Below, piece by piece: positions 1-64,000 of a DNA stretch of 64,000 nucleotides; position 1 is the first letter of the stretch, and each line of letters opens with the position of its first letter. The translations under genes were made by a program, and so were the position numbers. The notes beneath the pieces were generated by a model. It was not told the origin of the DNA, did no database searches, and saw only the letters and a list, made by a program, of their open reading frames with translations. The stretch lies in IMG/VR virus record IMGVR_UViG_3300020577_003313; one strand, 5' to 3'. Source of the DNA: a virus (lineage: Duplodnaviria; Caudoviricetes).

Positions 1-412
1 TATCTAGAAGGGGGAAGCTGTCGATCAGTCTTCCCCATAGCTGTAAAGCTATTTGAATAAAGATAATGATCTCGATGTCACTATTCTTTGCTGCAAAATC
101 TTCTATTTCGGAACCATCTGTTGACTCTCCAGTCTCTGGATCTATCATTGACAAGACTGAATGGAAAGTCATCGAATAGAGTTCTTTTTCTGGGTTAAAG
201 TCTGCCCAGATCTTGTCATTATCAAATCCTAATCTGGAAGTCTTGGCATCATAGCGACTAGGAAACCTAACCGCTACAAAGTCTACCTTCCTCTCAGAAT
301 TTTGATTCGTTACTATACCGTAGGACATTTCAATCTCTGGTATATTCAGAGATGCGTCTTCTGGTATAGTAATAGAACCTGTTATTGACTTGGGATAAAC
401 AGAAGCTGTCAC
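1..412 (-). CDS. Hypothetical protein, truncated by window edge
   Basis: Frame open from GTG at 412 (overlapping the stop of the upstream gene) to position 1; my own translation VTASVYPKSITGSITIPED... Confidence 0.6.
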   Translation of the reverse strand, partial: MTASVYPKSITGSITIPEDASLNIPEIEMSYGIVTNQNSERKVDFVAVRFPSRYDAKTSRLGFDNDKIWADFNPEKELYSMTFHSVLSMIDPETGESTDGSEIEDFAAKNSDIEIIIFIQIALQLWGRLIDSFPLLD

Positions 413-993
413 GTGGATGTCTGAGCCTTTACAGAACCGTTGACTAGCTCGATCATTTTTCTGTAAATGCTGATCGAGTATTCTAGGTCAGATATTGCTC
501 TATGATTCTTAGAAGGGCTTTCGCCTTCTAGGAAAGTCTTGAAAGCAAGTCTGAAAACACTTACATCAAAGTTTCTGTAGTGAAGCCTAGAGTAGATGTT
601 TGGCCAATCTATCTTTACCCACTCCTTATCGAAGTGGATAGAAGAACCTGCTATGATTAACTGATGGTTCGGCGGTAGCTTAGTATCAATCAATTGAGCA
701 ATCGCGGCCTCTTCTGTTACTATAGAATCCTCGTAGTAACAGTTCCTGCTCTCAATAGTGAGTAGGTCGAGAAGCCTATTCTTAGTATGCATCTCAACAA
801 TATCTGGATGCATTAAAGACTTAGCAGATTCGACATTCTGTCGAATTAGGTTATCCTTTCTGAAGATCTCTCTTAGATTTAAGTCTGTACAGATACAGGC
901 GTATTCTAAGATTCGACCGTTGTCTACATCGAGACCCGTGGTCTCTAGATCAATCCAGAGTAAGAACTGCGGGATATCAGTTTTATTTGTCAT
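409..993 (-). CDS. orn: Oligoribonuclease-like DEDDh exonuclease
   Basis: Motifs WIDLETTGLD, GSSIHFD, RLHYRNFDVS, HRAISDL match Orn. Confidence 0.85.
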   Translation of the reverse strand: MTNKTDIPQFLLWIDLETTGLDVDNGRILEYACICTDLNLREIFRKDNLIRQNVESAKSLMHPDIVEMHTKNRLLDLLTIESRNCYYEDSIVTEEAAIAQLIDTKLPPNHQLIIAGSSIHFDKEWVKIDWPNIYSRLHYRNFDVSVFRLAFKTFLEGESPSKNHRAISDLEYSISIYRKMIELVNGSVKAQTST

Positions 994-1520
994 GACAATT
1001 CAGCCTTAACCTTCATTAGTAAAGAATCTATTTCCCTTCTAGGAATGTTCATCTGCTCGGAAACTTCTTCAACACTTTGTTTGTCTATGGCTATCCTAGT
1101 AAGGATAGCTTTCTCAGTATCATTAGAAGTTAGATCCTCAAGAATAAACTCCAGGCTATGGGCAATACCGTTAGTATGGGTAACTACCATAGATTTGAAG
1201 TCAGTTTCTCGACGGCGCCTAACTGCAACTTTTCTGTATTCATCAATACAGAAATTCTTCACTGCATTAGTAATGTAAGAAAGTACATTCTTATGCTTCT
1301 GAAGAATGTCGATGTTGTTAACTATCTTGGTCAATGTCCAGTTGATAGAAGACATTAACTCATAGTTAGTTATAGATAACTTCGAAGATACCTTAACCTT
1401 CCAGGTTAAGAAAGGAGAAAGTATTGCTACAAACTCTTCTCTAGAACCTGGAATTCCATTCTTGATGTCATCAATTAATTGATGAATCCTTACTTGGACT
1501 TCTTTCTTATCAGAGAAAGG
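990..1520 (-). CDS. ECF-type sigma-70-like factor (start uncertain; track start 1355, frame open to 1520)
   Basis: C-terminal region-4-like HTH (EKAIL...SVEEVSEQMNIPRREIDSLL); upstream in-frame LIDDIKNG...REEFVAILSPFL resembles an ECF N-terminus. Confidence 0.55.
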   Translation of the reverse strand, partial: PFSDKKEVQVRIHQLIDDIKNGIPGSREEFVAILSPFLTWKVKVSSKLSITNYELMSSINWTLTKIVNNIDILQKHKNVLSYITNAVKNFCIDEYRKVAVRRRRETDFKSMVVTHTNGIAHSLEFILEDLTSNDTEKAILTRIAIDKQSVEEVSEQMNIPRREIDSLLMKVKAELS

Positions 1521-1854
1521 TTATTGGGGCAGCGCCCCCATTTGTCACTGCTGGGGCCTTGCTAGAAGTTTCTACTTCAGGCGTAGGACTGTCTTTCTTA
1601 GTTTCAGTCTTGATAACTGGGCTTCCGCCCACCTCAATACTCATACCAAGAGCAGACGCTACCGAGATGTAGCTAGCAATGTTAGCAGTTTCACCCTTCA
1701 AGATGGTCTTGATGGAGTTAGAAGACAATCCAGTCTCCTTAACTAGGGTACCCATTGAGATGTTCTTGGAAATAAATCCAGCACGAAGTGCTACGGAAAT
1801 TTCCTTTACCTGCTGCAAAACTTTATCAGAGTGTGTCTTTGTCTTATTAGCCAT
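1510..1854 (-). CDS. XRE-like helix-turn-helix protein
   Basis: ISMGTLVKETGLSSNSIKTILKGE...IASYISVASALG pattern. Confidence 0.65.
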   Translation of the reverse strand: MANKTKTHSDKVLQQVKEISVALRAGFISKNISMGTLVKETGLSSNSIKTILKGETANIASYISVASALGMSIEVGGSPVIKTETKKDSPTPEVETSSKAPAVTNGGAAPITFL

Positions 1855-1889
1855 AATTTTGACCTTTATTTATTGAGTAATACGGTTCA

Positions 1890-2612
1890 TCACAAATTAA
1901 TGACAACCGGCGGCTGTAGTGTTTTGTAATCTCTTTTCAAAGAGCAAACATTATACAGATCCACATTGCCTAACTTGGTGCTACCATAAGCTTCGTGGAT
2001 ATGTCCAAATATCCCCGCCTTCAGCTTAGGTAACTGCTTAATTCTTTCTAGTAATCTAGTAGAGCCTACACGATTGCCTTCTAGGCAATGATCTAGTGGC
2101 GATAACCTAGGAGGACCATGACAAACAAGTACTTCAGTATCATCTTCTATAGCAGAGTAAATCTTTCTTAGAAGAGGATGGTTAGTATCTGGTTCAGCAG
2201 AAGGCCCTGGACCTCCGTGGTATGCATTATCCTTACCAGGATCGTGCTCTAGTCCATTAAACGCCCAATCAAAAAAGAAAGGTGTCCACGGTGTACCATA
2301 TACCTTTAGACCTTCTAAAGTAACGCTCTTATCTACAAGATAGTGAACATTACTAGGAATGTAATCCTTTATTTCTTTATTGGTATACTTATTGGTTAAA
2401 GTTTTACCAGTAAAAAAGAAATCATGGTTACCAGGTATAAAGACTTTATGCTTAGCTTGATCTAAGCTAGAAAACCAGTTCAAGAAACTTGATACTTCCA
2501 TTTCAGATCCATGAAGAGTAGCATCTCCTGCATGAATTAGAATGTCGCATTCCTCTATTTGAATTCTGGAATGATTGTTGTGAGTATCACTGATACAAAC
2601 TAGCTTAGTCAT
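1890..2612 (-). CDS. Calcineurin-like metallophosphoesterase
   Basis: ISDTH, HAGD, PGNHD, HGPP, GHIHE motifs. Confidence 0.9.
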   Translation of the reverse strand: MTKLVCISDTHNNHSRIQIEECDILIHAGDATLHGSEMEVSSFLNWFSSLDQAKHKVFIPGNHDFFFTGKTLTNKYTNKEIKDYIPSNVHYLVDKSVTLEGLKVYGTPWTPFFFDWAFNGLEHDPGKDNAYHGGPGPSAEPDTNHPLLRKIYSAIEDDTEVLVCHGPPRLSPLDHCLEGNRVGSTRLLERIKQLPKLKAGIFGHIHEAYGSTKLGNVDLYNVCSLKRDYKTLQPPVVINL

Positions 2613-3511
2613 GTTATTTATGGTTGCTGAGTGTTACTAGGATCGGTATACTTACCGTGATTAACTAAATCTTCTCCTAGTTCTTTTTTAAGAGCTTCTA
2701 ACTTCTTCTGCTTTCTCTTAAGAGCAGCAGCAGCTTTTTGTTTCTGGCGCTTAGCTTCAAGTTTTTCAAACCTTTTTTCGCGCTCTTTTTCTTCTGCGTA
2801 GGCTTCTTTAGCTTTCTCAACAATACTGGCATAGTCTATTTGTTCAGCTAATCTTAGCCCAAACGATTTATTGGACGAGCAGTAGAATTTAAGAATCTCG
2901 TATTCCTCATCTGTTACCTCTTCCCAACTACCTAAAGATGTAACCACATCAATATTTTCATAATAAGTTGATGGTAGAGGGGCAGTTTGATACAAGATGA
3001 TTCTACGCATCTTCGTCTACCTTATATAGCCAAGGATTACTATAGAAAAATTCTGTAATGTTTAGAGCACTCTTAATAGCCTTACTAACTTTTGCGTGGA
3101 ATAAGGTATAGTCTAAACCAATGTCCTGGCAAACTGCGTCAGTACAATACTCAACTATTTGATCTCTAAACTCATTGAGTTCTTTTCTATTTATCTTCTT
3201 GAATTTTTTAGCAGCCATCTGATGCCTCATCAAATTTACTAGGTCTTAGGGATAAATTAAACTCGTGAGCCTGCTCACTAGTTAACTCTTGTACATTAAG
3301 TACATCTCTGTAAAAGTCAATAGCGTTCTCACCTATTCCAGTTGATGATCCTGCATTGATACAGTTCTCAATATAGTCCATAGTTTCTGGATCTGATGAA
3401 TGAACCATATCAATAAGTTTATTGAACGCGCTGTCTGTATCCTTAGCTTCAATGACTACATCAAAGTCGTGAGTAGTAGGTATCCAGCATGGTATTTTGA
3501 AAAAAGGCATA

Positions 3512-3988
3512 TCAAGACTCCGGTAAGAACGTGTAGGTTGTTCTAAGTAGCTCTTGAGCTAGCTTGTATTTATCAAGCTTAGCTCCTTTCTGAAGCTCTA
3601 CAGAGTTATTCTGGATGTCAAAATATTTGACAATCGCGACGATCTCGTTATTAGAGTCAATTATACCTCTAATGTACTCAGTGTAGTCGCCGTAGTTCTT
3701 CTTATTAAGAACATTACAGTTCACAATGACTGAAGGTCTTACATTGAACTTAGTTCTTAACTCTTCTTGAGTAACTTCACAATCTTCTAGCACGTCATGA
3801 AGAATAGCAGTCTGGTATACTACATCTTCGTCTACATCTAGGTAGGCACAATTATTGACAAAGCTTAGAGCCTCCTTAGCTACTGCTATAGGATGTACTA
3901 TGTAAGCTTCTCCGCCCCATCTAGTTTGACCAAAATGTAAACTGGCGGCTATGTTCAGGACTTGTGCGTTTGTAGCGTATTCAGTCAT
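3512..3988 (-). CDS. HD-domain protein, RelA/SpoT hydrolase (small alarmone hydrolase)-like
   Basis: HFGQTR..GEAYIVHPIAVA, AILHDVLED, VKYFD.QNN. Confidence 0.75.
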   Translation of the reverse strand: MTEYATNAQVLNIAASLHFGQTRWGGEAYIVHPIAVAKEALSFVNNCAYLDVDEDVVYQTAILHDVLEDCEVTQEELRTKFNVRPSVIVNCNVLNKKNYGDYTEYIRGIIDSNNEIVAIVKYFDIQNNSVELQKGAKLDKYKLAQELLRTTYTFLPES

Positions 3989-4808
3989 TGTTCCTCGGGG
4001 GGAGTTAATTCGGTAACCCAGTATTCAGAATTTCTGATGCTGTACTCAGCATCAGCGTACTCTAATGCTTGCTCTGCATCCTCGAAAGGACCGTAATAGA
4101 AGAATCCGTCTACTGGATTACCGGAGATAATAATATGCAAGCGTCAATCCTTAAAGATTACGTCCACATTAATTCTACCAAACAATTTTTTAAGAAGCTC
4201 TTCTCTTTCCTTACCCTTAGGCTCCGCAGCATCATTGATCCTGATAGCTTCAGATTCTATCTCGACCAATTTATCATACATCTTTTTTGCTTTCTTATTT
4301 TCTTTTAGATTAACTGTTTCGACATAAGTTAACTCGGAAGGAACTCCATATCCTTCTATGTCATTATTTTCTAGCTCGCAAAGCTGCTTGCAAGCAAAGC
4401 CTAGACAACACATTGATCCATATTCATTTCTTAGTGTTGAGTTGCAGAATCCTGCGCGATCTTCTCCACGCAGCCACTTCTTACGTCTAATAACTAACTT
4501 ATTCTTTTTAGCCATGTTTTGTTTCCTCAGTAAATCTTTCGTCAAAAACTATTCTTTCTATCTTCGTTCTCTTAATAAAGATGTTTCTAGCTTTAAGAAC
4601 GAACATTAACTGACTCATTTTAGAGCGAGCAATATCAAATTGCTTCGCGTGAGTAGTGAAATAAAAGTTATCACCAGATCCTAAAATAGGATCATCTGTA
4701 ATAGAACTAGTGTGCCATCCATAGGTCTTTGCTAGCTTAATGTACTCTTTCCTAGCAAGTTCTACAGAGTAAGGAACTGTAATATGTATTTCGTAAGTGT
4801 ACATTTAT

Positions 4809-5240
4809 TTAATCACACCTACCAAAGTCATCAGCGAGTCTGACTATATCAGACTCAGATAGAGTAGAGTACATATCTGCTCTTCTCCATACTTCAATTA
4901 TCTCTAGCTCTTGCTTATTGCTGATGTTCTCTAATCTATGTAAGCATTTTCTACCTAATTGAAGTGTACTATGAACTTCATTGATAAAAAAGCTAGATAT
5001 TACGAAGTCTGAAATAGTTGGATGTTTTAAGTTAGGATGAGTTAAATGTCCTACTAAGACTAGACCCTCGCCGGACTTATGTATCCAAGTCTCTGTTCTG
5101 TCTTTGTGATACTGGAGACTAGTCCTCGCTTTAGCGAAGACCTTTATTGTCTTAACGACAATCTCAGGGGAAACGTGAATAACACGCATTTCACCCCATG
5201 GTCTATTTATTTGCATTCCGACTTTTAAATTGTCAGTCAT
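4809..5240 (-). CDS. Cupin, mannose-6-phosphate isomerase type II C-terminal-like
   Basis: RPWG, SLQYHKDRTETW, HRLEN, ESDIVRLADDFGR; start placed at MTDNLK. Confidence 0.75.
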   Translation of the reverse strand: MTDNLKVGMQINRPWGEMRVIHVSPEIVVKTIKVFAKARTSLQYHKDRTETWIHKSGEGLVLVGHLTHPNLKHPTISDFVISSFFINEVHSTLQLGRKCLHRLENISNKQELEIIEVWRRADMYSTLSESDIVRLADDFGRCD

Positions 5241-5689
5241 CTTTTTTCTCAGTATGATATTGTGATATAAGGACCACAAGGAGGCAAGATCATAGGATCT
5301 TTTCTTTTAAAATCGCACTCCACTGTTCTGTAAGCTTCTACAGGTTTATCTCCAGGTTCGTAACCAACATAGTCTATTCGACTTCCTGTGGGCCATTCCC
5401 CATATAACCTTACATCTAAGTCTCCATACTTATACTTGAGGTTATTAAGCTTTTCTACTAGTTCTGTGATAGTCATTGTTGAGCTGATTCAAGTCTTTCT
5501 ACCCTATACTTAAGTTCTAATATCAAATCTACAAGCTCGCAATAGTTTCTTTCCATTTGATAAAAAGTCCTAGGGTCTTTTCTTTTGAGTTCAATATCAG
5601 CTAATCTTTGTTTTTCACGGTCTGCTTCAATTAAGTCGTCGTAATGTCCCATTTAGTCTTTTGCCCTCGGATACTATGTCTAAAGTAAT

Positions 5690-5718
5690 AAAAAAAGAGC
5701 ACCATTTCTGGTGCTCTT
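5690..5718 (-). terminator. Rho-independent terminator after nrdJ
   Basis: Minus strand GAGCACCA-GAAA-TGGTGCTC followed by a T run. Confidence 0.8.
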
Positions 5719-5751
5719 AAAGTGACTCCCCACTAAGGTTACTTTTTACTT

Positions 5752-8703
5752 TTAAATGGAGCACGAGTCATTCGTGCAAAATCTTTCGCCTTTGCTCTCT
5801 TCTTTACCATCTCTCAGGTCTAATTCTCCTAGAGAATTAACATATTCATCATACTCTTGTTCTGTACAAGTTTGATACGGAGCCTGAGGATAGTTGTGAT
5901 TATCCAATGGTAGGAAAGACAGAGTCTTTACATAAGGAGCGAAATATTCAATCGCGCCTAATAGATCTTTCACCTCTTCAGGTTTAAAAGTTATCGTGCA
6001 AGACACTGAGTTATCCGACCAATAATATTGTAGTTCTTTTACTAGAGTAAGCTGTTCCCATAGAGAGATGTCATACTTGCTCTTAGTAAAGTTACTTTCC
6101 CTTACAGGGAAGTAAACTACCATTGTATTCTTGTCCGTTAAAGAAGGTTCTATTCTATACCTTGCTGCTGCTAGTTTCTTTAGCAGTGGACTATTTGCGG
6201 CAACTCTAATAGTTCTCATATAGAACTCACTGTGGGTACAGTGTACACCAGGAGTCGCGCCTGCTAGTAAGCTAATAGTTCCACTAGGCTTAATAGTAGT
6301 AATCTTAAGTGATGTAGGTACGCCTAACCATCTAGAATAGATGGTATCCCAGTAATCTACAGTCTCGTAACCCTTGTCACAGAACTCAGATAGATACTTC
6401 TGAATACCAAATTTCTTAATAGCTTGCTGAATACCTGACTGAGAAGTTCCAATGCGACGATTACGGAGCATTACTTGATTAGTAGCTTCGCAGTGAGTAG
6501 GCACAAGAGTTACACTCTTCGCATACAGATACGCATACTTTAGCGTCTCGTGATAGTCTTCTGAGTTATCATGATTAGCCGGGAAAGTCTCTACTAAGCA
6601 GCACATCTCTTTGTCGTGTAGAGTCATCTCCGCGCACGGATTTACTCCAACACAATCGTCATACTTCGGATGCTTAATTTCTCTTCTTCCATCCTTAACT
6701 CGTCCAAAATGTTGGCAGTTTTCCAGTAGAATAATTCCTGGCTCACCATTCTTAGTGATGTTACCAATAATTCTGCTGAAGTTTGAATCAGGATTTGCAG
6801 TAACAGAGTTGTTACTCATCCATCTTCTATCAGCACATTCGTCTGGATACTTTGTATAGTCTTTCATTTCTATGAACTTAGTATCTTCGATACGACCCAT
6901 AGAAAGTTCGGCGCTTCTTCTTACATTACCAGCTACAACAAACTTACCGATATAATTCATGATATCGGTAATACCTACAGAATCTAATATCTTACCATCA
7001 TAGCTATCTAATAGTTTTGTGATGTTTGCGTGCCCTTCCCTTAAGGGGGCAGGACCGCTAGCTGTTCCGCCAAAGCCTTTAATAGGCGCACCTGGTCCTC
7101 TTATTTGATCATAATTGAATATGAACCATTCTTTTCTATCTTTCTGTATGTAATTATTTAGTAACAGTCTAATAGATTCTACCCAGCCTTCTCTTGAATC
7201 TGGTATAACGTAAGTAGTTAGAGGTATAGCTACATTGTAATCAGTAGGACACTTACTTATTTGTACCTTACCAGCGCCGAGTGTATCATATCCTACACCA
7301 ACACCAAGCATTAGCATGTCACAGGCCCATGCAAATGGGCCAGCAAAGTCCTTATCTATATCCTTAGTGCTAACAGTCGCACAATTAGATGTTAGTATAT
7401 TATCAGCAAGAGTAAATTTTTGATATCCTGGAACAGTTGCACAATATACTATCTCTTTTCTATCTGTTTTCTCTACAGATATAACAGTCCAATATTGTAA
7501 TTTTACTTCTGGATTATCTAAAAATCTTTCTCTGTGCGAATCTATTAAAAAGAAATCTTCAGTAAGTGCATTTCTATGCAAAACTATGGACCATAACCTA
7601 GAAGGTTTGTTAGTTAAGTTAGATATTCTATCTTCTTTAGTTGGTCCATATATAGGAATACCTAAAACTGAACAAAGTTCTCTTACCTTTAAGATATTAT
7701 TTTCATTTGTACTCTCTATAGAACAGCATCCAGACTTAGATACTGTACCATCAGCAGCAAAATATCCTGCTAAGAATCCATACAGATAAGATTTATTTTC
7801 TTCTAAAGATGGAAATTCTTTAAAATAATTTGGTAGTCCGACTACTCTAATATCCTGACCTGCCTTCTGGCGGTTACAATTATTAAAATAATCTAATAGC
7901 TGTAAGTTCTTTTCTCCACACAAAGTAACTCCGGCGGTAGCTCTTAAAGAAGCAGAAGAAAGGTTACCGTCTCCATATGTAATGCCATGGGCTATTCCAA
8001 ATGCAGAAGGGGTAATATCTTTTACTCCTTGTCCAAAGCAATATTGTAGTCTATGTATTCCCGGTCTTAATTCTACTGTAGTGAATCTAGAATAACCTTT
8101 ACTTCTATATTCCTGTCTTCTATCTTTAGCAAACCAGCCATGGTCTGCTGTGGCAAATATTTCCTTTCTTAATCCAGAACGACTAAGAGTTATTTTATAT
8201 AGTTCTTGGGATCCAAATGCTGTAATTGGAGCTTTTACCCACTTGCCGCCTTCTGTTAAAAGTGTAGGCTCAGTTCCTTGTAACTGAGATATTTGTTTAA
8301 TGCCTTCTGAAGTAATAACTTCAGTCTCGGCAGCAAAGCAGTTATTTAGTGCAGCAGAGCCAATCCTATCTACAATAGGAGTGCCCATAATCCACAGTCC
8401 TCTGCCAGGAGGTAGGAACTTAAAGTTCCACATCCTCTCGAACATAGCCTGTGCAGATTTTTGAGCTTTAGCAGCATCCCAAGGTAGATGAGAATTTTTA
8501 CAGTGTCTCATCTGGATAGTGAAAGAACCTTCTACACAACGCTTAATCGTGTCAAAAAATTCTTCACTAGTTCCATCTTCTTTGAGTCTTGAGTAGGTTC
8601 TCTTATAGGTAAAGTAACTGAGGGTTCCAAACCCCCAAGATGGTTGCTTACCTTGATATTTTCTTAGAAAATTTTCAGTTAATTTGAATCTAGTTTCGGT
8701 CAT
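5752..8703 (-). CDS. nrdJ: Class II (B12-dependent, monomeric type) ribonucleotide reductase containing an intein
   Basis: FLPPGRGLW, MLGVGVG, GNVRRSA, GVNPCAE, TTIKPSGTISLL, C-terminal CTNDSC. Confidence 0.93.
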   Translation of the reverse strand: MTETRFKLTENFLRKYQGKQPSWGFGTLSYFTYKRTYSRLKEDGTSEEFFDTIKRCVEGSFTIQMRHCKNSHLPWDAAKAQKSAQAMFERMWNFKFLPPGRGLWIMGTPIVDRIGSAALNNCFAAETEVITSEGIKQISQLQGTEPTLLTEGGKWVKAPITAFGSQELYKITLSRSGLRKEIFATADHGWFAKDRRQEYRSKGYSRFTTVELRPGIHRLQYCFGQGVKDITPSAFGIAHGITYGDGNLSSASLRATAGVTLCGEKNLQLLDYFNNCNRQKAGQDIRVVGLPNYFKEFPSLEENKSYLYGFLAGYFAADGTVSKSGCCSIESTNENNILKVRELCSVLGIPIYGPTKEDRISNLTNKPSRLWSIVLHRNALTEDFFLIDSHRERFLDNPEVKLQYWTVISVEKTDRKEIVYCATVPGYQKFTLADNILTSNCATVSTKDIDKDFAGPFAWACDMLMLGVGVGYDTLGAGKVQISKCPTDYNVAIPLTTYVIPDSREGWVESIRLLLNNYIQKDRKEWFIFNYDQIRGPGAPIKGFGGTASGPAPLREGHANITKLLDSYDGKILDSVGITDIMNYIGKFVVAGNVRRSAELSMGRIEDTKFIEMKDYTKYPDECADRRWMSNNSVTANPDSNFSRIIGNITKNGEPGIILLENCQHFGRVKDGRREIKHPKYDDCVGVNPCAEMTLHDKEMCCLVETFPANHDNSEDYHETLKYAYLYAKSVTLVPTHCEATNQVMLRNRRIGTSQSGIQQAIKKFGIQKYLSEFCDKGYETVDYWDTIYSRWLGVPTSLKITTIKPSGTISLLAGATPGVHCTHSEFYMRTIRVAANSPLLKKLAAARYRIEPSLTDKNTMVVYFPVRESNFTKSKYDISLWEQLTLVKELQYYWSDNSVSCTITFKPEEVKDLLGAIEYFAPYVKTLSFLPLDNHNYPQAPYQTCTEQEYDEYVNSLGELDLRDGKEESKGERFCTNDSCSI
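7384..8340 (-). mobile_element. Intein (319 aa) with LAGLIDADG endonuclease
   Basis: ALNN|CFAAET... and ...ADNILTSN|CAT junctions; ATADHGW block B; FLAGYFAADG motif. Confidence 0.92.
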
Positions 8704-9138
8704 TTTATTGTTAACAACTATTGAAAGGTTACTTATTTGTTCGGTTCTTTTTCTATTTGAAAGTAATCAATCAAATCCCCAGTCGCAATCAGAACTCTTT
8801 CTGGAAGAGAAAAGTACGTGTCAAGAAATGCTTCTATATAAGCAGTTTTCCAAGTATAGTACATATCAATCACGTCTGGCGTGGTATATGTCATATCCTT
8901 GTATTTAGAATAGTCAAATATTTTACCACAATGATAACATTTTGATGCAGTAAATTGCGTCTTATTAATCCTTATTGCTTTCATTTCATAGTGCTTACAA
9001 CAATAAGGACAGATGACTTTAACATCTCTTATGGCATTATAGTCGTAGTCATCGTCTTGTGAATTATAACACTTAGTAATCTGAACTATACTATCTAAGT
9101 TTATACCTTTAGTAAATTCTCGAAACTGGTCTAGAGTG

Positions 9139-9525
9139 TTAAATAGACAGAATTTGTTTTTCTGTTCTGGAGTTCTTAGAGTCATTGTACATAATAGCCA
9201 TTATGGTGTAAACGATAGCCCCGATCGCATCTGTGCGCCACTTGTTACAGCTTACATTAAACTTCTCGATAGAACCATCTTCTAAGGCTTCATCAATGTT
9301 TTTTGAATGGGTCTTAAGTTCCATTAACTTTTTAATGGCTTGACCAATTGAAAATCCATTGCCTACATTATCTGCAATGATTCTCCACGGCTGATCTTTG
9401 AAGTCACAGTTATGCCCGTGTCTTTCTTTGCCTTTTCCTCTAGTAACTTGATTTAATACTTCAGAGAGTATGCTTTCAAAATGTTTCTCCGAAAGCAGCT
9501 CAATCTTATCCTGTGCCTTGTCCAT
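9139..9525 (-). CDS. Conserved phage protein (GKGKERH family)
   Basis: GKGKERH...GQAIKKLME pattern; function not assignable. Confidence 0.45.
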   Translation of the reverse strand: MDKAQDKIELLSEKHFESILSEVLNQVTRGKGKERHGHNCDFKDQPWRIIADNVGNGFSIGQAIKKLMELKTHSKNIDEALEDGSIEKFNVSCNKWRTDAIGAIVYTIMAIMYNDSKNSRTEKQILSI

Positions 9526-9945
9526 TTTATTCTCCGGGCCTAATAATCATCTCGTCACATTTTCTAATGAGAATGTAGAATTGTTCTCTAGGTTTATTAT
9601 TCTCATTGAGGTTCAATTCAATGAACCAATTAGGAGCTTTATTTAGAATATCTTGTAGTGTCTTAGACACCTTGTCTCCTATTTCTATATCCAGAAAGAG
9701 ATCAGCTTTTGTAAAATCTTGTTCTTCATTTCTGTCAAGATGATCTCCTATTGAGGAGATCACAATACGCTGGAAGTTAGGAGCTCTTCTAGCATAGCGC
9801 ATAAACATATTATTGATGTAGTATTGTTTAATAATATCATACATCTCTGCTTCCTTCTCGACTTCTTTAGAGAAGTCAAGAACTAGAGAGAAATGTTTAG
9901 TATCAAATCTACCCGTTATTTTATGCATTCATCCCATGTTGTTCA

Positions 9946-10554
9946 TCAGAAACTCTGATCAAACTGTTTCGCAAAAAAACAAGCTAAGCGAACAGGATCA
10001 TTTTTCTGTGCTATCACAGCGATAGAGCGGTATGTTTCAAATGGTGGTCGCGCTCTATCTTTTACCGCTTTATAGTAAAGCAGCTGAACCTGGTCTCTGA
10101 TATCTAAATCAGAGATATACTTGATAGACTGTTCTGCATAATCTTTCAAGTATCCAGGTAACTTTAGTTTTAGATTTGACACAGTCTGAAACATGTCTGC
10201 TCGTTTATCAAACCAATCCTTCAGATTGGCTAAAGGCATGATAACAAACTGATCGTCAAACGTTGTAATTGGATTAACTATTTGGAGAGACAGCACAAGA
10301 AACTTTACATCCTTATGCCGTCCCTTCATCAAATTTTTATACTTGTTGATCCAAGGTTGTTTTGCTCTATATTTACATTCTGCTACTAGACCTACAGTTG
10401 GAAACGCCTTAGTCATTGTCTGATCTAAAGGAGCAATCACGTCAGGCAAGGACTCACTAAAGTCCCCGCCTCTGTGAATTCTTATACCCTTCAAGATCTC
10501 GGCCGTTGTCTTTTCAAGGTTTTTCCAAGCTGTAGACCTAGGCATAGCTATCAC
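9946..10554 (-). CDS. PD-(D/E)xK nuclease, resolvase-like
   Basis: WKNLEK, PDV, ECKY motifs. Confidence 0.55.
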   Translation of the reverse strand: MIAMPRSTAWKNLEKTTAEILKGIRIHRGGDFSESLPDVIAPLDQTMTKAFPTVGLVAECKYRAKQPWINKYKNLMKGRHKDVKFLVLSLQIVNPITTFDDQFVIMPLANLKDWFDKRADMFQTVSNLKLKLPGYLKDYAEQSIKYISDLDIRDQVQLLYYKAVKDRARPPFETYRSIAVIAQKNDPVRLACFFAKQFDQSF

Positions 10555-10952
10555 CAGTCAGACTTGGAAGAAGTCTTTGAGCTATTTTTAGCAGGAGTGC
10601 TATTAGAGTTGCTTGGCTTAGTATTGCTACTATTCTTAACAGAACCTCCAGCATCGCACTCTCTCTTTACTTGTTCAATAATGGCTTTTACAGATTCACT
10701 ATCTCTTTCTGAAGGAAATAGCTTGATGAATTGGATCTTAGCATCCTCGCCATCCTTAGTCTTGAAGTCTCTGTAAGGAGACGATACATATAAGGCGCCA
10801 GCCTTAGACTTAGATAGCTTAAGATCTGAGAGAGCCACGATGCAGGTACCGTCTACATAGACTTCTAGTCCGAATGTAGCTAGGATACCGAACTTTCTTT
10901 GATTCTCATTGCCAGATCTGGCTTTGACTACTTTAAACTCAACGTCACTCAT
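10551..10952 (-). CDS. SpoVG-like nucleic-acid-binding protein
   Basis: LATFGLEV...LSDLKLSKSKAGALYVSSPYR resembles the SpoVG fold; low-complexity tail; next to recA. Confidence 0.5.
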   Translation of the reverse strand: MSDVEFKVVKARSGNENQRKFGILATFGLEVYVDGTCIVALSDLKLSKSKAGALYVSSPYRDFKTKDGEDAKIQFIKLFPSERDSESVKAIIEQVKRECDAGGSVKNSSNTKPSNSNSTPAKNSSKTSSKSDW

Positions 10953-10960
10953 GGTATTAA

Positions 10961-12929
10961 TTAAATTGCTTGTTCTTCTGTATCTTCTGCATCATCTTCA
11001 GATAATGCTTCTTTGATTACACCTTTTTCAAGGCTAACCTTGTCAACTAACTTTCCAAGTTCAGCCAGCAAATTGCTATCCTTGGAAAAAATTGATATTA
11101 CTTCCTCTTTGCCCTGTACTTTTTCACTAAAGAGAGGACACTCATAGTAAGCTCCTCGTCTTGTAATGATATCAAGTCCCATGGCAGCAGAGATAGTACT
11201 TAGTACGGAATCAAATCCTCTTCCGTAGTAGAATGGAAGTAGAATCTCTTGAGATTCTGATCCATTAAGTCTTGTCTTATCTACCTTTAGGGCGCAGGCC
11301 CAGCCTGGATGTTTCTCTCTAACTTTACCGTCTAGTCCAGAAACTTTGATTGGCTTCGGCCAATCATTCTTAGGACCTCTGCGCATCTTAAGTCTTAGAT
11401 GTGCCCAGTGCTTTACTGAGTTACCACCCTTGACTTCCTCAAGGGACACATTTGCAGATGGTACAGTGTATCATTTATGTTCAGTAAAGCTCGTTAGTTC
11501 TTTACCCGGATAGTTAATCCAGCTATACATTACTGTATAGATCAGACTATATCTTGATCCTTTCGGATCTCTTCCATTTCGGATCACTTGATCCTACTCC
11601 CTTTCGGGATAGTCGTTGAAGTTTCTAAGATACACTTTTTTAATCCATTCCTTCCATTCCGTCAGCGACATATCATTTTTTGAGATGTTACAGATAGAAC
11701 AACAAGGAACGCAATTTTTAATTGTGTAGCCAACTGAAGAATCTATTCTGTCTATTCCTGAATAGATAAAAGTCTGAGACCTTTCAGGTCTAAATATTCT
11801 ACCTTTTCGTTTTTTAGAAGATACCTTATTTGAAGGTGCTGATCCACAGTATGAGCAATTTTTAGATAATATATCTAATATCTGTTCTTCTGTGAGATCA
11901 AACTGTAATCCTTTTTTACTAGCGTTAGCTTTGTAAGATAGTATCACAGATCTTTTTAGCGAAAGTTGATTTGGTAGTGTATTTAGTATCAAATGTGAGC
12001 AGCCACAGCTAGGGTACTTAGTAGTTTTTAGATTTGTAGATGATCGCATGGTTATTTTGCCACACTTACATCTACATCTCCATAAAGACTTACTAGTATC
12101 GTAATCTAGTACAGTAACTGCTCCAAAAATTTGATTAGGCTGTATAGAACGTTTGCTCATTGGTTCAGATACCTCTGTGCCATTTGCAACTGTTCTATTC
12201 ATCTTAGCTTACCTGCTGATTGTCCCAAGTTTGTACCTACTTTCTTGGGAGTTTCCAGCAATTAAAAAGAATTCACGCAGCACATTTCTGTACTGGTGGG
12301 CAATTATTTACCTGGCCAATCATTACAACGGCGCAGCCTTTGTACCCACTAGACAGATTTCTATTGACGATAACGTTAGCCTTTCTAAAGAACTCGCCGA
12401 GCTTTCTCTGAAGATTCAACATGTTGTTGTCCTCTAGAGACTTTTCTTCCTTACCTGACATCACGTCTCCCTTAGGGAGCATGGCTCCAATGGAGTCAAT
12501 TACCCACATGTCAATGGCTTCGCTCTTTAGAAGTTCAAGAGCTATGTCCATCATTTTTTCCATAGTATTGATTTCTTTGGTATACTGATGGAAAATAGTT
12601 CTCTCTAGATCCAGACCTAGCTTTGCGGCCCAGCTTTTATCAAAGCTGTTCTCAAAGTCACTCCACATGACTACGAAATTTGGATCAATAGATTGATTGT
12701 GCGCAGCTAGCTGTACGCAGAATGCGCCCTTACCAACGTGCTCTGGGCCAGCTATGACAGTATAGCGTCCTCTCGGGACGCCTTTTATCAAGGCGTTTAC
12801 AGAAGCAAACGGTGTTGAGATTGTTTCAAAATCAGAAAGCTCTGAACCTAGAACTAGAGTCTTAGCTTTATGTTTTGTGTTAAGCTTTTCAGCTAACTTC
12901 GCAAGTTTATTTTGTTTATCTTTATCCAT
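10961..12929 (-). CDS. recA: RecA/UvsX recombinase, two exons (12929-12310 and 11471-10961), 376 aa after splicing
   Basis: Walker A GPEHVGK, VIDSIGAM; splice restores VMIGQV-YTVPSANVSLEEVKGGNSVKHW in frame (620+511 nt = 377 codons). Confidence 0.9.
11472..12309 (-). mobile_element. Group I intron (838 nt) in recA
   Basis: Exon ends in U and intron ends in G; P AATTGCTGGAAA (12252-12263), Q AATCAGCAGG (12212-12221), R TCAACGACTA (11610-11619), S AAGATATAGTCT (11544-11555). Confidence 0.92.
11594..12202 (-). CDS. Intron-encoded HNH-type homing endonuclease
   Basis: WRCRCKCG, CSYCG, GIDRIDSSVGYTIKNCVPCCSICN; lies between the intron Q and R elements. Confidence 0.85.
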   Translation of the reverse strand: MNRTVANGTEVSEPMSKRSIQPNQIFGAVTVLDYDTSKSLWRCRCKCGKITMRSSTNLKTTKYPSCGCSHLILNTLPNQLSLKRSVILSYKANASKKGLQFDLTEEQILDILSKNCSYCGSAPSNKVSSKKRKGRIFRPERSQTFIYSGIDRIDSSVGYTIKNCVPCCSICNISKNDMSLTEWKEWIKKVYLRNFNDYPERE

Positions 12930-13733
12930 AATGATTATACGAAAACTGTTGCGTTGATTATTTCTGAAGAAATCGACGCGCTTTGAAATCCTTTTTGCTT
13001 ATGCAACAATACATGGCAAAGAGTTAGTAGTAGCTCTAATAAGCTGGGTGTTATCTTATTCCTAATGTAGAATAATTTTGCTGCCAGTAAAATTTCATCT
13101 GGTCCGAATCCTGTATCACAACGACGGCACAATCCTTTATGAGCTAAGTATATGCCATTTGGCAATGGGTGCCTGCTGTACGCTACTTCTCTCAGAAGTA
13201 AATCTAAATTCTTTTCTACTCTAGTGCCACTATAAAATGTTGCGTAATTTGCACTACAATATTTACATACAATCGGTAGATTATATATTATTTCGTGGTT
13301 CTTTCTATATGTATAACTATTGTATAGGTCTATCAAATTATACTTCGATCTATAGGGAAAATCACTACCTAGGAAATGCTTATCGTTAAAACAATAGTCA
13401 ATATTATCTACACTAAGTTGTTTAGTTTTACCCATAACATTTATGATTTATGGTTTTTAATGATATGAAGAGCTCTGTTCCTCTGTGCTTCGTCTGCTTT
13501 TTCTAGAATCCAAGTAGAGTCATTACTTGGTCTCTTAGCACATACTACATCGTAGCTGAGATAGTTTAGGTTCTGTTTGTCATAGACAGATACATGTCTT
13601 ACTTTCTCTTCGTTAAATGTGATAAATATTAGACCGTTCTTTACGGTCTTAGAATTGATAATGAAATTAATCATATCATCTACAGATGAGAATCCATCTT
13701 TGTTTATTCTTTGAATAACTTCGTCTACTGTAT

Positions 13734-16278
13734 TCATTGGAACCTAACATTAACTAGGTAATCTCCAATTTTAGGAGTACCAATTATTGCACTTCTTATA
13801 CATTCGCCACTATCGTCTACTTCTTTAGCTAAAGCAAATATGTTAAAGTTGCAAGTGACGCAGACACTTTTTACTATAACATTATAGAGACAGTCACAAG
13901 TCCCAGATTGGCACGGGCAGTAGTAACTATACACTATATTAGATACTTCTCTATAAGTTTTGCAAGAACTACAGTACATTAAATCCCGAATTATTCCGGG
14001 AAGATTTTCTCTCAAGATATCGAAAAGAGTACTAGACATACATGATATTATTTATGTACTCAGAAACGGTAGGTAAGGCGCTCATATCTATTTTTGAGAA
14101 TGGACTAAACTCCATAATTATGATTCTCGAACCACAATCAGGACAGCTAAAGCTTGCAAAGAATAAATAAGAAGGCGGAATCTTTTTGTGTTCTTTACAT
14201 ACATTGCAATAGCTAGTCCCTAGACAAACTACTTTGTGATTATTAATAATCTCCTCTACATAAGTAGTTCTTGGTAATTTCTGCATTAGAAATGGTACCT
14301 TATTCATATTTAATACTGTTTATATATTGAGATAAAGGAAGAAACAAAGACTTCTTACAAAAATTTTGCACGAATAATTCTTTCCTCTATAGTAGGCAGA
14401 GATGTGGGAGCAATGTACTTATTATCTTTTTCGTATAGCTGAATCCTAAGTTTACAATGAGTACACCAATATTCAAATACAGAATTTTCTTCCTGTACCC
14501 CTAGGTACTTAGTTGTTATGTAAGACATAGGAGTATAATCATGGCATCTACTACAATATATTTTTGGTTTACCGAAAGTTCCTCCTACTAAAACTGGAGG
14601 TATAGTTTCCTTTAAAAACTTAGGCATACTGTATAGAGTTAATGTACTGATAGAAGCTGGGGAGCTTAAAGTTACTAACATATTCTATACTTGTTTCTTT
14701 ATCTATAAGTCTAATTTCATCAAACAATGTTTTTTTACTACAATCTTTACATGTATACCTATATTTAGTTACTATGGTAAGCCGAGTAAGACCAGTCTTC
14801 AAGACTTTTGGGTCATCTAATGCATAAGCATAAATAGGATAATATTTTACGTATCCTATACAATGAACACAATATATTTTGCTTCCATCTGGTGCGCCGT
14901 AGATGAAGAAAGGTATATCTTTAGACAAGAAAGGTACATTAGAGTTGTTCATACTTACTTAAAGTCTATAGAATTAATGTACCTACTATAAGTAGGCATC
15001 TCGAATTCAATCGGTGAGTATCTTATACTGAGAACAGCTTTTAACTTGAGGCAAAAACTGCAAGTTTCTAAGTAGCGCCCTGTCTTTTTACAACAATTAC
15101 ATAAGTAATCAAATTGAGTTATAGTAACTTTATTATCGTCAATGGTCTTTGTTTCATTTATTCTAGGCACAATATTTTTGAAGTCATAATTAGTATAAGT
15201 CTTGCAGAGTGAACAGTATATAGTAGTATGTCCGTAGCCAATAGATGTAAAACCCCTTTTTCCATCATAAGAAAATATTGGCATTTCTTCTTCTAGAATA
15301 GAGTATTTGTTGTTATTCATATTTAGCAGCGCAAATGTATTCCATTACAGTCTGTACTACTTCTTCTACTATTCTGTTTCCTACTCCAGATATAATCTCT
15401 ATTCCGAATTCTCTGTTACATTCTTTGCATGTATAAATATAGTTATCCGGCATAAATATACCGTATCTTTCAAATCTATGTAGTTTATTAACCAGATATA
15501 TACTATAGTCTTTGCAGTGAGGGCAGTAAACAAAATATCTAGCACCTCCGTCTACTCCTTTTAGTATAAAAGTAGGCATATCATCTTCTAAAAACTTCAT
15601 AGACCTTTCTCGAACTTCGTAGCCTCTTGGGATCACAAGTTTCATAAAAACTTTACAGATATAATGTGTTCCTGAATTGTAGGAATTGGGTAATTCTCGC
15701 ACTCTACTGCTTCTTCTCTGTACATATCCCATCTTATAGTAGCAGGACTAGAGCAGCTAACACAACTTACATAATAAATAATAGAGTTATATTGCTTAAT
15801 ACTATGAGTGTGCTGTTTGTATCCTCTGTAGGTACTGCATTTTGTGCAGTAGAAAATACTTCTTCTAGGTATATAGGGTATAATTTTTTCTAAAATGAAC
15901 ATTCTAGAAGAAGCGAATATTTGTAATTTTTTCTTGAACTGTGAGAGGGACGGGTCTTTTCAGTGAGTTAGCTTGGTATTCGCTAATCTTTCTGAGATCA
16001 GATAAAATCTGTCCGTTAGTATTTATAAAGGATGCTGTGTAGTATTTACAGTGGTTACAGGTTAGATAGTATACAGGGCTATCAATACTGTTCTGAGATA
16101 CTTTAGTGTAAAAACTTATATTGTAATTAAGATTTTTCTGTAGCGCCAGTCTGTTATACTCACTAAGTATAGTGTAACGTTCGCAACGTACACAAAATAT
16201 TAGGGTATCAGAGTTCCACTTTCTAGGGATAACGATTATATATTCGTCTAAGAATGATCTGGATGTTTTGCTTTCCAT
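13734..16278 (-). repeat. Tandem array of about 8 small paralogous zinc-ribbon proteins (13734-14039, 14032-14307, 14355-14627, 14620-14952, 14955-15320, 15313-15600, 15642-15902, 15904-16278)
   Basis: Shared (F/I)L.e.(I/M/L)P start, two CxxC pairs, C-terminal PT..eyI....F. Confidence 0.75.
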
Positions 16279-16562
16279 AGTTTCAAGAAGAGTTCTATGT
16301 CGACAAGAACCTGTATCCCCCCGTCAGTTTTCTGTATATATAGCCAATCTTTAAATCTTTTCTGAGCTTGCTCTTTTAACTTATTGAGTTCTTTATTGTC
16401 TACATGGAAGTTCTTCTTTCCATTCTTTACTTTACATTCAACTATGTAGTCATAGTCACCCATGTCTGCATTGTTAAACATTGCCCCGGAGTTCGCGGTC
16501 TTTCTAAGACCGAGTAGCTGGGCAATCTCATCTTCTAGCTCATCCCCGATTTTTCTAGACAT
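16248..16562 (-). CDS. Holliday junction resolvase-like PD-(D/E)xK nuclease
   Basis: GDELEDEIA, NSGA, D...IVECK. Confidence 0.65.
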   Translation of the reverse strand: MSRKIGDELEDEIAQLLGLRKTANSGAMFNNADMGDYDYIVECKVKNGKKNFHVDNKELNKLKEQAQKRFKDWLYIQKTDGGIQVLVDIELFLKLWKAKHPDHS

Positions 16563-16642
16563 AAATCAAAATCCAAAATTTTTTCTCATTGCAAAAACGA
16601 TTTTTTCGGTCTATTTGCAATTTTTTGACAATACTGCGCATT

Positions 16643-16691
16643 AAAAAAATAAGCTAGATTAGCCATGTATTTCTACATAACTAACCTAGCT
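16643..16691 (-). terminator. Long-stem terminator
   Basis: Minus strand AGCTAGGTTAGTTATGTA-GAAA-TACATGGCTAATCTAGCT then TATTTTTT. Confidence 0.7.
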
Positions 16692-16696
16692 CAAAA

Positions 16697-17080
16697 TCAG
16701 ACTTCCATCGTCTGTAGCTGATTTATCCAGTTCTTGCTATATGCAGCCTTCATGAGGCTGTCAATAGACATTGTGCGCTGGATCTTGTTACCGTGCTTAT
16801 CTCTCTTGTAAAGAGACACGCGGCCACTCCCGTGATTGAAATCCTTAGGAGTTAAGCAGTAACCAGTTGTCAGATTAATGACAACTCCAAACGCCGAAAT
16901 CCCGTAATTAGTAAAACCAGGGACTTGACGATACCGAGAACCATTAACACGAACTGTCTTTGGATTATTAGCCATACTATTCTTAACCATTTTATTAGGG
17001 GTTCCATTGGAAACATATTGATAGAGACCTCGCGGCACATAAGTGCCGTTTAGTCTAAATACTAGTGTGCGTCTTTCCAA
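16697..17080 (-). CDS. NUMOD4-motif protein without a visible nuclease domain
   Basis: YRQVPGFTNYGISAFGVV resembles NUMOD4. Confidence 0.5.
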   Translation of the reverse strand: MERRTLVFRLNGTYVPRGLYQYVSNGTPNKMVKNSMANNPKTVRVNGSRYRQVPGFTNYGISAFGVVINLTTGYCLTPKDFNHGSGRVSLYKRDKHGNKIQRTMSIDSLMKAAYSKNWINQLQTMEV

Positions 17081-18909
17081 GACTTACCAAGTCTACCGTC
17101 TACTTCCATTGGAACTGAAAGTACAATAGCATTTCTCATAATTTCAGTAATATCTGGTAAGATAGACTCTTCGCTAGGATGAACGTCAAGCACGAGCTCA
17201 TCGTGAACTTGCATTATCATCTTGGATCTTAAAGACTTCAGGTATTTGTCAATACCGATCATAGAGATCTTGGCTTGATCAGCAGCAGTACCTTGCACTA
17301 TGGCATTAGGACCCTCTCTGAGAGCCTCGGCTCTGATGAATCTTATCGGCGAGAATACCTTGGGTATGTATCTACGTCTACCCGTCAGGGTAGAGACGAA
17401 TCCGTGCTTTGAAAGATAAGTGCGCGACTCTTTTATCCAAGAAGACACATGAGTCATCTTGCTCATGTACTGCTCGATAAGAGCTTTGGCCTCTTCTACA
17501 GTGATTCCTAGCTCATTACTGAGCTTCTCTGCTTCCATACCATAGATCAGACCATAGTTAATAGTCTTGGTCTTATTTCTTTGATCCTTCGTTACCTTGT
17601 CTTCGGCTACTCCAAAGATTGAAGATGCCACAGTAATGTGGACGTCCTTATTATTGTTATAGGCCGTTACAAGTGAAGGCTCTTGGCTTAGATGAGCCAT
17701 GATTCTCAGCTCCTGCTGAGAATAGTCAAACGATGCTATCTTGCCATTCTCGAACCTAGATACAAACGCGCCTCGGATTCTTTCTCCAAGAGCTTCTCTC
17801 TTGGGAATGTTCTGAAGATTAGGATCAGAAGACGCCAGTCTTCCAGTAGAAGTTACATGCTGATTGAAGCTAGCGTGTAGCATCTTATCATACTTACTGA
17901 TAGCCTCTGGAATAGGCTCTACATAAGTAGACATAAGCTTATTCAGCTTCTTGACCTGCAATATATTACCTACCACTGGCTCATCCTTGATGAGCTTTAG
18001 GGTCTTCTCGTTGGTAGATAACTTTCCGGTCTTGGTCTTCTTTACTTTAATGCCTCTTTTATCAAAGAGGTTAAGCTGATTATATACTAGCTCTCCGATC
18101 TGATTAGCATTAGTAATTGTGATCTCTTTGCCAGCAATGTCATTTATTTGAGACTTGAGTATATTGATCGAGCTGATTAGCTCTTCCTTGAGTTCTGAAA
18201 GAACTCTAGTATCTATTGATACTCCGTTACACTCCATCTCAGCTAGGATGGGAGTCAGCTTACTTTCAATCTCGTTAAATAACTTCCGAGCATACTCATT
18301 TTCTGGAAGAGTAAACAAGTATGAATAATACTCATACAGACGCATCGTGAAGTCAACGTCTTCCATGCAGTAAACGCCGACCATATTGACAGGACTGTCC
18401 AACATAGTTGGACTTTCTGCTTTTGGTTCTCCTCGTTTCTTCGGCTTTTTAGCAGGAATTACAGACTTGGTCCTAATCTTAATATGACCAAAATGGTTCA
18501 TAGCCATTTCGTCTAATTTATGAGAAACCTTATCACAAAATAGACAATAACTGGCTACCATCGTGTCCATCTTTATATTCTTGATTTTTATGCCAAATCG
18601 AGAATACACACGATAGTCATACTTTATGTTCTGACCTATCTTTCCAAGATTTTCGTCCTCCAGAGGGACTGAAATAGCCGAAATTATATCTTCTATCGAA
18701 AATTCAGCTGTGGGATCATTGAATGGGATATAAAATGCTTCCCTAGGTTTTACAGAAAATCCCGCGCCGACTATCTTGATCTTATCGCTATGAGTTTCTA
18801 AGCTAGTAGTTTCTAAGTCAGTACAAAACGATTCATTTCTGTACAAATAGGAAACGAGCTCAGAAAGTTCACTCTTTTTCCTGATTATCTTGTAATTCAG
18901 ATTCGTCAT
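17062..18909 (-). CDS. polA: Family A DNA polymerase with 3'-5' exonuclease
   Basis: DLETT, QNIKYD, TGRLASSDPNLQNIP, DYSQQELR, KTINYGLIYG, QVHDE. Confidence 0.95.
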   Translation of the reverse strand: MTNLNYKIIRKKSELSELVSYLYRNESFCTDLETTSLETHSDKIKIVGAGFSVKPREAFYIPFNDPTAEFSIEDIISAISVPLEDENLGKIGQNIKYDYRVYSRFGIKIKNIKMDTMVASYCLFCDKVSHKLDEMAMNHFGHIKIRTKSVIPAKKPKKRGEPKAESPTMLDSPVNMVGVYCMEDVDFTMRLYEYYSYLFTLPENEYARKLFNEIESKLTPILAEMECNGVSIDTRVLSELKEELISSINILKSQINDIAGKEITITNANQIGELVYNQLNLFDKRGIKVKKTKTGKLSTNEKTLKLIKDEPVVGNILQVKKLNKLMSTYVEPIPEAISKYDKMLHASFNQHVTSTGRLASSDPNLQNIPKREALGERIRGAFVSRFENGKIASFDYSQQELRIMAHLSQEPSLVTAYNNNKDVHITVASSIFGVAEDKVTKDQRNKTKTINYGLIYGMEAEKLSNELGITVEEAKALIEQYMSKMTHVSSWIKESRTYLSKHGFVSTLTGRRRYIPKVFSPIRFIRAEALREGPNAIVQGTAADQAKISMIGIDKYLKSLRSKMIMQVHDELVLDVHPSEESILPDITEIMRNAIVLSVPMEVDGRLGKSWKDAH

Positions 18910-19241
18910 CGTTTTCTTCTTCTTCGTCTTCTTCCAAGATTTCAGCGTAGATTACGTCTAGCACATCTTTAGGAGTAGAATCAAGAGATTCTACCATTTG
19001 TAGTAAATCTGGCTCTATTTCTACCAAATCACCGGAATCCTGTGACTTCATAGAGCTAACTTGAAAGAATTCGTTTATAACTACTGACTTTACATCTTGC
19101 TCGTTTTTTATAACTGAAGCATAGCAAAGTAATAGACTGCCAAGCGGCAGAGGCTTATCAGAGGTTACAATTCTAGTTGTAGACTCATCGTCTGACGGCA
19201 TTCTTAGTAGATCAGACGAGTTGACACTTATCTTATAAGTG

Positions 19242-19856
19242 TTATTCTCCTGTATCTGAACTACCTGACACAGAAATCGAAGACTTTCTGCTTTCTTTTT
19301 GGTGGTCATATTCTTGCTTTCTGCCTAAATCTGCGCCAAGGCTGAACATTCTTTGTAGTGCTTTGTCTAAATATTGAACATGATCTTTAAGTGCATAGTA
19401 TACATACTTAATAAAAGTACTAGCAATCTTTAGATCTTCATACTTAGAAGATAGCTCTTCTGTAAGAGCTATGGAAGCATCTTTAATATCATCGGCAGTA
19501 ATTTTAGTCGGAGTAGTAGCATCTGCGCGATTTTTTAGTTCTTTAAGAGCTAATCTAACTTTTGATCTAGCTACCTTTACTTTATCTTCTTCAGATTCTT
19601 GAAAAGAAGATGCCATAGATAGCTTTTCTGCGAGCATTAGAATAATTCCCTGGATCTGGATAATATCTGACTGAATCTCAGATTCAGAGATGTCGGCCAT
19701 CCATAAAGGATTTCTATACTTGGTAACTATATCAAAAGCTTCCTTGATTAGTAAATAATCTGCATCTTCTAAGAGCTCTCTGGGCGCTTTAAGTCTTAAA
19801 CTGCTATCCACTTGAATAGCTTTCATTAAATCGTGGATAGTAATTTGTTGGCTCAT
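19242..19856 (-). CDS. Hypothetical helical protein
   Basis: ORF in operon, no motif recognised. Confidence 0.5.
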   Translation of the reverse strand: MSQQITIHDLMKAIQVDSSLRLKAPRELLEDADYLLIKEAFDIVTKYRNPLWMADISESEIQSDIIQIQGIILMLAEKLSMASSFQESEEDKVKVARSKVRLALKELKNRADATTPTKITADDIKDASIALTEELSSKYEDLKIASTFIKYVYYALKDHVQYLDKALQRMFSLGADLGRKQEYDHQKESRKSSISVSGSSDTGE

Positions 19857-21826
19857 ATATTTTCTCTTAGTGTGCCGAACTCGTAGCTAAAGGTAGCCAT
19901 AGCATAGTCTACGTAGTTTGATATGTTTTTGTTTTCAGGACCTTCGGTTTTAGTCTTAGGAGACTTTAGAGTCGGAAACTGAAGACGCTGGAACATACTA
20001 CCGACTGTGCCAAAAAAAGCATCCTGATTATATACTCGTGTTATGTCCTGGGCATCGGCTCTGAATATGTTTTTTTCTTTACAGAAAGTATACTGAGAAT
20101 CTACTATCGACAATAGATACCCATTCATATCATCGGTAGTTTCTTTTACATTTACTCTAGATCTATTGAACCCAAAACTCATAAGGCTCCCTAAATACAG
20201 AGACATAAGAGGAGATTCCTCCATGTCTGTTTCGCCGAAACCAAAACTTTCCATAAACTTGTAATACAAGTAGAACTTACTAGTATTGGTCTCTGCTGCT
20301 TGTTTTTCTAAACTCTCTATGTATTTAGTAGAAAATTTACTAATCCAAGTATCAAAATCTTTGTAAGACTTATATCTAGTTTTTATGTTAGCGAGAATTG
20401 CTCTTGCTATTGGAGGAGGAACTGAGCATGGCTCATTGCCAAAAACTAAAGTAGAGACTACTTGTGAACTGAACTTGTTGAAGTAATTACTAGTACCTAC
20501 AATAGGAGAAATCTTCTTAAGAAGAGATTTCTCGCACATGAAAAAGTTTCTAACTTTTTGATATATTATGTCTAAAGATGGTAATTTTTGTTCTAAGTTG
20601 GAAAGCAGATAAGAACTACCATAAGAAAATATAAGAGTAGGAATTGCGTGCTCTTCTATCTTATATGTTACTTTCTTGTAGCAAGGAGCTTTGAAAAACT
20701 CTATTTTCTGTTTGTCTTCTGGGTAGAGTAGCGCAGACAGTGTTATTAGGTTTTCCCTCTGTACATATGAGGGATGTACATAAAGAGTTTCAGCGTTAAT
20801 CCAGTGAGACAAATAAGAATTAGATAAATACCTAGGAGCTATTTTCTTAGTTTTCTTTTCGATTTCATACCCTAAGCTTTCTAGATAGGTTTCTTCATTA
20901 AACAGTAAACGAAGTACTTTTTCTAGATTATTTATCTTAATTGAGTAACAACCTACAAGGTCGCACCCTTTTGTACTTAGATCTGGATCATCATCAATAT
21001 GTTGCGGAGAAGTGTTAATGAATTTACCAGTATACTCTTCCTTCAGTATCTTTCTAATTACAGAAATATCCAATACACTATCCACGCAGATAAATTGATT
21101 ATCCCTATTGTATCTTATGCTATACTCAAGTGTTTTACCGTCAACAATTGTCTTTAGCCTTATAGGAACATAATGTTCTGGGGAATCATAAGAAAATACA
21201 AAATTGATTCCTCCAGGCTCACCTGCTGCTAGCGGGAATCCGCCAGAGAATTTTTCTAGAGTTTCTTTGTTAATCTTATCGAGAAAAAATCTCGAAAGAT
21301 TTGATTTCTCATGTGCAGAGAGATTTAATACAGTTCTAGAACCAACAGGTGGAGTCGCTTTTTTTAGAAATTCTTCGTTATAGAAAAACTTATTCTTAAG
21401 AAGAGTTTTCTCTTCTGCGGTTACAGAAGGATCAAGCAATAGGTCTAATATTTCTCCAATAATATTCATCCACTCTTTAACCATATGGTTATGAGTATTT
21501 TGAAAAGTGGCACCCTTATGGGAGAACATTAATACAACTTCTGTTCCTGCCAAAGCAGGCCCCAGAATACTATTTAAGCAGTTTACTGTATAGTTTGTTA
21601 TGTTTCTTGAAGATCCAGGATTATCCGGATACATCGAGCTTTCTTCACTATTCTTTAGATAGTTAAGAATATCATCCACACCCCCAGGTTCTCCTGGGGG
21701 ATTTCTTTTCTCTCTAGCTAGGAACGAAACACCAGAAATATTAGTTGTTCGTACTGTTTTCAGTTTGAGAAGCAGATTCTTCTGTATCTTTGGCAGAGTT
21801 TTCATTCTTTGTCTGTCCTGATTCAA
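19853..21826 (-). CDS. Large hypothetical protein (657 aa)
   Basis: Long ORF downstream of the ATPase; no motif recognised. Confidence 0.6.
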   Translation of the reverse strand: MNQDRQRMKTLPKIQKNLLLKLKTVRTTNISGVSFLAREKRNPPGEPGGVDDILNYLKNSEESSMYPDNPGSSRNITNYTVNCLNSILGPALAGTEVVLMFSHKGATFQNTHNHMVKEWMNIIGEILDLLLDPSVTAEEKTLLKNKFFYNEEFLKKATPPVGSRTVLNLSAHEKSNLSRFFLDKINKETLEKFSGGFPLAAGEPGGINFVFSYDSPEHYVPIRLKTIVDGKTLEYSIRYNRDNQFICVDSVLDISVIRKILKEEYTGKFINTSPQHIDDDPDLSTKGCDLVGCYSIKINNLEKVLRLLFNEETYLESLGYEIEKKTKKIAPRYLSNSYLSHWINAETLYVHPSYVQRENLITLSALLYPEDKQKIEFFKAPCYKKVTYKIEEHAIPTLIFSYGSSYLLSNLEQKLPSLDIIYQKVRNFFMCEKSLLKKISPIVGTSNYFNKFSSQVVSTLVFGNEPCSVPPPIARAILANIKTRYKSYKDFDTWISKFSTKYIESLEKQAAETNTSKFYLYYKFMESFGFGETDMEESPLMSLYLGSLMSFGFNRSRVNVKETTDDMNGYLLSIVDSQYTFCKEKNIFRADAQDITRVYNQDAFFGTVGSMFQRLQFPTLKSPKTKTEGPENKNISNYVDYAMATFSYEFGTLRENI

Positions 21827-23390
21827 TCTTCTTTACTGCAATAACTTTTTCAGTCTTTGACAAGAAGTTTCTTAGAGAGTTGATTCCAATCAACGCTTCG
21901 TTGTCGTTAGAAACAGTTCTATTCAAATAATTAATTACAAGGACCGCGCAAGTGTGTAAGAATGCACTCTTGCTAGCATATTGATTTCTAAGAGTTAGAA
22001 TTTCTTCAGACCACTTTTTCAAAGTGGGATTGAACTCTTGTACAGCTTTGATAGAACTTGCTACGAAATTCTTGGCCTTAGTTCTTCGATCTTCGTTTAC
22101 AACGTGCTCCGGAATTGTATTACCTAGAGCATCGTAAAAGCTGCAAATAATTACATTAACTTCGGGGTCTTTTTCTACAATCTGATTCCAGGTAGTGTTT
22201 ACTACCAGGTTATCAATGTTTGGATGCTCCAATAACATGGAGATCTTGTCAATCGGATTTGTAGTGTGATACAAATCGTGCGAGAAATTGGTATGCTTGT
22301 CATCATCTGTTAGCACAGATGTCGACCAGAAGTCAATCACATCCTTGACAATCTTGTTGATTCTAGTTACAGTATCGCTAGTAGCAGGCTTGTCAATGCC
22401 GTAAGGCAGTGACGAGGTGATTACAGTTGTCAAACTGTTAGCGATTGTTTGTGGCTTGACATTGATTTCCTTAGCACGAGCAATGTCTACTGCTCTATAG
22501 GCAATGAAAGCTCTGGCCATCTGGCCAGCTCTACGACCAGAGATATTCAGGTCTCTGACCTTGCCTTCCTTCTCTCCCTTAATCTTAGAGACTACGGAGC
22601 AGATAAGAGAACAGATAGAGTTGTGATACTGCTTATATAGATCTTCATAGATCGAAGCAGCATTCTCGATAATTCTGATGAGACGATCGCCCTGATCGGC
22701 TAGGTAATCATTGATGATTACATTACCTTTTTCATCATAATCCTTAAGAGCGTCAAACTGGTACTTCTTTCCAGTCCAGTATCTGATACCGATACTGTCG
22801 AAGTTACCGACGCGCTTCATAATCTTGACTTGCTGTTCTGCATCTAGCTCATCAAATGGCTTAAAATGGATGAAGAACGTGTGACGGTCAGCTAGAGCTT
22901 CGCTCATATCGTTGGTACCGTTATCACCGAACGGATTGATACCGCTCATGATGAACTTACCACGAATGGGCTTGCCCATGCAGGTTCTATGACGAAGAAC
23001 CTCTAGCACGTTTGCCTGACGATCAGACGCGCATCTGTTTAGCTCGTCTAAACCAATGAAATCCTTATCCCAGATAGTGGTCGGAGACTGAATAAAGTCT
23101 ACCCTATCTTCATTCAAAGCCTTCGGAGAAGGCCATCCAATTAGATCTTCAAAGTTCAGCTTGGAAGTATCGTAAATGTTGAAATTGAACCACTTAGAAC
23201 TATCTTGTGGGTTCTTTCTCTTAGAGCTCTCTCTGAAGAGAAGAGCTGTCATATACATGATTTCAGTTTTTGCAGTTCCAGGAGGACCGATAAATAGAAT
23301 CGGCTGAGCATCCAATAGGCTGCTCAGAATGCAGGTTTCATCAGATTCGGGGATGGCAAAAATGCCCATGTCTTCAAAAATCTTGCTCAT
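21741..23390 (-). CDS. MoxR-like AAA+ ATPase
   Basis: GPPGTAKT, LDELNR, GINP, ALADR, ISGRR. Confidence 0.8.
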   Translation of the reverse strand: MSKIFEDMGIFAIPESDETCILSSLLDAQPILFIGPPGTAKTEIMYMTALLFRESSKRKNPQDSSKWFNFNIYDTSKLNFEDLIGWPSPKALNEDRVDFIQSPTTIWDKDFIGLDELNRCASDRQANVLEVLRHRTCMGKPIRGKFIMSGINPFGDNGTNDMSEALADRHTFFIHFKPFDELDAEQQVKIMKRVGNFDSIGIRYWTGKKYQFDALKDYDEKGNVIINDYLADQGDRLIRIIENAASIYEDLYKQYHNSICSLICSVVSKIKGEKEGKVRDLNISGRRAGQMARAFIAYRAVDIARAKEINVKPQTIANSLTTVITSSLPYGIDKPATSDTVTRINKIVKDVIDFWSTSVLTDDDKHTNFSHDLYHTTNPIDKISMLLEHPNIDNLVVNTTWNQIVEKDPEVNVIICSFYDALGNTIPEHVVNEDRRTKAKNFVASSIKAVQEFNPTLKKWSEEILTLRNQYASKSAFLHTCAVLVINYLNRTVSNDNEALIGINSLRNFLSKTEKVIAVKKIESGQTKNENSAKDTEESASQTENSTNN

Positions 23391-23393
23391 TTC

Positions 23394-24941
23394 TTAGCCC
23401 TTAATAACTTCTTCGAGATCGTGAGTATTTTCGTAATTCTTAGAAAACCAATTTTCTTTAGTTGATTGGTCAGTTAATACTGTAACAATGCTGTTTATGT
23501 TAGGATGTTTTCCTTGAACTGGGAAATCTCCATAACCATCTGTAACAACCATAATATCTTTGAATTCATTCTGTACTGCGTGATCTACAACGCACTTAAA
23601 TGAAGTGCCACCTGTTGTAGTAATCTTTCTTTCTATAAGATCATCAATTGTATGTCTCACTACAACAGTAGAGAAGCACCATACATGGTTAATTCTTCCG
23701 TCGATGTTACAGATCAAATCAATGATCATAGGAATATATTTATCCATACTTCCAGATACATCGAAGTAAATAGGTACCAAATTAGGCACAAACCTATTGA
23801 CTTCTTTGTAGTGCTTCCAGAGAAGAATTGGTATCCCTGCTGCAATCTTTACTATATCTGGTCTAGTAAACTTTGGCGGCATTACTGGACTTGTATTCCA
23901 TTTACCTTCTCTTACAGTAGAAGAGAGAAGCATATTTGCAGCTAGGTGTCTAATGGCTACTTTCTTAAGAAAAGCAGCATTTATTGTCTTGTTCTCATAG
24001 CCTTCTGTTTCTTCAATAATTCTGGTAGCTATAGAACTACCACTTCCGCCTTCTTTCCCGGCGTAACTTCTTTCTTCATCTTCTTCTCCTTCTGCTAGCT
24101 TTCTACCATAAGTACCTTTTTCTATTTCGTTACGGATGTTTCTTCCAATTTCTTGACGGATCTTTTCAATCAGATCCTTCATTTCTTCGGGTATGTCACC
24201 GTGGTTACCGATGAACACGAACTTATTTTCAGGAGGAGCATTCTTTCTGAAATACTCTAGTAATACAGTATAGAGAGCAAAGTAATCTTTGATCTTATTG
24301 CTAAGATTGATCTTCTCGTAAAGATCTGCTGCTTCCGCGCCAATTTCTTTCTCAATCAGTTCCTTATTGGAAGGATCGAAATACAGTAGAGCATGAAGTG
24401 GTTCCTTATGGGGAGGCTCTCCCTCTTTAGTTCTGCTCTGATCTATTCTCTTATAGATGGACGCAATATGAGTCCCGGCGTTTATGCTCTTGTATAGATA
24501 TCTAATAGCAGAATTGATTCTGCAATCCATAGCAAGATTAGCTGCCAGTTTCTTGATCTTGAATTCTTTATCTTCAGGATCTAGAGACTTAATAATATTG
24601 ACGTCTCCGAGAGACGAGTGAAATAGCTCGTGTACTAATAGAGCCGATAGTTCTTCATTGCTTTCTACATACTTTTCAAGAAAGCCAGGATTATAGTAGA
24701 TAGTTCTACTATGATCAATGCCGATAGTGGCAATTGAATTATCTTCGACTACTTTCTTAATCAAGGTAGGCAGCACGAAGCTATGCCTACCGAGTACCTT
24801 TTCTAAATTTTTATATACGACTTTTAGATTCAGCTTGTTAATCTTCATTGAATCGACCAACGGCCTTCGCGTTGTCTTTAAGTTCGGCTTCTCTGATAAG
24901 ATCTCGTAAAAACTGTTCAGTTGAGCTATACTTGTAAGCAA
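23394..24941 (-). CDS. HEXXH metallopeptidase-like + vWA domain protein
   Basis: LVHELFH; MIDAS DVSGS, GGT, TDG. Confidence 0.8.
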   Translation of the reverse strand: MLTSIAQLNSFYEILSEKPNLKTTRRPLVDSMKINKLNLKVVYKNLEKVLGRHSFVLPTLIKKVVEDNSIATIGIDHSRTIYYNPGFLEKYVESNEELSALLVHELFHSSLGDVNIIKSLDPEDKEFKIKKLAANLAMDCRINSAIRYLYKSINAGTHIASIYKRIDQSRTKEGEPPHKEPLHALLYFDPSNKELIEKEIGAEAADLYEKINLSNKIKDYFALYTVLLEYFRKNAPPENKFVFIGNHGDIPEEMKDLIEKIRQEIGRNIRNEIEKGTYGRKLAEGEEDEERSYAGKEGGSGSSIATRIIEETEGYENKTINAAFLKKVAIRHLAANMLLSSTVREGKWNTSPVMPPKFTRPDIVKIAAGIPILLWKHYKEVNRFVPNLVPIYFDVSGSMDKYIPMIIDLICNIDGRINHVWCFSTVVVRHTIDDLIERKITTTGGTSFKCVVDHAVQNEFKDIMVVTDGYGDFPVQGKHPNINSIVTVLTDQSTKENWFSKNYENTHDLEEVIKG

Positions 24942-25276
24942 TAATCTTATACATCATTGCCTTGAGCTCTACATAGCGCCTGATAATCAAAGAAGTATCA
25001 GACCCAAGAGACTTAATCTCTTCATACAAATATCTGTATGAATCCTTTAGGTCAATAACTTGAACAGCGCCATAATTATTAGGATTGAAATTTTCAACCT
25101 GTCTAGTTGAATATGCTGAAACAGTAATTTGATCAATCTTAGTATTGATCTCTATATTGATTAAATCAAGTAATTGAGATCTAGTTAGAGAAGTTAGAGG
25201 AAGATTAAGAACACTGCTGGATAAACCGTCCAGCTTCTCTAAAATTCCTTTCTCTAATACCTTGACATCAATGTCT

Positions 25277-26506
25277 TTAATTAGTAGTAAGTTGCTTGAG
25301 TCTTGCATATTCGTCTGCCTTATTTTTTACTTCAATGAATCTTTCTAGATAATCTTGTTTGATCAGATCCTTCTTATCAGGATCTCGTTCAAAATTTAGC
25401 TGTCTAATAATGTAGCTAGGATGATACATCATATAAACAGAGTAATCGCCAGTTACCGGTAACCATCCTAATGCGTTACCGATAGGTCCTTTTAGGAATC
25501 TACCAAAGAATGCTTTATAGGCTACAGCTCCTAAGAGAACAATAACCTTAGGCTTAAGAATAGCTAGCTCAGTCTTTAGCCTAGAGCTACAGAGAGAAAG
25601 ATGATCGTCGCCAGGCTTACCGTTCTTACTGGGATTATCATCTTCTGCTGGAGGCCAGCACCAAACGGAGTTTGTGATGTAGCAGTCAGTATCTTGATTG
25701 AGGCCCGCCCTGTTCATGACTCTGAAAAGAGTCTCTCCAGCGGGCGCAGAAGGATTAAAAGGAATCCCTGTGTCTCTCTCAGTAGTGCCAGGAGCTTCTC
25801 CGATGATGAATACCTTAGGGTTAACCTTGTTACCTCTACCGAAGGTAACATTGCATCCGAGCTTTATTCTAGTATCAGAGAGGCTGCAACGCTTACAGTT
25901 CTTATACTCTTTTTCTAGAGTAGCTATTGACTGCTTAGATTTGTCCTCAGCAACAATAGGCTCTGGAGTTTGAATAGTATATGTATCTTCTAGCTGATTA
26001 GTAATCCTGCATATCCTCTTGGAGACTTTCCCAAGGACTGGCAAATTTTTGATAACTTCCCAGTCTGTGTCTGGTCTTTCAAGGATGGAGGACAATTCTG
26101 GAATTGTCCAATTGACGCCCTTGTATGCTTCAAAAACCTTGATTACATCCTGTAAAGCAATAGGCTTTCCGCTCACTGGCTTTGCATTTGGAACAACAGT
26201 AGTTGCTTCTTCTGAAACAGTTTCCATGTTTACCTTAGTAATTCGGCGCCTAGATTGAAAAATATGATCAACTGGAACTACTACCGGTTGCTGAATGAAT
26301 GGAGAGTCAAATGTATACCATACATTGACCTTAATAATAGCTCCCGGAGCTCTCTTTTTAGGAGAGTAGAGAAGACCTTCAACTATGTATTTAGTTTTTG
26401 GATCTAAAAAGCTAACTGGAATGCCGTAACCAGACCATTTTGCTTTTTCCTGAAAAAGAAAATCATAATAAAGTTCAAGAGGAGCTTCGACTTTTGCTTT
26501 TGCCAT
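25277..26506 (-). CDS. Family-4 uracil-DNA glycosylase with long N-terminal extension
   Basis: CKRC, GEAPG, GIPF, TNSVWCWP, YHPSY. Confidence 0.85.
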   Translation of the reverse strand: MAKAKVEAPLELYYDFLFQEKAKWSGYGIPVSFLDPKTKYIVEGLLYSPKKRAPGAIIKVNVWYTFDSPFIQQPVVVPVDHIFQSRRRITKVNMETVSEEATTVVPNAKPVSGKPIALQDVIKVFEAYKGVNWTIPELSSILERPDTDWEVIKNLPVLGKVSKRICRITNQLEDTYTIQTPEPIVAEDKSKQSIATLEKEYKNCKRCSLSDTRIKLGCNVTFGRGNKVNPKVFIIGEAPGTTERDTGIPFNPSAPAGETLFRVMNRAGLNQDTDCYITNSVWCWPPAEDDNPSKNGKPGDDHLSLCSSRLKTELAILKPKVIVLLGAVAYKAFFGRFLKGPIGNALGWLPVTGDYSVYMMYHPSYIIRQLNFERDPDKKDLIKQDYLERFIEVKNKADEYARLKQLTTN

Positions 26507-26508
26507 TA

Positions 26509-27834
26509 TTAACCATCAGCTACTGCTATAGCTTCTGCAATTGCATCCCAATTACCATATAATTTGGAAACCATAGCTTGTTCTTTACTTACTTCTCTAC
26601 CATATGCAGTATACTCTACCTTAGAGTCAGGTAATAATTCACCTGGATTGTTTGTACCGGTGAGGACTGATTCCCAAAAACTTGTAGCCACTGTATGATA
26701 CCTATATCCTATAGGATCGTAGCTTGATACTTGGTTAATTGCTTTTATATATTCATTTTTATCTAGAACGGCCCAATCTCCCTTATCACCGAGGAAGAAT
26801 TGCCCGTCATATGCAATTTCCCAGCTCAATGGAAGGATAGTGCGATTGCCACCAGATCTTGGACAGTCACTATTGGCTGTATGATCTGTGAAGATAAGCG
26901 GCATTCCAAATCTTGCTGCCTCTCTTAAGGGCAGATTATATCCTTCTGCTTTTGAAAAGCAGACATATGCGTGAGTATGATACATATCTCTGTATACTAC
27001 TTCACGTGAAGGAGTAGGCGGCATTAGAACAATATTCTTTTCTCCTTTGGAGAAAATCTTAATTGATGGATCTACAGAAGATACTGAACTAGCCCAATTA
27101 GCTGCAATAAGTTTGCTATAAGGCATTGGTACTTTCTGAAATGGATTATACCAGTAAGCTATTAGTGTAACTTTGCCTTCGCAATTTTCAATAATTTCAA
27201 TAGCTTCGTCAGTTCCTTTTCTTGCTTCATACTTTCCAATATTGCAGATAATTCTGTGATCTGTGAGACTTAAGCCAATTCTTGCTTTCCAGTAAAACTT
27301 GGTGTGAATTGATTTTTTCTTTAGCTCAAAGAATTTAGGCCAGAAATAAGTTGCGTGCTCAATAACTTTATTGTTTACTCTGATTGGATTTTTTGTTTGA
27401 AGGTGAACAGATGAGTCATTACAAAAAACGCTATGGTTAAACTTACAACAAGCTATATACTTAATAGGTTGTGTCACATAATGTGATAAATCTACTAAAG
27501 ATTTCTTCTCTCTCTCTGAGAGAAGAGTTTCAAAAGTAGACATAAGCAGTATCTGTTTAGTGTCTTTGTATGGGCCTACTTGCTCGTTGATATGAGAGAT
27601 ATGCCAAAATATTAACGTGGATGCTTCATTATTAATAGGTCTGGCAAGAGTCTTTTTTAGATTTTCCTTATAGAATCCGGTGAAGATCTCAGATCCATCA
27701 TCATGGATTCCTCCAATTGGTCTGAAGATTACTTCATACTCTTGGCTATACTCTAGAGCATTAAGATAACCAATGACCGCATGACCGTACCCTGTGTTGT
27801 TGTACGGTCCTACTAGATTTATCTGCTTTTTCAT
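26509..27834 (-). CDS. GT-B (GT4-like) glycosyltransferase
   Basis: TGYG, GKYEARKG, EGYNLPLREAARFGMP. Confidence 0.75.
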   Translation of the reverse strand: MKKQINLVGPYNNTGYGHAVIGYLNALEYSQEYEVIFRPIGGIHDDGSEIFTGFYKENLKKTLARPINNEASTLIFWHISHINEQVGPYKDTKQILLMSTFETLLSEREKKSLVDLSHYVTQPIKYIACCKFNHSVFCNDSSVHLQTKNPIRVNNKVIEHATYFWPKFFELKKKSIHTKFYWKARIGLSLTDHRIICNIGKYEARKGTDEAIEIIENCEGKVTLIAYWYNPFQKVPMPYSKLIAANWASSVSSVDPSIKIFSKGEKNIVLMPPTPSREVVYRDMYHTHAYVCFSKAEGYNLPLREAARFGMPLIFTDHTANSDCPRSGGNRTILPLSWEIAYDGQFFLGDKGDWAVLDKNEYIKAINQVSSYDPIGYRYHTVATSFWESVLTGTNNPGELLPDSKVEYTAYGREVSKEQAMVSKLYGNWDAIAEAIAVADG

Positions 27835-28081
27835 TGTTCTTATGAGTTAATACTTTCTACTACTTCTTTAGTAGCTTTAGCTACTACCATACTTTCTTTA
27901 GAGATTCTTACAAACCAATGGTTATCTTCTTTGCCAGCTTCATAAAGATACCAGACCACTCCGTCTCTTTTTATTCCTTTCAGGAACTTTACTTTATTGG
28001 CAGATTTATCCAATTCTGTTACTTGGCTAGTTACCTTATCTGTGATAAATTTTATCTCTGGTAACTGTTCGTTATTGTTTG

Positions 28082-28708
28082 TCATATGATCTTAAATACT
28101 TCTTTTGTCCAGTTCTCAAAATTTAGACCACTTGTTTTAAGTGATTCTAAGCTCATCATAGAGCCAGAAATCTTTTCTGTTTCTTTAGGAGTTACGGAGC
28201 TATAAGGAGTATCATACAAAAATACCACTCCAAGATGCACTTGTCCGACTGCATTACTATCATCATAGATGATAGCTCCGTCTACTTTAGACAGATGTTT
28301 TACGTCACTTAATCCTGGTCCAATCTTAACTTCTTCGTTAAGTTCTCGCATGCATCCATGCAATACAGCAGACCAGTGATCCATACCTTCTATGGAGTCT
28401 CTGCTTTGTTCTATATGACCGCCGATACCTACTGAATACTTACTGTGTAATCTTGCTTCTGTACCAGCTTTAAGTCTCTTGTAAGCAAAGACTTCTGGAT
28501 AGCTTTTCTTGTCTTTATCAATGGTAGGAGCGTTGTTAATAATAACAACGTAAGGTATAATCTGAAGGAAATTTGGATTCTCTTCAGCATTAGATCTTAC
28601 TAGATACTTACCATGATGATTGATAATAGACTCAATGCTACTGCCCTTCTTTATGGAAGATAGCTCTTCCTTCGGAATAACGAGAACACATTCTTGTAAT
28701 TTGTCCAT
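28082..28708 (-). CDS. NUDIX-family phosphoesterase
   Basis: QIIPYVV, E.RLH.KYSVGIGGH, RELNEE, VGQVHLG. Confidence 0.8.
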   Translation of the reverse strand: MDKLQECVLVIPKEELSSIKKGSSIESIINHHGKYLVRSNAEENPNFLQIIPYVVIINNAPTIDKDKKSYPEVFAYKRLKAGTEARLHSKYSVGIGGHIEQSRDSIEGMDHWSAVLHGCMRELNEEVKIGPGLSDVKHLSKVDGAIIYDDSNAVGQVHLGVVFLYDTPYSSVTPKETEKISGSMMSLESLKTSGLNFENWTKEVFKII

Positions 28709-29102
28709 CTAATATTTCTCCTATGCTATTGATTTCTTTTTGTTTTATTCTGGAGAACAGAGATTGTTTCTTTTCTTCATCATAGAAGTCACTGATTTTA
28801 TCAGTCTCGTCTGATTTGTATAGTTTGTGCTCAATAAATAACTGGAGCACATTACCTACATCATTTAGGGTATCTATTTTATGCTCTGAGAGCACAAGAT
28901 CCCAGAGAAAACCAAAGTTAAAAAGTATTAGCTTTGGTATATCTTCTATGATTTCTGAAGAAGTTAACTTCTTTTTCTCTGTTCTTACACAAATTGTGTA
29001 GACAATACTATCTACTAACGCGAATGACTTGTAGTTATACTTAAGACCTAAATTTTCACAATGAGTTACCAGAGCTTGATAGTCTTCAACAACATTGCTC
29101 AT
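28638..29102 (-). CDS. Protein resembling the Planctomycetes/Verrucomicrobia conserved family (Minf_1886-like)
   Basis: FGFLWDLVLSEHKIDTLNDVGNVL..FIEHKL...ETDKISDF matches the recalled family pattern. Confidence 0.5.
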   Translation of the reverse strand: MSNVVEDYQALVTHCENLGLKYNYKSFALVDSIVYTICVRTEKKKLTSSEIIEDIPKLILFNFGFLWDLVLSEHKIDTLNDVGNVLQLFIEHKLYKSDETDKISDFYDEEKKQSLFSRIKQKEINSIGEILDGQITRMCSRYSEGRAIFHKEGQ

Positions 29103-29522
29103 TTAGCTACTGCGTTTAGTTCTTTAATTATCATCTGGGCATAGCCCGGATCTAGCATGCCGTGTAGAATTCCGTAGGTATGTCTATCCTTCCAGAGAAG
29201 ACTGGCCCATTCTTCTGGTACATAGGTAAATCCATTATCTTCTGGTAGGATATCGAACTGTCTTTGCAAGATAGTATGTAGTCTGTGCTTTAAAGGATAG
29301 ACCACGCTCTTGTCACTATCAGGTGTAGGATTGTAGTTAATGGCTACAGCCACAAGTAGCTTGCCAGTAAATTTACATATAGCTACAGTTCGATCTCCGT
29401 AGCCCTGAAGCTTTGTATTACTTTGTCTATATATTTGACCGTAATCATCGACGCCAACCATCTTGATGTAGTCTTTGTATAGAATGACGTCGCCTAAAAT
29501 CTTATCGTTAAACTTCTTCATC

Positions 29523-30209
29523 TTAGATGTTCCAGCTGTTTTTTTCTAGTGCGCTAATGGCCAAAGGTGCTATATTTTTACTTTTAACTTGGTCCATCAT
29601 GAGTTGAGCTATTAGCTGTATCTCTTTCTGAGCATTAGGCTTTGATCTAAGTCTGTAATAATTACAGAATGATCTTAAGTTTATGGTAGTGACTCTTTCA
29701 GTCATGTTGTGCTGAGGTAACATTCCTCTATAGAACTCTCTAAGACGTTTATATTCATCATTAGTAATGAGTCCTTTATCTTTGAGATCCTTAAATGAAG
29801 TTATACTATCTTGGTACGCTTCATTAGCTAGCTCACAAATCTCAGAATATACTGCACCAGTTTTGTCGAAGGCACCTTTTGATAGTATATTTCTAACATC
29901 TTCTGGGATAGAAAGATATTCGGAAGGCATAGTTCTATACCTCCCAGACATCCCAGAATGGGACGCAATTCTATGCGTCATGTGCTGTCTATCAATTGCT
30001 ACAGGCAATCTTATCCAGAATCTAAATACTACCGATTCGAATGGTGTAGAATGCTTCTCATGCGCGAGAAGCTCTATAACCCGTTTAACGTCGTCATCGG
30101 TTCTGCTAATTTTTTTGATTAAATCAGCAGAGCTAGTCCATGCTGCATCGGCTATAGCTCTGTCGCTTCCCATCCATTCTTGCAGCTCTACTTTTATTTG
30201 ATCAGTCAT
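29523..30209 (-). CDS. thyX: Flavin-dependent thymidylate synthase
   Basis: HSTPFE, RQHMTHR..S.S..SGRY, NLRS, AQKEI. Confidence 0.92.
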   Translation of the reverse strand: MTDQIKVELQEWMGSDRAIADAAWTSSADLIKKISRTDDDVKRVIELLAHEKHSTPFESVVFRFWIRLPVAIDRQHMTHRIASHSGMSGRYRTMPSEYLSIPEDVRNILSKGAFDKTGAVYSEICELANEAYQDSITSFKDLKDKGLITNDEYKRLREFYRGMLPQHNMTERVTTINLRSFCNYYRLRSKPNAQKEIQLIAQLMMDQVKSKNIAPLAISALEKNSWNI

Positions 30210-30574
30210 GTCTTATTTTTATCTGAGTAGAACACTTTAGAGATACCAGCTTTCTTAAGAAGTTCCATGCAGTATTTACATGGCTTAGAAATGTTCTGCC
30301 GTTCTCTGAATATGTACATTACGAGACCCTTGGTCTTAATCCCAAGTTTCTCGCAAGCCCAGAGGGCGTTGCCCTCGGCGTGCAGCATTTTATAGGGACC
30401 AGAACCCCATCTTGGATGGGTAGAGTGCCTATTGTAGCCTGTGGCTACGATCCTGCCTTTTCTATCACAGACCAGCGCGCCAAATCGGAATGCCTCGTCA
30501 CTTCTCTCTGCGAGCTTTACGGCGATCCCGTTTGGGTCTACTGTTTCCCAATTTTTTATCGGTATCAGTTCCAT
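30206..30574 (-). CDS. Zinc-dependent cytidine/deoxycytidylate deaminase-like protein
   Basis: TGYN, HAE, KPCKYC. Confidence 0.8.
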   Translation of the reverse strand: MELIPIKNWETVDPNGIAVKLAERSDEAFRFGALVCDRKGRIVATGYNRHSTHPRWGSGPYKMLHAEGNALWACEKLGIKTKGLVMYIFRERQNISKPCKYCMELLKKAGISKVFYSDKNKT

Positions 30575-30794
30575 CTGGATATCTAATGACGCCTTTCTTG
30601 TCAGTATAGAAGCACTCAGAGCAGATATAATTCTTGTTATACAGCTTCATTGACCTGGGATTCCCACAGGCCGCGCATCTCTTGTCTAGGCAGTCTAATT
30701 TATTTATTGTAACCTGGTCCATAGTACACCTTTATATAGGTGTACGCTAATAAAAATACTCGCAAAAACAATAGATCTCTATTATGTCCAGACC

Positions 30795-31373
30795 ATGATC
30801 CTAGAAGAACTCACCAAGAACGAATTTCCAAGTTTACTTGAAGCAGTAATATTCGTTCTCACTTCTGTAGCTGTATCTGTAATAGTTTCTCTCAGAGAGA
30901 GAAAACTGAAAAAAATGACGGATACAGTCAATACTCAGCTAAACAATAATGGCGGGTCTTCTTTGATAGATAAGTTAGACCTAATCGTCAAAAAAATTGA
31001 CGATCTCGCCACCTCTGTAAGTAAGCTTGAGGTTTGGAAGACTGCATGGATGCAGCTATATGAGCATCCTATATTCATCACCAATACAAAAGGGTTCTGT
31101 ACTTGGGTGAATAACGAATATCAAAAAATTACTGGATGTACTTTTGCTGAGTTAGAAGGAGCTAACTGGTCAAAGATAATACATCCAGAAGATAGAGATC
31201 AAGTTACCAAAGAATGGCAAACCTGTGTAGACACAGGTACCCTCTTTGATAAGAAGTATAGAATAATAAACCAGCAGACTCTCACAGTTCATAATGTGAG
31301 ATGCAAGTGCAAACCTCTAACCAGGGGGCTAGAGGTTGTCGGGTTTATAGGTATCTGGGAAGTCCAGACCTAA
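30795..31373 (+). CDS. Membrane-anchored PAS-domain protein
   Basis: N-terminal hydrophobic helix, NNGGSSL coiled coil, PAS signature (WVN...ITG...W..IIHPEDR). Confidence 0.7.
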   Translation: MILEELTKNEFPSLLEAVIFVLTSVAVSVIVSLRERKLKKMTDTVNTQLNNNGGSSLIDKLDLIVKKIDDLATSVSKLEVWKTAWMQLYEHPIFITNTKGFCTWVNNEYQKITGCTFAELEGANWSKIIHPEDRDQVTKEWQTCVDTGTLFDKKYRIINQQTLTVHNVRCKCKPLTRGLEVVGFIGIWEVQT

Positions 31374-31818
31374 TCTCACTCGTAGAAGTTGCCCAACTTA
31401 AAGGCAGTGAGAATTGCCTCTAGCATATCCTTCTGAGTCACTTCAGACTGGCCAAAGACCATAATCTCGTAGGCAATCTCTCCATTCTTTGGATGGAAGT
31501 AGCACTTAATAGTCAGCGGAACTGACTTTGTACCACCATCCGGGAGCTTGACTACGGAGATATAATTAGAAGTGGTTCTGATGTGGTAAGCACCAGAGTG
31601 GGCGATACATTCTCCGTGAATGTACTTTCTAAAGTCAGCTTTACTTCTACCAGAGTCTCGTCTAAACTGATCGAGAGTAGAGCAGACAGCCTTAGTGACT
31701 AGGAAGCAACGCTCGTCGGTCTGCTCAATTCGCAATGTCATTCTATTGCCGGTGAGCTTAGAGTTGATTCCATTGTAGTGAATACTGTGACAGTATTGAA
31801 CGGGAAGCAGAGTCGTGT

Positions 31819-32286
31819 TCATGATGTAGCAACGATTACGGTTGGTTCTTCTTCAGCAGCCACGATAGTGGCATAAGGTAAGCAAACAGAAAGGATAACG
31901 TCGGTAATGATAAATCCTAAGCCTAGGACTAATCCGGTTCCAAGGAATGTACCAAGACCAGCAGTGGCTAAGCCAGAGATAACCAGATCAGAAACGAGCG
32001 GATTATCGTGGATAACCTTCTTTAGTCTATTAGGTAACTTTTCAATTAAGAAAAGCACGCTAACTGAAAGCAAAATACCAATTATTGCCGCAGGCAATAG
32101 GATATAGCTTGCGGTAAATGGTAAGATAGCTACAGCGATACAGCTAAGGATTACTCTAGGCTTAGAGTAATCTAGATTGATTAGCCAATCAAGTAGTTTG
32201 AGGGCTTTTGTTGTCAGATCGTTCAGAAGTATTTGTAGATTCATTGTTTTGTCCTCTTTGTTTCTCGAAGAACAGGATCTTGTCAT
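31819..32286 (-). CDS. Multi-pass membrane protein
   Basis: Several hydrophobic segments. Confidence 0.55.
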   Translation of the reverse strand: MTRSCSSRNKEDKTMNLQILLNDLTTKALKLLDWLINLDYSKPRVILSCIAVAILPFTASYILLPAAIIGILLSVSVLFLIEKLPNRLKKVIHDNPLVSDLVISGLATAGLGTFLGTGLVLGLGFIITDVILSVCLPYATIVAAEEEPTVIVATS

Positions 32287-32632
32287 AGACAGCTTTGATC
32301 ATATTCTTCGTGAATTCCCTTCTAAGTTCCTTAGACTTGGGATTATCTCCAGGAAAAAATGAAGTGTAGTAAAGAGGCTTTACTGCTTCATTGTCTGGGA
32401 TATCTTCTGGAGCATACTCATCATAGATTACCTTAAACGGGCTTGAGATCATTTTAGTCTGACCCGCGCCTCGTCTAATGGTAAAATGGTTGTTAGCAGA
32501 TAGGACTATTCCAGATTCATGCACTACGTTAAAAGAAAACCAGGCAAGAAGACCTTGGTTTATTTGTGCTTGGTTAGCTCTAAATGCTCTTGTAATGACT
32601 ATGTTTAAGTCAAGTGCTTTAAAGCTACTCAT
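32189..32632 (-). CDS. Second SpoVG-like protein
   Basis: GLLAWFSF...FTIRRG...MISSP parallels 10551-10952. Confidence 0.35.
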   Translation of the reverse strand: MSSFKALDLNIVITRAFRANQAQINQGLLAWFSFNVVHESGIVLSANNHFTIRRGAGQTKMISSPFKVIYDEYAPEDIPDNEAVKPLYYTSFFPGDNPKSKELRREFTKNMIKAVYDKILFFEKQRGQNNESTNTSERSDNKSPQTT

Positions 32633-33962
32633 TATGAATTGACTTCCTCAATTCTCTTTCTGAAAGAGTCCTTAACAGCAGAGATATTATTGATTAGTTC
32701 TTTTCCATTCTTGCAAGAACTGATAATATTCTTGATTATCGTGTTCTTCATGCTCTTCTTAGAAGACATGAATTTATTAAGTTCTAATCTAGCTGCTCTA
32801 GCTTTAGCAAAGCACTCTACCTGTTCTTTTCTAAGTCCACCAAAAGGACTGTTAGGCTCCGGTACTTGACGTATAGTAGCAGAAAAATACGTGCCAGATC
32901 TACTGGTACCAGGTCTAGAATCAAATTCTATTAAGAATGTTACCAGTACATTTTTGTACGCGTCTTCGTCTGTATTGTAAGTAGTACAGAATTTCTTCTT
33001 TAGAGAAGCCTTAGAGTTTTGTAGCTCCAAAGCCTGAGAATCGTTAAGTAAAGCCGAGAATTTCTTTGCTATCTTTATATTCTCTTGAGAGAACCCAAGA
33101 GCAGGCATAGCCTTAATAGCTTTATCTAGATCATCGAATTCACATTCTGTGTATTCTTTAAAGAACTTATTTAAAGCTTCTTCAGAATCTTTTTGTTCCT
33201 TTTCTGCTTTTTCACACTTAGAGGTTAACTCCTGCTCGATGTCATCAATAATTAGATCAATGACCTCTTGCTTGGTAAGCTTAAAATCTTCTGTATGAAG
33301 TAAGCTAAGGTTAGGAGACTCGGCAGAAGGAATAATAGACTTGTTAGACATTATACTGCATCCTCATGAACAGAACTTTTTGAAGCTTCCAACTGAAGTT
33401 TAAGACTGGCGACTTCTTCTTTAAGCTCGATGATCTTCTTATTAAGATCAGCGTTGATTGGGTTCTCTACTGGAACTTTAAGGACATCAGGATTTAGCTT
33501 AGCTAATCCTAGTTCTTTTACTTCTACAACAACTAATTTTCCAGTAGCAAAAGCGTCTCTGACGAATTCTTGCAAAGATCTAAGAGTATCACCGTGTATC
33601 TCGTGTATATCACTTATCTTCTTAGACATCGGATAAGCTGCTATGTTCTTATCAATTTCTTCGTTGTAGAAGCTTATGAATGCAGAAGCCATGTGTCTAT
33701 ACAGATGCTCTCTGATACCTTTTTCTACATTGTATTTAGACACTCCAGTTAGTTTCTTAGCAGCAACTATACTGTTAGTCTTGGTATTGACACAAACATA
33801 TCCATCAAGAAATGGATACTTAGTGTTGATAAAGCTAGATTCTCTAGTCTTATCAATTAGCTTAGCTGCTATTTCTTTATCCGCTAATGGATAATATGCT
33901 AGCGGTTTACCATCTTGAGTTTCGTCAGTCATATGTTTTATTTAATTTCTCTATACTACAGC

Positions 33963-33996
33963 AAAAAAATAAGGGAGAGGGCCGGAACCCTCTCCC
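33963..33996 (-). terminator. Rho-independent terminator
   Basis: GGGAGAGGG-TTCCGG-CCCTCTCCC then TTATTTTTTT. Confidence 0.8.
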
Positions 33997-34007
33997 ATCT
34001 ACATCAA

Positions 34008-34652
34008 TCAGATGATGTCACTGATATCCGCACCCTTGGTCTTCGTTGCCGAATCCAGGGACTCGCGGGTGACTCCGCCCATCTTGGCGTAGCTCCAGTA
34101 TTGGCTGGAACCTTGAGAGCCCGAAGTGACATTGAGGATAATGCACTTTCTCGGGTTCATGAACGCCAGCTCCCCATCAGCAGTGGGAACCTGGACACCT
34201 TCCAGGGTCTGAAGCTGAGGAACCTCGTCGATGATATCGACGACAGGGGCAATGTAACCCTTGAGCTCAGGGCAGGCTTCGATGATTCGATCAGCGAACG
34301 CCTTAGCGTCGCTGCCACCTTCCCCATACTGAGTGTACAGCATGAGACCGGAGTTAGCGCGCTGGTTCTTGTCGGTGCCAGGCACCTTGAGGGGCTTACC
34401 GTCGTCTCCGAGACGGATACGGTTCAGGGAGAAGAGAGTCGCGCCGAGTTCACGAAGAACTTTGCCGAACTTCTCGTTGTTGAACACGATGGGACTCTGA
34501 TTGGTCTTCCAGCGAGCAAGCTGGAAAACCTGAGCACCTCCGATGTTCGAGACGCTCTTGGTCTCTCGATTGTAGGTCTCGATGCCACGGGCAAAGAGAG
34601 TCTTGGAGTAGGTGATAACAGGATTGACGGGATTGGACATATTAGTCAGCAC
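34008..34652 (-). CDS. Hypothetical protein with GC-richer codon usage
   Basis: ORF followed by a strong terminator. Confidence 0.6.
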   Translation of the reverse strand: MLTNMSNPVNPVITYSKTLFARGIETYNRETKSVSNIGGAQVFQLARWKTNQSPIVFNNEKFGKVLRELGATLFSLNRIRLGDDGKPLKVPGTDKNQRANSGLMLYTQYGEGGSDAKAFADRIIEACPELKGYIAPVVDIIDEVPQLQTLEGVQVPTADGELAFMNPRKCIILNVTSGSQGSSQYWSYAKMGGVTRESLDSATKTKGADISDII

Positions 34653-36030
34653 TTCTTTCTATGAAACGTTGTTTAGCAGTTAACAGATCATTCCTAACGA
34701 AGGAATACACGATAGCACCGAAATCATCGTGAGATGATTTAGATGCAAAAACATAACCGAGATTTTTGATTTCTGTAATCTTCTCTATGAGTTTAGATTC
34801 CAGTAGTCTATTGAATGGCTTCTCTGCCTCACTTGGATCAGAAGATCTGATCTTGTAGGCAACGATATACCTAGCGCCAGTCTTGTAAGTCTGATCCCAG
34901 ACTTCGGTGACTTGAGGCCAGATGACTCTTTTTCTTCCGAACTTCTTTTTACTGATGTCTCTGTCAGAGACATAGACCCAGTAGACACCGTTATGGACTT
35001 TTCTAGAGAGAACGACCTTCTTGGTCGCTGCTCCATTGTCAATCCATTCCCACGAGGATTCTTCCCATTCGTGATATGGATTTTCTTTCAGAGATATGAT
35101 CAATCGACGCCCGACTGGGCTATCGTTATCTATCTTGATGTAGTTGACAGGATCAGGCTGAAACTTCTCATTGACAGAAGGTGTAAATCTTAAGTCATAC
35201 TCCCATTTGATGCTATCTTCTGGAGTAATACATTCTACAGTGAAGTTACTACAGCCTCTGCTTCTAAGCAAATATTTGAGATCTTGCTCAGTAGTGTAGT
35301 CTTTCTGATCTTTGCTTTTCTTTTTAGGTCTAGAGATATAGCTCTTTTCATTGCCTTTATCTGTGATCTTAATAGAAAAGGTCAGATCATACGGACGACT
35401 CGCTGGAAGGATGAGGAACCCGCCCCTGCTCTTATTACTAAGAGAAAGCGGATTCATGAAGTCAGGATCCTGCGAAGGATCCATGAACGCCCAGTCAGAT
35501 GCAAAGCTGTCTAGGTTCCTACCAACCATCTCAAGCGTGCGCTTGTCTGCAAATTGATCAAGCTCAACTATGCTTCTACCAGAGGTAGAAGGAGCAAGAT
35601 CAGTGATCTTTGCTTCGGTAAACTTAGGAGTAGAACTAATGACCAAGAATTGATCAGTTCTTTCCCTAGAGTTTTCTTGATCTTCAATTTCTTTTACTAG
35701 TGTAGTGTAGGTCTTGAATTCCTCAAGCTCTTCAGATGTAAAAAATAGAGAAGCTAGATCGTCTACTTCTAAAGACTCGATCCACTCAACCCAGATCTTC
35801 TGGGCCTGCTTGCTTTCCTGCATCATAAAGAGACTAAGATTAGTAGACATCTTATCAATGTCTAGGTCATCTTTTTGAACATAATCTCTTCTAGGAATAA
35901 AGATCTCCGGGGCGGAGATCATAGCAACCATGTCCTGATACTTTTGTCTTGCAATAGCATCAGAAGGTAGTTTTAGTTCTTTAGCTTCGACTCTTGCTCT
36001 AGCTGGACGATCAATGATGTCATCAGACAT
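34642..36030 (-). CDS. Hypothetical protein (462 aa)
   Basis: Long ORF, no motif recognised. Confidence 0.6.
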   Translation of the reverse strand: MSDDIIDRPARARVEAKELKLPSDAIARQKYQDMVAMISAPEIFIPRRDYVQKDDLDIDKMSTNLSLFMMQESKQAQKIWVEWIESLEVDDLASLFFTSEELEEFKTYTTLVKEIEDQENSRERTDQFLVISSTPKFTEAKITDLAPSTSGRSIVELDQFADKRTLEMVGRNLDSFASDWAFMDPSQDPDFMNPLSLSNKSRGGFLILPASRPYDLTFSIKITDKGNEKSYISRPKKKSKDQKDYTTEQDLKYLLRSRGCSNFTVECITPEDSIKWEYDLRFTPSVNEKFQPDPVNYIKIDNDSPVGRRLIISLKENPYHEWEESSWEWIDNGAATKKVVLSRKVHNGVYWVYVSDRDISKKKFGRKRVIWPQVTEVWDQTYKTGARYIVAYKIRSSDPSEAEKPFNRLLESKLIEKITEIKNLGYVFASKSSHDDFGAIVYSFVRNDLLTAKQRFIERSAD

Positions 36031-37240
36031 TGCAGTTGTTGAAGTTATTGCCGAAAGTACGGTTAAGTTCTTGTGTTAAAGCGTAAACCTGTACTGCGTC
36101 ATAGACAATGAATGATGTGTCTATGATAATTGGAAGAATTACTAAGATAGCAGAACAAATGAGACCGTAGGATGCAAAAATATATCCAAGTCCCAAGAGA
36201 GTGGTTAATTTAAACCAATAAGACCAAGTCTCTAGAAACTGTCTAATTAGAACAAACCAGTTTACTTTTAAGTAGCGAAATATTTCTCTCATTTGTTGTT
36301 ACTGTATCTTGTAGCTTAAAATTAGCTCGCAACCTCTGAGGAATTACCTTAAAAGCATTGACATACTCTTCCAGTAGCTTAACTGTGAAGACGTCTAGTT
36401 CTTTATCTTTGCTAAGCGTTACAATATTTCTAATAGCTGCTTCAGCAGTAAACAATACTGCATTCTCAATAATTAGAAATCCTTCATCGACATCTTTAGT
36501 GTCGATATTTATCTCTTCTTTCCTTAAGTCTTCTTCAATGTAGACTACTGTAACAAACAGATTAGCCAGTGATTTAAGCTGGTCAATTGTTTTAATTGTT
36601 TGCCTATAGATTGGAGCGACTAACAAATCTGAGACCTCTCCCAGCCTGAATATTCGTCTGGTGTTGCAAGATTCAAATCTGAAAGGAACTCTCTGAACTC
36701 TTCGGCATTTTCTCTTTTCCACTTCTCAAAGAAAGATTGAGGAGTGTACTTATTGCCTAGCAGACAGACTGTAAAGTCGTAAGCAATTCCTTCTTCGTCG
36801 CAAATCTTTATGAGACCTTTGATGTCGTCAATGATCTGATTTTGTTTTTCTTCAAGTATTTGTGATACTCTATGATATGCCTCAACATACTTAGCAGAAG
36901 TATCATCTACATTGTCTAATATAAGCTTTTCCGGATCTTCTGGCTTTTGATCTTCGGGTTCGTTGCTGTTCATCTTTTATCCTTTAGCATCCGCTGGAAT
37001 ACCAACTTTCACTCTCTTCGTCGATTATATCTTGTCTATATTCTTTCGCAACAGTTTTTAGATTTTCTGTAGTTTCTCTTATCTTACTAATGATTTTACT
37101 TTTGTCAACCACACTAATAGTTGTGCATTCGAAGATAAAATCTTCAAGAGCATTCATATGCTCTCTAATCTTAACATTGACGTCCATTTTTTAAATCTTG
37201 GCTGGAAACTTGAAAATTTTTCTTCTTTTAGAAGAGGAAA

Positions 37241-38443
37241 TTAAGGGTTATTTGCAATTTTTTGATAACGCCTGACCTTCCCTCGCGAGATAGCGTCTTC
37301 AAATTTTCTTACATAGTTATGGTTTTTTGCTTTTTTAAGCAAAACAGGAATGTGCTCATATGCAAATTCTCTAAACCAGCCTCCAGTAATGCTACTGGAA
37401 ACTTTGCTTAGAGCAACTTTAAAAGCTTGATGATGATCTAGGACACCTCTAAAAGGTACTATGCTTCGCTCTATAGCTAGAACAAAGCATTCTTCTAGGA
37501 CGCCGTTTAGTCTTGTCTCTAAGGGAAGAGACAAGAACTTTTCTTTATCGCACATGACCTCTTGGCCTTCCTTCATATACAGAGTATATGCTGGAACATT
37601 GCCAATCTTTACAGCTTCGTGAATATCGTCATGCTCGTAAGTGTAGTTTACATTACTAGTAAAGAATTTATTTTTAGCTACATTGAGCGCCGGAGTAGTA
37701 TGGGTGTAGCTTTCTCTTTCTCTAAGCCTTAAGAACTTTTCAGCATATTTCGGCACTTCTGCGCCGAAATGTTTCATTGTGTGATAGTCTTTAGCAGTCT
37801 TCCAGAAGTGAGGCGAATCTTTCTTGAATCTATGAGATTTCTTTATAGTATACAATAGATCCAAAGAAGGAACATACGTGTCCTTAAATGGTCCAATGTT
37901 ACTACCAGAATCAACATAGATAGGATAAGGGAAACCATTCTCCCTAAAGAAATCCTTCTTGTGTTCTTTTAGAATATTGAATAGCTCGTCATTAGACGAA
38001 CCATCACCTGGCTCGAAAGTTTCAACCTCGTAGATTAAGGAAAAATTGAATACGCAAGATCTAAATTTAAGAATCCACTTATTAGCAGAATCTTCTAAAA
38101 TTTCTGGAGCTGAATTAGTATATTTTCCTAATTTATCTAAATAGTCTTTAGACAAAAGGGCTAAATCAGCATTATTTTTCTTAATAAAGCAGTCAATGAT
38201 ATATTGTTTTGTTTTTTCTAGCTTTTCCTTGGTCATGATCAAGTCTGTATCACTTTCAGGACCATAAGCTCTTTGCATTAATTTATTAAGCAAGTCTGAC
38301 ATTCTCTTTATAAGAGAATCTGGTTGGCCATAATTTTCAGCAATAGCCTTCATTAAAGCCATTCTAGAATAGAATGCCTTACTGCCAATAAGGATAATGC
38401 TATTGTATAGCGGACTATCTACGCTTGGATATGATTCTTTCAA
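37241..38443 (-). CDS. Conserved phage protein, possible nucleotidyltransferase-like N-terminus
   Basis: IGSKA...SDTDL; C-terminal YEHDDIH...EECFVLAIER...ITGGWFREFA. Confidence 0.45.
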   Translation of the reverse strand: MKESYPSVDSPLYNSIILIGSKAFYSRMALMKAIAENYGQPDSLIKRMSDLLNKLMQRAYGPESDTDLIMTKEKLEKTKQYIIDCFIKKNNADLALLSKDYLDKLGKYTNSAPEILEDSANKWILKFRSCVFNFSLIYEVETFEPGDGSSNDELFNILKEHKKDFFRENGFPYPIYVDSGSNIGPFKDTYVPSLDLLYTIKKSHRFKKDSPHFWKTAKDYHTMKHFGAEVPKYAEKFLRLRERESYTHTTPALNVAKNKFFTSNVNYTYEHDDIHEAVKIGNVPAYTLYMKEGQEVMCDKEKFLSLPLETRLNGVLEECFVLAIERSIVPFRGVLDHHQAFKVALSKVSSSITGGWFREFAYEHIPVLLKKAKNHNYVRKFEDAISRGKVRRYQKIANNP

Positions 38444-38951
38444 TCTGCTTAAGTATCCTTTGTACTGTTAATTTTTCATTATCAGAACAATCATCTAAGA
38501 GTTCTATATTTGGAGGAATATAGTCCTTAGAATCGTTTACTCGATTAAGGATAAAGTATACTAGCGCCAAACCTTCGTTGCCTGAGATTCTTACTTTTTG
38601 AACTATGTCAGGAAACTTTTTGAGCAGAACAATAGCAGGCTTAGATTCCTGAAAACTATTGTTATCTGGTTTTGCATTCTTCGATACTGTGATTATCATG
38701 TCCTTGCAGCAATCTCTTTTCTTCTTCTCTTAGGAACTCTAGAACTGTATTCCACTTTCTAATTAGCCCCCCTTGTAGGGGGGCCTTATTTCCGTCCTGA
38801 TCTATGTAATTTACTTCATAGTCAGTAATTTGCCTGTAGTACTGACTAAATAGCTCATAAACAAAAGTGTCTATGAATCTTATTCCAGTATTACTGAATG
38901 TTCTTTTTACAGTTTTACCAGATAAGTTGTATTGTAGTTCCCAGTAACCCA

Positions 38952-40409
38952 TTAGTCTCTAATTCTATCTCTAATTTCCTGTAGAGAAAGAGGATAAAGC
39001 ATGTTACCATTGATAAACACTGGCTGGAGCATGTTCTTACCACTATAGAAAGCTTCAGGAGTTGCTTCATCCATATAGGCAATCTTACCATTAGTGTCTC
39101 TGTAGACAACTGGCAAGCCCTTGATGCTATTCTTAGTTCCATCATCAGTCTTTGGCTTCTTGAAGATGTTATAGCCTTGACCGTTGTTGATACAGTGAGT
39201 AGCTTTAATTGCAGAACCGAGCGTGTCTCTAGTATTGTACTGGTAGCTATAGCTACCAATTCCTAGAACAATGTTGGTACTGGCAAATCCCTTCTTCTTC
39301 AAACCTTCGAGGATGTTAATCTGGCGTTCCAGTGTAATGCTATCTCCGTAGATAGCACCGATGTGCTGATCGAGCACCTTATAACCCTTGGAGTTCACGT
39401 ATCCTCCAAAGATATTGAAAAGAGTCTCAATCAACCCAGCCCGAACCGCAGGTTCGGTAGAAGTTGGATCACCAATCAAAATCTTGACAGGATCGCCGCT
39501 GTCTGGACGGATCACAACCTTACCTTCTCTAGACATAATTTCAGTCTTGAGAGCAGGAAGATACTCAGTGACGAGCTTCCAGAAGTCAAAGCTGTCAGAA
39601 ACAACAGAGACAATACCAGTTGGGTGTGTCTTAGTGATAAGTCTCTGAATGCTATTGAGTTCTCCTTCAACGCTTGCACTAGCACACATGACTGCGTGCT
39701 CTGTTGCAGGAACAGATCCAGCTACCAGTTCTGTAGGGCTAGCACCATAGTACTTCCTCAGATAGGCGATAGCCGGTAGCGTATCGGAACCGACAAAGCT
39801 AGTAAGGTGAGCCATAGCAGAAGTGATGGCCGCCTCAATGCTAAACATACCTCTAAACGAGAAGTCGTGGCCCTGCCACGCACAGAACGACTGGTCATCC
39901 GAAGTCTCTTTAGCGTAGTAATCAAAATTTCTACGGTAAATAGTAGCAATTGTGGCAGAATTCATCATTCCCCACAATGTTGCAGACATCTGGGTTTCCA
40001 AAAAGTTAGGAAGCCAGAAGAAATCTGGATGAGTATTAGCAATCGTGTAGAGAGGAACTCTGATAGGAACTCTTGTTCCTTCCTTCAAAGCTCTGATCTC
40101 AATTGGCATGTAGCCAAGCTTATGAAGTTTCTCTAAGTGAGAAACATCATTCTTAACAGAGAGATAGGAATCAATGTAGTCCTTGTATTCCTTGACAGCA
40201 TCCTTGTTATCAAAGAAGTTTGTCTGCCACTGATTCAGCAAGTACTCAGAAATGTAATACTGAAGACCGAAGAATATGGCTTCATTGAATGGCAGTCTCG
40301 TACTACGGCAAACCCAGTTGCTAGTAATAAAGTTTGTGCCAGAAGGATACTGATGGACGTGGCCAATCTTGTATCCATCAATAAGAAGCGAAGGGTTAAG
40401 GTTGAGCAT
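38952..40409 (-). CDS. Nicotinamide phosphoribosyltransferase family protein (NAMPT/Namat-like)
   Basis: DGYKIGH, HDFSFRG, VPATEH, SVVSDS, IRPDSGDP, IYGDSIT, TRDT. Confidence 0.92.
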   Translation of the reverse strand: MLNLNPSLLIDGYKIGHVHQYPSGTNFITSNWVCRSTRLPFNEAIFFGLQYYISEYLLNQWQTNFFDNKDAVKEYKDYIDSYLSVKNDVSHLEKLHKLGYMPIEIRALKEGTRVPIRVPLYTIANTHPDFFWLPNFLETQMSATLWGMMNSATIATIYRRNFDYYAKETSDDQSFCAWQGHDFSFRGMFSIEAAITSAMAHLTSFVGSDTLPAIAYLRKYYGASPTELVAGSVPATEHAVMCASASVEGELNSIQRLITKTHPTGIVSVVSDSFDFWKLVTEYLPALKTEIMSREGKVVIRPDSGDPVKILIGDPTSTEPAVRAGLIETLFNIFGGYVNSKGYKVLDQHIGAIYGDSITLERQINILEGLKKKGFASTNIVLGIGSYSYQYNTRDTLGSAIKATHCINNGQGYNIFKKPKTDDGTKNSIKGLPVVYRDTNGKIAYMDEATPEAFYSGKNMLQPVFINGNMLYPLSLQEIRDRIRD

Positions 40410-40410
40410 T

Positions 40411-41217
40411 TTACGACTTTACTTTAACTGTGTAACTGTCTGTGGTATAAATATTACCAAAATATCTGTATAATTCTTCCATTCCTTTGGAATAGATACC
40501 ATGCGTGGTATACAGATTCAGCGTAGCGTTCTTATATTTTTCTTTGATGACTTTTGCTGCGCCAATGAAGGTTCCTCCTCCATCGCAGATATCATCCAAG
40601 ATTAACATAGTATGAAATTCTTGTTCTGTACTACCCATAGCACCATCATCAAGAATCTTGAATTGACTAAGATTCCCGGTCGCCGGGTCTCTAACTTTGC
40701 ACATTACAATGGTTCTCATAGAACCAATGAATGGTTTGTATCTCTTGGCAGCTCCCTCATCTGGGAGAATAATACAGTCTGCGTTAGTCTCTTTGATAAC
40801 CTTATTGATGATAAGGGTCAGAAGATCTCTTCGTACAGAAAATACAGATTTGTCGAAGCAAGCAGCAAGAACATTAGAATGAGGATCAATTGTAGCAATC
40901 TCTTTAACACGACCATCAAAAAGCTTGGCGATCGTTCTAACAGATAATCCGGCTCCGTCTTCTGTGGCTCTGTCTTGTCTTGCATAAGGAAAATATGGAA
41001 TGAACAGAGTCTCTACGTCTAAGCCCTTATCTTTTAGGATATCCAAGGCTAAAATTGCCCGCATAATTTTAGTTGGATTTTCAATATCAATCCTAATAGT
41101 ATAAGGAATTTCGGCTACTTCACGGAGCCGCGCTCCTATCTCTCCGCCAGGAAATTCCCAGAATTCAAACATCTCTTCAAGACGACAGGTATTTCCTAGA
41201 CCGATGACAGATTTCAT
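40411..41217 (-). CDS. Ribose-phosphate pyrophosphokinase family protein (Prs/Adps-like)
   Basis: FPGGE, PYFPYARQDR, DPHS, PDEGA, DDICDGGGTF, THG. Confidence 0.9.
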   Translation of the reverse strand: MKSVIGLGNTCRLEEMFEFWEFPGGEIGARLREVAEIPYTIRIDIENPTKIMRAILALDILKDKGLDVETLFIPYFPYARQDRATEDGAGLSVRTIAKLFDGRVKEIATIDPHSNVLAACFDKSVFSVRRDLLTLIINKVIKETNADCIILPDEGAAKRYKPFIGSMRTIVMCKVRDPATGNLSQFKILDDGAMGSTEQEFHTMLILDDICDGGGTFIGAAKVIKEKYKNATLNLYTTHGIYSKGMEELYRYFGNIYTTDSYTVKVKS

Positions 41218-41622
41218 AGTTAATTAGAGAGAGGATTGTTGATTAGATTAGTTAGAGCTTCAACCACAAGACTAGCTTGCTCTTTTGTCATAATCAGCCT
41301 AAGACTTGACTGACTAGAATCATTGATCTCAATCAAGTCAAGCCCGTCACGATCGGGCATAACTGTAATATGAGTTCCGTTTTTGTTATCAAAAATTCGG
41401 TAGTGAGTCTCAAGCTCAAAATTAGGAACGTTTGTCATTTAATTTCTTATTAGGTGGTGATATAACTTTATAGCACATTCCGCACTCAGGACAGTAGGCT
41501 ATATTTGGGGTATCCTCTATCATCTTAGTATTTCTAAGACCACAGTAAGTACACATATACCCCACTTCATCTATTTCCGGTATTTCATCTTCTTCTTCGT
41601 TCATAGAAAGTCAAGATTTAGA

Positions 41623-41699
41623 TGGTGGCTCGGATGGGACTTGAACCCATACTTGACTGATTTTAAGTCAGTTGCCTCTGCCAATTGGGCTACTGAGCC
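41623..41699 (-). tRNA. tRNA-Leu(UAA), short variable loop
   Basis: Cloverleaf, loop CT-TAA-AA, TTCAAGT T-loop, encoded CCA. Confidence 0.85.
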
Positions 41700-41700
41700 A

Positions 41701-41806
41701 TGGTAGGCCGGGTGGGACTCGAACCCACGATCATCCGCAAATCAGGCGGCTCCATTTCTGGGCCGGATTATAAATCCGGTGCATTAACCAACTATGCTAC
41801 CGGCCT
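41701..41806 (-). tRNA. tRNA-Ile(UAU), 106 nt with 34-nt variable region
   Basis: Perfect acceptor AGGCCGG/CCGGCCT, stem CCGGA-TT TAT AA-TCCGG, TTCGAGT, ACCA. Confidence 0.8.
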
Positions 41807-43282
41807 TTATTTCCGGTCAATGCACCCGAGCAGTTGAAGCTCTATCAGTCTCTAGAACGCTTAACTATATCTCTACCAGCAAGAAGAACTGAAACATTCA
41901 ATCCTATTACAACTAATGTAACCATACAAAATGATATGAATTCGTTAGAAAATTCAATTTCTGGAATTCCTAATCTATGTAAGGTATGTACATATATTCC
42001 ATTGGTAAAAGCAGTTAATGTCCCTACTAAGGCTAGATAGAATAGCCAAGGATGATTAGTAGCTTTCATCACTCTTTTAGAACTTCTTTAAGAAAGTCTA
42101 CGAAAATGTTTAAGTGATCTTCTGCGAACTTTCTGTCAATTTCTTTCGCTTCTTCAGAAAGTTCTGAGTAAGGCTTGAAATATCCTTGCCATCTAGTCAC
42201 TATACTTGGGTTAAGTTCTGGATGTGCTTTTAGCACAGTCTCTGCCCAAAACCACCAGTGCTCATGAACTTTCTTTGCTAGTCTTTCTTTTAGAACTTCT
42301 TGGATAGGGTTCTTCCACTTCTTCATTGTAGTAATTTAATAGTTAACCGATCGCTCGCATAGATAAATCCATTAAGAGGATCAACTCTTAATGCTTGAGC
42401 TTCTACGAAACAATCTAAAAGCGCCGGATCCGGATACACTTGCATTACTACTGAAAAGATATCATGAAGGTAAGGACCAACCTGAACCTGCTGCACTACC
42501 ATAGGTAGTGCTAGAACATAATCCTGTGCAGAATTGACAAAAAACTCGTCGAATCCAGGAAATCCACCTGGTATTAGAGTAGAATAAGCAATAGGATAGC
42601 AACCCCAGGACCATGGTTGGTTAAACCCTATAGCAAATACAGGCATGTAAATGCCTGAAGTATTGCAGTTCAGGTAAGGACAGATAAACCCCATACTGTA
42701 AAAGTATAGTAGACCGCCCAGGGACACCCCAAGATGTTGGGTAGGGCACCCTACAGGAGCTGGAGTATCTGTATAACACTGAATAGTCTGGGCACCAGCA
42801 ATATTACTAGTTATGTATTGATGATTAGTTATCATCCCTACAGAAGTTAAATTATTCTGTGCTGAGCATGTTATTGCCAAAACTAACGATAGAATCAATT
42901 TATTGATCATTGTATTATTCCAATTTATTCCCAGCACAAAAGAAAGCTCACTCAGGCTCAAGCCTGAGGAGCAGCAGCTACAGCACTAGAGAGTGAATCC
43001 GTGATTGACTGAAGACTCTGTGTAACAGAGTTGATTTCAGCTGGGCTTGGAGCACTAGCTAGCTTAGCTGTTAGACTCTGAAGGGTAGCTACAGCTTGGC
43101 CTACTGTGGCCTGTAAGGCTGTAACTTGGCTTACTAACGCTTGAAGTTCTGTGGTCATGGTTTGATCTCTTTTTTGAATTTCCCTAAGTGCTTTGAAAAT
43201 ATTGTCTAATCTTCTCCCAAGAGGAGCGATTAGCCAACAATACTTAGGGTTATTAAATTTGCTCATGTTTTACTTACTGAAA

Positions 43283-43356
43283 TGGTGCCGGATAAAAGAA
43301 TCGAACTTTTGATTGAGGTTTACAAAACCACTGGTATGCCACTTACCTAATCCGGC
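43283..43356 (-). tRNA. tRNA-Thr(UGU)
   Basis: Cloverleaf, TT-TGT-AA, TTCGATT, ACCA. Confidence 0.85.
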
Positions 43357-44026
43357 GCAGTTAAGCTAGTCTATTAGAAATTTACCCGAAATCCCAAAAT
43401 AATCAAGAATAGCTCTTCTAACTTCTGGAGACTGTTTTTGTGCCCATTCAATTAATTTGATTTTCTCTTTATTGCGTCCGATATCACTAGCAATAACCCA
43501 GACACATAAGGCTGCCATAGCCACCATGAATATACAACATAAAAGCTCAATCCCCATAAGGTTTTCTACCTACTTCGTATTGAAGCGCAAGAATAGGCCA
43601 TGTAAAAAAGATTACAATTGATATAGCAATTAGCTCATAAACAGGAACTTTCTTATACTTTGTTTCATCAATAATTATGAAAATCGAACTAATTAGCCAA
43701 CCAAGAATCCAGACGGCCAGTCCAATGTAAAAAAGCATTATGTTTTCCAGGTAGTGTCTGCTAGTTGTTTTCTGTCGATCCAGGGATTTCTTCCATCACC
43801 TGATCCCCAGCATTGATTGCAGATATCCATAGTAGGTTTACTAACACCCATGCCACCTCTCCAGGTGGCACCATTTGGATAGCAACAAACACCAGATCCA
43901 AAACACTTCAAACAAGGATGCTTGATATTTCTAAGAGCCAAAAGATCATTGTATGAGTAGTTCTTATCATCTGGATTTGAAGGTATTCTAGTAAAGAATC
44001 TCATACGGATTAAGAATTAGAAAAAA

Positions 44027-44247
44027 ATAGATCGAAGCTAAATCAGTGCTAAAACTAATTTTTGAGGAATGAGTTTTAGTTGCGCACAGGAACCGGTGAG
44101 CTAATTTCGGTGTTTATGAGATTCTGAATCATTTTACATCCTCGCCGAACGGCGATTATGCTGGTTTATTCAGATATCGTATATCATTTATTTTTATCTA
44201 GCTTTTTCAAGCTAAATAGAAATAAGCACCGACTAGCTTCGATCTAT
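44027..44247 (-). ncRNA. Putative 221-nt structured RNA
   Basis: Perfect 14-bp closing helix ATAGATCGAAGCTA/TAGCTTCGATCTAT followed by a T run, several internal hairpins, no ORF. Confidence 0.6.
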
Positions 44248-44255
44248 AGATGTTG

Positions 44256-44696
44256 TTACTCGATATGAGTCACAACATTGTACTCGTCAATCTCGTCTTG
44301 AAGCGCGGCAATTCGCGCCTCGATATCCGAGATCATAGATGCTTGGGTTGCCTTGTCGATACCGACAAGGACATCAACATAGACTTCACTGGAATAACTA
44401 CCCTTCGGCACTGGAGTGCCACTAGTAGTCAGGCCCTTGATCAGTCCCAGGGTAGATCTAAGCTGGTCCATCCTGGCCAGCTTTTCGGCAATAGGAGCCG
44501 ACGCCTTGGCAATTTTGCCCTTTAAGGTAGCCAGCTGAACACTGGCTTCTGTGTAAGAAGCATATGCCTTCTTAATGTCGGTCTTTCCGCCGACATCGTC
44601 CACTCTCTGGACGTTTTCCTTGGTAATCAACTCCTTGAGAGAGTTGATGGCCTTGAGATAGCGATTCTTTTCTTTAAGAGCTCGTGCGATGTTCAT
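44256..44696 (-). CDS. DIP1984-like coiled-coil protein
   Basis: MNIARALKEKNR...LKGKIAKAS...IAALQDEIDEYNVVTHI resembles that family as recalled. Confidence 0.5.
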   Translation of the reverse strand: MNIARALKEKNRYLKAINSLKELITKENVQRVDDVGGKTDIKKAYASYTEASVQLATLKGKIAKASAPIAEKLARMDQLRSTLGLIKGLTTSGTPVPKGSYSSEVYVDVLVGIDKATQASMISDIEARIAALQDEIDEYNVVTHIE

Positions 44697-44728
44697 ATAA
44701 ACGTGATATGTGTATATTATTATTTATG

Positions 44729-44808
44729 TGGTCCCTAGGGTGGGAATTGAACCCACATGTATCCAATTAACCTTTCTATCGCGTATCAGGCGAAGGGTAT
44801 ACCTAGGG
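44729..44808 (-). tRNA. Atypical D-armless tRNA-Ile(GAU)-like RNA
   Basis: Acceptor CCCTAGG/CCTAGGG+ACCA, TCGC-CT GAT AC-GCGA, T arm GTGGG-TTCAATT-CCCAC; only 8 nt where the D arm belongs. Confidence 0.65.
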
Positions 44809-44815
44809 TAAAACT

Positions 44816-45286
44816 ATGAATCAATGTCAAAATAAAGACTGCAACAAAGAGACTAAAAATCCAAGATTTTGCTCAAAATCCTGTTCTGCAATAGTAACAG
44901 GATCAGAAAGTCATAAACGAAAAAGAACTAAAACTTGTAAAGTATGTAGTGCTTTAATTACGTCAGAAAAAACTTTCTGTAGTAATCTCTGTTACTCTAA
45001 AGGTAGAGCAAAACGAAGAACTACTAAGCCAATTGGTTATGAGAGAGTAAAAAATTTCAGAGCTAGATTGAAGCAACAAAGTATTGACTACAAAGGCGGA
45101 AAATGTAGTATTTGTGCTTACTCTAAATGTACAAAAGCTCTTGAGTTTCACCATTTAGATCCTACTCAAAAGGATTTTGTAATCAGTAGTGTTTCTAAAT
45201 CATTTGAAGCAATAAAATATGAACTAGATAAGTGTATTTTAGTTTGTGCAAATTGTCATAGAGAAATACATGACAAAATGCTCTAA
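44816..45286 (+). CDS. HNH endonuclease (tRNA-Ile cassette)
   Basis: YKGGKC..C, LEFHHLDP, KCILVCANCHREIH; N-terminal FCSKSC zinc fingers. Confidence 0.88.
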   Translation: MNQCQNKDCNKETKNPRFCSKSCSAIVTGSESHKRKRTKTCKVCSALITSEKTFCSNLCYSKGRAKRRTTKPIGYERVKNFRARLKQQSIDYKGGKCSICAYSKCTKALEFHHLDPTQKDFVISSVSKSFEAIKYELDKCILVCANCHREIHDKML

Positions 45287-45305
45287 CCAACTGAGCTACC
45301 CAGGG
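45279..45305 (-). pseudogene. Orphan tRNA 5' fragment (acceptor 5' strand + D arm)
   Basis: CCCTGGG-TA-GCTC-AGTTGGTTA-GAGC-A; pairs 7/7 (one G-U) with the 3' acceptor strand at 44733-44739. Confidence 0.8.
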
Positions 45306-47893
45306 TTAAGAAGAAGTCCTTAGACTTCTTCGATCACTTCGAAACTGTCATTGTCGAAGATGGTAAGACTAACGTTCTTAGTCTTAAGTTCGTGAAACCT
45401 TCTGAAGGTATTGATGATACTCTTCAGTTCCTTCATCTTAGCTTTGATGAACTTTTCTCCCTTTACCTTTTCCTTAAGGTTCTTGGAGACATAGTTAGTT
45501 CGCTCATATCCGAGATCATCGAGCATGATCACGAAATCTGAGTGAGACATTCCACTGTTCAAACAATTGAGAATTGTAGCTTGATTGTTCTTGAAGAACG
45601 TGCTGTGCTGAATCTTAGCACAGATCTCAATGCAGCTAAGCTTAGCTGCGTTGTAGTTTACCTTGTGGTCATTGAGGAACTTACCCCAAATATAACAACG
45701 AGGCGCGCTGATCTTGTACCTAGCCTGAAGGGCTAGACACAGCGAATTAACAGTGTGGGGGGTTTGACCTTCGAGCATACCTTCAACGAAGGTATAGACT
45801 GCCGTGCAGAGGGTACGCCAAGAATTACGCTCCTGTCTATGCGCAACCTTGTAAATTCGTGCAGCGTCTTCGATCTTAGTTAGAAGTTCGTTCTTAACGA
45901 GAGTCGTCATATTTTAAGTATCTAGAAATTTCTCTATATCGTTGATAGGAATGTATCCTAAATGATAAAGCCTATCAGCAATTACCTTTTTAACAGCATT
46001 AGCATCTAGGTTCCTTTCAGATAGATATTCATAAATATCTAAAAGTTCTTCCTTGATGTCTTGAGGCTTATTGAAAGGCCAATTGTGATCTTTATCCATT
46101 AGGTCCATAAGTGAAAGAAAATTTCTGAAAAAGCTTGCAGCCCTTCGTCAATTTCTTTATTTCCTGCTTTAACGAGAGGATCATAGTAATTTTCCATTGA
46201 GTTCAGAAAATTAAACACTCTCTTGGCTAATTTTAGCTTTCTTTGAAACTCTGGATCTGGGCATGCATGTTCAAAAGCATTCAATCTTGGAGCGATGAAT
46301 CTGACGAAAGTTTCATCAAGATTCCATAGCTCGGTATCATCAAAGCCGCGCTTCTTTAGTTGCTTCCTATATTTCTTGATTCTTTTATCATTCTTTGGAA
46401 GGGTATGGAGATACCCATGGTATCTAACTGGCTTTTTCATTTTACTCTGATTTCCATTTGATAAACTTTCTGATGGATTTAGCTACTTCTTTGGCAGTAG
46501 TTTTGTTGCTCATAGGAATCATCTCTTTAGCCCATGGCATATAGAGAGTTCCAGGAACAAATAGCCCATTCAGCTCGCTGCCGGTAATTCCAAAGAAATC
46601 ACATACTTGCTCATGCCAATCTTCACCTCTTTTTTCAGGAAGATCCTTACGGGCTACTAGAAGGAAGTCGTAGTACTCTTCCCATTTCCAAGTCTTTGGG
46701 AAGACTTTTGGAGTCCAGCCAATAGCGCAGCATACTGTGCCGCACTCATGGCCTCTGACCTTCTTACTGAAGGTTACGATTTCAGAGAAATCGAACTTAC
46801 TTGCTGGAAGCTTCTCAAGAAATCTTGCGAGCTTTAGAAGTCTTCTTCTTTGTGTCAGGTTCATGTTTCACCAAAGACAGATATGCGACGCGCCTGACGT
46901 TAAGGTCAAGCTCTTCTCTAAGCTGATAAGTACTTAAGTAACTCAGAAGACTTTTACCAATTTTTAGATAAAGGTAATCGTTATAACCTGGTCTGCGTTC
47001 AAATTTTACACAGAACCCCTTTGGTTTTCTGTTAGAGATTCTAACTTTGAACCCTGTTGGATTCTTTTCCAAGGACTTCCAAATTCTTTTTGGAAGATAT
47101 TTTTTTAGCCCTGCTGCACAAAAGCTTTGAATACAGTCATTAGGTTTAACGCCCAGCTCCCAGAATCTAAGCTTGCAAATATTATCATTAATGTATCTAA
47201 AATCTACAAGAATTTGATTCTTCACTAGATTTCCTTCTTCTTATTCCAAGAAATCTTTAAGATATGCTGTTGACGTATACTAGGATCGTCTAGTACTGCT
47301 CCATCAATTACATTATATCCAAGTTCTTTCAGTTTTTGTGATACATTATTTGTGATGATTAGAATATCATCAGAAAAAAGATATTGCGCGCCGGAACAAG
47401 TGTTCCAAATATCAATAGATGTTGAGTCGCATCCTAAGTTAGCTAACTTGGTGATACAATTAAAAGCTTCTTGGTAAGCTTTATCTTGATAGCTAATTAG
47501 CTCCTTGATTTTCAGCTGTTCCCGCTCTTTTCTCTTTTTCTCTGCAATAGCTTGAGCGTCTTTAGCGGTAATTAAGTTCTTCACTTCTTTGCAGTTCCTT
47601 CCCAACGCACATCGCGCGGGATGTAGGTTACAGAAGAATGGACGGCCGACGCGCCGTCCCTGTCAAGAACAAGAAAGATATAGCCCTGCTTGCTAGGGAG
47701 CTCAAACATGAACATCCCATCAGTAGTAGGCAGATCGGAGATCTGCTTAAACTCAAGATGAGGAGGAGCAGCCTGCGGAGCGGGCGGCTTTTGTGGGTAA
47801 GCCATACCCACGATTCCAAAAATCGTGAACAGAATCATCACAAAGAGAAGACAGCCTTCAAGTTTAGGACGGTAGTTCATAATTTTGATTAAA

Positions 47894-47970
47894 TGGCGCT
47901 TCCCCTAGGAATCGAACCTAGAACCCCCAGATTAACAGTCTAGTGCTCTAACCAGTTGAGCTAGGGAAGC
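47894..47970 (-). tRNA. tRNA-Asn(GUU)
   Basis: Cloverleaf, CT-GTT-AA, GCCA end. Confidence 0.9.
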
Positions 47971-47976
47971 AAGAAA

Positions 47977-48411
47977 TGGCGGGAGTGATGGGACTCGAAC
48001 CCATCTACTTAGCGTGCTCTATTCTGTGACAGTTAGCACACAAAACTATACATTTAGCTATCTCATTTTTGAGACGCTCATCTGACCATGTTTTAGATAC
48101 AGCTTTAGATACATCTAGGTCTTTTTGACTAGGGTCAAGATGATGAAATTCCAATGCTATTGGATTTGAGAATCCACATTTAAAGCACGGATGTTGTAAT
48201 TTGTACTCATTGATTAGAGTCTTTAGTTCTAATCTTCTTTGTCTTGTCCAATTAGTGGATCTTTTATGATGAGTACTCTTATGGTTTTGATACCATTTAT
48301 TCCAAGTGGCTTTTCTTACTTCTGGATCTTTACTGGGCATACAACCATATACGATTGTACTACACAAAAAGATCGACAATCTATTGCACTAACCAATTGT
48401 GCTACACCCCC
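47977..48411 (-). pseudogene. tRNA-Asp(GUC) split by an HNH gene (5' part 48411-48370, 3' part 48004-47977)
   Basis: GGGGGTG pairs with CACTCCC; D arm and TT-GTC-GA loop on one side, T arm + GCCA on the other. Confidence 0.85.
48005..48340 (-). CDS. HNH endonuclease inside tRNA-Asp
   Basis: PCFKCG, LEFHHLDP, KCIVLCANCHRIEH; ATG at 48340 preferred because the track start lies inside the tRNA. Confidence 0.88.
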   Translation of the reverse strand: MPSKDPEVRKATWNKWYQNHKSTHHKRSTNWTRQRRLELKTLINEYKLQHPCFKCGFSNPIALEFHHLDPSQKDLDVSKAVSKTWSDERLKNEIAKCIVLCANCHRIEHAK

Positions 48412-48415
48412 AGAT

Positions 48416-48488
48416 TGGAGCGGTCTAAGGGATTCGAACCCTCTTCATTTGCTTGGAAGGCAAAGTCCTCTCCCAGGAGAAAGACCGC
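48416..48488 (-). tRNA. tRNA-Gly(UCC), shortened D arm
   Basis: GCGGTCT/AGACCGC, CT-TCC-AA, U73 + CCA. Confidence 0.8.
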
Positions 48489-48491
48489 ATA

Positions 48492-48606
48492 TGGTGGGTT
48501 GAACGTCACCACTCCTAGTCCCAGTATTAAGAGATGGGCCTCTATCTAGATGCGAATAATACGCTTAATGTTGGTCAAGAGAAGCTAGTAACGTGATTAG
48601 GAACCC
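48492..48606 (-). ncRNA. Putative 115-nt CCA-ended non-tRNA RNA
   Basis: GGGTT/AACCC+ACCA ends, TCAC/GTGA and CTAG/CTAG helices, three internal hairpins, no T or anticodon arm. Confidence 0.45.
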
Positions 48607-48649
48607 AGCTTCACCGTCCGTAGTTCTCCTACGGCCCTATTTTAAGCAT

Positions 48650-48734
48650 TGGTGGGAATGGCAGGACTCGAACCTGCGTAAGTCAGAGACGGTGGATTTA
48701 CAGTCCACTGGAATTGCCGCTATCCCACATTCCC
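48650..48734 (-). tRNA. tRNA-Tyr(GUA)
   Basis: CT-GTA-AA, long variable arm, ACCA. Confidence 0.9.
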
Positions 48735-49029
48735 GTGCGTCACTATTCGGTAGTGACGGGATAATTTGTCTTACCATCAAGATTTGCAAGATACTCAGCT
48801 ATAGAAAGAATAGCAACTTGCCTAGTACTTGAAAACATATCTTTACTTACAGCAGAATCAAACCATTCCGCTGCTTTTTTAATGTATTTATTTTCCATAT
48901 TGGGCTCATTCTTAGAGAAATATAATTTGATGGCATCTTTGGGACATTTAGGGCACGTTCCTTTGTATGTGCCTTCAACATGTGCTCCACAATAAATGCA
49001 TTTCGTTTTTCCCATATAGAAATCAAGTC

Positions 49030-49875
49030 TCAAACATAGAGCTTGATGTGCATCTCAATGTCTTTAGGATCCATAATGACCGCGCATTCGTCCTGACGGA
49101 CGCAATCATGTGTCATATCACGCTGGAATTTAAAATCAAAGCAGGCGCGATTTGGAACATCTCCAATCTTAAGGTGAAGACTACCAGGTTCTTCGTCGTT
49201 ATCGTAGATAAGGAAGTATTTTCCACGAGGAATATCGCCGATCCTCATTAGAGAAGGCTTATTCTTGCGAATATATTGAATTTTAACGCTCATTTTTATA
49301 TCCTAGAAAATAGAGTTCAGTTCTCTAAATAGAGAATTTGATATCCATCTCAATGTTTTCAGGCTGAACAATGATTGCGCAGGTATCAATTCGAGCATCA
49401 AGATGATCTACGTAAATACCTCTTCTCAGATCAAAATTGGCTCTGTTTGAGATAGGTCCAACCTTAACGAAGAGTTCTCTTCCATCTGAACTACAAGAGC
49501 CATGTGTAATAGTAAAGTACGATCCTTCGGGAATATCGTCAATTCTCCGCAGTCTAGAAGCTTTACTAGGAAGACGTTCAATTTTTACGTTCATTTTTAT
49601 ATCTTATAGGATTTGACTATTTACATAGAAAACTTAATATCCATTTGGATATTATCGTTTTTCAGAATAACCGCGCAAGGATCTTTGAAGCAATCTTCGT
49701 GACTAAGAACTGTCCCAAGTCCCAGACAAAAACAAGTCCGAAATGGCGGTTCTTTCATCTTGAGATAGAGATTAGTAGGACCTCCGCAGGCAACAGTAAA
49801 AAACCTGCCAGCAGGAATGTCACCAATAGAAATTAGCTTAGGATGGCCAGGAATACACTCGATTTTTACTTTCAT
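49030..49875 (-). repeat. Three tandem paralogous ~85-aa genes (49030-49293, 49325-49594, 49621-49875)
   Basis: M.VKI...I(G/D)DIP.G.(Y/F)F...CA.I....I.M.IK. Confidence 0.75.
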
Positions 49876-50327
49876 GTTTGTATATCAAAGAATGAATTTC
49901 GATTTTATTAAGAACCATCCGCACCCGAAATCCTAACTTCAGATGGTAATCCCTGTGTACTATAATCTCAGAGGAAGCCGGGCTGAAAATAGCTACTAGC
50001 AGTTCCCCAGATCACTTTAGAATCTTCTTGTTTATATTCTGGCTGAAACAATTTATGCAGAATATTGTATTCGCTTTCTGTAATCGGCATTACAGTAATA
50101 TCTGCTATCCATTGACTAAACGAAAGATCATCCCAGCCTTCATTAGTACCAAAATAGATACTAAAAAGACCGTGCTGAAGGTAATGCTCTTTAATTTGAT
50201 CTTGAAGTTCTTGCCACTCAGACAGTGGCATAGCTGCAAAAGCACTACTAGTAAATTCGTCTGCCCAATCTTTTTGAACTGTAGCAAGAATATAGCTTTT
50301 TTCAGACATGGATCTAGTTTATAGAAA

Positions 50328-50404
50328 TGGTGGAGCTTCCGGGTACCGCCCCCGGCTGATACCTGCTTGCAAAGCAGGGGATCACTCTTGCAATCCCAAG
50401 CCCC
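50328..50404 (-). tRNA. tRNA-Ala(UGC) with non-canonical T and D loops
   Basis: G3:U70 pair, TT-TGC-AA, T-loop GGCGGTA, ACCA. Confidence 0.8.
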
Positions 50405-50411
50405 TCGGTAT

Positions 50412-50487
50412 TGGTACCCTGTAGGAGATTCGAACTCCTTTCTACAGATTGAAAGTCTATTATTCTAGCCGATTAAACTAACAGGGC
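50412..50487 (-). tRNA. tRNA-Glu(UUC)
   Basis: Cloverleaf, CT-TTC-AA, ACCA. Confidence 0.88.
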
Positions 50488-50491
50488 GCCC

Positions 50492-50932
50492 TTAGGCTTT
50501 AAGACAAGCATTTAGCTTCCAAGCTAACTTGCTTTGGTCCATTAACTTGCCTTGCAAGTAGTTCTGTAATCCAAGTTTCTTTTCTTTGCCTGCCAGACCA
50601 GATAGCTCAGTTCCTAGTTCGATAATTTTTTGATTATCATCTCTTAGTAGACTTAGCATGGTCGGCGCGTCTTGGATTGCGTTAACCTGATCATCTATAG
50701 TAGTGAGTTCTTTGAATCTAGCCAAAGAACCGGGAGCATAGCTCCCTAGCTGTCTGATTTGCTCAGCAATATCATCTACAGCTTCATAGTAGTCTGTATA
50801 GATGTCACTTAAAAAAGCGTGCATCTCGTTGAAGTTTATACCTTCAACATTCCAGTGAAAATTATGAGCTTTTAGGTATACACTAAAGCAGCTAGCTAGG
50901 TACACCTTCATTTTTTGTATTAGTTCGTCCAT
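50492..50932 (-). CDS. dps: Dps/ferritin-like protein
   Basis: KAHNFHWNVEG.NF.EMH, DDIAEQIRQLG. Confidence 0.88.
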   Translation of the reverse strand: MDELIQKMKVYLASCFSVYLKAHNFHWNVEGINFNEMHAFLSDIYTDYYEAVDDIAEQIRQLGSYAPGSLARFKELTTIDDQVNAIQDAPTMLSLLRDDNQKIIELGTELSGLAGKEKKLGLQNYLQGKLMDQSKLAWKLNACLKA

Positions 50933-50995
50933 ATTACTATCCTACCGATATAATCGGTATACGAACTAGAATACAAGCACTGGAAATTTTTTTGC

Positions 50996-51728
50996 TTACT
51001 TATAGTAAGCCTTGAAAGGACCACGGATAACCGTGTACTGGTAAGGATCCTTACAGATAAGAGTCCTACTTTTGACTCTGACATTAGGCCAGTCCTTCCA
51101 AGGACTGCCATCTTTGCATTCCAGAGTGTTCAGCATACGATATGGCTGACCCCATCTAGCAATGAGAAATTTACCGCTGATAGGATTTTCGTAGTAATTT
51201 GAGACTTTACAAGAACCTTCGAACATCCTACCGTCTTCGAGAATGTAACGAATAGGTTCACCCTTGATTTCAAGGGTATAAGAATTGAGAACCTTCGGTT
51301 TCTTCTTAGAAACCTTAGGAAGTTTCAAGATCCCGTATTGATCGACATACAAGCTATGCCTTGGGATCCAAAGGCAAAAGAATGCGTTGCCAGCTAACTC
51401 TGCAAGGAATCTTCCCATCATAGATGGGATATCTTTCAACCCAATCATTGATGTGATCTCTGATATGGTTGCCAGCCATGCCTCGGAAGTCGAGCTCAGA
51501 GATCTCAGACCAGACCTTATTCCAAGGTCTGTTCACTTGCTTCCACAGCCATCGCTTGATGGGAGGAAGACGATCGAGAAATCGTGCTCGGACACTCTCG
51601 CTCTTACCCCGAATGGGGTCGCGCATCGACTCTCGTTCAGGCAGATCTTCCAGATCTTTATCCCGACCCTTCCTGATGATATACTTGTACCGACCCGCTT
51701 CAGTGACGATTTCGTGAAAGTCTTTCAT
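50996..51728 (-). other. Probably one gene split over two frames (51354-51728 and 50996-51448)
   Basis: N-part RWLWKQVNRPWNKVWSEI...HIRDHI; the expected LYVD..GIL motif continues in the +1 frame at the TAG. Confidence 0.35.
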
Positions 51729-51738
51729 AGAAAAAAGA

Positions 51739-51805
51739 TCCTAGATAAAAATTGATAAGAGTGTTCATCATTAATGGTAATGTACTCCTACCGAGCATTC
51801 TAGGA
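51739..51805 (-). ncRNA. Minimal Y-RNA-like gene (67 nt)
   Basis: 7-bp terminal stem, ATGCT/TTTTTA internal loop, second stem, TACAT; same scaffold as 53123 and 53322. Confidence 0.7.
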
Positions 51806-51807
51806 AT

Positions 51808-51886
51808 TGGTAACGGGGGCGGGATTTGAACCCGCGAATGCTAGGTTATGAGCCTAGAGACTTGGACCAGACTTGTCGACCCCGCG
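51808..51886 (-). tRNA. tRNA-Met(CAU), initiator-like
   Basis: C1:U72 mismatch, CGCGGGG start, CT-CAT-AA, ACCA; only two of the three typical G-C anticodon-stem pairs. Confidence 0.8.
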
Positions 51887-51948
51887 GTACTAACTGTCTA
51901 ACACAGATGTACGCTTACTAAAGCATACATCTATATTTTTTTAGCAAA

Positions 51949-53073
51949 CTAGTTGCCGAGGTTCTTCAGCGACTGTCCAGTGAAGTACAGCACCTCTGTA
52001 CCTGCAACTAGCTTGCGGTTCCAAGAAGTCGATCTGACATAGACCGTCCACTTGGCACTAAATGCTGGATTCAGCTTGATAGTCCCACCAGCTGGGATAC
52101 CGAGCAGATCACGTGCGTGTTCCCCTGCATATAGGGAACCAGTTGAGTTTTCCTTGATGACAAGATCCTTGAAATCCTGAACGGTTTCAGCCTTAGTAAG
52201 CTGGTAGAAGCCTCTACCAACTTCATAAGTGACACCCTTCTTTCTGAAGAAATCAGAAATTACAAGGTTGTCATTGGCTTTCACAAAGAAAGCCATAAAC
52301 TGGTTACTGACATTAGTCAGATTTCTCTTTACATCAGTCTTAGTCAGGTCTTCGACCTGAGGAATGAAGAAAGATCTATTGCTAAAGCTATCGTTAGCAT
52401 AGCAAGCATATGTAGCTTGGATGCCTCTAGTGACATTCTTGGCCACTTCAGAGTATCCCTTCTTAGACTGTTCCCATTCGGTAATACAGCCTTTTGGAAT
52501 ACCGAAGTTAGCCGCAGTATCTGTAGCTCCAGGAGGAACACAGAAAGCAAACGTCCACTTATCAGTAGCAAGGGCAGTCAAGATTGCATTCTTGCAATCT
52601 TCAGTAGTGTTCTTAGAGCAATTCTCTTGACCATCAGTCAAGACAATCAGCATGTTAGCATCGTTCTTGGAACTATGCTTTTCGATATGCTGGATGCTCT
52701 CAACAACTGCATCACGAAGCGGCGTTCCGCCATCAGTGATATAGCTACTTTCATCGACCTCGCCGAGGTCCTTGATATTCTCGAACTGAGAAAGTTCGAT
52801 GTTAGCTCCGGCCTTCCAAGTCAATCCTCTGCCAACTTCAACTGTGTTGAATGTGCCAATTGCAAGAAGAGTTTCCTTGAGACCAGGAATCTTCTTCTCG
52901 GAGTTTTCCTTGATAGCTTGGAGCTGAGTATTCACAGCATTCAGGGTATCCTTAGTCCAAGATCTCATGGAACCCGATGCATCAATCATGATTACAACAT
53001 TAACGTTGTAAGGAGCATTCTTTGCCTTCTTCTTAAAGGCGATAGTCTTATTCTTCTTCTTAGTCTTGATCAT
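51949..53073 (-). CDS. vWA-domain protein with C-terminal GRGFYQLTK...STS.NRKL domain
   Basis: DASGS, GGTPLRDA, LTDGQEN. Confidence 0.8.
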   Translation of the reverse strand: MIKTKKKNKTIAFKKKAKNAPYNVNVVIMIDASGSMRSWTKDTLNAVNTQLQAIKENSEKKIPGLKETLLAIGTFNTVEVGRGLTWKAGANIELSQFENIKDLGEVDESSYITDGGTPLRDAVVESIQHIEKHSSKNDANMLIVLTDGQENCSKNTTEDCKNAILTALATDKWTFAFCVPPGATDTAANFGIPKGCITEWEQSKKGYSEVAKNVTRGIQATYACYANDSFSNRSFFIPQVEDLTKTDVKRNLTNVSNQFMAFFVKANDNLVISDFFRKKGVTYEVGRGFYQLTKAETVQDFKDLVIKENSTGSLYAGEHARDLLGIPAGGTIKLNPAFSAKWTVYVRSTSWNRKLVAGTEVLYFTGQSLKNLGN

Positions 53074-53122
53074 TGTTACCTTAGCGCAAAGTTATTTCCT
53101 AAAAGTATTTAGGAAAAAAGTA

Positions 53123-53252
53123 TCCTGAATAAAAATTGATAAGTCGTTTACGCGTTCTACCAATTGAACTACGACCGCATGGTGCGGTCGGTAGGACTCG
53201 AACCTACAACCTCGATCTCCAAAAGATGTAGACCTATCGGAGCATTTCAGGA
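53123..53252 (-). ncRNA. YrlA-type Y RNA with circularly permuted tRNA-like domain (130 nt)
   Basis: Order T arm (GTAGG-TTCGAGT-CCTAC), closed acceptor CGACCGC-ACCAT-GCGGTCG, D arm (GTTC-AATTGGTA-GAAC) inside a terminal stem; near Ro60. Confidence 0.85.
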
Positions 53253-53253
53253 A

Positions 53254-53314
53254 TGGGCGGGTGTGCTAGATTTAAACTAGCATAGCTAAGCTGTTTTGAT
53301 TAAACTAACACCCG
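53254..53314 (-). ncRNA. 61-nt anticodon-less mini-tRNA
   Basis: CGGGTGT/ACACCCG+CCCA, D-like and T-like arms, anticodon arm reduced to AGCTTAGCT. Confidence 0.6.
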
Positions 53315-53321
53315 AAAAAAA

Positions 53322-53437
53322 ACTCAGATAAAAACGTTGAGATGATTGCCTCCCCGGAACCGTCCTAGGCATGCACGAGTCGAACGTGCTCAGGGTTCTA
53401 TTCTAAGTAAAATGTAATCCCAACAAGCATTCTGAGT
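53322..53437 (-). ncRNA. Y-RNA-like gene with T arm (116 nt)
   Basis: ACTCAGA/TCTGAGT stem, ATGCT/TTTTTA loop, TACAT, GCACG-TTCGACT-CGTGC; 19 nt after the Ro60 stop. Confidence 0.75.
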
Positions 53438-53456
53438 ATACTCAATACGATTCTGA

Positions 53457-55115
53457 TTACTCAGAATCGTTGTCTTGTGAATTGGAAGCCTGGATAGATG
53501 TCTTGATGAGATCCACCCAGCTAACTCCCTTTGGCCTAGACACGAACGCCGACATGACATTGAAGATTACATTGCTGAAACCTCCAATATTCATCACATC
53601 ATCCGATGTCGAAGCCTGTGACATTGTGTTTGGGCTCAAGTCAATGAGGACAAGCTTCTTGTCCCCAGACTTGTTATAAGCTCTCCACAATTCTTGTGTC
53701 TTCGTTTGAGCAGCTCTAAGACCTGCGGATACAGTTGCACTGTACCGACTGTAGTAGTCAGCCCAAGATTCGTTATCACTGATAACAATGACGATGTCAT
53801 AGTTATCGTTCTTGATGTGCTCTAGACAGCACGAAACGCTCGTGCCACCTGATTGAGACTTGCTTTCAACGAACGCAGTGATTTCACCAAGTCTCTTGGT
53901 GCTATCAATCGCGCTGTTCCTACTAGCACTATCGAACTTGATGTTAGTATCAAAAATATGAAGATCAGCGTTACCACTGTTCTTCTTATAGATACCAGCA
54001 CCAATCAAGCAAGCTGCCTGTAGGCAGCTCATAGAGCTAGTAGCACCTTCTCTATTTCCAGTTACAGAAGTGCCCATAGAGCCACTACCGTCGATGAAGA
54101 TTGCAATCTTACCCTTCATCTCTGGAATGTTCTTGACCGTAAGGTCAAGCGCATCCTCAAGAGCGTTCTGAATTGCCTTCTCCTGGACAGTGTTGTGCTT
54201 GATCGCAGTGTAGATTTGGTATGGGAACACGCGCGAACGTGCTACCATAGTCTCATCTTTGAGACGATCTGCAATTACCTTGACCATCTTCTTGTCCTTA
54301 AGGACATTATGACGATCAAATGTATTGAGATTCATTCTCGTGAAATGCCAATTACCATTGGCAGCAAGCTGCAACCAATGATTATCGGTCAGTTCTTGAC
54401 CAGTGATTAGCTGGAAATCAACAACTGGGATCGTGCGCGTCTTGTCCTTCTTCCACTCTTCAAATTCCTTGAAGATGCTAGGAAGATCGTCGTAGCGGTA
54501 AGTCTTCTTTGAATCAGTATTCCCCGCCGGGTATCCCATGATCCACTTGAACGCAGCCTGACGGGCTGCATCCTTGGGCTTTGGATGAGCAAGTCTGATG
54601 ATATCCTTCAACGAAGGATCATTACCAACAGTTGCGTTAAGCAACTGCTGATCCGTCATCCTATTGAGATGAGCAGCAACAGAGTTGGAAATGGTAGAGC
54701 CGAGGCTCTTTCTACCAACCTTACCAGATCGAACCATCTGGATAAGATTACGAATCATCTTCGCATTATTGATAACGCGAGGATAAAATTGACGGAACAG
54801 AGACGGATCTCTCACAGAGAGAATTGCCATAAGCAAAGCTGGCATATCCTTCATGAAGCCAAAGCTTCTCGAATAGACAGCCATATTTGCCAAGGTTACA
54901 TCAGTGCATCCCAAGGACAGCTCAATTACCTTATCCAGCTGCTCTTCAGCAGTCGAATAGAAAGTATTGTTAAAGCAGCCAGTTACAGCTAGCTGAGCCA
55001 GAGCCTCTTCCTTGCCCTTATCATAGCTAAGGCCGCCGCTCTTGTTGACGACAACTACAGCGCGCGTCGCCTTCTTAGCCTTCTTCTTGCTACCAAATAA
55101 ATTCTTGTTAGACAT
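53457..55115 (-). CDS. rsr: Ro60/Rsr TROVE + vWA RNA-binding protein
   Basis: LAQLAVTGCFNNTFY, MKDMPALL, RSGKVGRKSLG, DIIRLAHPKP, RMNLNTF, VFPYQ, DGSGSM, ISDNESW; start at MSNKNLF. Confidence 0.92.
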   Translation of the reverse strand: MSNKNLFGSKKKAKKATRAVVVVNKSGGLSYDKGKEEALAQLAVTGCFNNTFYSTAEEQLDKVIELSLGCTDVTLANMAVYSRSFGFMKDMPALLMAILSVRDPSLFRQFYPRVINNAKMIRNLIQMVRSGKVGRKSLGSTISNSVAAHLNRMTDQQLLNATVGNDPSLKDIIRLAHPKPKDAARQAAFKWIMGYPAGNTDSKKTYRYDDLPSIFKEFEEWKKDKTRTIPVVDFQLITGQELTDNHWLQLAANGNWHFTRMNLNTFDRHNVLKDKKMVKVIADRLKDETMVARSRVFPYQIYTAIKHNTVQEKAIQNALEDALDLTVKNIPEMKGKIAIFIDGSGSMGTSVTGNREGATSSMSCLQAACLIGAGIYKKNSGNADLHIFDTNIKFDSASRNSAIDSTKRLGEITAFVESKSQSGGTSVSCCLEHIKNDNYDIVIVISDNESWADYYSRYSATVSAGLRAAQTKTQELWRAYNKSGDKKLVLIDLSPNTMSQASTSDDVMNIGGFSNVIFNVMSAFVSRPKGVSWVDLIKTSIQASNSQDNDSE

Positions 55116-55165
55116 CTCAATGTCCTTGAGTAAATTGTTAGGAACTATACGAACCAGCCCGTCAA

Positions 55166-55507
55166 TCAGACGGGCGGAGTATCTTTGTAGATCGTCTTGT
55201 TGGCACGCTCGATCCACTCTTGAGCCTCACGCAAGGCCGCGATGAGCACCAGCACATTGTTTTCGTTGGCCGATGCCGACCGACCCCAGGTGCCATCCTT
55301 CTTCATGAAGGCTCGCTCGAAGGTGACGGAGAAGAAATTCTTCCCGTCCTTCGTGGGATTGGTCCAGATCGCCACACGGAATGGTGACATACGAACCACG
55401 TGCGTGGGCTTCGTGCTCCGTTCCATAGGAACGGGGATCTGATTGACCTGAACTTGGGTTTGGGTCTTGGGAGCAGAACGACGAGACTTATTGAGAGAAA
55501 CAGTCAT
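55166..55507 (-). CDS. Small PC4-like putative ssDNA-binding protein
   Basis: VAIWTN..KDG...SVTFERAF..KDG.W. Confidence 0.45.
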   Translation of the reverse strand: MTVSLNKSRRSAPKTQTQVQVNQIPVPMERSTKPTHVVRMSPFRVAIWTNPTKDGKNFFSVTFERAFMKKDGTWGRSASANENNVLVLIAALREAQEWIERANKTIYKDTPPV

Positions 55508-55975
55508 TTTTGTTACAGAGTTGTGAAAAAATTGATGATCAGAGATGTGTTACTTAGGTTCGCTATCAGTTGTGTTTGTTTGAGATTCTTCTTGTTTGTC
55601 TCCAAGATAGCTTGAAAGAACAAATTTATGCCACTCAGGATTTTCCTTCTCACACTCTCTAATTGAGATCAAGAGCGGCATTACTTTATTCATATTGAGT
55701 AGAGATAGTAGTTCAAAAATTGCAATACCTCCAATCTCAACGAAAGGAGACAAATGAACACCAATCTCGTAAGCTGGCAAGAGCAAAATTGCCCAAGCAA
55801 TTAGCTCGATCATGATCATTGTAAACCATGACGCGCCTGTAGTTTTCTTGAAATAGCTATAGCCATACCAGTAGTCAGTTTTCCATTCTATGGTTCTGAT
55901 ACCATAGTGAAAAACAATGTATACGGCAAAGAGAAGAGTCGCGATTTGTCTCGGATTTTCCATGTGTATAGTTGG

Positions 55976-56385
55976 CGGAAGTAATAGTATACTATGTTCC
56001 TAATCTTTTATACTTGTCTTTTCTTATTTGTCTGTATTTTTCTCTATTTCTGTCACGCCACTGTTTTTGATAGTCTTTAGGCGTAAGCTTACTTTTTTGC
56101 TTATTGGTTTTAGCAGAACAATTACATGATAAGTGGCTGAAAGATATGTTAGTTATATCAAAGAATTTTTCTACAGGATTTTGGCTATTTAGCCAAGGTA
56201 TCTTATGTTCTATAGAAAAATCTTTCCTTGTAAGAGGAAGTGAACAACGAAAACATATATTTTTGCCAATTTCAAGTAACAAACTAAAAAGTATATCTTT
56301 CATTAGTCTGTAACTTGCTGTACCTGGATTCATTCCAAGTTGTATTTCTTTTTTAGATTTCACAAAAAGGATACGGAAGTAATAG
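55976..56385 (-). repeat. 12-bp direct repeat CGGAAGTAATAG (55976-55987 and 56374-56385) flanking an HNH gene
   Basis: Repeat equals the 3' end of tRNA-Ser(GCU); only the distal copy is followed by CCA. Confidence 0.85.
55992..56363 (-). CDS. HNH endonuclease at the tRNA-Ser 3' end
   Basis: CFRC, SIEHKIPW, NISFSHLSCN. Confidence 0.8.
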   Translation of the reverse strand: MKSKKEIQLGMNPGTASYRLMKDILFSLLLEIGKNICFRCSLPLTRKDFSIEHKIPWLNSQNPVEKFFDITNISFSHLSCNCSAKTNKQKSKLTPKDYQKQWRDRNREKYRQIRKDKYKRLGT

Positions 56386-56460
56386 GATTCGAACCTATGG
56401 ACTTTTTACAGTCTCATCTTTAGCAAAGATGCGCCTTAAACCAAACTCAGCCATACTTCC
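56374..56460 (-). tRNA. tRNA-Ser(GCU), CCA not encoded
   Basis: TT-GCT-AA, long variable arm, G73. Confidence 0.88.
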
Positions 56461-56465
56461 GTATG

Positions 56466-56554
56466 TGGCGGTGATGGTGGGGTACGATCCCACAGAGCTT
56501 TTTACACTCGCATCCTTTCCAAGGATGTTCCTAAATCCATTTCGGCTCATCACC
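56466..56554 (-). tRNA. tRNA-Ser(GGA)
   Basis: TT-GGA-AA, long variable arm, T-loop ATCGTAC, GCCA. Confidence 0.8.
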
Positions 56555-56901
56555 AAAAGGTGGTAGAGCTATTTCCAGATTTCTTTTCTAAGAAGTTCAC
56601 TCATGTATTTGATAGCTTTGGCTTGAAGGATTTGCCATTTCTTAAGCTCGCTGTCAGTAGCTGGTCTCAAGCAATGTACAAATTGACTAGATTGCCCTCT
56701 TTCTATGTGAGTAGCATGACCATGCCAATTACCATTTTCAATGGTAAATGAATGGTAGTATCCTTCGTATGGTCTGTCAATCTTTCTTTTTCCGTCACCG
56801 GTTGAATAAGTAGATCCTACGGTTGTCTTTCTAGGTAGATCTTGTGGAGCAACATCCGGTTCGATATGCCAGTAGTCCATGATTATTTGTACTAATCTGA
56901 A

Positions 56902-56945
56902 TGGTACCCTTACCAAGACTTGAACTTGGAACCTACGGTTTAGAA
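56902..56945 (-). pseudogene. 3' half of a resident tRNA-Arg(UCU)
   Basis: T-TCT-AA-ACCGT-AGGTT-CCAAG-TTCAAGT-CTTGG-TAAGGGT-ACCA. Confidence 0.85.
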
Positions 56946-56977
56946 TCTTGAATTCTAATTTGTAACACGTAAATTAG

Positions 56978-57065
56978 TGGTACAGCTGGTAGGATTCGAA
57001 CCTACAATTTGGTTGCCCAACCAGATTAGAAATCTGGGCCGTTATCCATTTCCGGTCACAGCTGC
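56978..57065 (-). tRNA. tRNA-Arg(UCU) with long variable arm (88 nt)
   Basis: CCAGA-TT TCT AA-TCTGG, variable arm TTGG-GCAA-CCAA, A after the D-loop GG, ACCA. Confidence 0.85.
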
Positions 57066-57073
57066 ATGAAATT

Positions 57074-57421
57074 ATGAATACGTGTACAAAATGTAAATGT
57101 TCAGGACCCTTCTACAAGAAGGGTAACAGGAATACTTCTTATTGCAAAAATTGTTTCAATTCTTATTGTATGGAAAGATGGAAAGAAAAGAAACAAAAAG
57201 CAATAGTATACAAAGGTGATTGCTGTTTTGATTGTAAACAGCAATATCATTACTCAATATATGAATTTCATCACTTAGATCCAAAAAGTAAAGACTACAA
57301 TTGGTCTAAATTGAGAATGAAGTCTTGGGCTTCCATAGTCAAAGAACTAGACAAGTGCGTAATGTTGTGCGCTAATTGTCATAGATCTAGACACTGGGAC
57401 AAAGATAACTCATCCAGTTGA
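57074..57421 (+). CDS. HNH endonuclease (tRNA-Arg cassette)
   Basis: YKGDCCFDC, YEFHHLDP, ELDKCVMLCANCHRSRH. Confidence 0.88.
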   Translation: MNTCTKCKCSGPFYKKGNRNTSYCKNCFNSYCMERWKEKKQKAIVYKGDCCFDCKQQYHYSIYEFHHLDPKSKDYNWSKLRMKSWASIVKELDKCVMLCANCHRSRHWDKDNSSS

Positions 57422-57432
57422 GCTATAAGGGC
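57409..57432 (-). pseudogene. 5' fragment of the resident tRNA-Arg(UCU)
   Basis: GCCCTTA-TA-GCTC-AACTGGAT-GAG; GCCCTTA pairs 7/7 (one G-U) with TAAGGGT of the 56902 half. Confidence 0.85.
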
Positions 57433-57748
57433 TTATGTATAGACTACATACGCGCTTAGTCTACATGATATCTAGCACAATGCAATTCATCTTTTACATG
57501 ATCCCAGATACACAGCCAAAACTCAGCAGCCTGAGCCTTAGTGAGTTCTGAAGCTATTTCATTAGCCAAGAACATAGCAAAAGCAGAACGGCAAGCACAA
57601 AGGAACAGAAGTACAGAACCTGGATTCTCTAGATACTTATCTTTTAGCTCCGTAGCCAAAAGGCGCAAGCTATTTGCAGACAAGATAACCTCGTCTGTGC
57701 TTTCTCTAGTTGGCAATGGTGGTAAGGATGCCATTTTTTTTAGGAAAT

Positions 57749-57795
57749 TGGTAGACCGGGTGGGAGTTGAACCCACACGAATAATCCGCTTAAAA
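57749..57795 (-). pseudogene. 3' half of a resident tRNA-Lys(UUU)
   Basis: T-TTT-AA-GCGGA...GTGGG-TTCAACT-CCCAC-CCGGTCT-ACCA. Confidence 0.8.
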
Positions 57796-57828
57796 ATTGT
57801 AAATTTTAAGATGATCAGGTCGCAAAAA

Positions 57829-57917
57829 TGGTGGGACCGGTGAGATTCGAACTCACGGTGGACTTTCGTCGCCCGCTTAAAAGGCGGATACCATCGACCA
57901 ACTCGGTACACGGTCCC
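57829..57917 (-). tRNA. tRNA-Lys(UUU) with long variable arm (89 nt)
   Basis: GGGACCG/CGGTCCC, CT-TTT-AA, variable arm GAC-GAAA-GTC, ACCA. Confidence 0.85.
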
Positions 57918-57924
57918 ATACAAT

Positions 57925-58455
57925 ATGGACATCCAAGATCAACTTAAGAAATTATACATTGATAACAGATTATCAATACTAGATTGTTCAGAAAAATTAG
58001 GTATTTCTGCAACAAAAGTTAAATACTATCTTAGTAGATTTCAAATCAAACGAAATCAATATACTAAAATAGACGGTACGTCTGAAGATAGAATTTGTAC
58101 AAAATGTAAGACGTTAAAAAACGTTTCAGAGTTCTATTTCCAGTCTTACAAAACTTCGGATAGAAAATCTAGACAAGGTTCTTGGTGTAAATCTTGCATG
58201 TCTAAACAAGTTATTGAAAGACAACGCAAGTATAAACAGCAAGCAGTTGACTACAAAGGCGGAAAATGCCAGAATTGTGGCTATAGCAAATATCTAGGAG
58301 CACTAGAATTTCATCACTTAGATCCTACTCAAAAGGATTTCGAGATGTCTAAATTTACTAAATCTCCCTTAGGAGATTTTGCTAAGGAAGAACTAAATAA
58401 GTGCATATTGCTTTGTGCTAATTGCCATAGAGAAGCACACGAAACAAAAGTGTAA
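57925..58455 (+). CDS. HNH endonuclease (tRNA-Lys cassette)
   Basis: N-terminal HTH-like + CxxC; YKGGKCQNCG, LEFHHLDP, KCILLCANCHREAH. Confidence 0.88.
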   Translation: MDIQDQLKKLYIDNRLSILDCSEKLGISATKVKYYLSRFQIKRNQYTKIDGTSEDRICTKCKTLKNVSEFYFQSYKTSDRKSRQGSWCKSCMSKQVIERQRKYKQQAVDYKGGKCQNCGYSKYLGALEFHHLDPTQKDFEMSKFTKSPLGDFAKEELNKCILLCANCHREAHETKV

Positions 58456-58828
58456 GCTTTGCTCTACTTGGAATAAAGCATTTCGATCAATCTTCCAAGA
58501 GGCGCGGCGCCTTCTGCAAGATTTGCGAAACCCTTTGGCATTGATTCACCAACAACAACAAAAAGTACAACAGCAAGACTAATCTTGCTTACAGCTTTAG
58601 CAAAGCCAAAGTCTGTCAGATAGCCTCTTGCATCTTTTTCCAAATTCTTATCCGCTCCAGCAAACAGAGCGATCATAAGAATTATACACAAAAATGCCAA
58701 TGAAGTATGGCATATACCAATACTGGTACAGTATGTACCGCGTTGCTGGATTAGCTCTTGCCATGCGGGATTGACGCCCTCTTTCATGGCTTTGAGAATT
58801 TCCAGCATTTGCTTTTGTAGTTCTTCGT

Positions 58829-59591
58829 TCATTCTGAAATCTCTAGGTAGCCGAGGATCTCAACACAGGTATCAAAAATAATTTGACTAACTGACTGTAC
58901 AGTCAATTTATCCTCTTCAAGAAGAGATTTCAAAACAAGGTCCTGGGCTTGGTTGCAGGAGTTCTTTACAGCAAGCCAAGTTACCTTACTGTTACAGGCA
59001 GTAACATATCTGAAGATAGTGCCTATCTTTAGAGATCTCCTTTTAGGGAGATCATTATTTGGCTTTACAATGGTGATATTCATTGCGTGATCTCCAGTGT
59101 TCCGATGATTTCGACCAAAAGGTTAGAAGTGCCGCCCCCAGGGAGTACCGTGCATAAGTCTAGCATTCTGTGGTTCAGGCTGATATCGGCGGACGGGCCA
59201 GCGCACATCTTCCCTACCACGTAGGCTTGATTCTCCCCCATATAGCGGAAGATTGTGCCACATGGCAGATCCTTTCGATAGATCTTTGGAAGCTGGGGAG
59301 GGACAATCTTGATATTCATTGTGTGACCTCCATTTCCCCTAAGATTTCAACAGCTTCATTGTTGAAGGTTTCGTAGGTTATCCAGTTTTGGACATTGACG
59401 TCTTTCATTAAAACCTCATTGATTGCAATGAATACCATTCGATCTTTGCATCGGGATCCGGCAGGAGTATTTTCCGCCCCTGTAATATATCGGAAGACAG
59501 TTCCAGGCTTCAAAGAAGCCCGATAAATCTGTGGAGGAGGAGAAGACTTCATCTTGATATTCATTGCGTGTATCTCCAGGCATCCAAGCAT
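58829..59591 (-). repeat. Three tandem paralogous ~80-aa genes plus the tail of a fourth
   Basis: MNI...R..L..GT(I/V)FRY...VEI(L/I)G.LE; junction sequence TTCATTG(C/T)GTG recurs near 59079, 59315 and 59560. Confidence 0.7.
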
Positions 59592-60163
59592 TCCCCTCTC
59601 AATCTGAAAGGACCGTAGAAATCTGATTCAGATTCGTCGTAGAAATACCAGTTATTGCAGTAAGCAATATTCTTCTTTTCTCTATTAGAATCCCACTTAC
59701 GATCTCTATCATCGGTTCCTGACACAGAACCAATGAAGATTTTGCTATTTTTGGTATCTCTTGTAACTTTCATATTACTTGAACTTGCCTTGAATATCCT
59801 TCCAGTCAGCCTCATTGGCCTTAGCTACAAGACTATTAAGGCAGTGAATTGTATGTTCGATCTCATCTTGAAAAGATGGATGAAGCTTATTGAGAATCAT
59901 TGCGCCAGGAATCAAAACTCTGATTCTGTGGATTGCAGATCTCAGTTCAGATTCAGTAGGCTGATTACTCATCGTGATGAAGATTTAGGCCGTAAAACCT
60001 AACGCGAGCAGAACAATTACACTGAGTTCCGTCACCAGTAAGGTAAATACATCCTTTATCGTGCTTGAGCAGAACTTCTTGACCAAAGCACGGGTCATGG
60101 TCTGTGCAGGAATCTGCATACGTTGTTTCCTTGGTACACGGAGGATGAATTCCGTCTCTGAAT

Positions 60164-60538
60164 TCACAGATTGCCATTTGCGTTTATGTGCATGTAGACA
60201 ATTAGGCGCGCCAGTGCTTGAGGCAAAGTATCTCCATAGATCTCCTGGAATTCTAGACCAGAATAGTCTGGTCGAACAAGACAGCCCATCGAACTAACCG
60301 AAATTTGAAGCGAACTAAATTGCTCAATATATTTGAGCATCATTGGGACTGTCTTTGCATCGCAGTTAAACCTTGGCAGGGTTCTCTTTGGTGCAGGCCC
60401 AGGATGTTCTAATGGCTTATTGTCGTGCCATTTCTTTGATTGACCAATTCTACTCCAACCCATAGCAAGAGCAGTATTGGTGTCTAGCTCATCGCCAAAC
60501 ATCCTTTCAACCAAATCTTTGCTACTGTTTCTTGCCAT
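60164..60538 (-). CDS. Possible phage ABA-sandwich-domain protein
   Basis: LD...A..MGW, LPRF..D, GDTLPQALAR. Confidence 0.4.
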   Translation of the reverse strand: MARNSSKDLVERMFGDELDTNTALAMGWSRIGQSKKWHDNKPLEHPGPAPKRTLPRFNCDAKTVPMMLKYIEQFSSLQISVSSMGCLVRPDYSGLEFQEIYGDTLPQALARLIVYMHINANGNL

Positions 60539-60747
60539 GGTATTGGTTAGTTAGAACAGGATTCTTGTGCAGGCAACAATTCCTACACAGATCCCAAACA
60601 TTGTCGTTGCTATGACAACAGAAACTGTTGTAACAAGTAACGGCTCCCAGATTTTCGTGTCTGTGTAGGTATTGAAAATCAGTCCCACAAACAACCAGAA
60701 TAGACACCAAAAAGCCACTAAGCCTACTATGGCTATGATTTTCATGA

Positions 60748-61068
60748 TCATGTAGACTTCATTCCTACACGATTGTAGATGGATTGAATTGCTTGTTCCA
60801 TACGAGCGCGCCCTGCTGGATTGTCCGAATGGACAATCAACTCAGGCGCCCCTTCGTGCCAGATGTAGCTCTTGTGAACTTGTTCTTCCAGTCTACAGAT
60901 TACATCGTAGCCATTGAAACTAACATCATCCCCAAAATCGTGATCGAAAGAAATCAGATCAGCGTGCTTGGCGAGATGGTAGAACATGCCCATATCAGTC
61001 TTTGGACGAAAAAGCAGGAAATCGCTCTCTGGAATAGAGCGAACATCATCCAAGAACAACTTGAGCAT
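60748..61068 (-). CDS. Cyclic-phosphate-processing receiver-like domain protein
   Basis: LFLDDVR, ISFDHDFG, NGYD, VHSDNPAGR. Confidence 0.75.
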   Translation of the reverse strand: MLKLFLDDVRSIPESDFLLFRPKTDMGMFYHLAKHADLISFDHDFGDDVSFNGYDVICRLEEQVHKSYIWHEGAPELIVHSDNPAGRARMEQAIQSIYNRVGMKST

Positions 61069-61372
61069 GGTATTACCTATTCTTTTTCTTTGTTTTTTCT
61101 TTTTCTTCTTCGAAGAAATCAGGGATTTTTGGAGCAGCACAATGAGGGATGATCCAGTTCCAAGCCTGAAGCTTGGATCCAAACTTCTTCAACAGGCTGT
61201 AGTCATTGATGCCGTAGGCAATTCTTTTCCTCTCGTTACAAATCCTACAAGAAAGAACTGCGGATGCACTGTAGTAACAGCATCCACTCGCATCACCATA
61301 TGTTTTGGTGATATCGTATGAGAGTATCTCGTACTTATGCCAGAATGGCAGAAAACCAAAACAATTCATGGT

Positions 61373-61831
61373 TTACCTTGTTGAGTCAATAGACTCAAAC
61401 AATTGCACTACTCGCTCGTAGTGGTGTCTCTGAAGACCAGTACTGAACTCAGTCTTCACAATATGCGGCGCATGGTGCGTATTCATGTCACTGATCTCGT
61501 CATCCAGGATGACATAGCTAGTGACTTCAGGATGCTGGCTGAGCCAAGCATCAATCTCATCACCGCGACGCGTGGAAGTTCCACTTCCATGAGGAGTAGC
61601 ACCAAGCAATCTACCTCGGTACTTCCCTTGCTCACGCAAGATGCCACAGAGGTCTGGGATCTTGTAGAGAAGTCTCCAAGTGCTAGAGACTACAACCTCG
61701 CATTGAGTTTCTTGAACAATGAGATTGAGATACTCGACGGCAGTGGGATCAAGAATATCCCACCGCTTGTAGGCTTGCAAGAATTGTACGGAGTTGAGCA
61801 CTCCATCGAAATCGAGAAAGAGAACTCTCAT
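61373..61831 (-). CDS. HAD phosphatase, Swiss-Army-Knife RNA-repair type
   Basis: LFLDFDGVLN, VVSSTWR, RGDEIDAWL, YVILDD. Confidence 0.8.
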   Translation of the reverse strand: MRVLFLDFDGVLNSVQFLQAYKRWDILDPTAVEYLNLIVQETQCEVVVSSTWRLLYKIPDLCGILREQGKYRGRLLGATPHGSGTSTRRGDEIDAWLSQHPEVTSYVILDDEISDMNTHHAPHIVKTEFSTGLQRHHYERVVQLFESIDSTR

Positions 61832-61859
61832 TTTTTTCCTATTGAGAGAAGAAGTCACT

Positions 61860-63289
61860 GCCTGGTGTTAAATGAGGACCAGCTTTCGTACCCAGTCGTA
61901 GCTCTCTTACGACTTTATTCCAAGCAGCAACATTGTGAGTAAGAAGCTGCAAGATTTTACTTGCATCTACGCAGAGAACATCTGGTAAAAAGCCAGTATT
62001 ATTTTATCTGCGGCGGTTTAGTTAACCTAAGCTTCTAGAATATGGATGGGGCTATAGGATGCTCCCTAGACGCTATTCCCCAAAACGTCATCTCAGGTCC
62101 AGTTACGCTAAAGACTGACCGCTACTGAACTGGAACTAGCGGGTCTATGATCCAGCCACATTTTTTTGCTTCGTATTAGCCCCATGGATTACGTCCATGG
62201 ACCTAGCTAACACTAGACAGAGAAAACGTAGCCAAACTACAATATGCTAGCTGTCACGGTTTTTTGCTAGCTTCCCCAGAGACCACCTCTTGGTGGCTTA
62301 CCGAACGATCTGATCCATTGGGGATAAAAGAACAATTGTCCTGGTGTTATGGTCCCAAGACTATCTCGCCATTCATAGCACGTCCGGTTTACCGGCATGG
62401 TGTATTTACCAAGTCCCTGGGCATGCCACATTACTGTGGACAATGCTTACCTACTTGATAAGCTAGGACTCTCACCTTAGCAAGCAAGATCAACCCATTT
62501 GTTTTTGTCCAACGGACCGATAAGCAGCTAGTTAGGCTGCCCCCATCATCCGCTCTGTTCGCTTTGACGGACAAAATTAAGAGCCTATCGTCTCATGCAC
62601 TACATGAGGATCTCGACTCAACAGTCCTGCTAATCCTATCCAGTGTCACCACTGGCTTATACTAGCAGTTATCCCGCCCTTAGTTAGGCTAAGGCTTTAG
62701 GGTACACCTTTTTTTATTCCGAACATTTCGGATCGGATATCCTAGGCCCTTACGGGCCAAGTATGTTGGTGGATTCTTTATGAGACCACTCGGACTTGAT
62801 ACCACCTACACACCGAGCTTCTTTGGTCTTAGCTTTTGTTCAGATCCCATACCGTTTATTGTCTATTAAACTTACACGGCTTTTCTGGTATGGTAGCCAG
62901 CTGGTCTAAACAAGAGCTTCTCTCATTTTCACTTCGGGTTGAAGGCCCGCGCGTGTTGAGAGTTCTGGTATGGGTTTGTCTCCGCAGGTTTAGTCTGTAA
63001 GCACTCCCATCGTGCTCACAGCCACTAACGTGTCACTAGGACTCCGTATTAGTTTTTCCATGAAGGAAGGAAAAGCTCCGTATTGGCACAAGCGACATTG
63101 CTGTCGTGAGACTTTTCTTGCTACTAGTATATTGGGTTTAAACCAATATGTTAGCAAAGAATTTGTGTCTCGGCACTTAGAGCCTTACCTCAATTAAATA
63201 AAAGACAACGCCTCATACTAATGAGGCCCGATGTTTCTGTGCTTTTATAGTCGGCACTTCATCAGTTATCACGACTCAGTGCTGTTGAA
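61860..63289 (-). ncRNA. Putative very large structured RNA(s), about 1.4 kb
   Basis: No credible ORF in a gene-dense genome; many hairpins, with GNRA loops reading on the minus strand. Confidence 0.6.
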
Positions 63290-63580
63290 TCAGCACTTAT
63301 CGAGGCTAGAAGCCTCGTACCTGTAGACTAGCTGACACCTCTGCGCAGTCATGCTACAGAGATCATCGAAGAGCTGCTTCGTGTGAGCAGTGAGATGAGA
63401 ATCATCGAGGAAGCTTTCTTGAGACTCCCCGCGCACAGCGCGGAGAATCCCAAGCTTACCAACTCGATTGACGAACTGAGCTGTCACAATGACAGTCTTC
63501 AATTCTTCCTCTTCGAAGATCGCCAGCCCTGCTACCGAGTCCTTGCTCGGTAGATTGGTGACAATCAACTGTGCATGCAT
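63290..63580 (-). CDS. Hypothetical protein
   Basis: Start at MHAQLIV overlapping the stop of the upstream gene. Confidence 0.5.
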   Translation of the reverse strand: MHAQLIVTNLPSKDSVAGLAIFEEEELKTVIVTAQFVNRVGKLGILRAVRGESQESFLDDSHLTAHTKQLFDDLCSMTAQRCQLVYRYEASSLDKC

Positions 63581-63858
63581 CAGTTGTCGTCCTCGTCCTT
63601 GCCCGCGATGATCGCGTTCGCCTTCTCTTCCAGCTTGCTGATGGCGTCCTGATACTCCTTCTCGCGGCGGCGACACTTGCGGATCTCGCTCACCATGGCG
63701 TTGATCTGACTCGCCACCGAGCGCAGCTTGTTCTCGATGAGCAGCGCCTTCTCCTGCTGCATCTTCTGCTTGAGGGCCTCGACGGCCGCGCTGCTGACCG
63801 CCTCGTTCTGCTTGTTGAGGAGATTGGAGAGGAACTTGCCGAAGTCTTGGTTCTTCAT
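63580..63858 (-). CDS. Coiled-coil hypothetical protein, high GC
   Basis: Heptad-like sequence; GC-rich third codon positions. Confidence 0.55.
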   Translation of the reverse strand: MKNQDFGKFLSNLLNKQNEAVSSAAVEALKQKMQQEKALLIENKLRSVASQINAMVSEIRKCRRREKEYQDAISKLEEKANAIIAGKDEDDN

Positions 63859-64000
63859 GTGATCGTGTGATTGGTTACAAACGTGAGTCTAAGACACCAA
63901 TAGCTTGACAACGTATCAAGCTCACTGATTCTTAGTTAGATCTAATCAGTTGCCTAAGCCAACTACCGAAGTGGACTAGCTAAGGACTAGTATCTGTCAA

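Follow-up and report, generated by a model that had tools for sequence, protein, structure and literature searches.

Paired insertion of HNH endonuclease genes and complete tRNA genes into phage tRNA genes: likely mobile cleave-and-replace cassettes

Phage tRNA clusters were found to contain units that are likely to be mobile cleave-and-replace cassettes, each consisting of a free-standing HNH homing endonuclease gene and a linked complete tRNA gene whose anticodon matches that of the gene interrupted, the companion tRNA gene differing from the target in sequence or architecture. Insertion of an HNH gene plus a tRNA gene inside the cognate tRNA gene was observed in other phages, not in the phage to which the window belongs, the window being the whole 64,000-nucleotide stretch of DNA analysed here.

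Three related HNH ORFs (44816-45286, 57074-57421 and 57925-58455) were localised in the tRNA cluster on the plus strand of the window, antisense to the operon; all 13 window ORFs of at least 250 aa and every tRNA were on the minus strand. Their products of 156, 115 and 176 aa matched PHROG 2255 with E values of 1e-24, 6e-27 and 4e-35, respectively. Counting a fourth gene described below, the four HNH proteins of the window all matched PHROG 2255/3106 'HNH endonuclease' (E 1e-24 to 4e-35), and the FHHLDP, CxxC and C(A/S)NCHR..H motifs, which include the catalytic His/Asn/His and two CxxC zinc pairs, were invariant across the family alignments. A Pfam search of the HNH proteins gave no HNH domain at E 0.01 and a PDB sequence search yielded only a weak match, to McrA (E 0.06), so that the assignment to the HNH family was settled by the PHROG profile matches. 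When promoters for the antisense HNH genes were scanned for, no site stronger than those in shuffled sequence was found, which counts against the cleave-and-replace reading.

The ATG of each of the three HNH genes was placed head to head with the 5' end of a complete tRNA gene of the minus strand, at 7 nt (Ile-like), 8 nt (Arg) and 7 nt (Lys). Cassette tRNA 2 is an 88 nt tRNA-Arg(UCU) (56978..57065) and cassette tRNA 3 an 89 nt tRNA-Lys(UUU) (57829..57917); both were detected by ARAGORN, scored 48.8 and 48.6 bits, respectively, against the Rfam tRNA threshold of 29 bits, and met the canonical test (cloverleaf, 7-nt anticodon loop and Rfam score above threshold). Folding supported cassette tRNA 3, and cassette tRNA 2 folded as a cloverleaf plus an extra arm (z -3.5). 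The variable arm of each one bore an additional hairpin, with a GCAA loop in the Arg tRNA and a GAAA loop in the Lys tRNA, a feature that is unusual for tRNAs of these two identities. Cassette tRNA 1 (44729..44808, minus strand), a non-canonical tRNA-Ile(GAU)-like, was missed by ARAGORN and was recognised by the Rfam tRNA model (31.5 bits) and by the custom model R1 (94 bits).

Pieces of ordinary resident tRNA genes, all in the minus strand orientation, were identified next to the cassettes. At the Arg locus, the 3' remnant of a tRNA-Arg(UCU) extended from the anticodon loop, which reads UCU, to the CCA (56902..56946), with an orphan T-arm detected in it, and the 5' remnant, read from the sequence, comprised the acceptor strand and D-arm (57408..57432). 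The acceptor strands of these separated halves pair with each other (GCCCTTA with TAAGGGT), the TGA stop of HNH 2 derives from a TCA of the resident D-stem/loop, and a junction like that at the 5' remnant recurred in phage Bas92 and in the surveyed locus L101. At the Ile locus, a 5' remnant (45279..45305; acceptor strand and D-arm, also read from the sequence) contained the TAA stop of HNH 1 in its D-loop, and its acceptor CCCTGGG pairs with a 3' acceptor strand, CCTAGGG, 549 nt distant; no 3' remnant of the resident tRNA was found at this locus. At the Lys locus, the 3' remnant of a tRNA-Lys(UUU) extended from the anticodon loop (UUU) to the CCA (57749..57796), and a possible last trace of the D-arm was GTAGAGCA (58460..58467), a weak match of only 8 nt that overlaps the stop of the upstream ORF. 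The resident piece and the complete cassette tRNA carried identical anticodons at the Arg and Lys loci.

These observations bear on an earlier note, made from sequence alone, which had claimed three plus-strand HNH genes opposing the genome orientation, their close head-to-head spacing with complete but atypical minus-strand tRNAs, HNH stop codons inside the D-arm remnants at the Ile and Arg loci, and an anticodon match between piece and cassette tRNA for Arg and Lys. All of these claims held. Its claim of broken tRNA pieces beside each cassette also held, but with the 3' remnant missing for Ile and no more than 8 nt of the 5' part for Lys.

The same note had overlooked the fourth HNH gene (48005-48340, minus strand; 111 aa; PHROG 3106/2255, E 1e-27), which belongs to the same family, splits the variable loop of a tRNA-Asp(GUC) gene (47977..48411, minus strand) and is in sense orientation to it. 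No replacement tRNA-Asp was found anywhere in the window, which counts against the cleave-and-replace reading, and the split gene seems to retain all its parts. The idea that the extra variable arms of other tRNAs are scars of variable-loop HNH insertions like this one is a speculation without support.

Direct evidence for insertion came from pairs of phages with filled and empty sites. In the E. coli kuraviruses, LAMP had an empty site with an intact tRNA-Arg(UCU) and Bas92 had a filled one with near-identical flanks, in which about 530 nt (an antisense HNH gene and another tRNA-Arg(UCU)) replaced 9 nt of the LAMP-type gene. The Bas92 HNH protein was 55% identical to HNH 2 of the window, and its gene is likewise placed in a tRNA-Arg(UCU) gene. 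In the second pair, the site was empty and the tRNA-Arg(UCU) intact in Klebsiella phage Iguana_ER37 and more than 20 relatives, and in KP12 a 496 nt segment (HNH plus tRNA-Arg(UCU)) replaced 5 nt of the resident tRNA-Arg(UCU). Site occupancy varied accordingly among kuraviruses (Bas92, TH38, Ptacy1479 and Ptacy1532 filled; LAMP and phiEco32 empty) and in the second group (KP12 and K18PH07C1 filled; more than 20 Klebsiella/Proteus phages empty). Presence or absence among near-identical genomes, the criterion for a free-standing homing endonuclease, was met for these homologues. The comparison with cassette-free phages that the earlier note had proposed therefore revealed an intact tRNA-Arg(UCU) in near-identical relatives of the homologues' phages, and the replacement half of its cut-and-replace claim held directly (LAMP/Bas92 and Iguana_ER37/KP12); the cutting of the intact gene and the immunity of the companion gene remain inferred.

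A near-DNA search of phage records, searches with two small neighbouring proteins (both in IMG/VR and one also in metagenomes) and a search for exact copies of the resident tRNA-Arg 3' half all failed to bring up a close relative of the window phage. A search with a Ro60-like protein returned only a 33% identical relative, without tRNAs or HNH genes nearby. In the absence of a close relative, the empty sites of the window phage itself and any recent mobility could not be seen, which also weighs against the cleave-and-replace reading.

The filled and empty sites also bear on the possibility that these are interrupted, intron-like tRNA genes whose halves are spliced, the resident tRNA still being made. 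In its favour, some neighbouring loci do have tRNA genes with group I introns, e.g. tRNA-Leu(UAA) in L020 and L068, and the tRNA-Asp gene appears complete in its parts. Against this, Rfam gave no group I intron at E values up to 1, the inserts consist of an ORF, a tRNA and a few tens of nucleotides, leaving no room for a ribozyme core, the filled sites lack 9 and 5 nt of an essential stem, and the HNH gene is antisense in three cases. This explanation is all but excluded, and the units did not meet the criterion for a group I intron in a tRNA gene.

In a survey of 63 non-redundant homologous loci, 59 were in phage tRNA clusters. In 27 of the 63 loci an ORF end was no more than 10 nt from a tRNA boundary, whereas 500 trials of random placement averaged 5.2 such loci and never exceeded 13. 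The same anticodon was present on both sides in 6 of 29 loci (5% expected, p = 0.003), and in the split genes that retained the anticodon loop the anticodon was always that of the insert tRNA (6/6). Split tRNA genes were found in L093/L094, L101 and L107, which are relatives of the Arg HNH, and in L044 of the first survey. Inspection of homologue flanks, also proposed in the earlier note, was positive: among the 80 homologues most similar to the Arg HNH, 43 were within 200 nt of a tRNA-Arg(UCU), and several were localised between same-anticodon halves. HNH clades tracked tRNA identity. Recurrence of the units is thus shown, as is the association of HNH lineage with tRNA identity. All four arrangements of HNH and tRNA order and orientation occurred, so that the head-to-head arrangement of the window is not a defining trait. 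A fixed HNH plus tRNA module was considered and rejected, because orthologous HNH genes carried different, unrelated tRNAs in all four orientations; this variability is a further point against the cleave-and-replace reading.

The existence of the four arrangements is also what would be expected if the units were a by-product of repair, in which the HNH enzyme cuts, the break is mended from a similar tRNA beside the donor nuclease gene, and no selection for rescue is involved. The donor tRNA would then be a homology arm, and matched anticodons and leftover halves would arise mechanically. Other points in favour are the 11-nt CCTTCTAAGCT that the Bas92 companion tRNA and the resident gene have in common, the lack of a companion tRNA at the tRNA-Asp insertion, and the spread of neighbouring tRNA genes by SegB via co-conversion (PMC2330249). 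However, in KP12 and Bas93 the anticodon was retained even though companion and resident tRNAs differ in architecture and are barely similar at the junctions. Moreover, all four Kuravirus genomes (4/4) had exactly one tRNA each, always a working-looking tRNA-Arg(UCU) of either allele, which points to selection on function. We consider the repair by-product unlikely as a full explanation; it remains possible that the anticodon match stems in part from homology-driven repair and not from selection for rescue, which would weigh against cleave-and-replace.

Cassette tRNA 1 failed the canonical test because no D-arm separates its acceptor stem from its anticodon arm. Instead, a 3-bp helix formed by positions 11-13 and three bases past the arm encloses the anticodon arm and is followed by a D-loop-like UAAUUGG. 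In the class alignment this helix was paired in 11 of 11 sequences and its three pairs (3/3) covaried on both sides; the minimum-energy fold also supported the structure. Cassette tRNA 1 is a member of a widespread tRNA class without a normal D-arm, supported by covariation. The class provides the sole tRNA of Bas93 and of Bas94 and an unannotated tRNA of phi92. Conserved positions include U33 and a purine at 37, and the aligned Arg members (Bas93, Bas94, L005 and L023) have GG and then an A, which we take to be the equivalent of A20. A20 is an identity element for ArgRS. The evidence that cassette tRNAs are processed, aminoacylated and used in translation is only indirect, and their function is inferred. 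Mitochondrial tRNAs lacking the D-arm resemble the Ile-like and Arg tRNAs described here in having no standard D-arm, but the phage class has a short helix round the anticodon arm and then a D-loop-like GG element, and is found in phages of bacteria. Bacterial tRNAs known so far are said to be all canonical (PMC11551756).

Unusual tRNAs could alternatively be anti-defence cargo, serving mainly to evade host tRNA-cutting defences, with the HNH enzyme spreading or amplifying them as SegB does with tRNA-Tyr. In support, bacterial anticodon and variable-loop nucleases are known to attack Lys, Arg, Asn, Ile and Tyr tRNAs, infection is rescued by phage tRNAs (PMC11464382, PMC11555353, PMC10264068), tRNA-Tyr is amplified by SegB against Septu, and long variable arms and a re-wired fold would alter nuclease recognition. 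However, no sign of host nuclease action was seen in the sequences, the location of the units inside cognate tRNA genes is left unexplained, and the invader is the canonical allele in some phages and the non-canonical one in others: in KP12 a canonical tRNA replaces a non-canonical one, and in Bas93 the roles are reversed, a reciprocity that favours cleave-and-replace. As the main explanation it appears very unlikely, although it is compatible with cleave-and-replace and does not exclude it.

According to the cleave-and-replace reading, during mixed infection the nuclease would cut the ordinary version of the tRNA gene in a naive phage, in the Arg, Lys and Ile units near the junction of the D-stem and anticodon stem, and repair of the break would copy the nuclease gene along with the linked tRNA. 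The resident gene would be reduced to two dead halves that decay later, and the incoming tRNA would keep the decoding function, making the invasion of a useful gene cheap for the phage. The incoming tRNA gene, being without the target sequence, would not be cut. Cleavage by the HNH enzymes, immunity of the companion gene, and charging and use of the companion tRNA are all inferences.

That homing endonucleases are associated with phage tRNA clusters is already known from SegB, the F-Tfl enzymes of T5 and cluster M mycobacteriophages. T4 SegB, a free-standing homing endonuclease encoded by an ORF among tRNA genes (PMC2330249; PMC13096335), is alike in cutting inside the tRNA genes of relatives (T2L tRNA-Asn) and in being preferentially inherited with neighbouring tRNA genes. 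In contrast, it has a GIY-YIG fold and not an HNH one, is located between genes without splitting any tRNA gene, provides no same-anticodon replacement inside a broken gene, and recognises the common T-loop rather than a single tRNA species. Previously known HNH ORFs of phage tRNA clusters have been linked to variation in tRNA repertoire, but the papers citing them do not describe a cognate gene that is split and accompanied by a replacement. The earlier note knew of no description of this architecture, and we found no published one either, the primary paper on the cluster M HNH not having been covered.

Homing endonucleases of group I introns in tRNA genes are also selfish nuclease genes inside a tRNA gene whose function is preserved; there, splicing restores function, whereas the cassettes lack a ribozyme and destroy the resident gene, whose place is taken by another, complete one. 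Prophage and island integrases that target tRNA genes also come with a copy of the tRNA 3' end. Like the cassettes, these mobile elements mend the disrupted tRNA gene with sequence that they bring, but they act by site-specific recombination, bring only a partial copy identical to the target, and are temperate elements of bacterial chromosomes. The usual view is that a homing endonuclease invades a useful gene only within a self-splicing intron or intein, and otherwise sits between genes. The cassettes apparently represent a third solution, in which the gene is destroyed and a spare copy, inferred to be uncuttable, is supplied. Engineered cleave-and-rescue (ClvR) and home-and-rescue gene drives are likewise reported to combine a nuclease against a needed gene with a linked, recoded, uncuttable copy (Oberhofer, Ivy and Hay, 2019). 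They are synthetic, Cas9-based and used in animals, and the phage case would be a natural, protein-guided counterpart, the logic of cleave-and-rescue drives apparently being present in nature.

A bolder reading, towards which we lean slightly less than away from it, is that phage tRNA genes are caught up in an arms race against homing endonucleases acting as natural cleave-and-rescue drives, each with an uncuttable isoacceptor. Pressure to lose the target site would yield working re-wired tRNAs, with the D-loop moved behind the anticodon arm or with additional variable arms in tRNAs for Arg, Lys, Asn and Ile, and canonical and re-wired alleles would displace each other. If true, non-cloverleaf tRNAs would be known from bacterial translation for the first time in the form of these re-wired tRNAs. 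The likely cleave-and-replace mechanism would in turn explain why phage tRNA clusters are variable and rich in HNH genes and tRNA fragments. The tRNA class without a normal D-arm is missed by annotation tools; its presence in model phages (phi92, BASEL Bas93/Bas94 and many Klebsiella phages) makes these ideas testable with cultured phages, and such tRNAs may be of interest for orthogonal translation work.

Three plus-strand ORFs of the window, at 44816-45286, 57074-57421 and 57925-58455, matched HNH endonuclease families of PHROG (E 1e-24 to 4e-35). Their mutual identity of 39-64% over the aligned parts indicated that they are homologous, and the FHHLDP, CxxC and CANCHR..H motifs were invariant in the alignments. 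Read on the minus strand, each locus consisted of a tRNA 5' piece (acceptor strand and D-arm), the antisense HNH gene, a spacer and a complete tRNA, after which the units were named Ile, Arg and Lys (44729-44808, 56978-57065 and 57829-57917, respectively). At the Arg and Lys loci, the complete tRNA was followed by a 3' fragment of an ordinary tRNA that extended from the anticodon loop to CCA. The acceptor strands of the separated pieces paired (GCCCTTA with TAAGGGT at the Arg locus, CCCTGGG with CCTAGGG at the Ile locus), showing that these pieces belong to one gene. The complete Arg and Lys tRNAs (88 and 89 nt) were predicted to fold as a cloverleaf with an extra hairpin in the variable arm.

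An earlier note, made from the sequence alone, had placed the three HNH ORFs at these positions, head to head with the complete tRNAs at 7 (Ile), 8 (Arg) and 7 nt (Lys), and had observed that the broken piece carried the anticodon of the cassette tRNA for Arg (UCU loop) and Lys (UUU loop) and that the HNH stop codon lay inside the D-arm remnant for Ile and Arg; all of these claims held. The broken pieces of ordinary tRNAs that it reported were found as a 5' piece in every locus, which at Lys is at most a possible 8-nt trace (58460-58467), and as a 3' piece only at Arg and Lys. Its count of three HNH genes was incomplete, since a fourth member of the family, in the sense orientation (48005-48340, minus strand), was overlooked. 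This gene splits a tRNA-Asp(GUC) gene (47977-48411) in the variable loop. The split gene seems to retain all the tRNA parts, and no second tRNA-Asp that could replace it was present in the window; possibly it yields a usable tRNA, or it might be a source of long variable arms.

No near-identical record was found for the window phage in a DNA-level search of phage records, and several search routes gave no relative that was near enough, so the evidence on the mechanism was drawn from homologues of the HNH. Kuraviruses of E. coli have a single tRNA, Arg(UCU) (PMC9965538), and the alleles at this locus differed between phages. LAMP and phiEco32 had the ordinary tRNA-Arg(UCU) gene intact and without HNH. 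In Bas92, whose flanks matched those of LAMP, 9 nt (AGCAGTAGC) running from the 3' strand of the D-stem to the 5' strand of the anticodon stem were exchanged for about 530 nt, in which an antisense HNH gene and a different, complete tRNA-Arg(UCU) lay head to head, 6 nt apart. The Bas92 HNH was 55% identical to the window Arg HNH and ended in the same D-stem-derived TGA, and the right-hand junction coincided precisely with the anticodon loop in Bas92 and the window alike. The unit of Bas92 was also present in TH38, Ptacy1479 and Ptacy1532. In Bas93 the 5' half of the resident (broken) gene was kept, and after it came a different HNH, on the sense strand, and a non-canonical tRNA-Arg(UCU); this non-canonical tRNA was all that Bas94 had at the locus. 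A whole-genome Rfam scan found one tRNA-like gene per genome, at the tRNA-Arg locus, in 4/4 Kuraviruses. The Bas93 HNH (948-1397 of its surveyed locus, L086; 149 aa) belonged to a second, unrelated family and occupied the same D-stem/anticodon-stem junction as that of Bas92.

A second comparison was provided by Vequintavirinae-like phages of Klebsiella. Over 20 of their genomes had an intact non-canonical tRNA-Arg(UCU), whose sole annotation in Iguana_ER37 was tRNA-OTHER. KP12 and K18PH07C1 had flanks 99-100% identical to those of the intact-gene genomes, and 5 nt of the T-stem (ATGCG) were replaced by 496 nt bearing a sense-strand HNH of the window family and a canonical tRNA-Arg(UCU), 90.7% identical to the companion tRNA (the complete one inside the insert) of Bas92. 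The KP12-type and Kuravirus alleles therefore showed that canonical and non-canonical architectures displace each other both ways, always with a nuclease gene.

The HNH and tRNA units lie as insertions within cognate tRNA genes, at least two of the cultured lineages show recent insertion, and each genome retains one intact isoacceptor. The possibility that the inserts are introns was rejected: Rfam found no group I intron, the inserts are taken up by an ORF, a tRNA and some tens of nucleotides, and stem nucleotides are missing in the homologous filled/empty pairs. That the HNH made the break is an inference, and the absence of the target sequence from the companion tRNA gene and the functionality of the companion tRNA were also inferred. 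According to the main rival explanation, the companion tRNA is merely a homology arm used in repair. For a homing element, the life cycle usually passes from both tRNA halves to one half and then to the tRNA alone, and the states seen fit this order. An anti-defence role of the odd tRNAs is a mere possibility, but one that would not conflict with the main explanation. The cleavage sites of SegB lie within tRNA genes; this enzyme promotes the spread of tRNA genes near its own and also amplifies tRNA-Tyr against Septu. T5 has HNH ORFs within its tRNA cluster, and in cluster M mycobacteriophages HNHs are implicated in the repertoire of tRNAs. The literature searched, which did not cover Pope 2014, contained no account of a split tRNA gene that harbours a nuclease together with a replacement of the same anticodon.

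Among 63 non-redundant IMG/VR loci of HNH homologues, 59 had tRNAs within 1.5 kb (median 6 per locus), and at 27 an ORF end was at most 10 nt from a tRNA boundary; 500 random placements gave 5.2 such loci on average and never more than 13. Where complete tRNAs flanked both sides, the anticodons were equal in 6/29 cases vs 5% expected (p = 0.003), and one copy was the 85-91 nt long-arm form in five of these six pairs. The HNH lineages followed tRNA identity: the enzymes adjoining Arg(UCU), Asn(GUU) and Ile(GAU) tRNAs fell into separate groups of the tree, and the window Arg HNH grouped with Bas92. The earlier note had proposed looking for a tRNA and same-anticodon fragments beside HNH homologues, and the result was positive, because tRNA-Arg(UCU) was at most 200 nt away at 43 of the 80 loci nearest to the window Arg HNH, some with split genes. 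A tRNA-Arg gene was split around an HNH and a complete tRNA-Arg(UCU) in L093/L094, L101 and L107 of this second set and likewise in L044 of the first survey; L101 matched the window in order and in the stop-codon junction. Each of the four possible arrangements of HNH and tRNA, in relative order and orientation, was encountered.

Split tRNAs in the flanks of other loci (L020 502-1273, L068 112-883, L023, L036 and L083) had group I intron-like inserts of 170-700 nt in the anticodon loop, for example in tRNA Leu-UAA, and the one in L068 contained an antisense HNH-like ORF from another family; these resemble normal tRNA genes that carry an intron and should be kept apart from the cassettes. A hairpin in the variable region is normally confined to Leu, Ser and Tyr tRNAs. 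Long tRNAs (82-97 nt) with such a hairpin were observed for many Asn, Ile, Lys, Cys, Met, Thr and Val tRNAs in L004-L083 (for example L030, L046, L050, L076, L031 and L007), often adjoining an HNH and a copy of normal length that shares their anticodon.

The window Ile-like tRNA (44729-44808) belongs to a recurrent class, with the order acceptor stem, UAU, 3-bp helix, 4-bp anticodon stem, partner strand of the helix, UA(A/G)UUGG and T-arm. When 11 sequences of the class were aligned, 99% of the cells were paired, the three pairs of the new helix all covaried on both sides, and the observed score was not reached in 500 shuffles. A covariance model recovered about 24 members from 88 sources; their anticodons were GAU, UAU and UCU. 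The Arg(UCU) form, without a normal D-arm, was found in 137 cultured-phage records (phi92, rV5-like, Klebsiella and Salmonella phages), mostly unannotated or labelled tRNA-OTHER; examples are 1501-1574 of L090 (phi92), 317-395 of L091 and 855-936 of L087. The aligned Arg members of Bas93, Bas94, L005 and L023 had GG followed by an A, which we take to be the counterpart of A20, an identity element of ArgRS. The bacterial tRNAs known so far were all canonical according to a 2024 paper (PMC11551756), and the literature searched held no description of the re-wired class. A 103-nt tRNA with anticodon UAU (41704-41806, minus strand; Rfam 65 bits, undetected by ARAGORN) had a 34-nt variable region with a second hairpin resembling an anticodon arm (CCGC CUGAUUU GCGG).

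The window is a phage, encoding a family A DNA polymerase, an intein-bearing ribonucleotide reductase, NAMPT and a Ro60/TROVE protein adjoining a Y-RNA-like gene. The 13 ORFs with 250 aa or more were all on the minus strand, likewise the tRNA cluster (about 41.6-57.9 kb). The phage-borne Ro60/TROVE (53457-55217) and VWA (51949-53073) proteins, both on the minus strand, flank a YrlA-like Y RNA (53120-53252; 52 bits, under the Rfam threshold) and a short tRNA-like element (53257-53314). The class II ribonucleotide reductase gene (5752-8703, minus strand) had an intein that includes a LAGLIDADG endonuclease domain, a further homing element in this phage.

What the first reader, a model, noticed from the sequence alone, without database searches (positions are those of the whole stretch)
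44729..45305. Rearranged, D-armless tRNA-Ile(GAU)-like RNA with the original D arm stranded beyond the HNH gene
Seen: the 80-nt RNA has a perfect acceptor stem, T arm, ACCA and a CU-GAU-AC loop. It has only 8 nt (TATACCCT) where the D arm belongs, and 22 nt after the anticodon arm containing a D-loop-like AATTGGAT. A canonical 5' end plus D arm that also pairs with the same 3' acceptor strand lies 470 nt upstream. Inference: the D-loop function may have been moved 3' of the anticodon arm, giving an alternative topology for the L shape. The anticodon of the displaced resident gene cannot be read.
Basis: partly seen in the sequence, partly recalled or inferred. Interest (0 to 1): 0.75.

Follow-up and report, generated by a model that had tools for sequence, protein, structure and literature searches.

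The report
Nuclease cassette with re-threaded isoleucine tRNA
This phage carries a selfish DNA-cutting-enzyme gene joined to an isoleucine tRNA whose inner parts are strung in a different order from the textbook cloverleaf. The pair has overwritten an ordinary tRNA gene and left its first 27 bases behind.

Summary
The 80-nt RNA (minus strand, 44808..44729) is not a local accident. It belongs to a conserved, almost purely viral family: 95 distinct genes from capped IMG/VR scans, plus 77 Streptomyces phage records. Only 3 hits came from 185,579 cellular species, all on MAG contigs. Anticodons are Ile (GAU, UAU) and Arg (ACG, UCU).

Covariation supports all four helices, including a re-threaded D stem that pairs around the anticodon arm. 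The tertiary pairs R15:Y48 and G19:C56 also covary, so the D loop works from its new position. ARAGORN of 95 genes as found. It of 95 once two inner segments are swapped back in silico.

The "stranded D arm" is not this RNA's own. It is the stub of a resident canonical tRNA gene overwritten by an HNH-plus-tRNA cassette. The same layout recurs in at least 11 other viral contigs. This window holds two more head-to-head HNH-plus-atypical-tRNA cassettes; one (Arg-UCU) also splits a resident gene. Where the stub keeps its anticodon, it matches the incoming tRNA. The stub here was therefore probably tRNA-Ile(GAU).

This scan has found the family before on other DNA. I found no paper describing it. 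Charging, decoding and nuclease activity are untested.

The parts
44729..44808 (-). Re-threaded (segment-swapped) tRNA-Ile(GAU), 77 nt plus encoded CCA. Anticodon GAU lies at 44787..44785, discriminator A73 at 44732, CCA at 44731..44729.
   Evidence: Read. RF00005 31.5 bits. Family model R1 94.5 bits. Not called by ARAGORN.
44802..44808 (-). Acceptor 5' strand CCCUAGG. It pairs with 44739..44733 (CCUAGGG).
   Evidence: 7 of 7 Watson-Crick pairs here. All 7 pairs covary across 95 genes.
44796..44799 (-). D-stem strand 'a' (UACC), the counterpart of canonical positions 22-25. It directly follows U8 A9 and leads through C26 into the anticodon stem.
   Evidence: A-C-C pairs with G-G-U at 44772..44770. 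The pairs never vary in the core family but show compensatory changes once diverged members are added. They are present in the minimum-energy fold.
44779..44793 (-). Anticodon arm: 4-bp stem UCGC/GCGA, flanked by a conserved U-U pair, with loop CUGAUAC.
   Evidence: All 4 pairs covary and 99.7% of cells are paired. U33 and A37 are present.
44773..44778 (-). Linker UAGAAA between the anticodon stem and D-stem strand 'b' (counterpart of positions 43-45 plus extra bases). GAAA is invariant in the gathered family, but it was fixed by the main scan pattern.
   Evidence: Alignment A1.
44757..44772 (-). D-stem strand 'b' (GGUU, counterpart of 10-13), then the relocated D loop (A14 A15 U U G18 G19 A U A C A21) and U48.
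   Evidence: A14 is invariant. R15:Y48 and G19:C56 covary.
44740..44756 (-). T arm GUGGG-UUCAAUU-CCCAC.
   Evidence: 4 of 5 pairs covary.
44809..44815 (.). 7-nt spacer between the tRNA 5' end and the HNH start codon (head-to-head arrangement).
   Evidence: The window's other two cassettes have spacers of 8 and 7 nt.
44816..45286 (+). HNH endonuclease gene (156 aa, intact, motif EFHHLD...CANCHREIH), antisense to the tRNA array. Its stop codon lies inside the stub's D loop.
   Evidence: PHROG 2255 at E 1.3e-24. 43-47% identity to the FelixO1 ORF44 group. GC 0.32-0.35 against about 0.40 nearby.
45279..45305 (-). Stub of a canonical tRNA gene, positions 1-26: acceptor CCCUGGG, U8 A9, D arm GCUC-AGUUGGUUA-GAGC, A26. 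No anticodon arm follows.
   Evidence: It is identical to the tRNA's first 9 nt at 8 of 9 positions.

Best explanation
The stretch is a mobile cassette. It holds an HNH homing-type endonuclease gene lying head to head with a complete tRNA-Ile(GAU) of non-cloverleaf design, and it has landed in and overwritten a resident canonical tRNA gene, probably tRNA-Ile(GAU). Positions 1-26 of that gene survive as a stub.

The tRNA keeps every module of a normal tRNA, but two inner segments are transposed. The normal order is 1-9, [10-21], [22-45], 46-76. Here the order is 1-9, [22-45], [10-21], 48-76. As a result the D stem forms around the anticodon arm and the D loop follows it. The D loop still makes the U8-A14, R15-Y48 and G18/G19-T-loop contacts that build the elbow.

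Shown here: family membership, the secondary structure, the tertiary covariation, the recurrent cassette-and-stub architecture, and the same-anticodon pattern.

Inferred: the RNA is cut out by RNase P, charged by host IleRS and reads AUU/AUC. The endonuclease cuts canonical tRNA genes. The re-threaded gene replaces the lost function and lacks the cut site.
For: Family:
- Blastn found the same RNA in 77 Streptomyces phage records and one huge uncultured phage.
- Pattern scans of IMG/VR gave more than 120 loci and 95 distinct genes.
- 185,579 cellular species gave 3 hits, all on MAG contigs.
- The genes sit on the tRNA strand inside phage tRNA arrays.

Structure:
- 99.3% of cells are paired, 593 cells changed on both sides, and 0 of 500 shuffles reach the observed values.
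- With diverged members, the re-threaded D stem covaries: AU 77, CG 12, UA 2, GC 1; CG 84, GC 3, AU 2, UA 2; CG 84, GC 3.
- R15:Y48 gives Fisher p 8e-11 and G19:C56 gives p 5e-6.
- The minimum-energy fold contains the ACC/GGU pairs.
- ARAGORN of 95 native genes, 94 of 95 un-swapped and 43 of 95 with a wrong boundary.

Decoder features:
- U33 and A37 are present.
- A73 is found in all 54 genes whose middle anticodon base is A (52 Ile plus 2 CAU).
- The base after G19 is A in 39 of 41 Arg genes and U in 39 of 52 Ile genes (2 have A, including this one).
- AUU plus AUC make up 59 codons per 1000 here.

Cassette:
- Canonical stubs lie just upstream of re-threaded genes in L064, L067, L006, L134, L121, L014, L047, L054, L094, L084 and L127.
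- The anticodon is the same (ACG) in all five stubs that keep the anticodon loop.
- L064 has a split tRNA(CAU) containing a re-threaded Ile(UAU) plus an HNH gene.
- L047 is a visible chimera: a 5' strand shared with L048, L049 and L094, and a 3' strand that matches its own stub 7 of 7.
- This window holds three related HNH genes, each 7-8 nt from an atypical tRNA. Cassette B splits a canonical Arg(UCU) gene and carries an Arg(UCU) tRNA.
- The FelixO1 homologue (43% identity) sits at the 5' edge of tRNA-Ile(GAU) and is present in only 11 of 258 related records.
Against: - No transcript, charging or cleavage data exist for any member.
- No HNH-free relative of this phage was found, so the insertion event itself is reconstructed, not observed.
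- The stub has no anticodon, and its D arm also fits Asn, Asp and Met types.
- No 3' piece of the resident gene is left here. The near-identity of the stub's and the tRNA's acceptor strands (6 of 7) has no settled explanation.
- Streptomyces phage Jay2Jay carries both a re-threaded and a canonical Ile(GAU) gene, so the RNA is not always the only decoder.
- About 90% of family members have no HNH gene within 150 nt.
- The HNH proximity test used seeds taken from such cassettes, which biases it.
- Alignment A2 was fitted to the model's structure, so its pair counts lean towards that structure.
- This gene has A after G19, the Arg-type base.
Confidence: 0.75

Rival explanations
1. The family is a real structured RNA but is not used for decoding. 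It would act as a tRNA-shaped decoy or inhibitor, for example soaking up host tRNA-cutting defence nucleases or tRNA-modifying enzymes.
For: Jay2Jay keeps a canonical Ile(GAU) beside the re-threaded one. The family is limited to a few anticodons. Phage tRNA loci are known to counter tRNA-cleaving defences such as Septu (PMC13096335).
Against: Synthetase identity marks follow the anticodon: A73 in all Ile genes and A20 in Arg genes. The acceptor stem is perfect and CCA is encoded. Where a canonical gene was destroyed, the incoming gene has the same anticodon. That fits replacement of function rather than decoy action.
Confidence: 0.12
2. The 80-nt RNA is a non-functional by-product of the HNH insertion: a scrambled pseudogene made locally from the resident tRNA. 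This is the literal sense of the reader's 'rearranged'.
For: The stub's acceptor strand is nearly identical to that of the RNA. ARAGORN rejects the RNA.
Against: 95 distinct genes in unrelated phages keep the same design, with compensatory changes in every helix and in two tertiary pairs. Most members stand alone in tRNA arrays with no stub and no HNH gene.
Confidence: 0.03
3. The stub, the HNH region and the downstream RNA form one interrupted tRNA gene. An intron-like insert would be removed so that the canonical 5' half is used.
For: The stub can pair with the 3' acceptor strand (7 of 7 with one G-U). The minimum-energy fold of the whole 577 nt closes that helix.
Against: No group I or group II intron model matches, even at E up to 10. 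The ORF is antisense and fills the insert, leaving no room for a ribozyme core. Removing the insert would leave two acceptor 5' strands. In the other stub cases the stub does not pair with the downstream 3' strand.
Confidence: 0.02

Closest known systems
Canonical bacterial and phage tRNA-Ile(GAU) (class I cloverleaf, Rfam RF00005)
   Same: 7-bp acceptor stem, A73, CCA, T arm, 7-nt anticodon loop with U33, GAU and A37. Also U8, A14, R15:Y48 and G18 G19 against the T loop. It passes the Rfam threshold at 31.5 bits.
   Different: There is no D hairpin. The segment holding the D-stem 5' strand and D loop lies after the anticodon arm instead of before it. The D stem therefore encloses the anticodon arm and the junction is three-way. 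The anticodon stem has 4 pairs plus a U-U. ARAGORN misses all 95 genes.
Free-standing homing endonucleases in phage tRNA clusters: T4 SegB (GIY-YIG; PMC2330249)
   Same: A nuclease gene sits inside a tRNA array. SegB recognises a site built on the conserved T-stem-loop motif of tRNA genes and drives inheritance of itself together with neighbouring tRNA genes. The HNH relative in Felixounaviruses shows the patchy presence typical of homing genes, 11 of 258 records.
   Different: The nuclease family here is HNH. The gene lies inside a destroyed tRNA gene and is coupled at 7 nt to a structurally non-canonical replacement tRNA. No such coupling is described in the SegB abstract.
D-armless mitochondrial tRNAs (for example nematode mt-tRNA-Ser; review PMC7609411)
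   Same: No D hairpin follows the acceptor stem.
   Different: The mitochondrial forms lose the D arm and its contacts and become flexible. Here the D stem and D loop are kept and only re-ordered, with the elbow contacts conserved.
Circularly permuted tRNA genes of Cyanidioschyzon merolae (recalled from my own knowledge, not checked here)
   Same: The gene order of tRNA parts differs from the cloverleaf order.
   Different: In those genes processing restores a normal mature tRNA. Here nothing suggests re-joining, and the mature RNA itself would be re-threaded.

Membership tests
tRNA (Rfam RF00005; working decoder) | 7-bp acceptor stem, discriminator base and a 3' CCA (encoded or added) | tested here: met
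   CCCUAGG/CCUAGGG, A73 and CCA. All 7 pairs covary.
tRNA (Rfam RF00005; working decoder) | T arm with a UUCRANY loop, and an anticodon loop of 7 nt with U33 and a purine at 37 | tested here: met
   GUGGG-UUCAAUU-CCCAC and CUGAUAC. Both stems covary.
tRNA (Rfam RF00005; working decoder) | D hairpin between position 9 and the anticodon stem (cloverleaf connectivity) | tested here: not met
   Only 8 nt lie there. Rfam aligns it with the D arm deleted. ARAGORN of 95.
tRNA (Rfam RF00005; working decoder) | Core tertiary contacts: U8-A14, R15:Y48, G19:C56 | tested here: met
   U8 and A14 are invariant. R15:Y48 is A:U 72 and G:C 14. G19:C56 is G:C 89 and A:U 4. The contacts are made from the relocated loop.
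tRNA (Rfam RF00005; working decoder) | Aminoacylation and decoding on the ribosome | not testable with these tools
   Only indirect evidence: identity marks follow the anticodon.
Segment-swapped phage tRNA family (Ile/Arg; unpublished as far as I could find) | UAUACCCU after the acceptor stem, GAAAGGUUA after the anticodon arm, then R-N-N-G-G ... C-A-Y before the T stem | tested here: met
   94.5 bits with model R1, among the top five scores. The interior is identical to L004 over 56 nt.
Free-standing homing endonuclease cassette | Intact nuclease ORF of a homing family | tested here: met
   PHROG 2255 at E 1.3e-24. The HNH motif is visible.
Free-standing homing endonuclease cassette | Patchy presence among close relatives at one site | tested here: inconclusive
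   Met for the FelixO1 homologue (11 of 258 records). No relatives of this phage were found.
Free-standing homing endonuclease cassette | Site-specific cleavage of the empty allele | not testable with these tools
Group I intron in a tRNA gene | Ribozyme core, usually inserted in the anticodon loop | tested here: not met
   No intron family matched at E up to 10. The insert is filled by an antisense ORF.

The most novel reading that the evidence does not exclude
Non-cloverleaf tRNAs exist in phages because of selfish nucleases. Homing endonucleases that recognise conserved tRNA-gene sequence would travel with a tRNA whose segments are re-ordered. The gene then no longer carries the cut site, yet the RNA still folds into the L shape and replaces the gene that the nuclease destroys. 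The re-threaded architecture would be an immunity allele, and it would be the first natural tRNA topology other than the cloverleaf used in bacterial translation.
Probability: 0.35. Interest if true: 0.92.

Novelty: new variant of a known kind. Interest (0 to 1): 0.8.

Why it matters
[quoted passage not shown] The 2020 review of non-canonical tRNAs does not mention phages at all. If this family is charged and decodes, then the L shape, not the cloverleaf chain order, is what translation requires.

Gene finders also miss a class of phage tRNAs. The gene is unannotated in the curated Jay2Jay record, and in FelixO1 no tRNA is annotated there (an HNH CDS overlaps its 3' part).

The coupling to homing endonucleases gives a concrete, testable reason why such a design might arise and spread. 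It also offers ready-made orthogonal tRNA scaffolds for genetic-code engineering.

Tried and rejected
- **HNH-free relatives of this phage.** A viral-contig scan with the upstream flank protein found none. The 5.8-billion-protein search found only the protein itself. Its contigs show the same layout. Exact-pattern scans for the gene with its own acceptor found nothing in viral or metagenome contigs.
- **The intact form of the stub.** A 26-nt pattern scan gave two unrelated GC-rich odd tRNAs.
- **Isotype of the stub from its D arm.** Ile(GAU) is the best match at 6 of 43, but Asn, Asp, Val and others also match. This is not decisive.
- **Group I intron or other known RNA.** No Rfam match beyond tRNA.
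- **A Y RNA reading of the stub.** The YrlA hit is 19 bits against a threshold of 69, so I rejected it.
- **L004 ORF of 156 aa.** It is not an HNH relative.
- **Promoter and terminator scan.** Nothing above the shuffle level.
- **Literature.** Four searches, including sequence strings, found no description of the family.
- **Whole-genome tRNA list.** No genome is held for this window. I could not check whether a canonical Ile(GAU) exists elsewhere in the roughly 177-kb phage.

Full report
**1. What is there**

All large genes and 10 ARAGORN tRNAs of this 64-kb phage window lie on the minus strand. On that strand, 44808..44729 reads as follows:
- acceptor strand CCCUAGG
- UAUACCCU
- stem UCGC, loop CUGAUAC, stem GCGA
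- UAGAAAGGUUAAUUGGAUACAU
- T arm GUGGG-UUCAAUU-CCCAC
- CCUAGGG, A, CCA

ARAGORN does not call it. Rfam's tRNA model reaches 31.5 bits against a threshold of 29, but only by deleting the D arm and inserting 18 nt.

Seven bases beyond the RNA's 5' end, on the opposite strand, a 156-aa HNH endonuclease ORF starts (44816-45286). It matches PHROG 2255 at E 1.3e-24 and is 43-47% identical to the FelixO1 ORF44 group. The HNH stretch has lower GC than its surroundings, 0.32-0.35 against about 0.40.

The ORF's stop codon lies inside a canonical tRNA 5' piece on the minus strand, at 45305..45279. That piece is CCCUGGG-UA-GCUC-AGUUGGUUA-GAGC-A, and no anticodon arm follows it.

**2. The RNA belongs to a large viral family**

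- Blastn matched the RNA's interior in 77 Streptomyces phage records and in a 462-kb uncultured phage. The copies keep the unpaired blocks but have different, self-complementary acceptor and anticodon stems.
Together they hold 95 distinct genes of 75-80 nt.
- The anticodons are ACG 37, GAU 36, UAU 19, UCU 4, CAU 2 and GCG 1, counted on the 100 distinct sequences before five poor ones were dropped.
- The same pattern scanned over one genome for each of 185,579 bacterial and archaeal species gave 3 hits, all on short MAG contigs.
- The genes sit on the tRNA strand inside phage tRNA arrays, often a few bases from their neighbours.
- A covariance model built from the 95 genes separates three groups. 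Core members score 77-96 bits (this window 94.5). Diverged members score 34-61 bits; these include a tRNA-Arg(UCU)-like gene of Salmonella phage FelixO1 at NC_005282 25951-26029. Ordinary tRNAs score below 30.
- The gene is unannotated in the curated Jay2Jay record, in the gap between genes 110 and 111.

**3. Structure**

On the 95 genes, the acceptor, anticodon and T stems are 99.3% paired. 593 cells changed on both sides, and none of 500 shuffles reaches the observed values.

The proposed new D stem pairs A-C-C, just after U8 A9, with G-G-U, just before the D-loop-like block. It never varies in the core set, so it says nothing there. With the diverged members aligned, all three pairs show compensatory changes:
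- AU 77, CG 12, UA 2, GC 1
- CG 84, GC 3, AU 2, UA 2
- CG 84, GC 3

That alignment was fitted to the model. However, the same exchanges are plain in the raw sequences: UCCC/GGGU, UCCG/CGGU, UCUC/GAGU, UCGG/CCGU and CCAG/CUGU.

Mutual information picked out two further column pairs outside the helices:
- The base after the invariant A of GGUUA pairs with the last base before the T stem (A:U 72, G:C 14; Fisher p 8e-11).
- The second G of the GG pairs with the C of the T loop (G:C 89, A:U 4; p 5e-6).

These are the Levitt pair R15:Y48 and the elbow pair G19:C56 of ordinary tRNA. The minimum-energy fold of the 80-mer contains the ACC/GGU helix.

The simplest description is a transposition of two inner segments. 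The normal order is 1-9, [10-21], [22-45], 46-76. Here it is 1-9, [22-45], [10-21], 48-76. As a check I swapped the two segments back in silico. ARAGORN of 95 native sequences. It of 95 un-swapped ones, each with the expected anticodon. With a wrong boundary it of 95.

**4. Signs that it decodes (inference)**

- The loop has U33 and A37.
- A73 occurs in all 54 genes whose middle anticodon base is A (52 Ile plus 2 CAU). Arg genes have G, A or U there.
- The base after G19 (position 20) is A in 39 of 41 Arg genes and U in 39 of 52 Ile genes. From my own recall, A20 is the main D-loop identity mark for E. coli ArgRS. This window's gene and its closest relative L004 are the two Ile genes with A there.
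- AUU plus AUC make up 59 codons per 1000 in the window's long ORFs.
- No other Ile(GAU) gene lies in the window. The rest of the roughly 177-kb phage could not be searched.
- Jay2Jay has both a re-threaded and a canonical Ile(GAU), so the two forms can coexist.

**5. The stranded D arm is the stub of another gene**

A scan of all fetched loci for orphan canonical 5' pieces found them just upstream of re-threaded genes many times:

| Locus | Spacer between stub and re-threaded gene |
|---|---|
| L067 | 2 nt |
| L134 | 9 nt |
| L014 | 13 nt |
| L006 | 15 nt |
| L064 | 27 nt |
| L121 | 28 nt |

- In L064 the rest of the broken gene is still present. The order is: positions 1-26; then a re-threaded Ile(UAU); then an HNH gene; then the CUCAUAA loop, T arm and a matching 3' acceptor strand of a tRNA(CAU).
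- In L047, L054, L094, L084 and L127, a canonical tRNA-Arg(ACG) is cut off in or after its anticodon loop, or in the T loop. An HNH gene follows, running into a re-threaded Arg(ACG). The anticodon is the same in every case where it can be read.
- L047 is a visible recombinant. Its re-threaded gene has the 5' strand GCGUCUG, as in L048, L049 and L094. Its 3' strand CGGGCGU matches the upstream stub ACGCCCG 7 of 7, and pairs with its own 5' strand only through three G-U pairs.

Related HNH genes start at 57074 and 57925, also on the plus strand. They lie 8 and 7 nt from the 5' ends of atypical tRNA-Arg(UCU) and tRNA-Lys(UUU) genes. The Arg cassette splits a canonical tRNA-Arg(UCU). Its 5' piece starts at 57432. 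Its 3' piece, with the UCU loop and the matching acceptor strand, ends at 56903.

With HNH seeds taken from these cassettes, 8 of 110 re-threaded genes have an HNH gene within 30 nt, against 14 of 1019 ordinary tRNAs (p 6e-4). The choice of seeds biases this test.

The FelixO1 homologue of this HNH gene sits at the 5' edge of tRNA-Ile(GAU). It is present in only 11 of 258 related phage records. The others have the flanking tRNA genes joined. That is the patchy pattern expected of a homing gene.

**6. What remains open here**

- The stub's acceptor strand CCCUGGG and the tRNA's CCCUAGG agree at 6 of 7 positions (8 of 9 counting U8 A9). The chance expectation is about 0.001 per comparison.
- Most Ile(GAU) members start with CGG, while this one starts with CCC like the stub.
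- The gene differs from its near-twin L004 at 5 of 14 acceptor positions but at only 2 of 63 positions elsewhere.

These facts point to a crossover in the 3' part of the resident gene followed by re-matching of the stem, as in L047. A short duplication at the insertion point is also possible. No 3' piece of the resident gene survives here. I found no HNH-free relative that would settle this.

The stub's D arm fits Ile(GAU) best (6 of 43 such genes in the loci), but it also fits Asn, Asp and others. I put the stub being Ile(GAU) at about 0.6, mainly on the same-anticodon pattern.

**7. Comparison with known things**

- *Homing genes in tRNA clusters.* These are known. T4 SegB recognises a site built on the conserved T-stem-loop motif and carries neighbouring tRNA genes with it (PMC2330249). 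It can also amplify a tRNA gene to beat a tRNA-cutting defence (PMC13096335).
- *D-armless mitochondrial tRNAs.* These lose the D arm and its contacts (PMC7609411). Here the contacts are kept.
- *Group I introns.* No intron model matches.
- *The literature.* Four full-text searches, including the conserved sequence strings, found no description of this architecture.
- *This scan.* It has reported the family and the nuclease-plus-spare-tRNA cassette before on other DNA. I treated those notes as leads and re-derived the evidence here.

**8. Verdict**

My confidence in each part:
- About 0.9 that this is a member of a conserved segment-swapped tRNA family with the structure given.
- About 0.8 that the stub is what remains of a canonical gene overwritten by the cassette.
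- About 0.7 that the RNA is a working Ile decoder.
- About 0.35 that the re-threading serves as immunity against the accompanying nuclease.

Noticed in passing
window 41704-41806 (-): A 103-nt tRNA-Ile(UAU) that scores 65 bits with RF00005 but is missed by ARAGORN. Its 34-nt variable region holds the hairpin CCGC-CUGAUUU-GCGG, which looks like a decayed Ile(GAU) anticodon arm. The gene may be a fusion of two tRNA genes.
   Followed up: partly
window 53257-53314 (-), beside 53457-55217 (-): A 58-nt tRNA-like element (32.6 bits) with acceptor stem, T arm and a D-loop-like stretch but no anticodon arm. It lies about 140 nt downstream of a Ro60-like gene (PHROG 850; 38% identity to Myxococcus phage Mx1). 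It is probably the tRNA-like module of a phage Y RNA.
   Followed up: no
window 56903-57432 and 57752-58455: Two more head-to-head HNH-plus-tRNA cassettes. They carry tRNA-Arg(UCU) of 88 nt and tRNA-Lys(UUU) of 89 nt, both with long hairpin variable arms, which is unusual for these amino acids. The Arg cassette splits a canonical Arg(UCU) gene whose two pieces remain. A decayed Lys-like 3' piece lies at 57752-57822.
   Followed up: partly
window about 48008-48235 (-): A fourth HNH-like stretch (tblastn 49% identity over 77 aa to the 156-aa protein) between tRNA-Asn and tRNA-Gly, on the tRNA strand.
   Followed up: no
L047:7216-8026 (-): A natural recombinant. The re-threaded Arg(ACG) has a 5' strand shared with three other contigs and a 3' strand that matches the truncated canonical Arg(ACG) 734 nt upstream. 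The HNH gene between them is decayed.
   Followed up: yes
L064:2757-3570 (+): A canonical tRNA(CAU) split after position 26 by a re-threaded tRNA-Ile(UAU) plus an HNH gene whose stop codon lies in the CUCAUAA loop. If the broken gene was the lysidine-type Ile tRNA, both genes read AUA.
   Followed up: partly
L003:2416-2494 (NC_005282 25951-26029): FelixO1 carries a diverged family member (Arg UCU, 43 bits with R1) with no tRNA annotation. The annotated HNH ORF45 (26003-26395) overlaps its 3' part.
   Followed up: partly
L135:3960-4046 and L136:6732-6830: GC-rich viral contigs with odd long tRNA-like genes that start CCCCUGGGUAGCUCAGUUGGUUAGAGC and have 20-40 extra bases around the anticodon region.
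   Followed up: no

Follow-up and report, generated by a model that had tools for sequence, protein, structure and literature searches.

By the usual view, homing endonucleases can spare their carrier only by residing in an intron, intein or intergenic site. Group I introns with homing endonucleases occur in the anticodon loops of bacterial tRNA genes, and Friedrich and colleagues reportedly described in 2007 how the insertion of mobE in the Aeromonas phage Aeh1 splits nrdA into two working pieces. Free-standing homing endonuclease genes are also known from phage tRNA clusters: SegB of T4 and T6, of the T4 Mob/Seg class, targets a tRNA gene of element-free relatives and spreads together with flanking tRNA genes, and a wide association of such free-standing genes with tRNAs has been documented (PMC2330249; PMC13096335). 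In fungal mitochondria, mobile endonuclease ORFs (mORFs) make gene hybrids, as in atp6 of Allomyces according to the account of Paquin et al. (1994) that is relayed in PMC3630166, and in atp6, atp9, cox2 and nad3 of Glomus (PMC3630166). Unusual tRNAs with long variable arms have been described as well: nematode nev-tRNAs are class II tRNAs with anticodons other than those for leucine or serine, and are described as decoding an alternative genetic code for leucine (PMC3333845). Our search of the literature returned tRNA-associated homing endonucleases, and no description of a split tRNA gene that houses a nuclease gene and a complete spare tRNA.

Here we analyse such an arrangement in a 64,000-nt stretch of viral DNA (IMG/VR record IMGVR_UViG_3300020577_003313; Caudoviricetes), which we call the window. 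It is part of a large phage with a minus-strand tRNA array from ~41.6 to 58 kb, and its genes include a NAMPT-like gene, a PRPP-synthetase-like gene and a Ro60 homologue with a Y-RNA-like element. The last of these, a Ro60/TROVE-like gene at 53457–55217 (whole element 53120–55217), adjoins a YrlA-like Y RNA match at 53120–53252 that scores 52 bits against a threshold of 69, with a tRNA-like piece at 53257–53314 beside it. A sequence-only reading had proposed that a tRNA-Arg(UCU) gene in the array was replaced like for like by a second tRNA with the same anticodon, and our analysis supports that proposal.

A split tRNA-Arg(UCU) gene and its insert

Two colinear tRNA pieces on the minus strand flank the insert (Table 1). 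The 5' piece consists of a 7-nt acceptor strand, U8 and A9, a D stem (GCTC/GAGT), a D loop with GG and A20, and nt 26. It had been recognised earlier as GCCCTTA plus a D arm, and it is indeed a canonical tRNA 5' part, except that the limit given then, 57409, falls 2 nt short of nt 26 at 57407. The 3' piece begins with a 7-nt anticodon loop with UCU at positions 34–36, followed by the 3' half of the anticodon stem and a variable loop of 5 nt. Its T arm has a perfect stem of 5 bp and the loop TTCAAGT, and beyond it come an acceptor strand of 7 nt, A73 and CCA. All seven positions of the acceptor stem pair between the two pieces, with one G-U pair at 1:72. The resident gene lacks only nt 27–31, the 5' strand of its anticodon stem, in agreement with the small deletion suggested previously, and the insert, then put at ~460 bp, measures exactly that.

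Table 1. Positions in the window of the parts of the split tRNA-Arg(UCU) locus and of two further cassettes with the same HNH family (nt, tRNA numbering).
Feature	Position	Strand	Basis or remark
Leftover 5' part of resident tRNA-Arg(UCU), nt 1–26	57407..57432	-	sequence reading
Leftover 3' part of resident tRNA-Arg(UCU), nt 32–76 including CCA	56902..56946	-	sequence reading, covariance model
Whole insert: HNH gene, spare tRNA and tail, 460 bp	56947..57406		in place of resident nt 27–31
HNH endonuclease gene, 115 aa, antisense to tRNA array	57074..57421	+	ORF, phrog_2255
Spacer, HNH ATG to spare-tRNA 5' end, head to head, 8 nt	57066..57073		sequence, ARAGORN, ORF
Intact spare tRNA(UCU), 88 nt	56978..57065	-	ARAGORN; Rfam tRNA 48.8 bits (threshold 29)
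Cassette tail, 31 nt, spare tRNA to old anticodon loop	56947..56977	-	weak A/T hairpin possible
Sister cassette (Lys)	57749–58455		HNH 57925–58455 (+); tRNA(UUU) 57829–57917 (-)
Third cassette, same HNH family	44729–45305		HNH 44816–45286 (+); orphan nt 1–26 at 45305–45280

The 3' piece scores 17.7 bits (E ~7e-4 in 20 kb) with a tRNA-Arg(UCU) covariance model built in this analysis from 30 genes, and 17.3 bits with the Rfam tRNA model. Scoring of the joined halves had been proposed as a check. Joined directly, they give no tRNA call in ARAGORN; once nt 26 and a strand complementary to the remaining side of the stem are added, they are called as a 76-nt tRNA-Arg(tct). Since the call appears only after the stem strand is restored, the loss of nt 27–31 is real. 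We considered a different parse, in which the 5 nt following nt 26 pair with the 5 nt preceding nt 32, so that the stem is complete and the variable region long. This parse was ruled out: the first three of these bases are a conserved Asp codon of the HNH gene, also in the E. coli phages Bas92 and Ptacy1479, and hence are cassette DNA, and neither of these two phages has an equivalent pairing.

To gauge chance, the whole window was scanned for a 5'-half motif and a 3'-half (T-arm) motif lying 150–1500 nt apart. The scan returned only 12 candidate half-pairs, and with a probability of 0.0016 per pair that 7-mers of the window pair at all seven positions, 0.02 fully paired cases are expected. 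Two were seen (57432/56902 and 45305/44729), each around an HNH gene of one family, and 30 shuffles gave none. Together with the acceptor pairing, this estimate bears out the earlier claim and confirms that the feature is real: both pieces once belonged to a single tRNA-Arg(UCU) gene. Given a short 5' piece and a 3' piece that on its own reaches only 17–18 bits, one might suspect chance resemblance or a chimeric assembly. Either is extremely improbable in the face of this excess, and the architecture and its junction recur in complete genomes of cultured phages, sequenced independently, as well as in several contigs from metagenomes.

The insert sits in the anticodon arm, as do the known group I introns of bacterial tRNA anticodon loops, and one could imagine that the old tRNA-Arg is still made, by splicing or by joining of the halves in trans, with the HNH protein as an intron-encoded homing enzyme. 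We regard this as highly improbable, because the search of 56300–58000 matched no intron family even at E up to 10, the pieces joined without nt 27–31 give no tRNA, the HNH gene runs antisense, and the insert contains a complete tRNA. The locus also differs from tRNA-gene islands of the integrase type, as it has no integrase and no att site repeating the tRNA 3' end; reading of the sequence at the insert borders revealed no repeat of the tRNA 3' end. Three ORFs of at least 40 aa lie in the insert. Relatives were found for the HNH gene only, and the other two are antisense frames of 42–49 aa inside it. A promoter and terminator scan gave nothing above shuffles.

The HNH gene, the spare tRNA and AGA decoding

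The 115-aa protein matches phrog_2255, annotated as 'HNH endonuclease', with an E of 5.8e-27, and falls below threshold with the Pfam HNH model. C51, C54, H66, H67, C99, N101, C102, H103 and H107 are invariant in 25 relatives, which have in common the core motif HH...N...H with two CxxC pairs. An AlphaFold model of the protein has a pLDDT of 91.8. Foldseek returned no match to this model at E < 0.1, and a search of solved structures by sequence gave nothing significant. The best structural alignments, at modest Z scores of 4–5.7, are nearly all with HNH domains, and those of Cap5, the Gme HNH nickase and T4 endonuclease VII align over residues 36–115 at Z 5.0–5.7. The family match, the invariant residues and the model alignments agree on an HNH (His-Me finger) catalytic core, and we take the ORF to encode an intact HNH nuclease whose activity is predicted.

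The HNH ORF brings no stop codon with it; its reading frame closes on the strand opposite the old D arm. Directly after tRNA nt 26, on the opposite strand, lies an Asp codon of the HNH gene (in the window, Bas92 and Ptacy1479 alike), and with the junction at this point the complement of tRNA nt 26 to 12 supplies the final four codons and the TGA (nt 12–14) that stops the frame. At the other end of the gene, no Shine-Dalgarno sequence is visible on reading the DNA before the ATG. The spacer that separates the ATG from the spare tRNA has equivalents of 6 nt in Bas92 and of 8–38 nt in five other loci (L011, L012, L015, L018 and L035).

The spare tRNA has the same anticodon as the resident tRNA-Arg(UCU) and an unrelated sequence. 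ORF, ARAGORN and Rfam results thus agree with the earlier statement that an HNH gene and an intact, different tRNA of the same anticodon lie between the halves. It has G1-U72, a 3-bp D stem, a D loop with GG and A20, anticodon UCU, A73 and an encoded CCA. Its atypical trait is a 14-nt variable arm, formed by a 4-bp stem capped by a GCAA loop. The minimum-free-energy fold is a five-arm cloverleaf (z -2.69), and both this fold and the covariance score in Table 1 are as expected of a functional tRNA. The only clear relative, in L075/L116, has a different (compensated) variable-arm stem and a GAAA cap; the variable arm of the long-arm tRNA(UUU) of the window is likewise GAAA-capped. A pattern search for further tRNA-Arg(UCU) genes with long arms returned 89 stretches, among them one real tRNA only, that of the L075 contig. 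The hairpin in the cassette tail is not significant (z -0.76), and the equivalent tail in Bas92 has a better fold (z -3.06). We also considered a GGATAG...CTATCC hairpin as a general feature of cassette ends, and rejected it because it occurs in one subclade only (L012, L015, L017 and L018).

The arginine identity nucleotides of E. coli tRNAs are A20, C35, U36 and A or G at 73. On inspection, the spare tRNA has A20, C35, U36 and A73 and fits this identity, and arginine is most likely the amino acid it is charged with; a long variable arm combined with A73 could in principle attract leucyl-tRNA synthetase. AGA is the commonest arginine codon of the phage, making up 42 of the 85 arginine codons in six of its genes. 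Recoding of AGA by the long-arm tRNA was considered and found no support in the alignment of the phage NAMPT with a solved homologue, where AGA codons fall on arginine at five positions, conserved arginines included, and on lysine at four. AGA thus appears still to be read as arginine, with no sign of recoding in this alignment.

Related cassettes in coliphages and IMG/VR

The closest relatives of the HNH protein in GenBank phages, at 55% identity, are those of the E. coli phages Bas92, Ptacy1479, Ptacy1532 and TH38. Bas92 and Ptacy1479 are Kuravirus-type phages, and a review of Kuravirus-like genomes mentions a single tRNA-Arg(TCT) and not the split-gene cassette. In Bas92 the HNH ATG lies next to a minus-strand tRNA-Arg(UCU) of ordinary length, and this pair is flanked by nt 1–26 and nt 32–76 of another tRNA-Arg(UCU), whose acceptor strands are complementary. 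In the close relatives LAMP and Bas90, the resident tRNA-Arg(UCU) is uninterrupted. Compared with this intact gene, the leftovers in Bas92 lack exactly nt 27–31 and have two D-stem substitutions in the 5' piece. The window, Bas92 and Ptacy1479 have exactly the same junction, which leaves the resident gene after nt 26 and resumes it at nt 32.

A cassette and an empty site are therefore both present at one position among close relatives of the nearest homologous cassette. The sequence-only reading had suggested a search for the uninterrupted allele in related phages, and the search succeeded for the coliphages and failed for the lineage of this phage. With the flanking 103-aa protein we found neither relatives of this phage nor an uninterrupted allele in IMG/VR or GenBank phages, and only the protein itself in a set of 5.8 billion proteins; exact patterns from the 3' half returned no relative in IMG/VR or metagenomes.

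One could also derive the locus from local rearrangement, with two tandem tRNA-Arg copies, an HNH gene between them and later deletions, so that the halves never belonged to one gene. Phage tRNA arrays do contain duplicates, and the same HNH family also occurs between intact tRNAs without leftovers (same strand, with the tRNA upstream in 13 loci and downstream in 5). Nevertheless, we consider such a history improbable, as the acceptor strands pair 7/7 and the coliphage pieces match a single intact gene base for base, bar the two substitutions in the 5' piece and nt 27–31.

The coliphages also bear on whether the cassette moves. Identity between the cassettes of Bas92 and Ptacy1479 is 97.6%, against 93.0% and 86.6% for their flanks, so the element is better conserved than its surroundings in different lineages. 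The 3' leftovers keep the T loop of their own lineage, the LAMP type in Bas92 and the Bas90 type in Ptacy1479, and the same cassette therefore lies in two different resident alleles. Bas92 and Bas93, with flanks that are 99.8% identical, have different nuclease/tRNA cassettes in this one tRNA gene. The contrast in identity, the two resident alleles and the turnover of cassettes point to a mobile element, and turnover of the tRNA-Arg locus is fast in these coliphages. In Bas93 (L004, 815–1475), resident nt 1–27 are followed by a different HNH gene on the same strand and then by an unusual tRNA-like RNA (UCU loop, acceptor stem of 8–9 bp), for which ARAGORN makes no call. Bas94 (L005, 815–975) has a third state at the same Kuravirus tRNA-Arg locus, this unusual RNA alone, again with no ARAGORN call.

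Beyond the coliphages, we collected relatives of the HNH gene from 80 IMG/VR loci, which encode 70 distinct proteins. Almost half of these (34 of 70) have a tRNA-Arg(UCU) no more than ~60 nt away, and four arrangements occur. Of the 44 loci with a nearby tRNA, 27 have Arg(UCU) closest to the HNH gene, although it accounts for only 37 of the 213 tRNAs in these loci. Unrelated viral contigs also have split residents whose acceptor strands pair 7/7 and enclose an HNH gene with an intact tRNA, for arginine in L007/8, L015 and L021 and for valine (UAC) in L019/20; a 5' leftover alone, at the HNH stop, was found in L011, L018 and L035. The leftover of nt 1–26 lies at the HNH stop with the same geometry in Bas92, Ptacy1479, L015 and L018, and in L015 and L018 the gene ends at the same TGA.

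The D stem distinguishes leftovers from companions. Canonical GCTC is present in eight of nine leftover 5' parts and in none of the intact HNH-linked tRNAs at leftover-bearing loci, which have GTTA, GCAT, GTGA, GTAT or, in the window, the 3-bp stem. This is the pattern expected if the enzyme recognises the region of the D arm and anticodon stem and the companion tRNA is immune, and we infer that the companion is probably an immune variant of the target.

The Arg-linked HNH protein of the window is 55–56% identical to Arg-linked HNH proteins of E. coli phages and IMG/VR contigs, and 42% and 38% identical to its Lys- and Ile-linked paralogs in the window. In a tree it groups loosely with Bas92, L011 and L015/18, apart from these two paralogs, and the Val-linked enzymes form a supported clade. 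Two further traits were noted around genes of this family. Where the HNH gene precedes a tRNA on the same strand (L023, L025, L036, L040, L049 and L054), its stop codon is the U8-A9-G10 (TAG) of that tRNA; U8-A9-G10 is near-universal in tRNAs. Arrays beside the HNH genes of L030, L034, L038, L041 and L079 contain pairs of tRNAs with the same anticodon (Asn, Ile, Val, Cys, Thr or Pro), one of normal length and the other of 82–98 nt, which suggests that long-arm duplicates of tRNAs may be common.

The window has two more cassettes with this HNH family (Table 1). In the Lys cassette, the HNH gene lies 7 nt from an 89-nt tRNA(UUU) with a long variable arm, followed by the orphan 3' part of an ordinary tRNA-Lys (UUU loop, T arm, acceptor strand, A and CCA) that ends at 57749; no 5' leftover was seen beyond the HNH stop of this cassette (57749–58455). 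In the third cassette, the orphan nt 1–26 has a canonical D arm, and the junction is once more directly after nt 26. Here the TAA that stops the HNH gene is on the strand opposite the D loop, and an adjacent 80-nt tRNA-like gene with a GAU loop has its 3' acceptor strand in common with the orphan.

Other odd elements occur in the same array. At 55976–56385, tRNA-Ser(GCU) is immediately followed by an HNH gene of a different family (phrog_23251, 55992–56363, minus strand). Twelve nt of the tRNA-Ser 3' end are directly repeated on either side of this gene (56385–56374 and 55987–55976), with CCA after the second copy only. At 47977–48379, an HNH-like ORF (48005–48379, minus strand) runs right up to an orphan tRNA end, made up of a T arm, an acceptor strand, G and CCA (48004–47977), just upstream of tRNA-Asn. 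A minus-strand tRNA-like element at 56468–56554, missed by ARAGORN and Rfam, scores 22.7 bits with a model built here and has a long variable arm, GGA at the anticodon position, G73-CCA and an unusual T loop. A 106-nt minus-strand tRNA at 41701–41806 (Rfam 65 bits) has a UAU anticodon loop and a 34-nt variable region that resembles a second anticodon arm.

Proposed spread and comparison with known systems

We consider it probable that the locus holds a mobile cassette of HNH gene and spare tRNA, inserted in a resident tRNA-Arg(UCU) gene, which spreads by cleavage and repair while the spare replaces the lost function. Cleavage, target, direction of transfer, spread and charging can be pictured as follows. 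The HNH nuclease would cut resident-type tRNA-Arg(UCU) genes near the boundary between D arm and anticodon stem in co-infecting phages that are free of the cassette. Repair of the break would then copy the cassette from the genome that bears it, and the conserved tRNA halves would act as homology arms. The cassette tRNA, whose D arm and anticodon stem differ, would escape cutting, leaving the carrier immune. The spare tRNA, presumed to be an arginine acceptor, would then stand in for the destroyed resident, so that the element would provide a spare where an intron would splice itself out. Since AGA is the commonest arginine codon and the spare would cover its reading, the cost to the carrier should be low.

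A different emphasis is that the cassette is maintained chiefly for an advantage to the phage and not as a selfish element, with the HNH nuclease destroying the tRNA-Arg genes of competitors and the long-arm tRNA escaping host tRNA nucleases. All three cassettes of this HNH family in the window carry atypical tRNAs, SegB in T4-like tRNA clusters aids escape from a tRNA-cutting defence (PMC13096335), and phage tRNAs can evade anticodon nucleases (PMC10264068). However, the spare tRNA of Bas92 is not elongated, and the leftovers and borrowed stop codon resemble insertion scars. As the main reason for the cassette, benefit to the phage seems to us unlikely, although it is compatible with spread by cleavage and repair and the two need not exclude each other.

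If the cleavage-and-repair mechanism holds, it would account for the movement of tRNA genes between unrelated phages, for the tRNA fragments and structurally odd tRNAs that litter phage arrays, and for the presence of one small HNH family beside tRNA-Arg(UCU) in very different viruses. The proposal is directly testable, since cassette and empty site both exist in cultured E. coli phages (Bas92 and Ptacy1479 versus LAMP and Bas90). Annotators should expect tRNA pseudo-halves around such HNH genes. Tentatively, we also raise the possibility that nuclease and spare-tRNA cassettes are a general driver of phage tRNA evolution. The leftover halves would be more than scars, namely portable homology arms that let a cassette enter the same tRNA gene in unrelated phages, which would work because tRNA cores are conserved everywhere. 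The unusual forms that many phage tRNAs take, such as altered D arms and, in the window, GNRA-capped long variable arms on Arg and Lys tRNAs, would reflect immunity: nucleases attacking the gene or its RNA would have selected them, and not the demands of translation.

How does this locus compare with the systems described so far? Like nev-tRNAs, the spare tRNA combines a long variable arm with the anticodon of a class I amino acid; in contrast to them, its A20, C35, U36 and A73 fit arginine, and AGA stands at conserved arginine positions. Group I introns of tRNA genes are likewise mobile, nuclease-bearing inserts in the anticodon region that preserve function. The cassette, however, has no ribozyme core, splicing is impossible with 5 nt lost, a direct join of the pieces gives no tRNA, and function would be preserved through the spare gene. 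With mobE of Aeh1 it shares a free-standing HNH homing gene inserted in a gene, there of a T4-like phage. The protein pieces of nrdA still assemble, whereas a tRNA cut in the anticodon stem cannot, hence the spare tRNA.

SegB is alike in being a free-standing nuclease gene in a phage tRNA array, with the activity of the present cassette predicted. It is a GIY-YIG enzyme encoded between intact genes, whereas here an HNH gene lies inside a broken tRNA gene, with a borrowed stop codon and a spare of the same anticodon. The position in the middle of an RNA gene, with the damage paid for by a spare copy, would make this a mobile and intron-free way of occupying a tRNA gene.

The mORFs of fungal mitochondria are similar in design: an intron-less endonuclease ORF lies within a gene, a foreign replacement accompanies it, and the native leftover still matches close relatives. 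They differ in that they hit protein-coding genes of an organelle, replace the C-terminus in frame to give a hybrid product, and belong to other nuclease families. The Arg cassette forms no such hybrid gene; it supplies a complete, separate tRNA gene and leaves both old halves in place, unused. It thus works like an mORF without being a member of that group, and its sister cassette at 44729–45305 comes closer to the hybrid design of mORFs.

Follow-up and report, generated by a model that had tools for sequence, protein, structure and literature searches.

A probable HNH homing-endonuclease cassette with its own long-arm tRNA-Lys(UUU) beside half of an ordinary tRNA-Lys gene in a phage genome

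The locus considered here lies in the window, by which we mean the whole 64-kb stretch of viral DNA that was analysed. Direct reading of the minus strand gives an 89-nt tRNA-Lys gene, then a 32-nt spacer, and then the 3' half of an ordinary tRNA-Lys(UUU), while an HNH gene stands head to head with the intact tRNA gene, its start 7 nt off the tRNA 5' end. The features are as follows:

57749..57796, minus strand: 3' half of an ordinary tRNA-Lys(UUU), positions 32/33 to CCA (direct reading, half-profile)
57797..57828, minus strand: 32-nt cassette tail, from the CCA of the new tRNA to the remnant (direct reading)
57829..57917, minus strand: intact 89-nt long-arm tRNA-Lys(UUU) (ARAGORN, Rfam, alignment of the family)
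57925..58455, plus strand: HNH (His-Me finger) endonuclease gene, 176 aa (phrog_2255, homologues)
58460..58467, minus strand: GTAGAGCA, a possible D-arm trace according to an earlier note on this DNA (direct reading; statistically unsupported)

Direct reading confirmed all of the coordinates that the earlier note had assigned to the locus. Its placement of the start of the resident half at U33, 33 nt from the CCA of the intact tRNA, is right to one base because position 32 is also a T, the spacer (57828-57797) measuring 32 nt. Likewise, the HNH gene that it had recognized beside the Lys tRNA, ORF 57925-58455, matches phrog_2255 'HNH endonuclease' with an E-value of 4.4e-35. This ORF is delimited by the tRNA gene 7 nt upstream and by the stop codon of another ORF (58464-58466) 8 nt downstream. 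The locus is flanked by ORF 57456-57737 on one side and ORF 58464-58832 on the other. The 89-nt gene is the sole tRNA-Lys found by ARAGORN within the window.

The remnant at 57796-57749 reads TTTTTAA GCGGA TTATTCGT GTGGG TTCAACT CCCAC CCGGTCT A CCA and keeps the T arm, the acceptor 3' strand, A73 and CCA intact. Neither ARAGORN nor Rfam calls it a tRNA, and an attempt to recover it as a truncated Rfam tRNA match was abandoned; since clan competition yielded just a tmRNA T-arm match, we built our own half-profiles. The 3'-half profile, covering positions 32-76 and derived from nine canonical phage tRNA-Lys genes, matches 57795-57749 over its positions 2-45 (E 5.6e-5, 19.6 bits) and scores the remnant above the 3' part of the intact long-arm tRNA. 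Further, the T arm and acceptor strand of the remnant (GTGGGTTCAACTCCCACCCGGTCTACCA) differ at one of 28 positions from the tRNA-Lys of Rhodobacter phage RcXuper and at two of 28 from that of Sinorhizobium phage Phosso; both of these phages, together with Pectobacterium phage DU_PP_V, were recovered by blastn against 2.3 Gb of phage records. Across the 64-kb window orphan T-arm hairpins occur on the tRNA strand only, and the orphan T-arm half is not a chance occurrence. Judged by its sequence, 57749..57796 is the dead remnant, or scar, of a resident tRNA-Lys gene. Its variable region is 8 nt long, the usual length being 4-5 nt.

The tail between the two tRNA segments begins TTTTTGCG, and an imperfect inverted repeat links its final 15 nt with the opening 15 nt of the remnant (57784-57798 / 57801-57815, 80% complementary; hairpin z -2.2). 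The 32-nt spacer does not align to tRNA-Lys 5' halves. Two other readings of this segment were set aside, namely a promoter in the tail (TTGCGA-18-TACAAT, 9/12 matches), promoter-like sites being no commoner in the region than in shuffles (10 vs 7.0 +/- 2.8), and a D-armless tRNA composed of spacer and remnant, whose fold depends on an 'anticodon' arm of 12 bp and has no conserved counterpart in the related cassette described below.

ARAGORN assigns the intact 89-nt gene (57829-57917, minus strand) to tRNA-Lys(ttt). With Rfam RF00005 it scores 48.6 bits against a gathering score of 29 over model positions 1-71, and on this score and its full cloverleaf it belongs to that family; the alignment places a 12-nt insert in the variable region. 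The cloverleaf is of the 7/5 type with A73 and an encoded CCA, and the 15-nt variable region contains a GAC-GAAA-GTC hairpin. The gene also falls into a phage family of long-arm (class-II-like) tRNA-Lys, which we define by a UUU or CUU anticodon, a length of 82-93 nt, a covarying variable-region stem-loop and the T arm CGTGAGTTCGAATCTCAC or a near variant; three of 10 IMG/VR pattern matches (L009, L013, L015) were excluded from it, as ARAGORN does not call a tRNA there. Of the 22 pairs predicted in the alignment of 18 phage members, 20 are altered on both sides in one sequence or more, and these compensatory changes include all three predicted pairs of the extra arm. Members are found in cultured Mesorhizobium, Rhizobium, Rhodobacter and Tunturiibacter phages; an uncultured phage of 635 kb and IMG/VR contigs carry them as well. 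The view of the earlier note that the long-arm tRNA is 'new' or was remodelled by the cassette is not supported, in that the same class is widespread in phages and most of its genes have no neighbouring HNH gene.

In terms of general build, the long variable arm with stem and tetraloop, the short D stem and the large D loop recall the class II tRNAs (Leu, Ser, Tyr) and the allo-tRNAs; here, however, the anticodon is UUU (Lys) and the extra arm has just ~3 bp. Allo-tRNAs, attributed to Mukai et al. in 2017, reportedly have an 8/4 or 9/3 acceptor/T-stem architecture. Identity as an allo-tRNA was rejected, the acceptor stem being 7 bp and the T stem 5 bp.

The protein encoded by ORF 57925-58455 combines an N-terminal helix-turn-helix, a Cys4 ribbon and an HNH core; at E<=1e-10 its homologues number 4956. 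Across 20 aligned sequences the columns H130, H131, N166, H168, H172, C115, C118 and C164 are invariant, and C167 is conserved in at least 90% of the rows. PF01844 is not reached by the window protein itself but is recorded for several close homologues; on profile and conserved residues, the window protein is a member of the HNH (His-Me finger) endonucleases. The gene is free-standing: a search of 40000-64000 against Rfam gave no match to any intron family at E<=1. Identities of 55-67% are seen for the enzymes P0001, P0006, P0008, P0012 and P0015. In one of these (P0006, 55% identical), an N-terminal extension reads as the antisense translation of a long-arm tRNA-Lys(UUU).

A second arrangement of this kind, involving tRNA-Arg, lies 850 bp from the Lys cassette:

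56902..57432, minus strand: the Arg cassette as a whole (direct reading, ARAGORN, Rfam, profiles)
56902-56945: tRNA-Arg 3' half (profile match 56942-56902)
56978-57065: long-arm tRNA-Arg(UCU), 88 nt (ARAGORN, Rfam)
57074-57421, plus strand: HNH gene of the Arg cassette (direct reading)
about 57404-57432: tRNA-Arg 5' half (profile match 57428-57414)

The acceptor strand of the Arg 5' half pairs 7/7 with the Arg 3' half. The HNH start is 7 nt from the tRNA 5' end in the Lys case vs 8 nt in the Arg case, each tail measures 32 nt, and the two remnants alike start at position 32/33. The HNH proteins are 39% identical, and sequence comparison marks the two enzymes as paralogues. Thus, the parallel drawn in the earlier note, with an HNH gene and a replacement tRNA occupying a resident tRNA gene in both places, is sustained by matching geometry and paralogous enzymes.

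The earlier note had seen no convincing 5' remnant at the Lys locus, which our search bears out: the 5'-half profile, which recovers the orphan 5' halves of the Ile case, the Arg case and a case at 48 kb (48404-48385), has no match in 58456-58510 even at an E-value of 1000. TGCTCTAC does lie at 58460-58467 as had been claimed, but its interpretation as a D-arm trace lacks statistical support. The site overlaps the stop codon of ORF 58464-58832 and stands where the Arg cassette and the L106 cassette (see below) hold their 5' fragment. A candidate acceptor strand near 58460-58467, TGATCGA, was dropped, its 5/7 pairs being at chance level by our estimate. Because a 5' remnant is absent, insertion into a whole gene at the Lys locus is argued by analogy.

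The closest IMG/VR relative of the window HNH protein (L106, 54% identity, 176 aa) comes from a complete 189.7-kb phage with terminal repeats. On the tRNA strand, this locus has in order a 5' fragment, an antisense HNH gene, 19 nt, a 93-nt long-arm tRNA-Lys(UUU), a 43-nt tail and a tRNA-Lys 3' half. The 5' fragment, GTGCCCGTAGCTCAGTTGGTAG, is the best match in the locus to the 5'-half profile (E 0.0014), and the 3' half, CTTTTAA ACCGT CAAT GAAGG TTCAATT CCTTC CAGGCCT A CCA, is the best match to the 3'-half profile (E 2.3e-4). The cassette tRNA is the only tRNA-Lys among the 24 tRNA genes of this phage. The remnants of the window and of L106 start alike in the anticodon loop (31/32-32/33); their T stems, GTGGG/CCCAC in the window vs GAAGG/CCTTC in L106, and also their acceptor strands differ. 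These changes are compensatory, and hence the remnants derive from different resident tRNA-Lys genes. The immediate flanks of the two cassettes are not homologous. The L106 tail likewise begins TTTTGCG, beyond which neither length nor sequence of the tail is conserved between them. A Lys cassette was not found in cultured phages, where the best tblastn matches reach 54% over partial length or lie beside other tRNAs, and no published description of such a cassette was found in the literature searched.

A tree of 149 HNH cores (85 columns) unites the enzymes of the window Lys cassette, L106 and a third locus, L026, in one group with modest support (SH-like 88), each being head to head with a tRNA-Lys(UUU), and places the HNH protein of the Arg cassette with enzymes beside tRNA-Arg(UCU). 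Over the whole tree, the identity of the neighbouring tRNA changes 33 times vs 54.8 +/- 2.1 in shuffles. At L026 the neighbour is a normal 77-nt tRNA-Lys and there are no remnants; a broken gene therefore does not accompany this enzyme lineage in every case.

The earlier note had held that half genes lacking the cassette in relatives would count against its reading. The outcome favoured that reading: an orphan Lys half occurs at none of 11 long-arm loci without an adjacent HNH gene, as opposed to both of the two with a head-to-head HNH gene. An empty site for the window locus was not found, the Logan contigs that cover it in four public runs (about 93-100% identical) all carrying the cassette. 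Wastewater, activated sludge and river are among the habitats named by runs. Searches from the surroundings returned no relatives of the flanking ORF 58464-58832 in IMG/VR or in cultured phages, just one distant contig without tRNAs for the Ro60-like gene, and only itself for the upstream ORF of L106. A lone 'joint' from 57007 to 57829 in X3 (side 20), considered as an empty site, was dismissed as T-arm cross-matching.

Taken as a whole, we consider it probable that the locus is a free-standing HNH homing-endonuclease cassette which carries its own replacement tRNA-Lys and sits inside a former ordinary tRNA-Lys(UUU) gene. Because a second, unrelated phage carries the same arrangement, the locus has the look of a mobile element that destroys a useful gene and supplies the substitute itself. 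The cassette unit would comprise the HNH gene, the head-to-head class-II-like tRNA-Lys(UUU) and the short tail. In a mixed infection, the enzyme could cut a cassette-free phage genome close to the anticodon arm of its ordinary tRNA-Lys gene; repair of the break would then bring in a copy of the cassette, for which the donor's two tRNA halves would provide short arms of homology. Breakage of the resident gene would be costless because the cassette supplies a working tRNA-Lys, and the long-arm tRNA gene itself may escape cutting because its sequence differs. Recognition by the enzyme cannot depend solely on the anticodon stem-loop, which in the window is nearly identical between new tRNA and remnant (GCGGG vs GCGGA); the extra arm begins 6 nt beyond the loop at which the junction lies. 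The left (5') half in the window would since have been lost or overwritten, in which case this copy may no longer move between unrelated genomes. A more far-reaching proposal, which we regard as tentative and rather less than even in its prospects, is that the two tRNA halves act as portable homology arms by which a selfish element homes into the tRNA-Lys genes of unrelated phages, that the element earns its keep with a class-II-shaped tRNA-Lys, and that the extra arm both protects the cassette's own gene from the nuclease and makes the RNA resist defence enzymes that cut tRNA-Lys.

Among the alternatives, the locus could be a decayed tandem pair, in which a long-arm tRNA-Lys was followed by an ordinary one whose first 32 nt were deleted or replaced, the HNH gene having arrived independently. 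Tandem arrays do exist, as in L006 with one normal and three long genes and in L010 with a long gene and then a normal one 5 nt later; further, there is no 5' remnant beyond the window HNH gene, and the 32-nt length of the spacer equals tRNA positions 1-32. Against this stand the dissimilarity of the spacer to tRNA-Lys 5' halves, the equal tail of the Arg case, which nevertheless has a true 5' half beyond its HNH gene, and L106, where the break point coincides and a 5' fragment lies on the far side of the HNH gene. Random deletions are unlikely to have produced three breaks at position 31-33, and orphan halves occur solely where an HNH gene is present, leaving tandem decay an unlikely account. 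Still less likely, in our estimate, is that the half was kept for a role as RNA, forming with the tail a hairpin and a T-arm minihelix ending in CCA that could be a processing or termination signal or a decoy for tRNA-Lys enzymes. The perfect T arm and CCA speak for such a role, as do the folds, with spacer and remnant reaching z -2.9 with the T arm, the junction hairpin alone z -2.2 and the Arg junction z -2.5 vs shuffles. Population variants, too, have no listed differences in 57749-57917 and eight in the neighbouring ORF, although a stretch of 169 nt gives this comparison very little power. However, nothing of this fold is seen at the L106 junction (z -0.3), the tails share nothing conserved between cassettes past the TTTTGCG start, and the 8-nt variable region of the remnant is aberrant.

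Integrase-mediated insertion into tRNA genes classically leaves a tRNA with a partial copy of its 3' end behind it; by this account, an integrating element with a tRNA 3' segment would have duplicated the gene end at the locus. Yet the partial copy differs from the intact 3' end in the T arm (GTGGG vs GTGAG) and the acceptor strand (CCGGTCT vs CGGTCCC), just 32 nt separate the two, and the extra material lies 5' of the remnant rather than between duplicated 3' ends. Additionally, none of the seven ORFs scanned in 55992-59083 matches an integrase family. Duplication of an integrase att site is contradicted by the sequence, and we assign an integration scar a very low probability.

With regard to known systems, the favoured reading of a homing cassette comes close to T4 SegB. 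This free-standing homing endonuclease, encoded within a tRNA cluster, cuts inside tRNA genes, recognizes a T-loop DNA motif and, in mixed infections, brings itself and the adjacent tRNA genes to near-100% inheritance (PMC2330249; PMC13096335). The likeness lies in a stand-alone nuclease gene amid a tRNA cluster, the activity of the cassette enzyme being predicted. SegB, however, is a GIY-YIG enzyme located between intact genes, whereas the window enzyme is an HNH protein with an N-terminal helix-turn-helix, and its cassette lies inside a broken tRNA gene together with a replacement that has the same anticodon but belongs to another structural class. The anticodon loops of tRNA genes can also house group I introns that contain homing endonuclease genes, and phage intron enzymes such as I-HmuI are of the HNH type. 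As with such introns, the cassette interrupts a tRNA gene at the anticodon arm, includes an enzyme of the HNH family and has the two halves of the gene as its flanks. In the cassette, by contrast, there is no ribozyme, the space is filled by an ORF and a tRNA, and the host gene is replaced by a second gene instead of being spliced. A group I intron in the anticodon loop was itself rejected, with no Rfam intron match (40000-64000, E<=1) and the 5' half absent.

Homing endonucleases are normally tolerated by residing inside self-splicing introns or inteins, or between genes. A third way of being tolerated would be that of a gene-breaking cassette which brings a functional substitute along; it would explain both the half genes that litter the tRNA clusters of large phage genomes and the oddly built tRNAs that adjoin nuclease genes. 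It would be relevant for annotation because standard tRNA finders miss halves and some odd tRNAs. A question of tRNA identity is also raised, namely whether LysRS charges a tRNA of class-II shape.

As tRNA-Lys is a favourite target of bacterial defence nucleases and the long-arm tRNA-Lys is widespread, a link to counter-defence follows that can be tested. The selective benefit that the earlier note proposed, naming PrrC and PARIS (AriB) as nucleases that target tRNA-Lys, is hypothetical. Were the tentative coupling of homology arms with a defence-resistant tRNA true, homing endonucleases would be vehicles that spread defence-resistant tRNAs among phages. The PARIS nuclease AriB has its cleavage site between C40 and A41 and takes cues from the D loop as well, and the resistance to it of the anti-PARIS tRNA-Lys(UUU) that phage T5 encodes depends on bases around 40/41 and on the D loop (PMC12409363). 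The window gene resembles that of T5 as a phage-encoded tRNA-Lys(UUU) with a sequence unlike the usual one; resistance in T5 comes from point changes as described there, the variable region being unmentioned (PMC12409363), whereas here a whole extra arm is present. A reading in terms of PARIS was discarded, the C40-A41 cut site being absent from the old and the new tRNA alike: both carry C40-G41, within GCGGG in the new tRNA and GCGGA in the remnant, and the tRNA swap therefore changes nothing at the AriB site.

The window, in which the tRNA genes occupy the minus strand and the Lys cassette lies, is a portion of a large phage genome. Read along the tRNA strand, the locus comprises the following elements:

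58832-58464, minus: upstream ORF, with its stop codon TAG at 58466-58464
8-nt gap between the upstream ORF and the HNH gene
57925-58455, plus (antisense to the tRNA strand): HNH gene
7-nt gap between the HNH gene and the tRNA-Lys gene
57917-57829, minus: intact tRNA-Lys(UUU)
57828-57797, minus: spacer or tail, 32 nt
57796-57749, minus: tRNA-Lys 3' half, TTTTTAA GCGGA TTATTCGT GTGGG TTCAACT CCCAC CCGGTCT A CCA
57737-57456, minus: ORF beyond the half gene

The half gene beside the intact tRNA is genuine, as the earlier note had proposed: a 3'-half profile built from positions 32-76 of nine canonical phage tRNA-Lys genes aligns with it from profile position 2 through the CCA (E 5.6e-5), and over the T arm and acceptor strand it departs at only 1 of 28 positions from the tRNA-Lys of Rhodobacter phage RcXuper and at 2 of 28 from that of Sinorhizobium phage Phosso. 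Orphan T arms in the window occur on the tRNA strand only. The same note's view that no convincing 5' remnant is present also stands, in that a 5'-half profile, which does recover the orphan 5' halves of the Ile, Arg and 48-kb cases, returns no match upstream of the HNH gene even at E 1000. The 8-mer GTAGAGCA, suggested as a possible D-arm trace, sits where such a trace would be expected, yet by itself it lacks significance.

The most informative comparison comes from a scan of IMG/VR with a profile of the enzyme's closest homologues. Its best match, L106, is a locus in a 189.7-kb phage genome with terminal repeats, complete by CheckV, whose 176-aa enzyme is 54% identical to that of the Lys cassette. 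On the tRNA strand, L106 reads in order:

stop codon of an unrelated upstream ORF, then a hairpin
5' fragment GTGCCCG TA GCTC AGTTGGTAG, equivalent to positions 1-22 of an ordinary tRNA
HNH gene, antisense, its stop codon abutting the 5' fragment
19 nt
long-arm tRNA-Lys(UUU), 93 nt
tail of 43 nt, starting TTTTGCG (the window tail starts TTTTTGCG)
3' half CTTTTAA ACCGT CAAT GAAGG TTCAATT CCTTC CAGGCCT A CCA
tRNA-Leu

Both remnants are the locus's best matches to their half-profiles (3' half, E 2.3e-4; 5' fragment, E 0.0014). The 3' halves of the window and of L106 start at the identical point, the first bases of the anticodon loop, whereas their T stems and acceptor strands differ by compensatory changes; therefore, the halves were left from two distinct functional tRNA-Lys genes rather than being a single old scar. 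The sequences that immediately flank the two cassettes are unrelated, and only a Dps-like gene some kb away is common to both. Further, orphan Lys halves accompany both of the loci in which a long-arm tRNA-Lys stands head to head with an HNH gene, as against none of the 11 loci with a long-arm tRNA-Lys that an HNH gene does not adjoin; the half-gene without the cassette, which the earlier note had suggested looking for in relatives, was thus not encountered among these. Of the 24 tRNA genes in the L106 phage, the long-arm gene alone is a tRNA-Lys, and within the window, too, the long-arm gene is the sole tRNA-Lys, which fits a replacement role for the cassette tRNA.

SegB cuts inside tRNA genes and forces the inheritance of its neighbourhood in mixed infections (PMC2330249; PMC13096335). 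By analogy, the most likely mechanism here is a SegB-like homing into tRNA-Lys, in which a phage without the cassette would have its ordinary tRNA-Lys gene cut by the enzyme and repair off the cassette-bearing genome would copy the cassette in, with the donor's two tRNA halves supplying the homology and the cassette's own tRNA rendering the event harmless. Such repair via the tRNA halves would explain both the halves flanking the cassette and the constancy of the right-hand junction. The left junction varies, falling at position 22/23 in L106 and at about 26-29 in the Arg case, with none left in the Lys locus of the window. The cassette tRNA gene would presumably escape cutting: its extra arm begins 6 nt beyond the loop that marks the junction, which would be inside a recognition site of any typical length. 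The anticodon stem-loops of the new tRNA and the remnant in the window are nearly the same, and therefore the stem-loop alone cannot discriminate the enzyme's own gene from its target.

Taken alone, the window's Lys copy is weaker than the Arg case, because both the left half and an empty-site control are missing; the L106 comparison provides the support that Lys lacked. Contigs of four public runs compared over 55900-59700 yielded no empty site, the cassette being present in every piece covering the Lys locus, including X20, a 48-kb Logan contig of the same phage, and a stretch in X1, about 7% divergent, that spans the junction of the HNH gene and the upstream ORF. X20 lacks 55976-56373, an unrelated HNH gene beside tRNA-Ser (a clean 398-nt gap), and 56560-56900, an ORF abutting the Arg remnant (341 nt), and at 57434-57455, where the Arg 5' half is separated from the ORF that comes after it, it has 222 other letters in place of 20; therefore, gene-sized indels segregate in the tRNA region.

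The right-hand junctions of both window cassettes have a further peculiarity, in that the last part of the 32-nt tail repeats the beginning of the remnant imperfectly and in inverted orientation (Lys, 57784-57815, 15 nt at 80%; Arg, 56934-56971, 22 nt at 73%), so that the leftover anticodon loop falls in a hairpin (z -2.2 and -2.5, respectively). The L106 cassette has no such inverted repeat. The repeat could reflect how the insertion took place, serve in RNA processing or have arisen by chance.

The 176-aa Lys-cassette enzyme matches phrog_2255 (HNH endonuclease; E 4.4e-35) and has thousands of homologues, which have in common a helix-turn-helix at the N terminus, a Cys4 ribbon and an intact HNH core. 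Three paralogues lie in the window: 57074-57421 of the Arg case (39% identical), 44816-45286 of the Ile case, and 48005-48379 within a split tRNA-Asp-like gene. Among 160 metagenomic and viral loci with relatives of the enzyme, the majority show a tRNA gene no more than about 100 nt away, mainly one for Arg(UCU), Asn(GUU) or Lys(UUU). On a FastTree phylogeny of 149 enzyme cores, the identity of the neighbouring tRNA changes 33 times, as compared with 54.8 +/- 2.1 for shuffled labels, counts that are only descriptive because kinship by itself lowers them and the alignment has just 85 columns. The window's Lys enzyme clusters with those of L106 and of another locus, L026, all three being head to head with tRNA-Lys(UUU), and its Arg enzyme clusters with enzymes adjoining tRNA-Arg(UCU). 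The L026 enzyme faces a normal 77-nt tRNA-Lys and remnants are absent; therefore, the lineage is linked to tRNA-Lys genes, yet splitting one is not universal. Additionally, P0006, a homologue from Logan assemblies (55% identical), carries an N-terminal extension (GFEPM-WKINPLL-VKS-QVQ-SAN) matching position for position the antisense translation of long-arm tRNA-Lys, e.g., that of locus L018 (RFELT-VGFLLR-VKS-PLH-SAN), and hence its gene likewise starts a few bases from a long-arm tRNA-Lys. Terminal extensions of the homologues P0001, P0005 and P0009, such as VGLEPTT, RIELPT and GVEPST, are typical antisense translations of tRNA T arms, and therefore gene callers extended these nuclease ORFs into adjoining tRNA genes or fragments.

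The window's tRNA-Lys(UUU) scores 48.6 bits on Rfam RF00005; its cloverleaf is a normal 7/5 one, A73 and the CCA are encoded, and a GAC-GAAA-GTC hairpin lies in its 15-nt variable region. The long arm had been taken as new; however, it proves to be widespread. A blastn search with this tRNA recovered 88-89-nt tRNA-Lys genes in several phages: Mesorhizobium phage Cp1R7A-A1 (long CUU and UUU copies, besides an 88-nt tRNA-Asn), Rhizobium phage RHph_I1_18, Tunturiibacter phage Tunturi_5, an uncultured phage of 635 kb (where three long copies accompany a normal one) and RcXuper (88-nt, CUU). A pattern scan of IMG/VR gave ten further matches, seven of them tRNA-Lys of 82-92 nt by ARAGORN. The alignment of 18 members retains the cloverleaf, with a short D stem, and the extra arm; for 20 of 22 predicted pairs, the three of the extra arm among them, at least one sequence has both partners changed. 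Most of these genes lack an HNH neighbour. This, together with their wide spread, indicates that the long arm is a trait of a widespread phage tRNA-Lys lineage, of which the nuclease is an associate and not the creator. In the cultured RHph_I1_18 (L003, 1-3849), the 89-nt long-arm tRNA-Lys(UUU) lies between putative polynucleotide kinase and ATP-dependent DNA ligase genes (labels as deposited; several ORFs intervene), a setting reminiscent of the T4 kinase/ligase repair of cut tRNA-Lys.

AriB of the PARIS defence system cleaves tRNA-Lys(UUU) at the C40-A41 step and reads the D loop as well (PMC12409363). C40-G41 is present in the remnant (GCGGA) and in the new tRNA (GCGGG) alike, so that at the AriB site the swap alters nothing; the old gene's D loop has been lost. 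A broad family, largely independent of HNH genes and with one member near kinase and ligase genes, would be in keeping with a role in counter-defence.

Phage tRNA clusters are already known to harbour free-standing homing endonucleases. In the limited library of literature searched, we found no description of a cassette that splits a tRNA gene and bears a same-anticodon replacement, or of the long-arm tRNA-Lys family.

Other unusual tRNAs occur in the window and related loci. At 47977-48411 (minus), a tRNA-Asp(GUC)-like gene is split by the same-strand HNH paralogue (ORF 48005-48379) into a 5' part (~48411-48368; acceptor strand GGGGGTG, D arm, anticodon arm with GTC) and a 3' part (48004-47977; T arm and CACTCCC G CCA), whose acceptor strands pair 7/7; there is no room for a ribozyme and no visible spare tRNA, ARAGORN calling no second tRNA-Asp in the window. 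A 103-nt tRNA at 41704-41806 (minus; Rfam 65.2 bits), overlooked by ARAGORN, has the Ile-type anticodon UAU in the loop TTTATAA, and its variable region of 33 nt is able to form two hairpins; tRNA-Ile(UAU) of 90-93 nt recurs in the related loci L047, L061, L077 and L124. A conserved element of ~65 nt, uncalled by ARAGORN, comprises GGTAGCGAAAGCTATAGTGGTATGTCTAAGCTGTGGGTC, a T arm and an acceptor strand; its loop is UCU (Arg), and a GNRA hairpin takes the place of the D arm. It lies on the minus strand of five unrelated contigs (L033, ~478-540; L035, ~3012-3073; L108 and L113, ~2979-3040; L115, ~3034-3095), 30-60 nt from HNH relatives in four and 331 nt away in L033, and perhaps represents a further rewired tRNA that this nuclease family carries. 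Lastly, downstream of a Ro60/TROVE-like protein gene (53457-55217, minus) come a YrlA-like Y RNA match (53120-53252), whose 52 bits fall short of the gathering score of 69, and a tRNA-like piece at 53257-53314 (minus).
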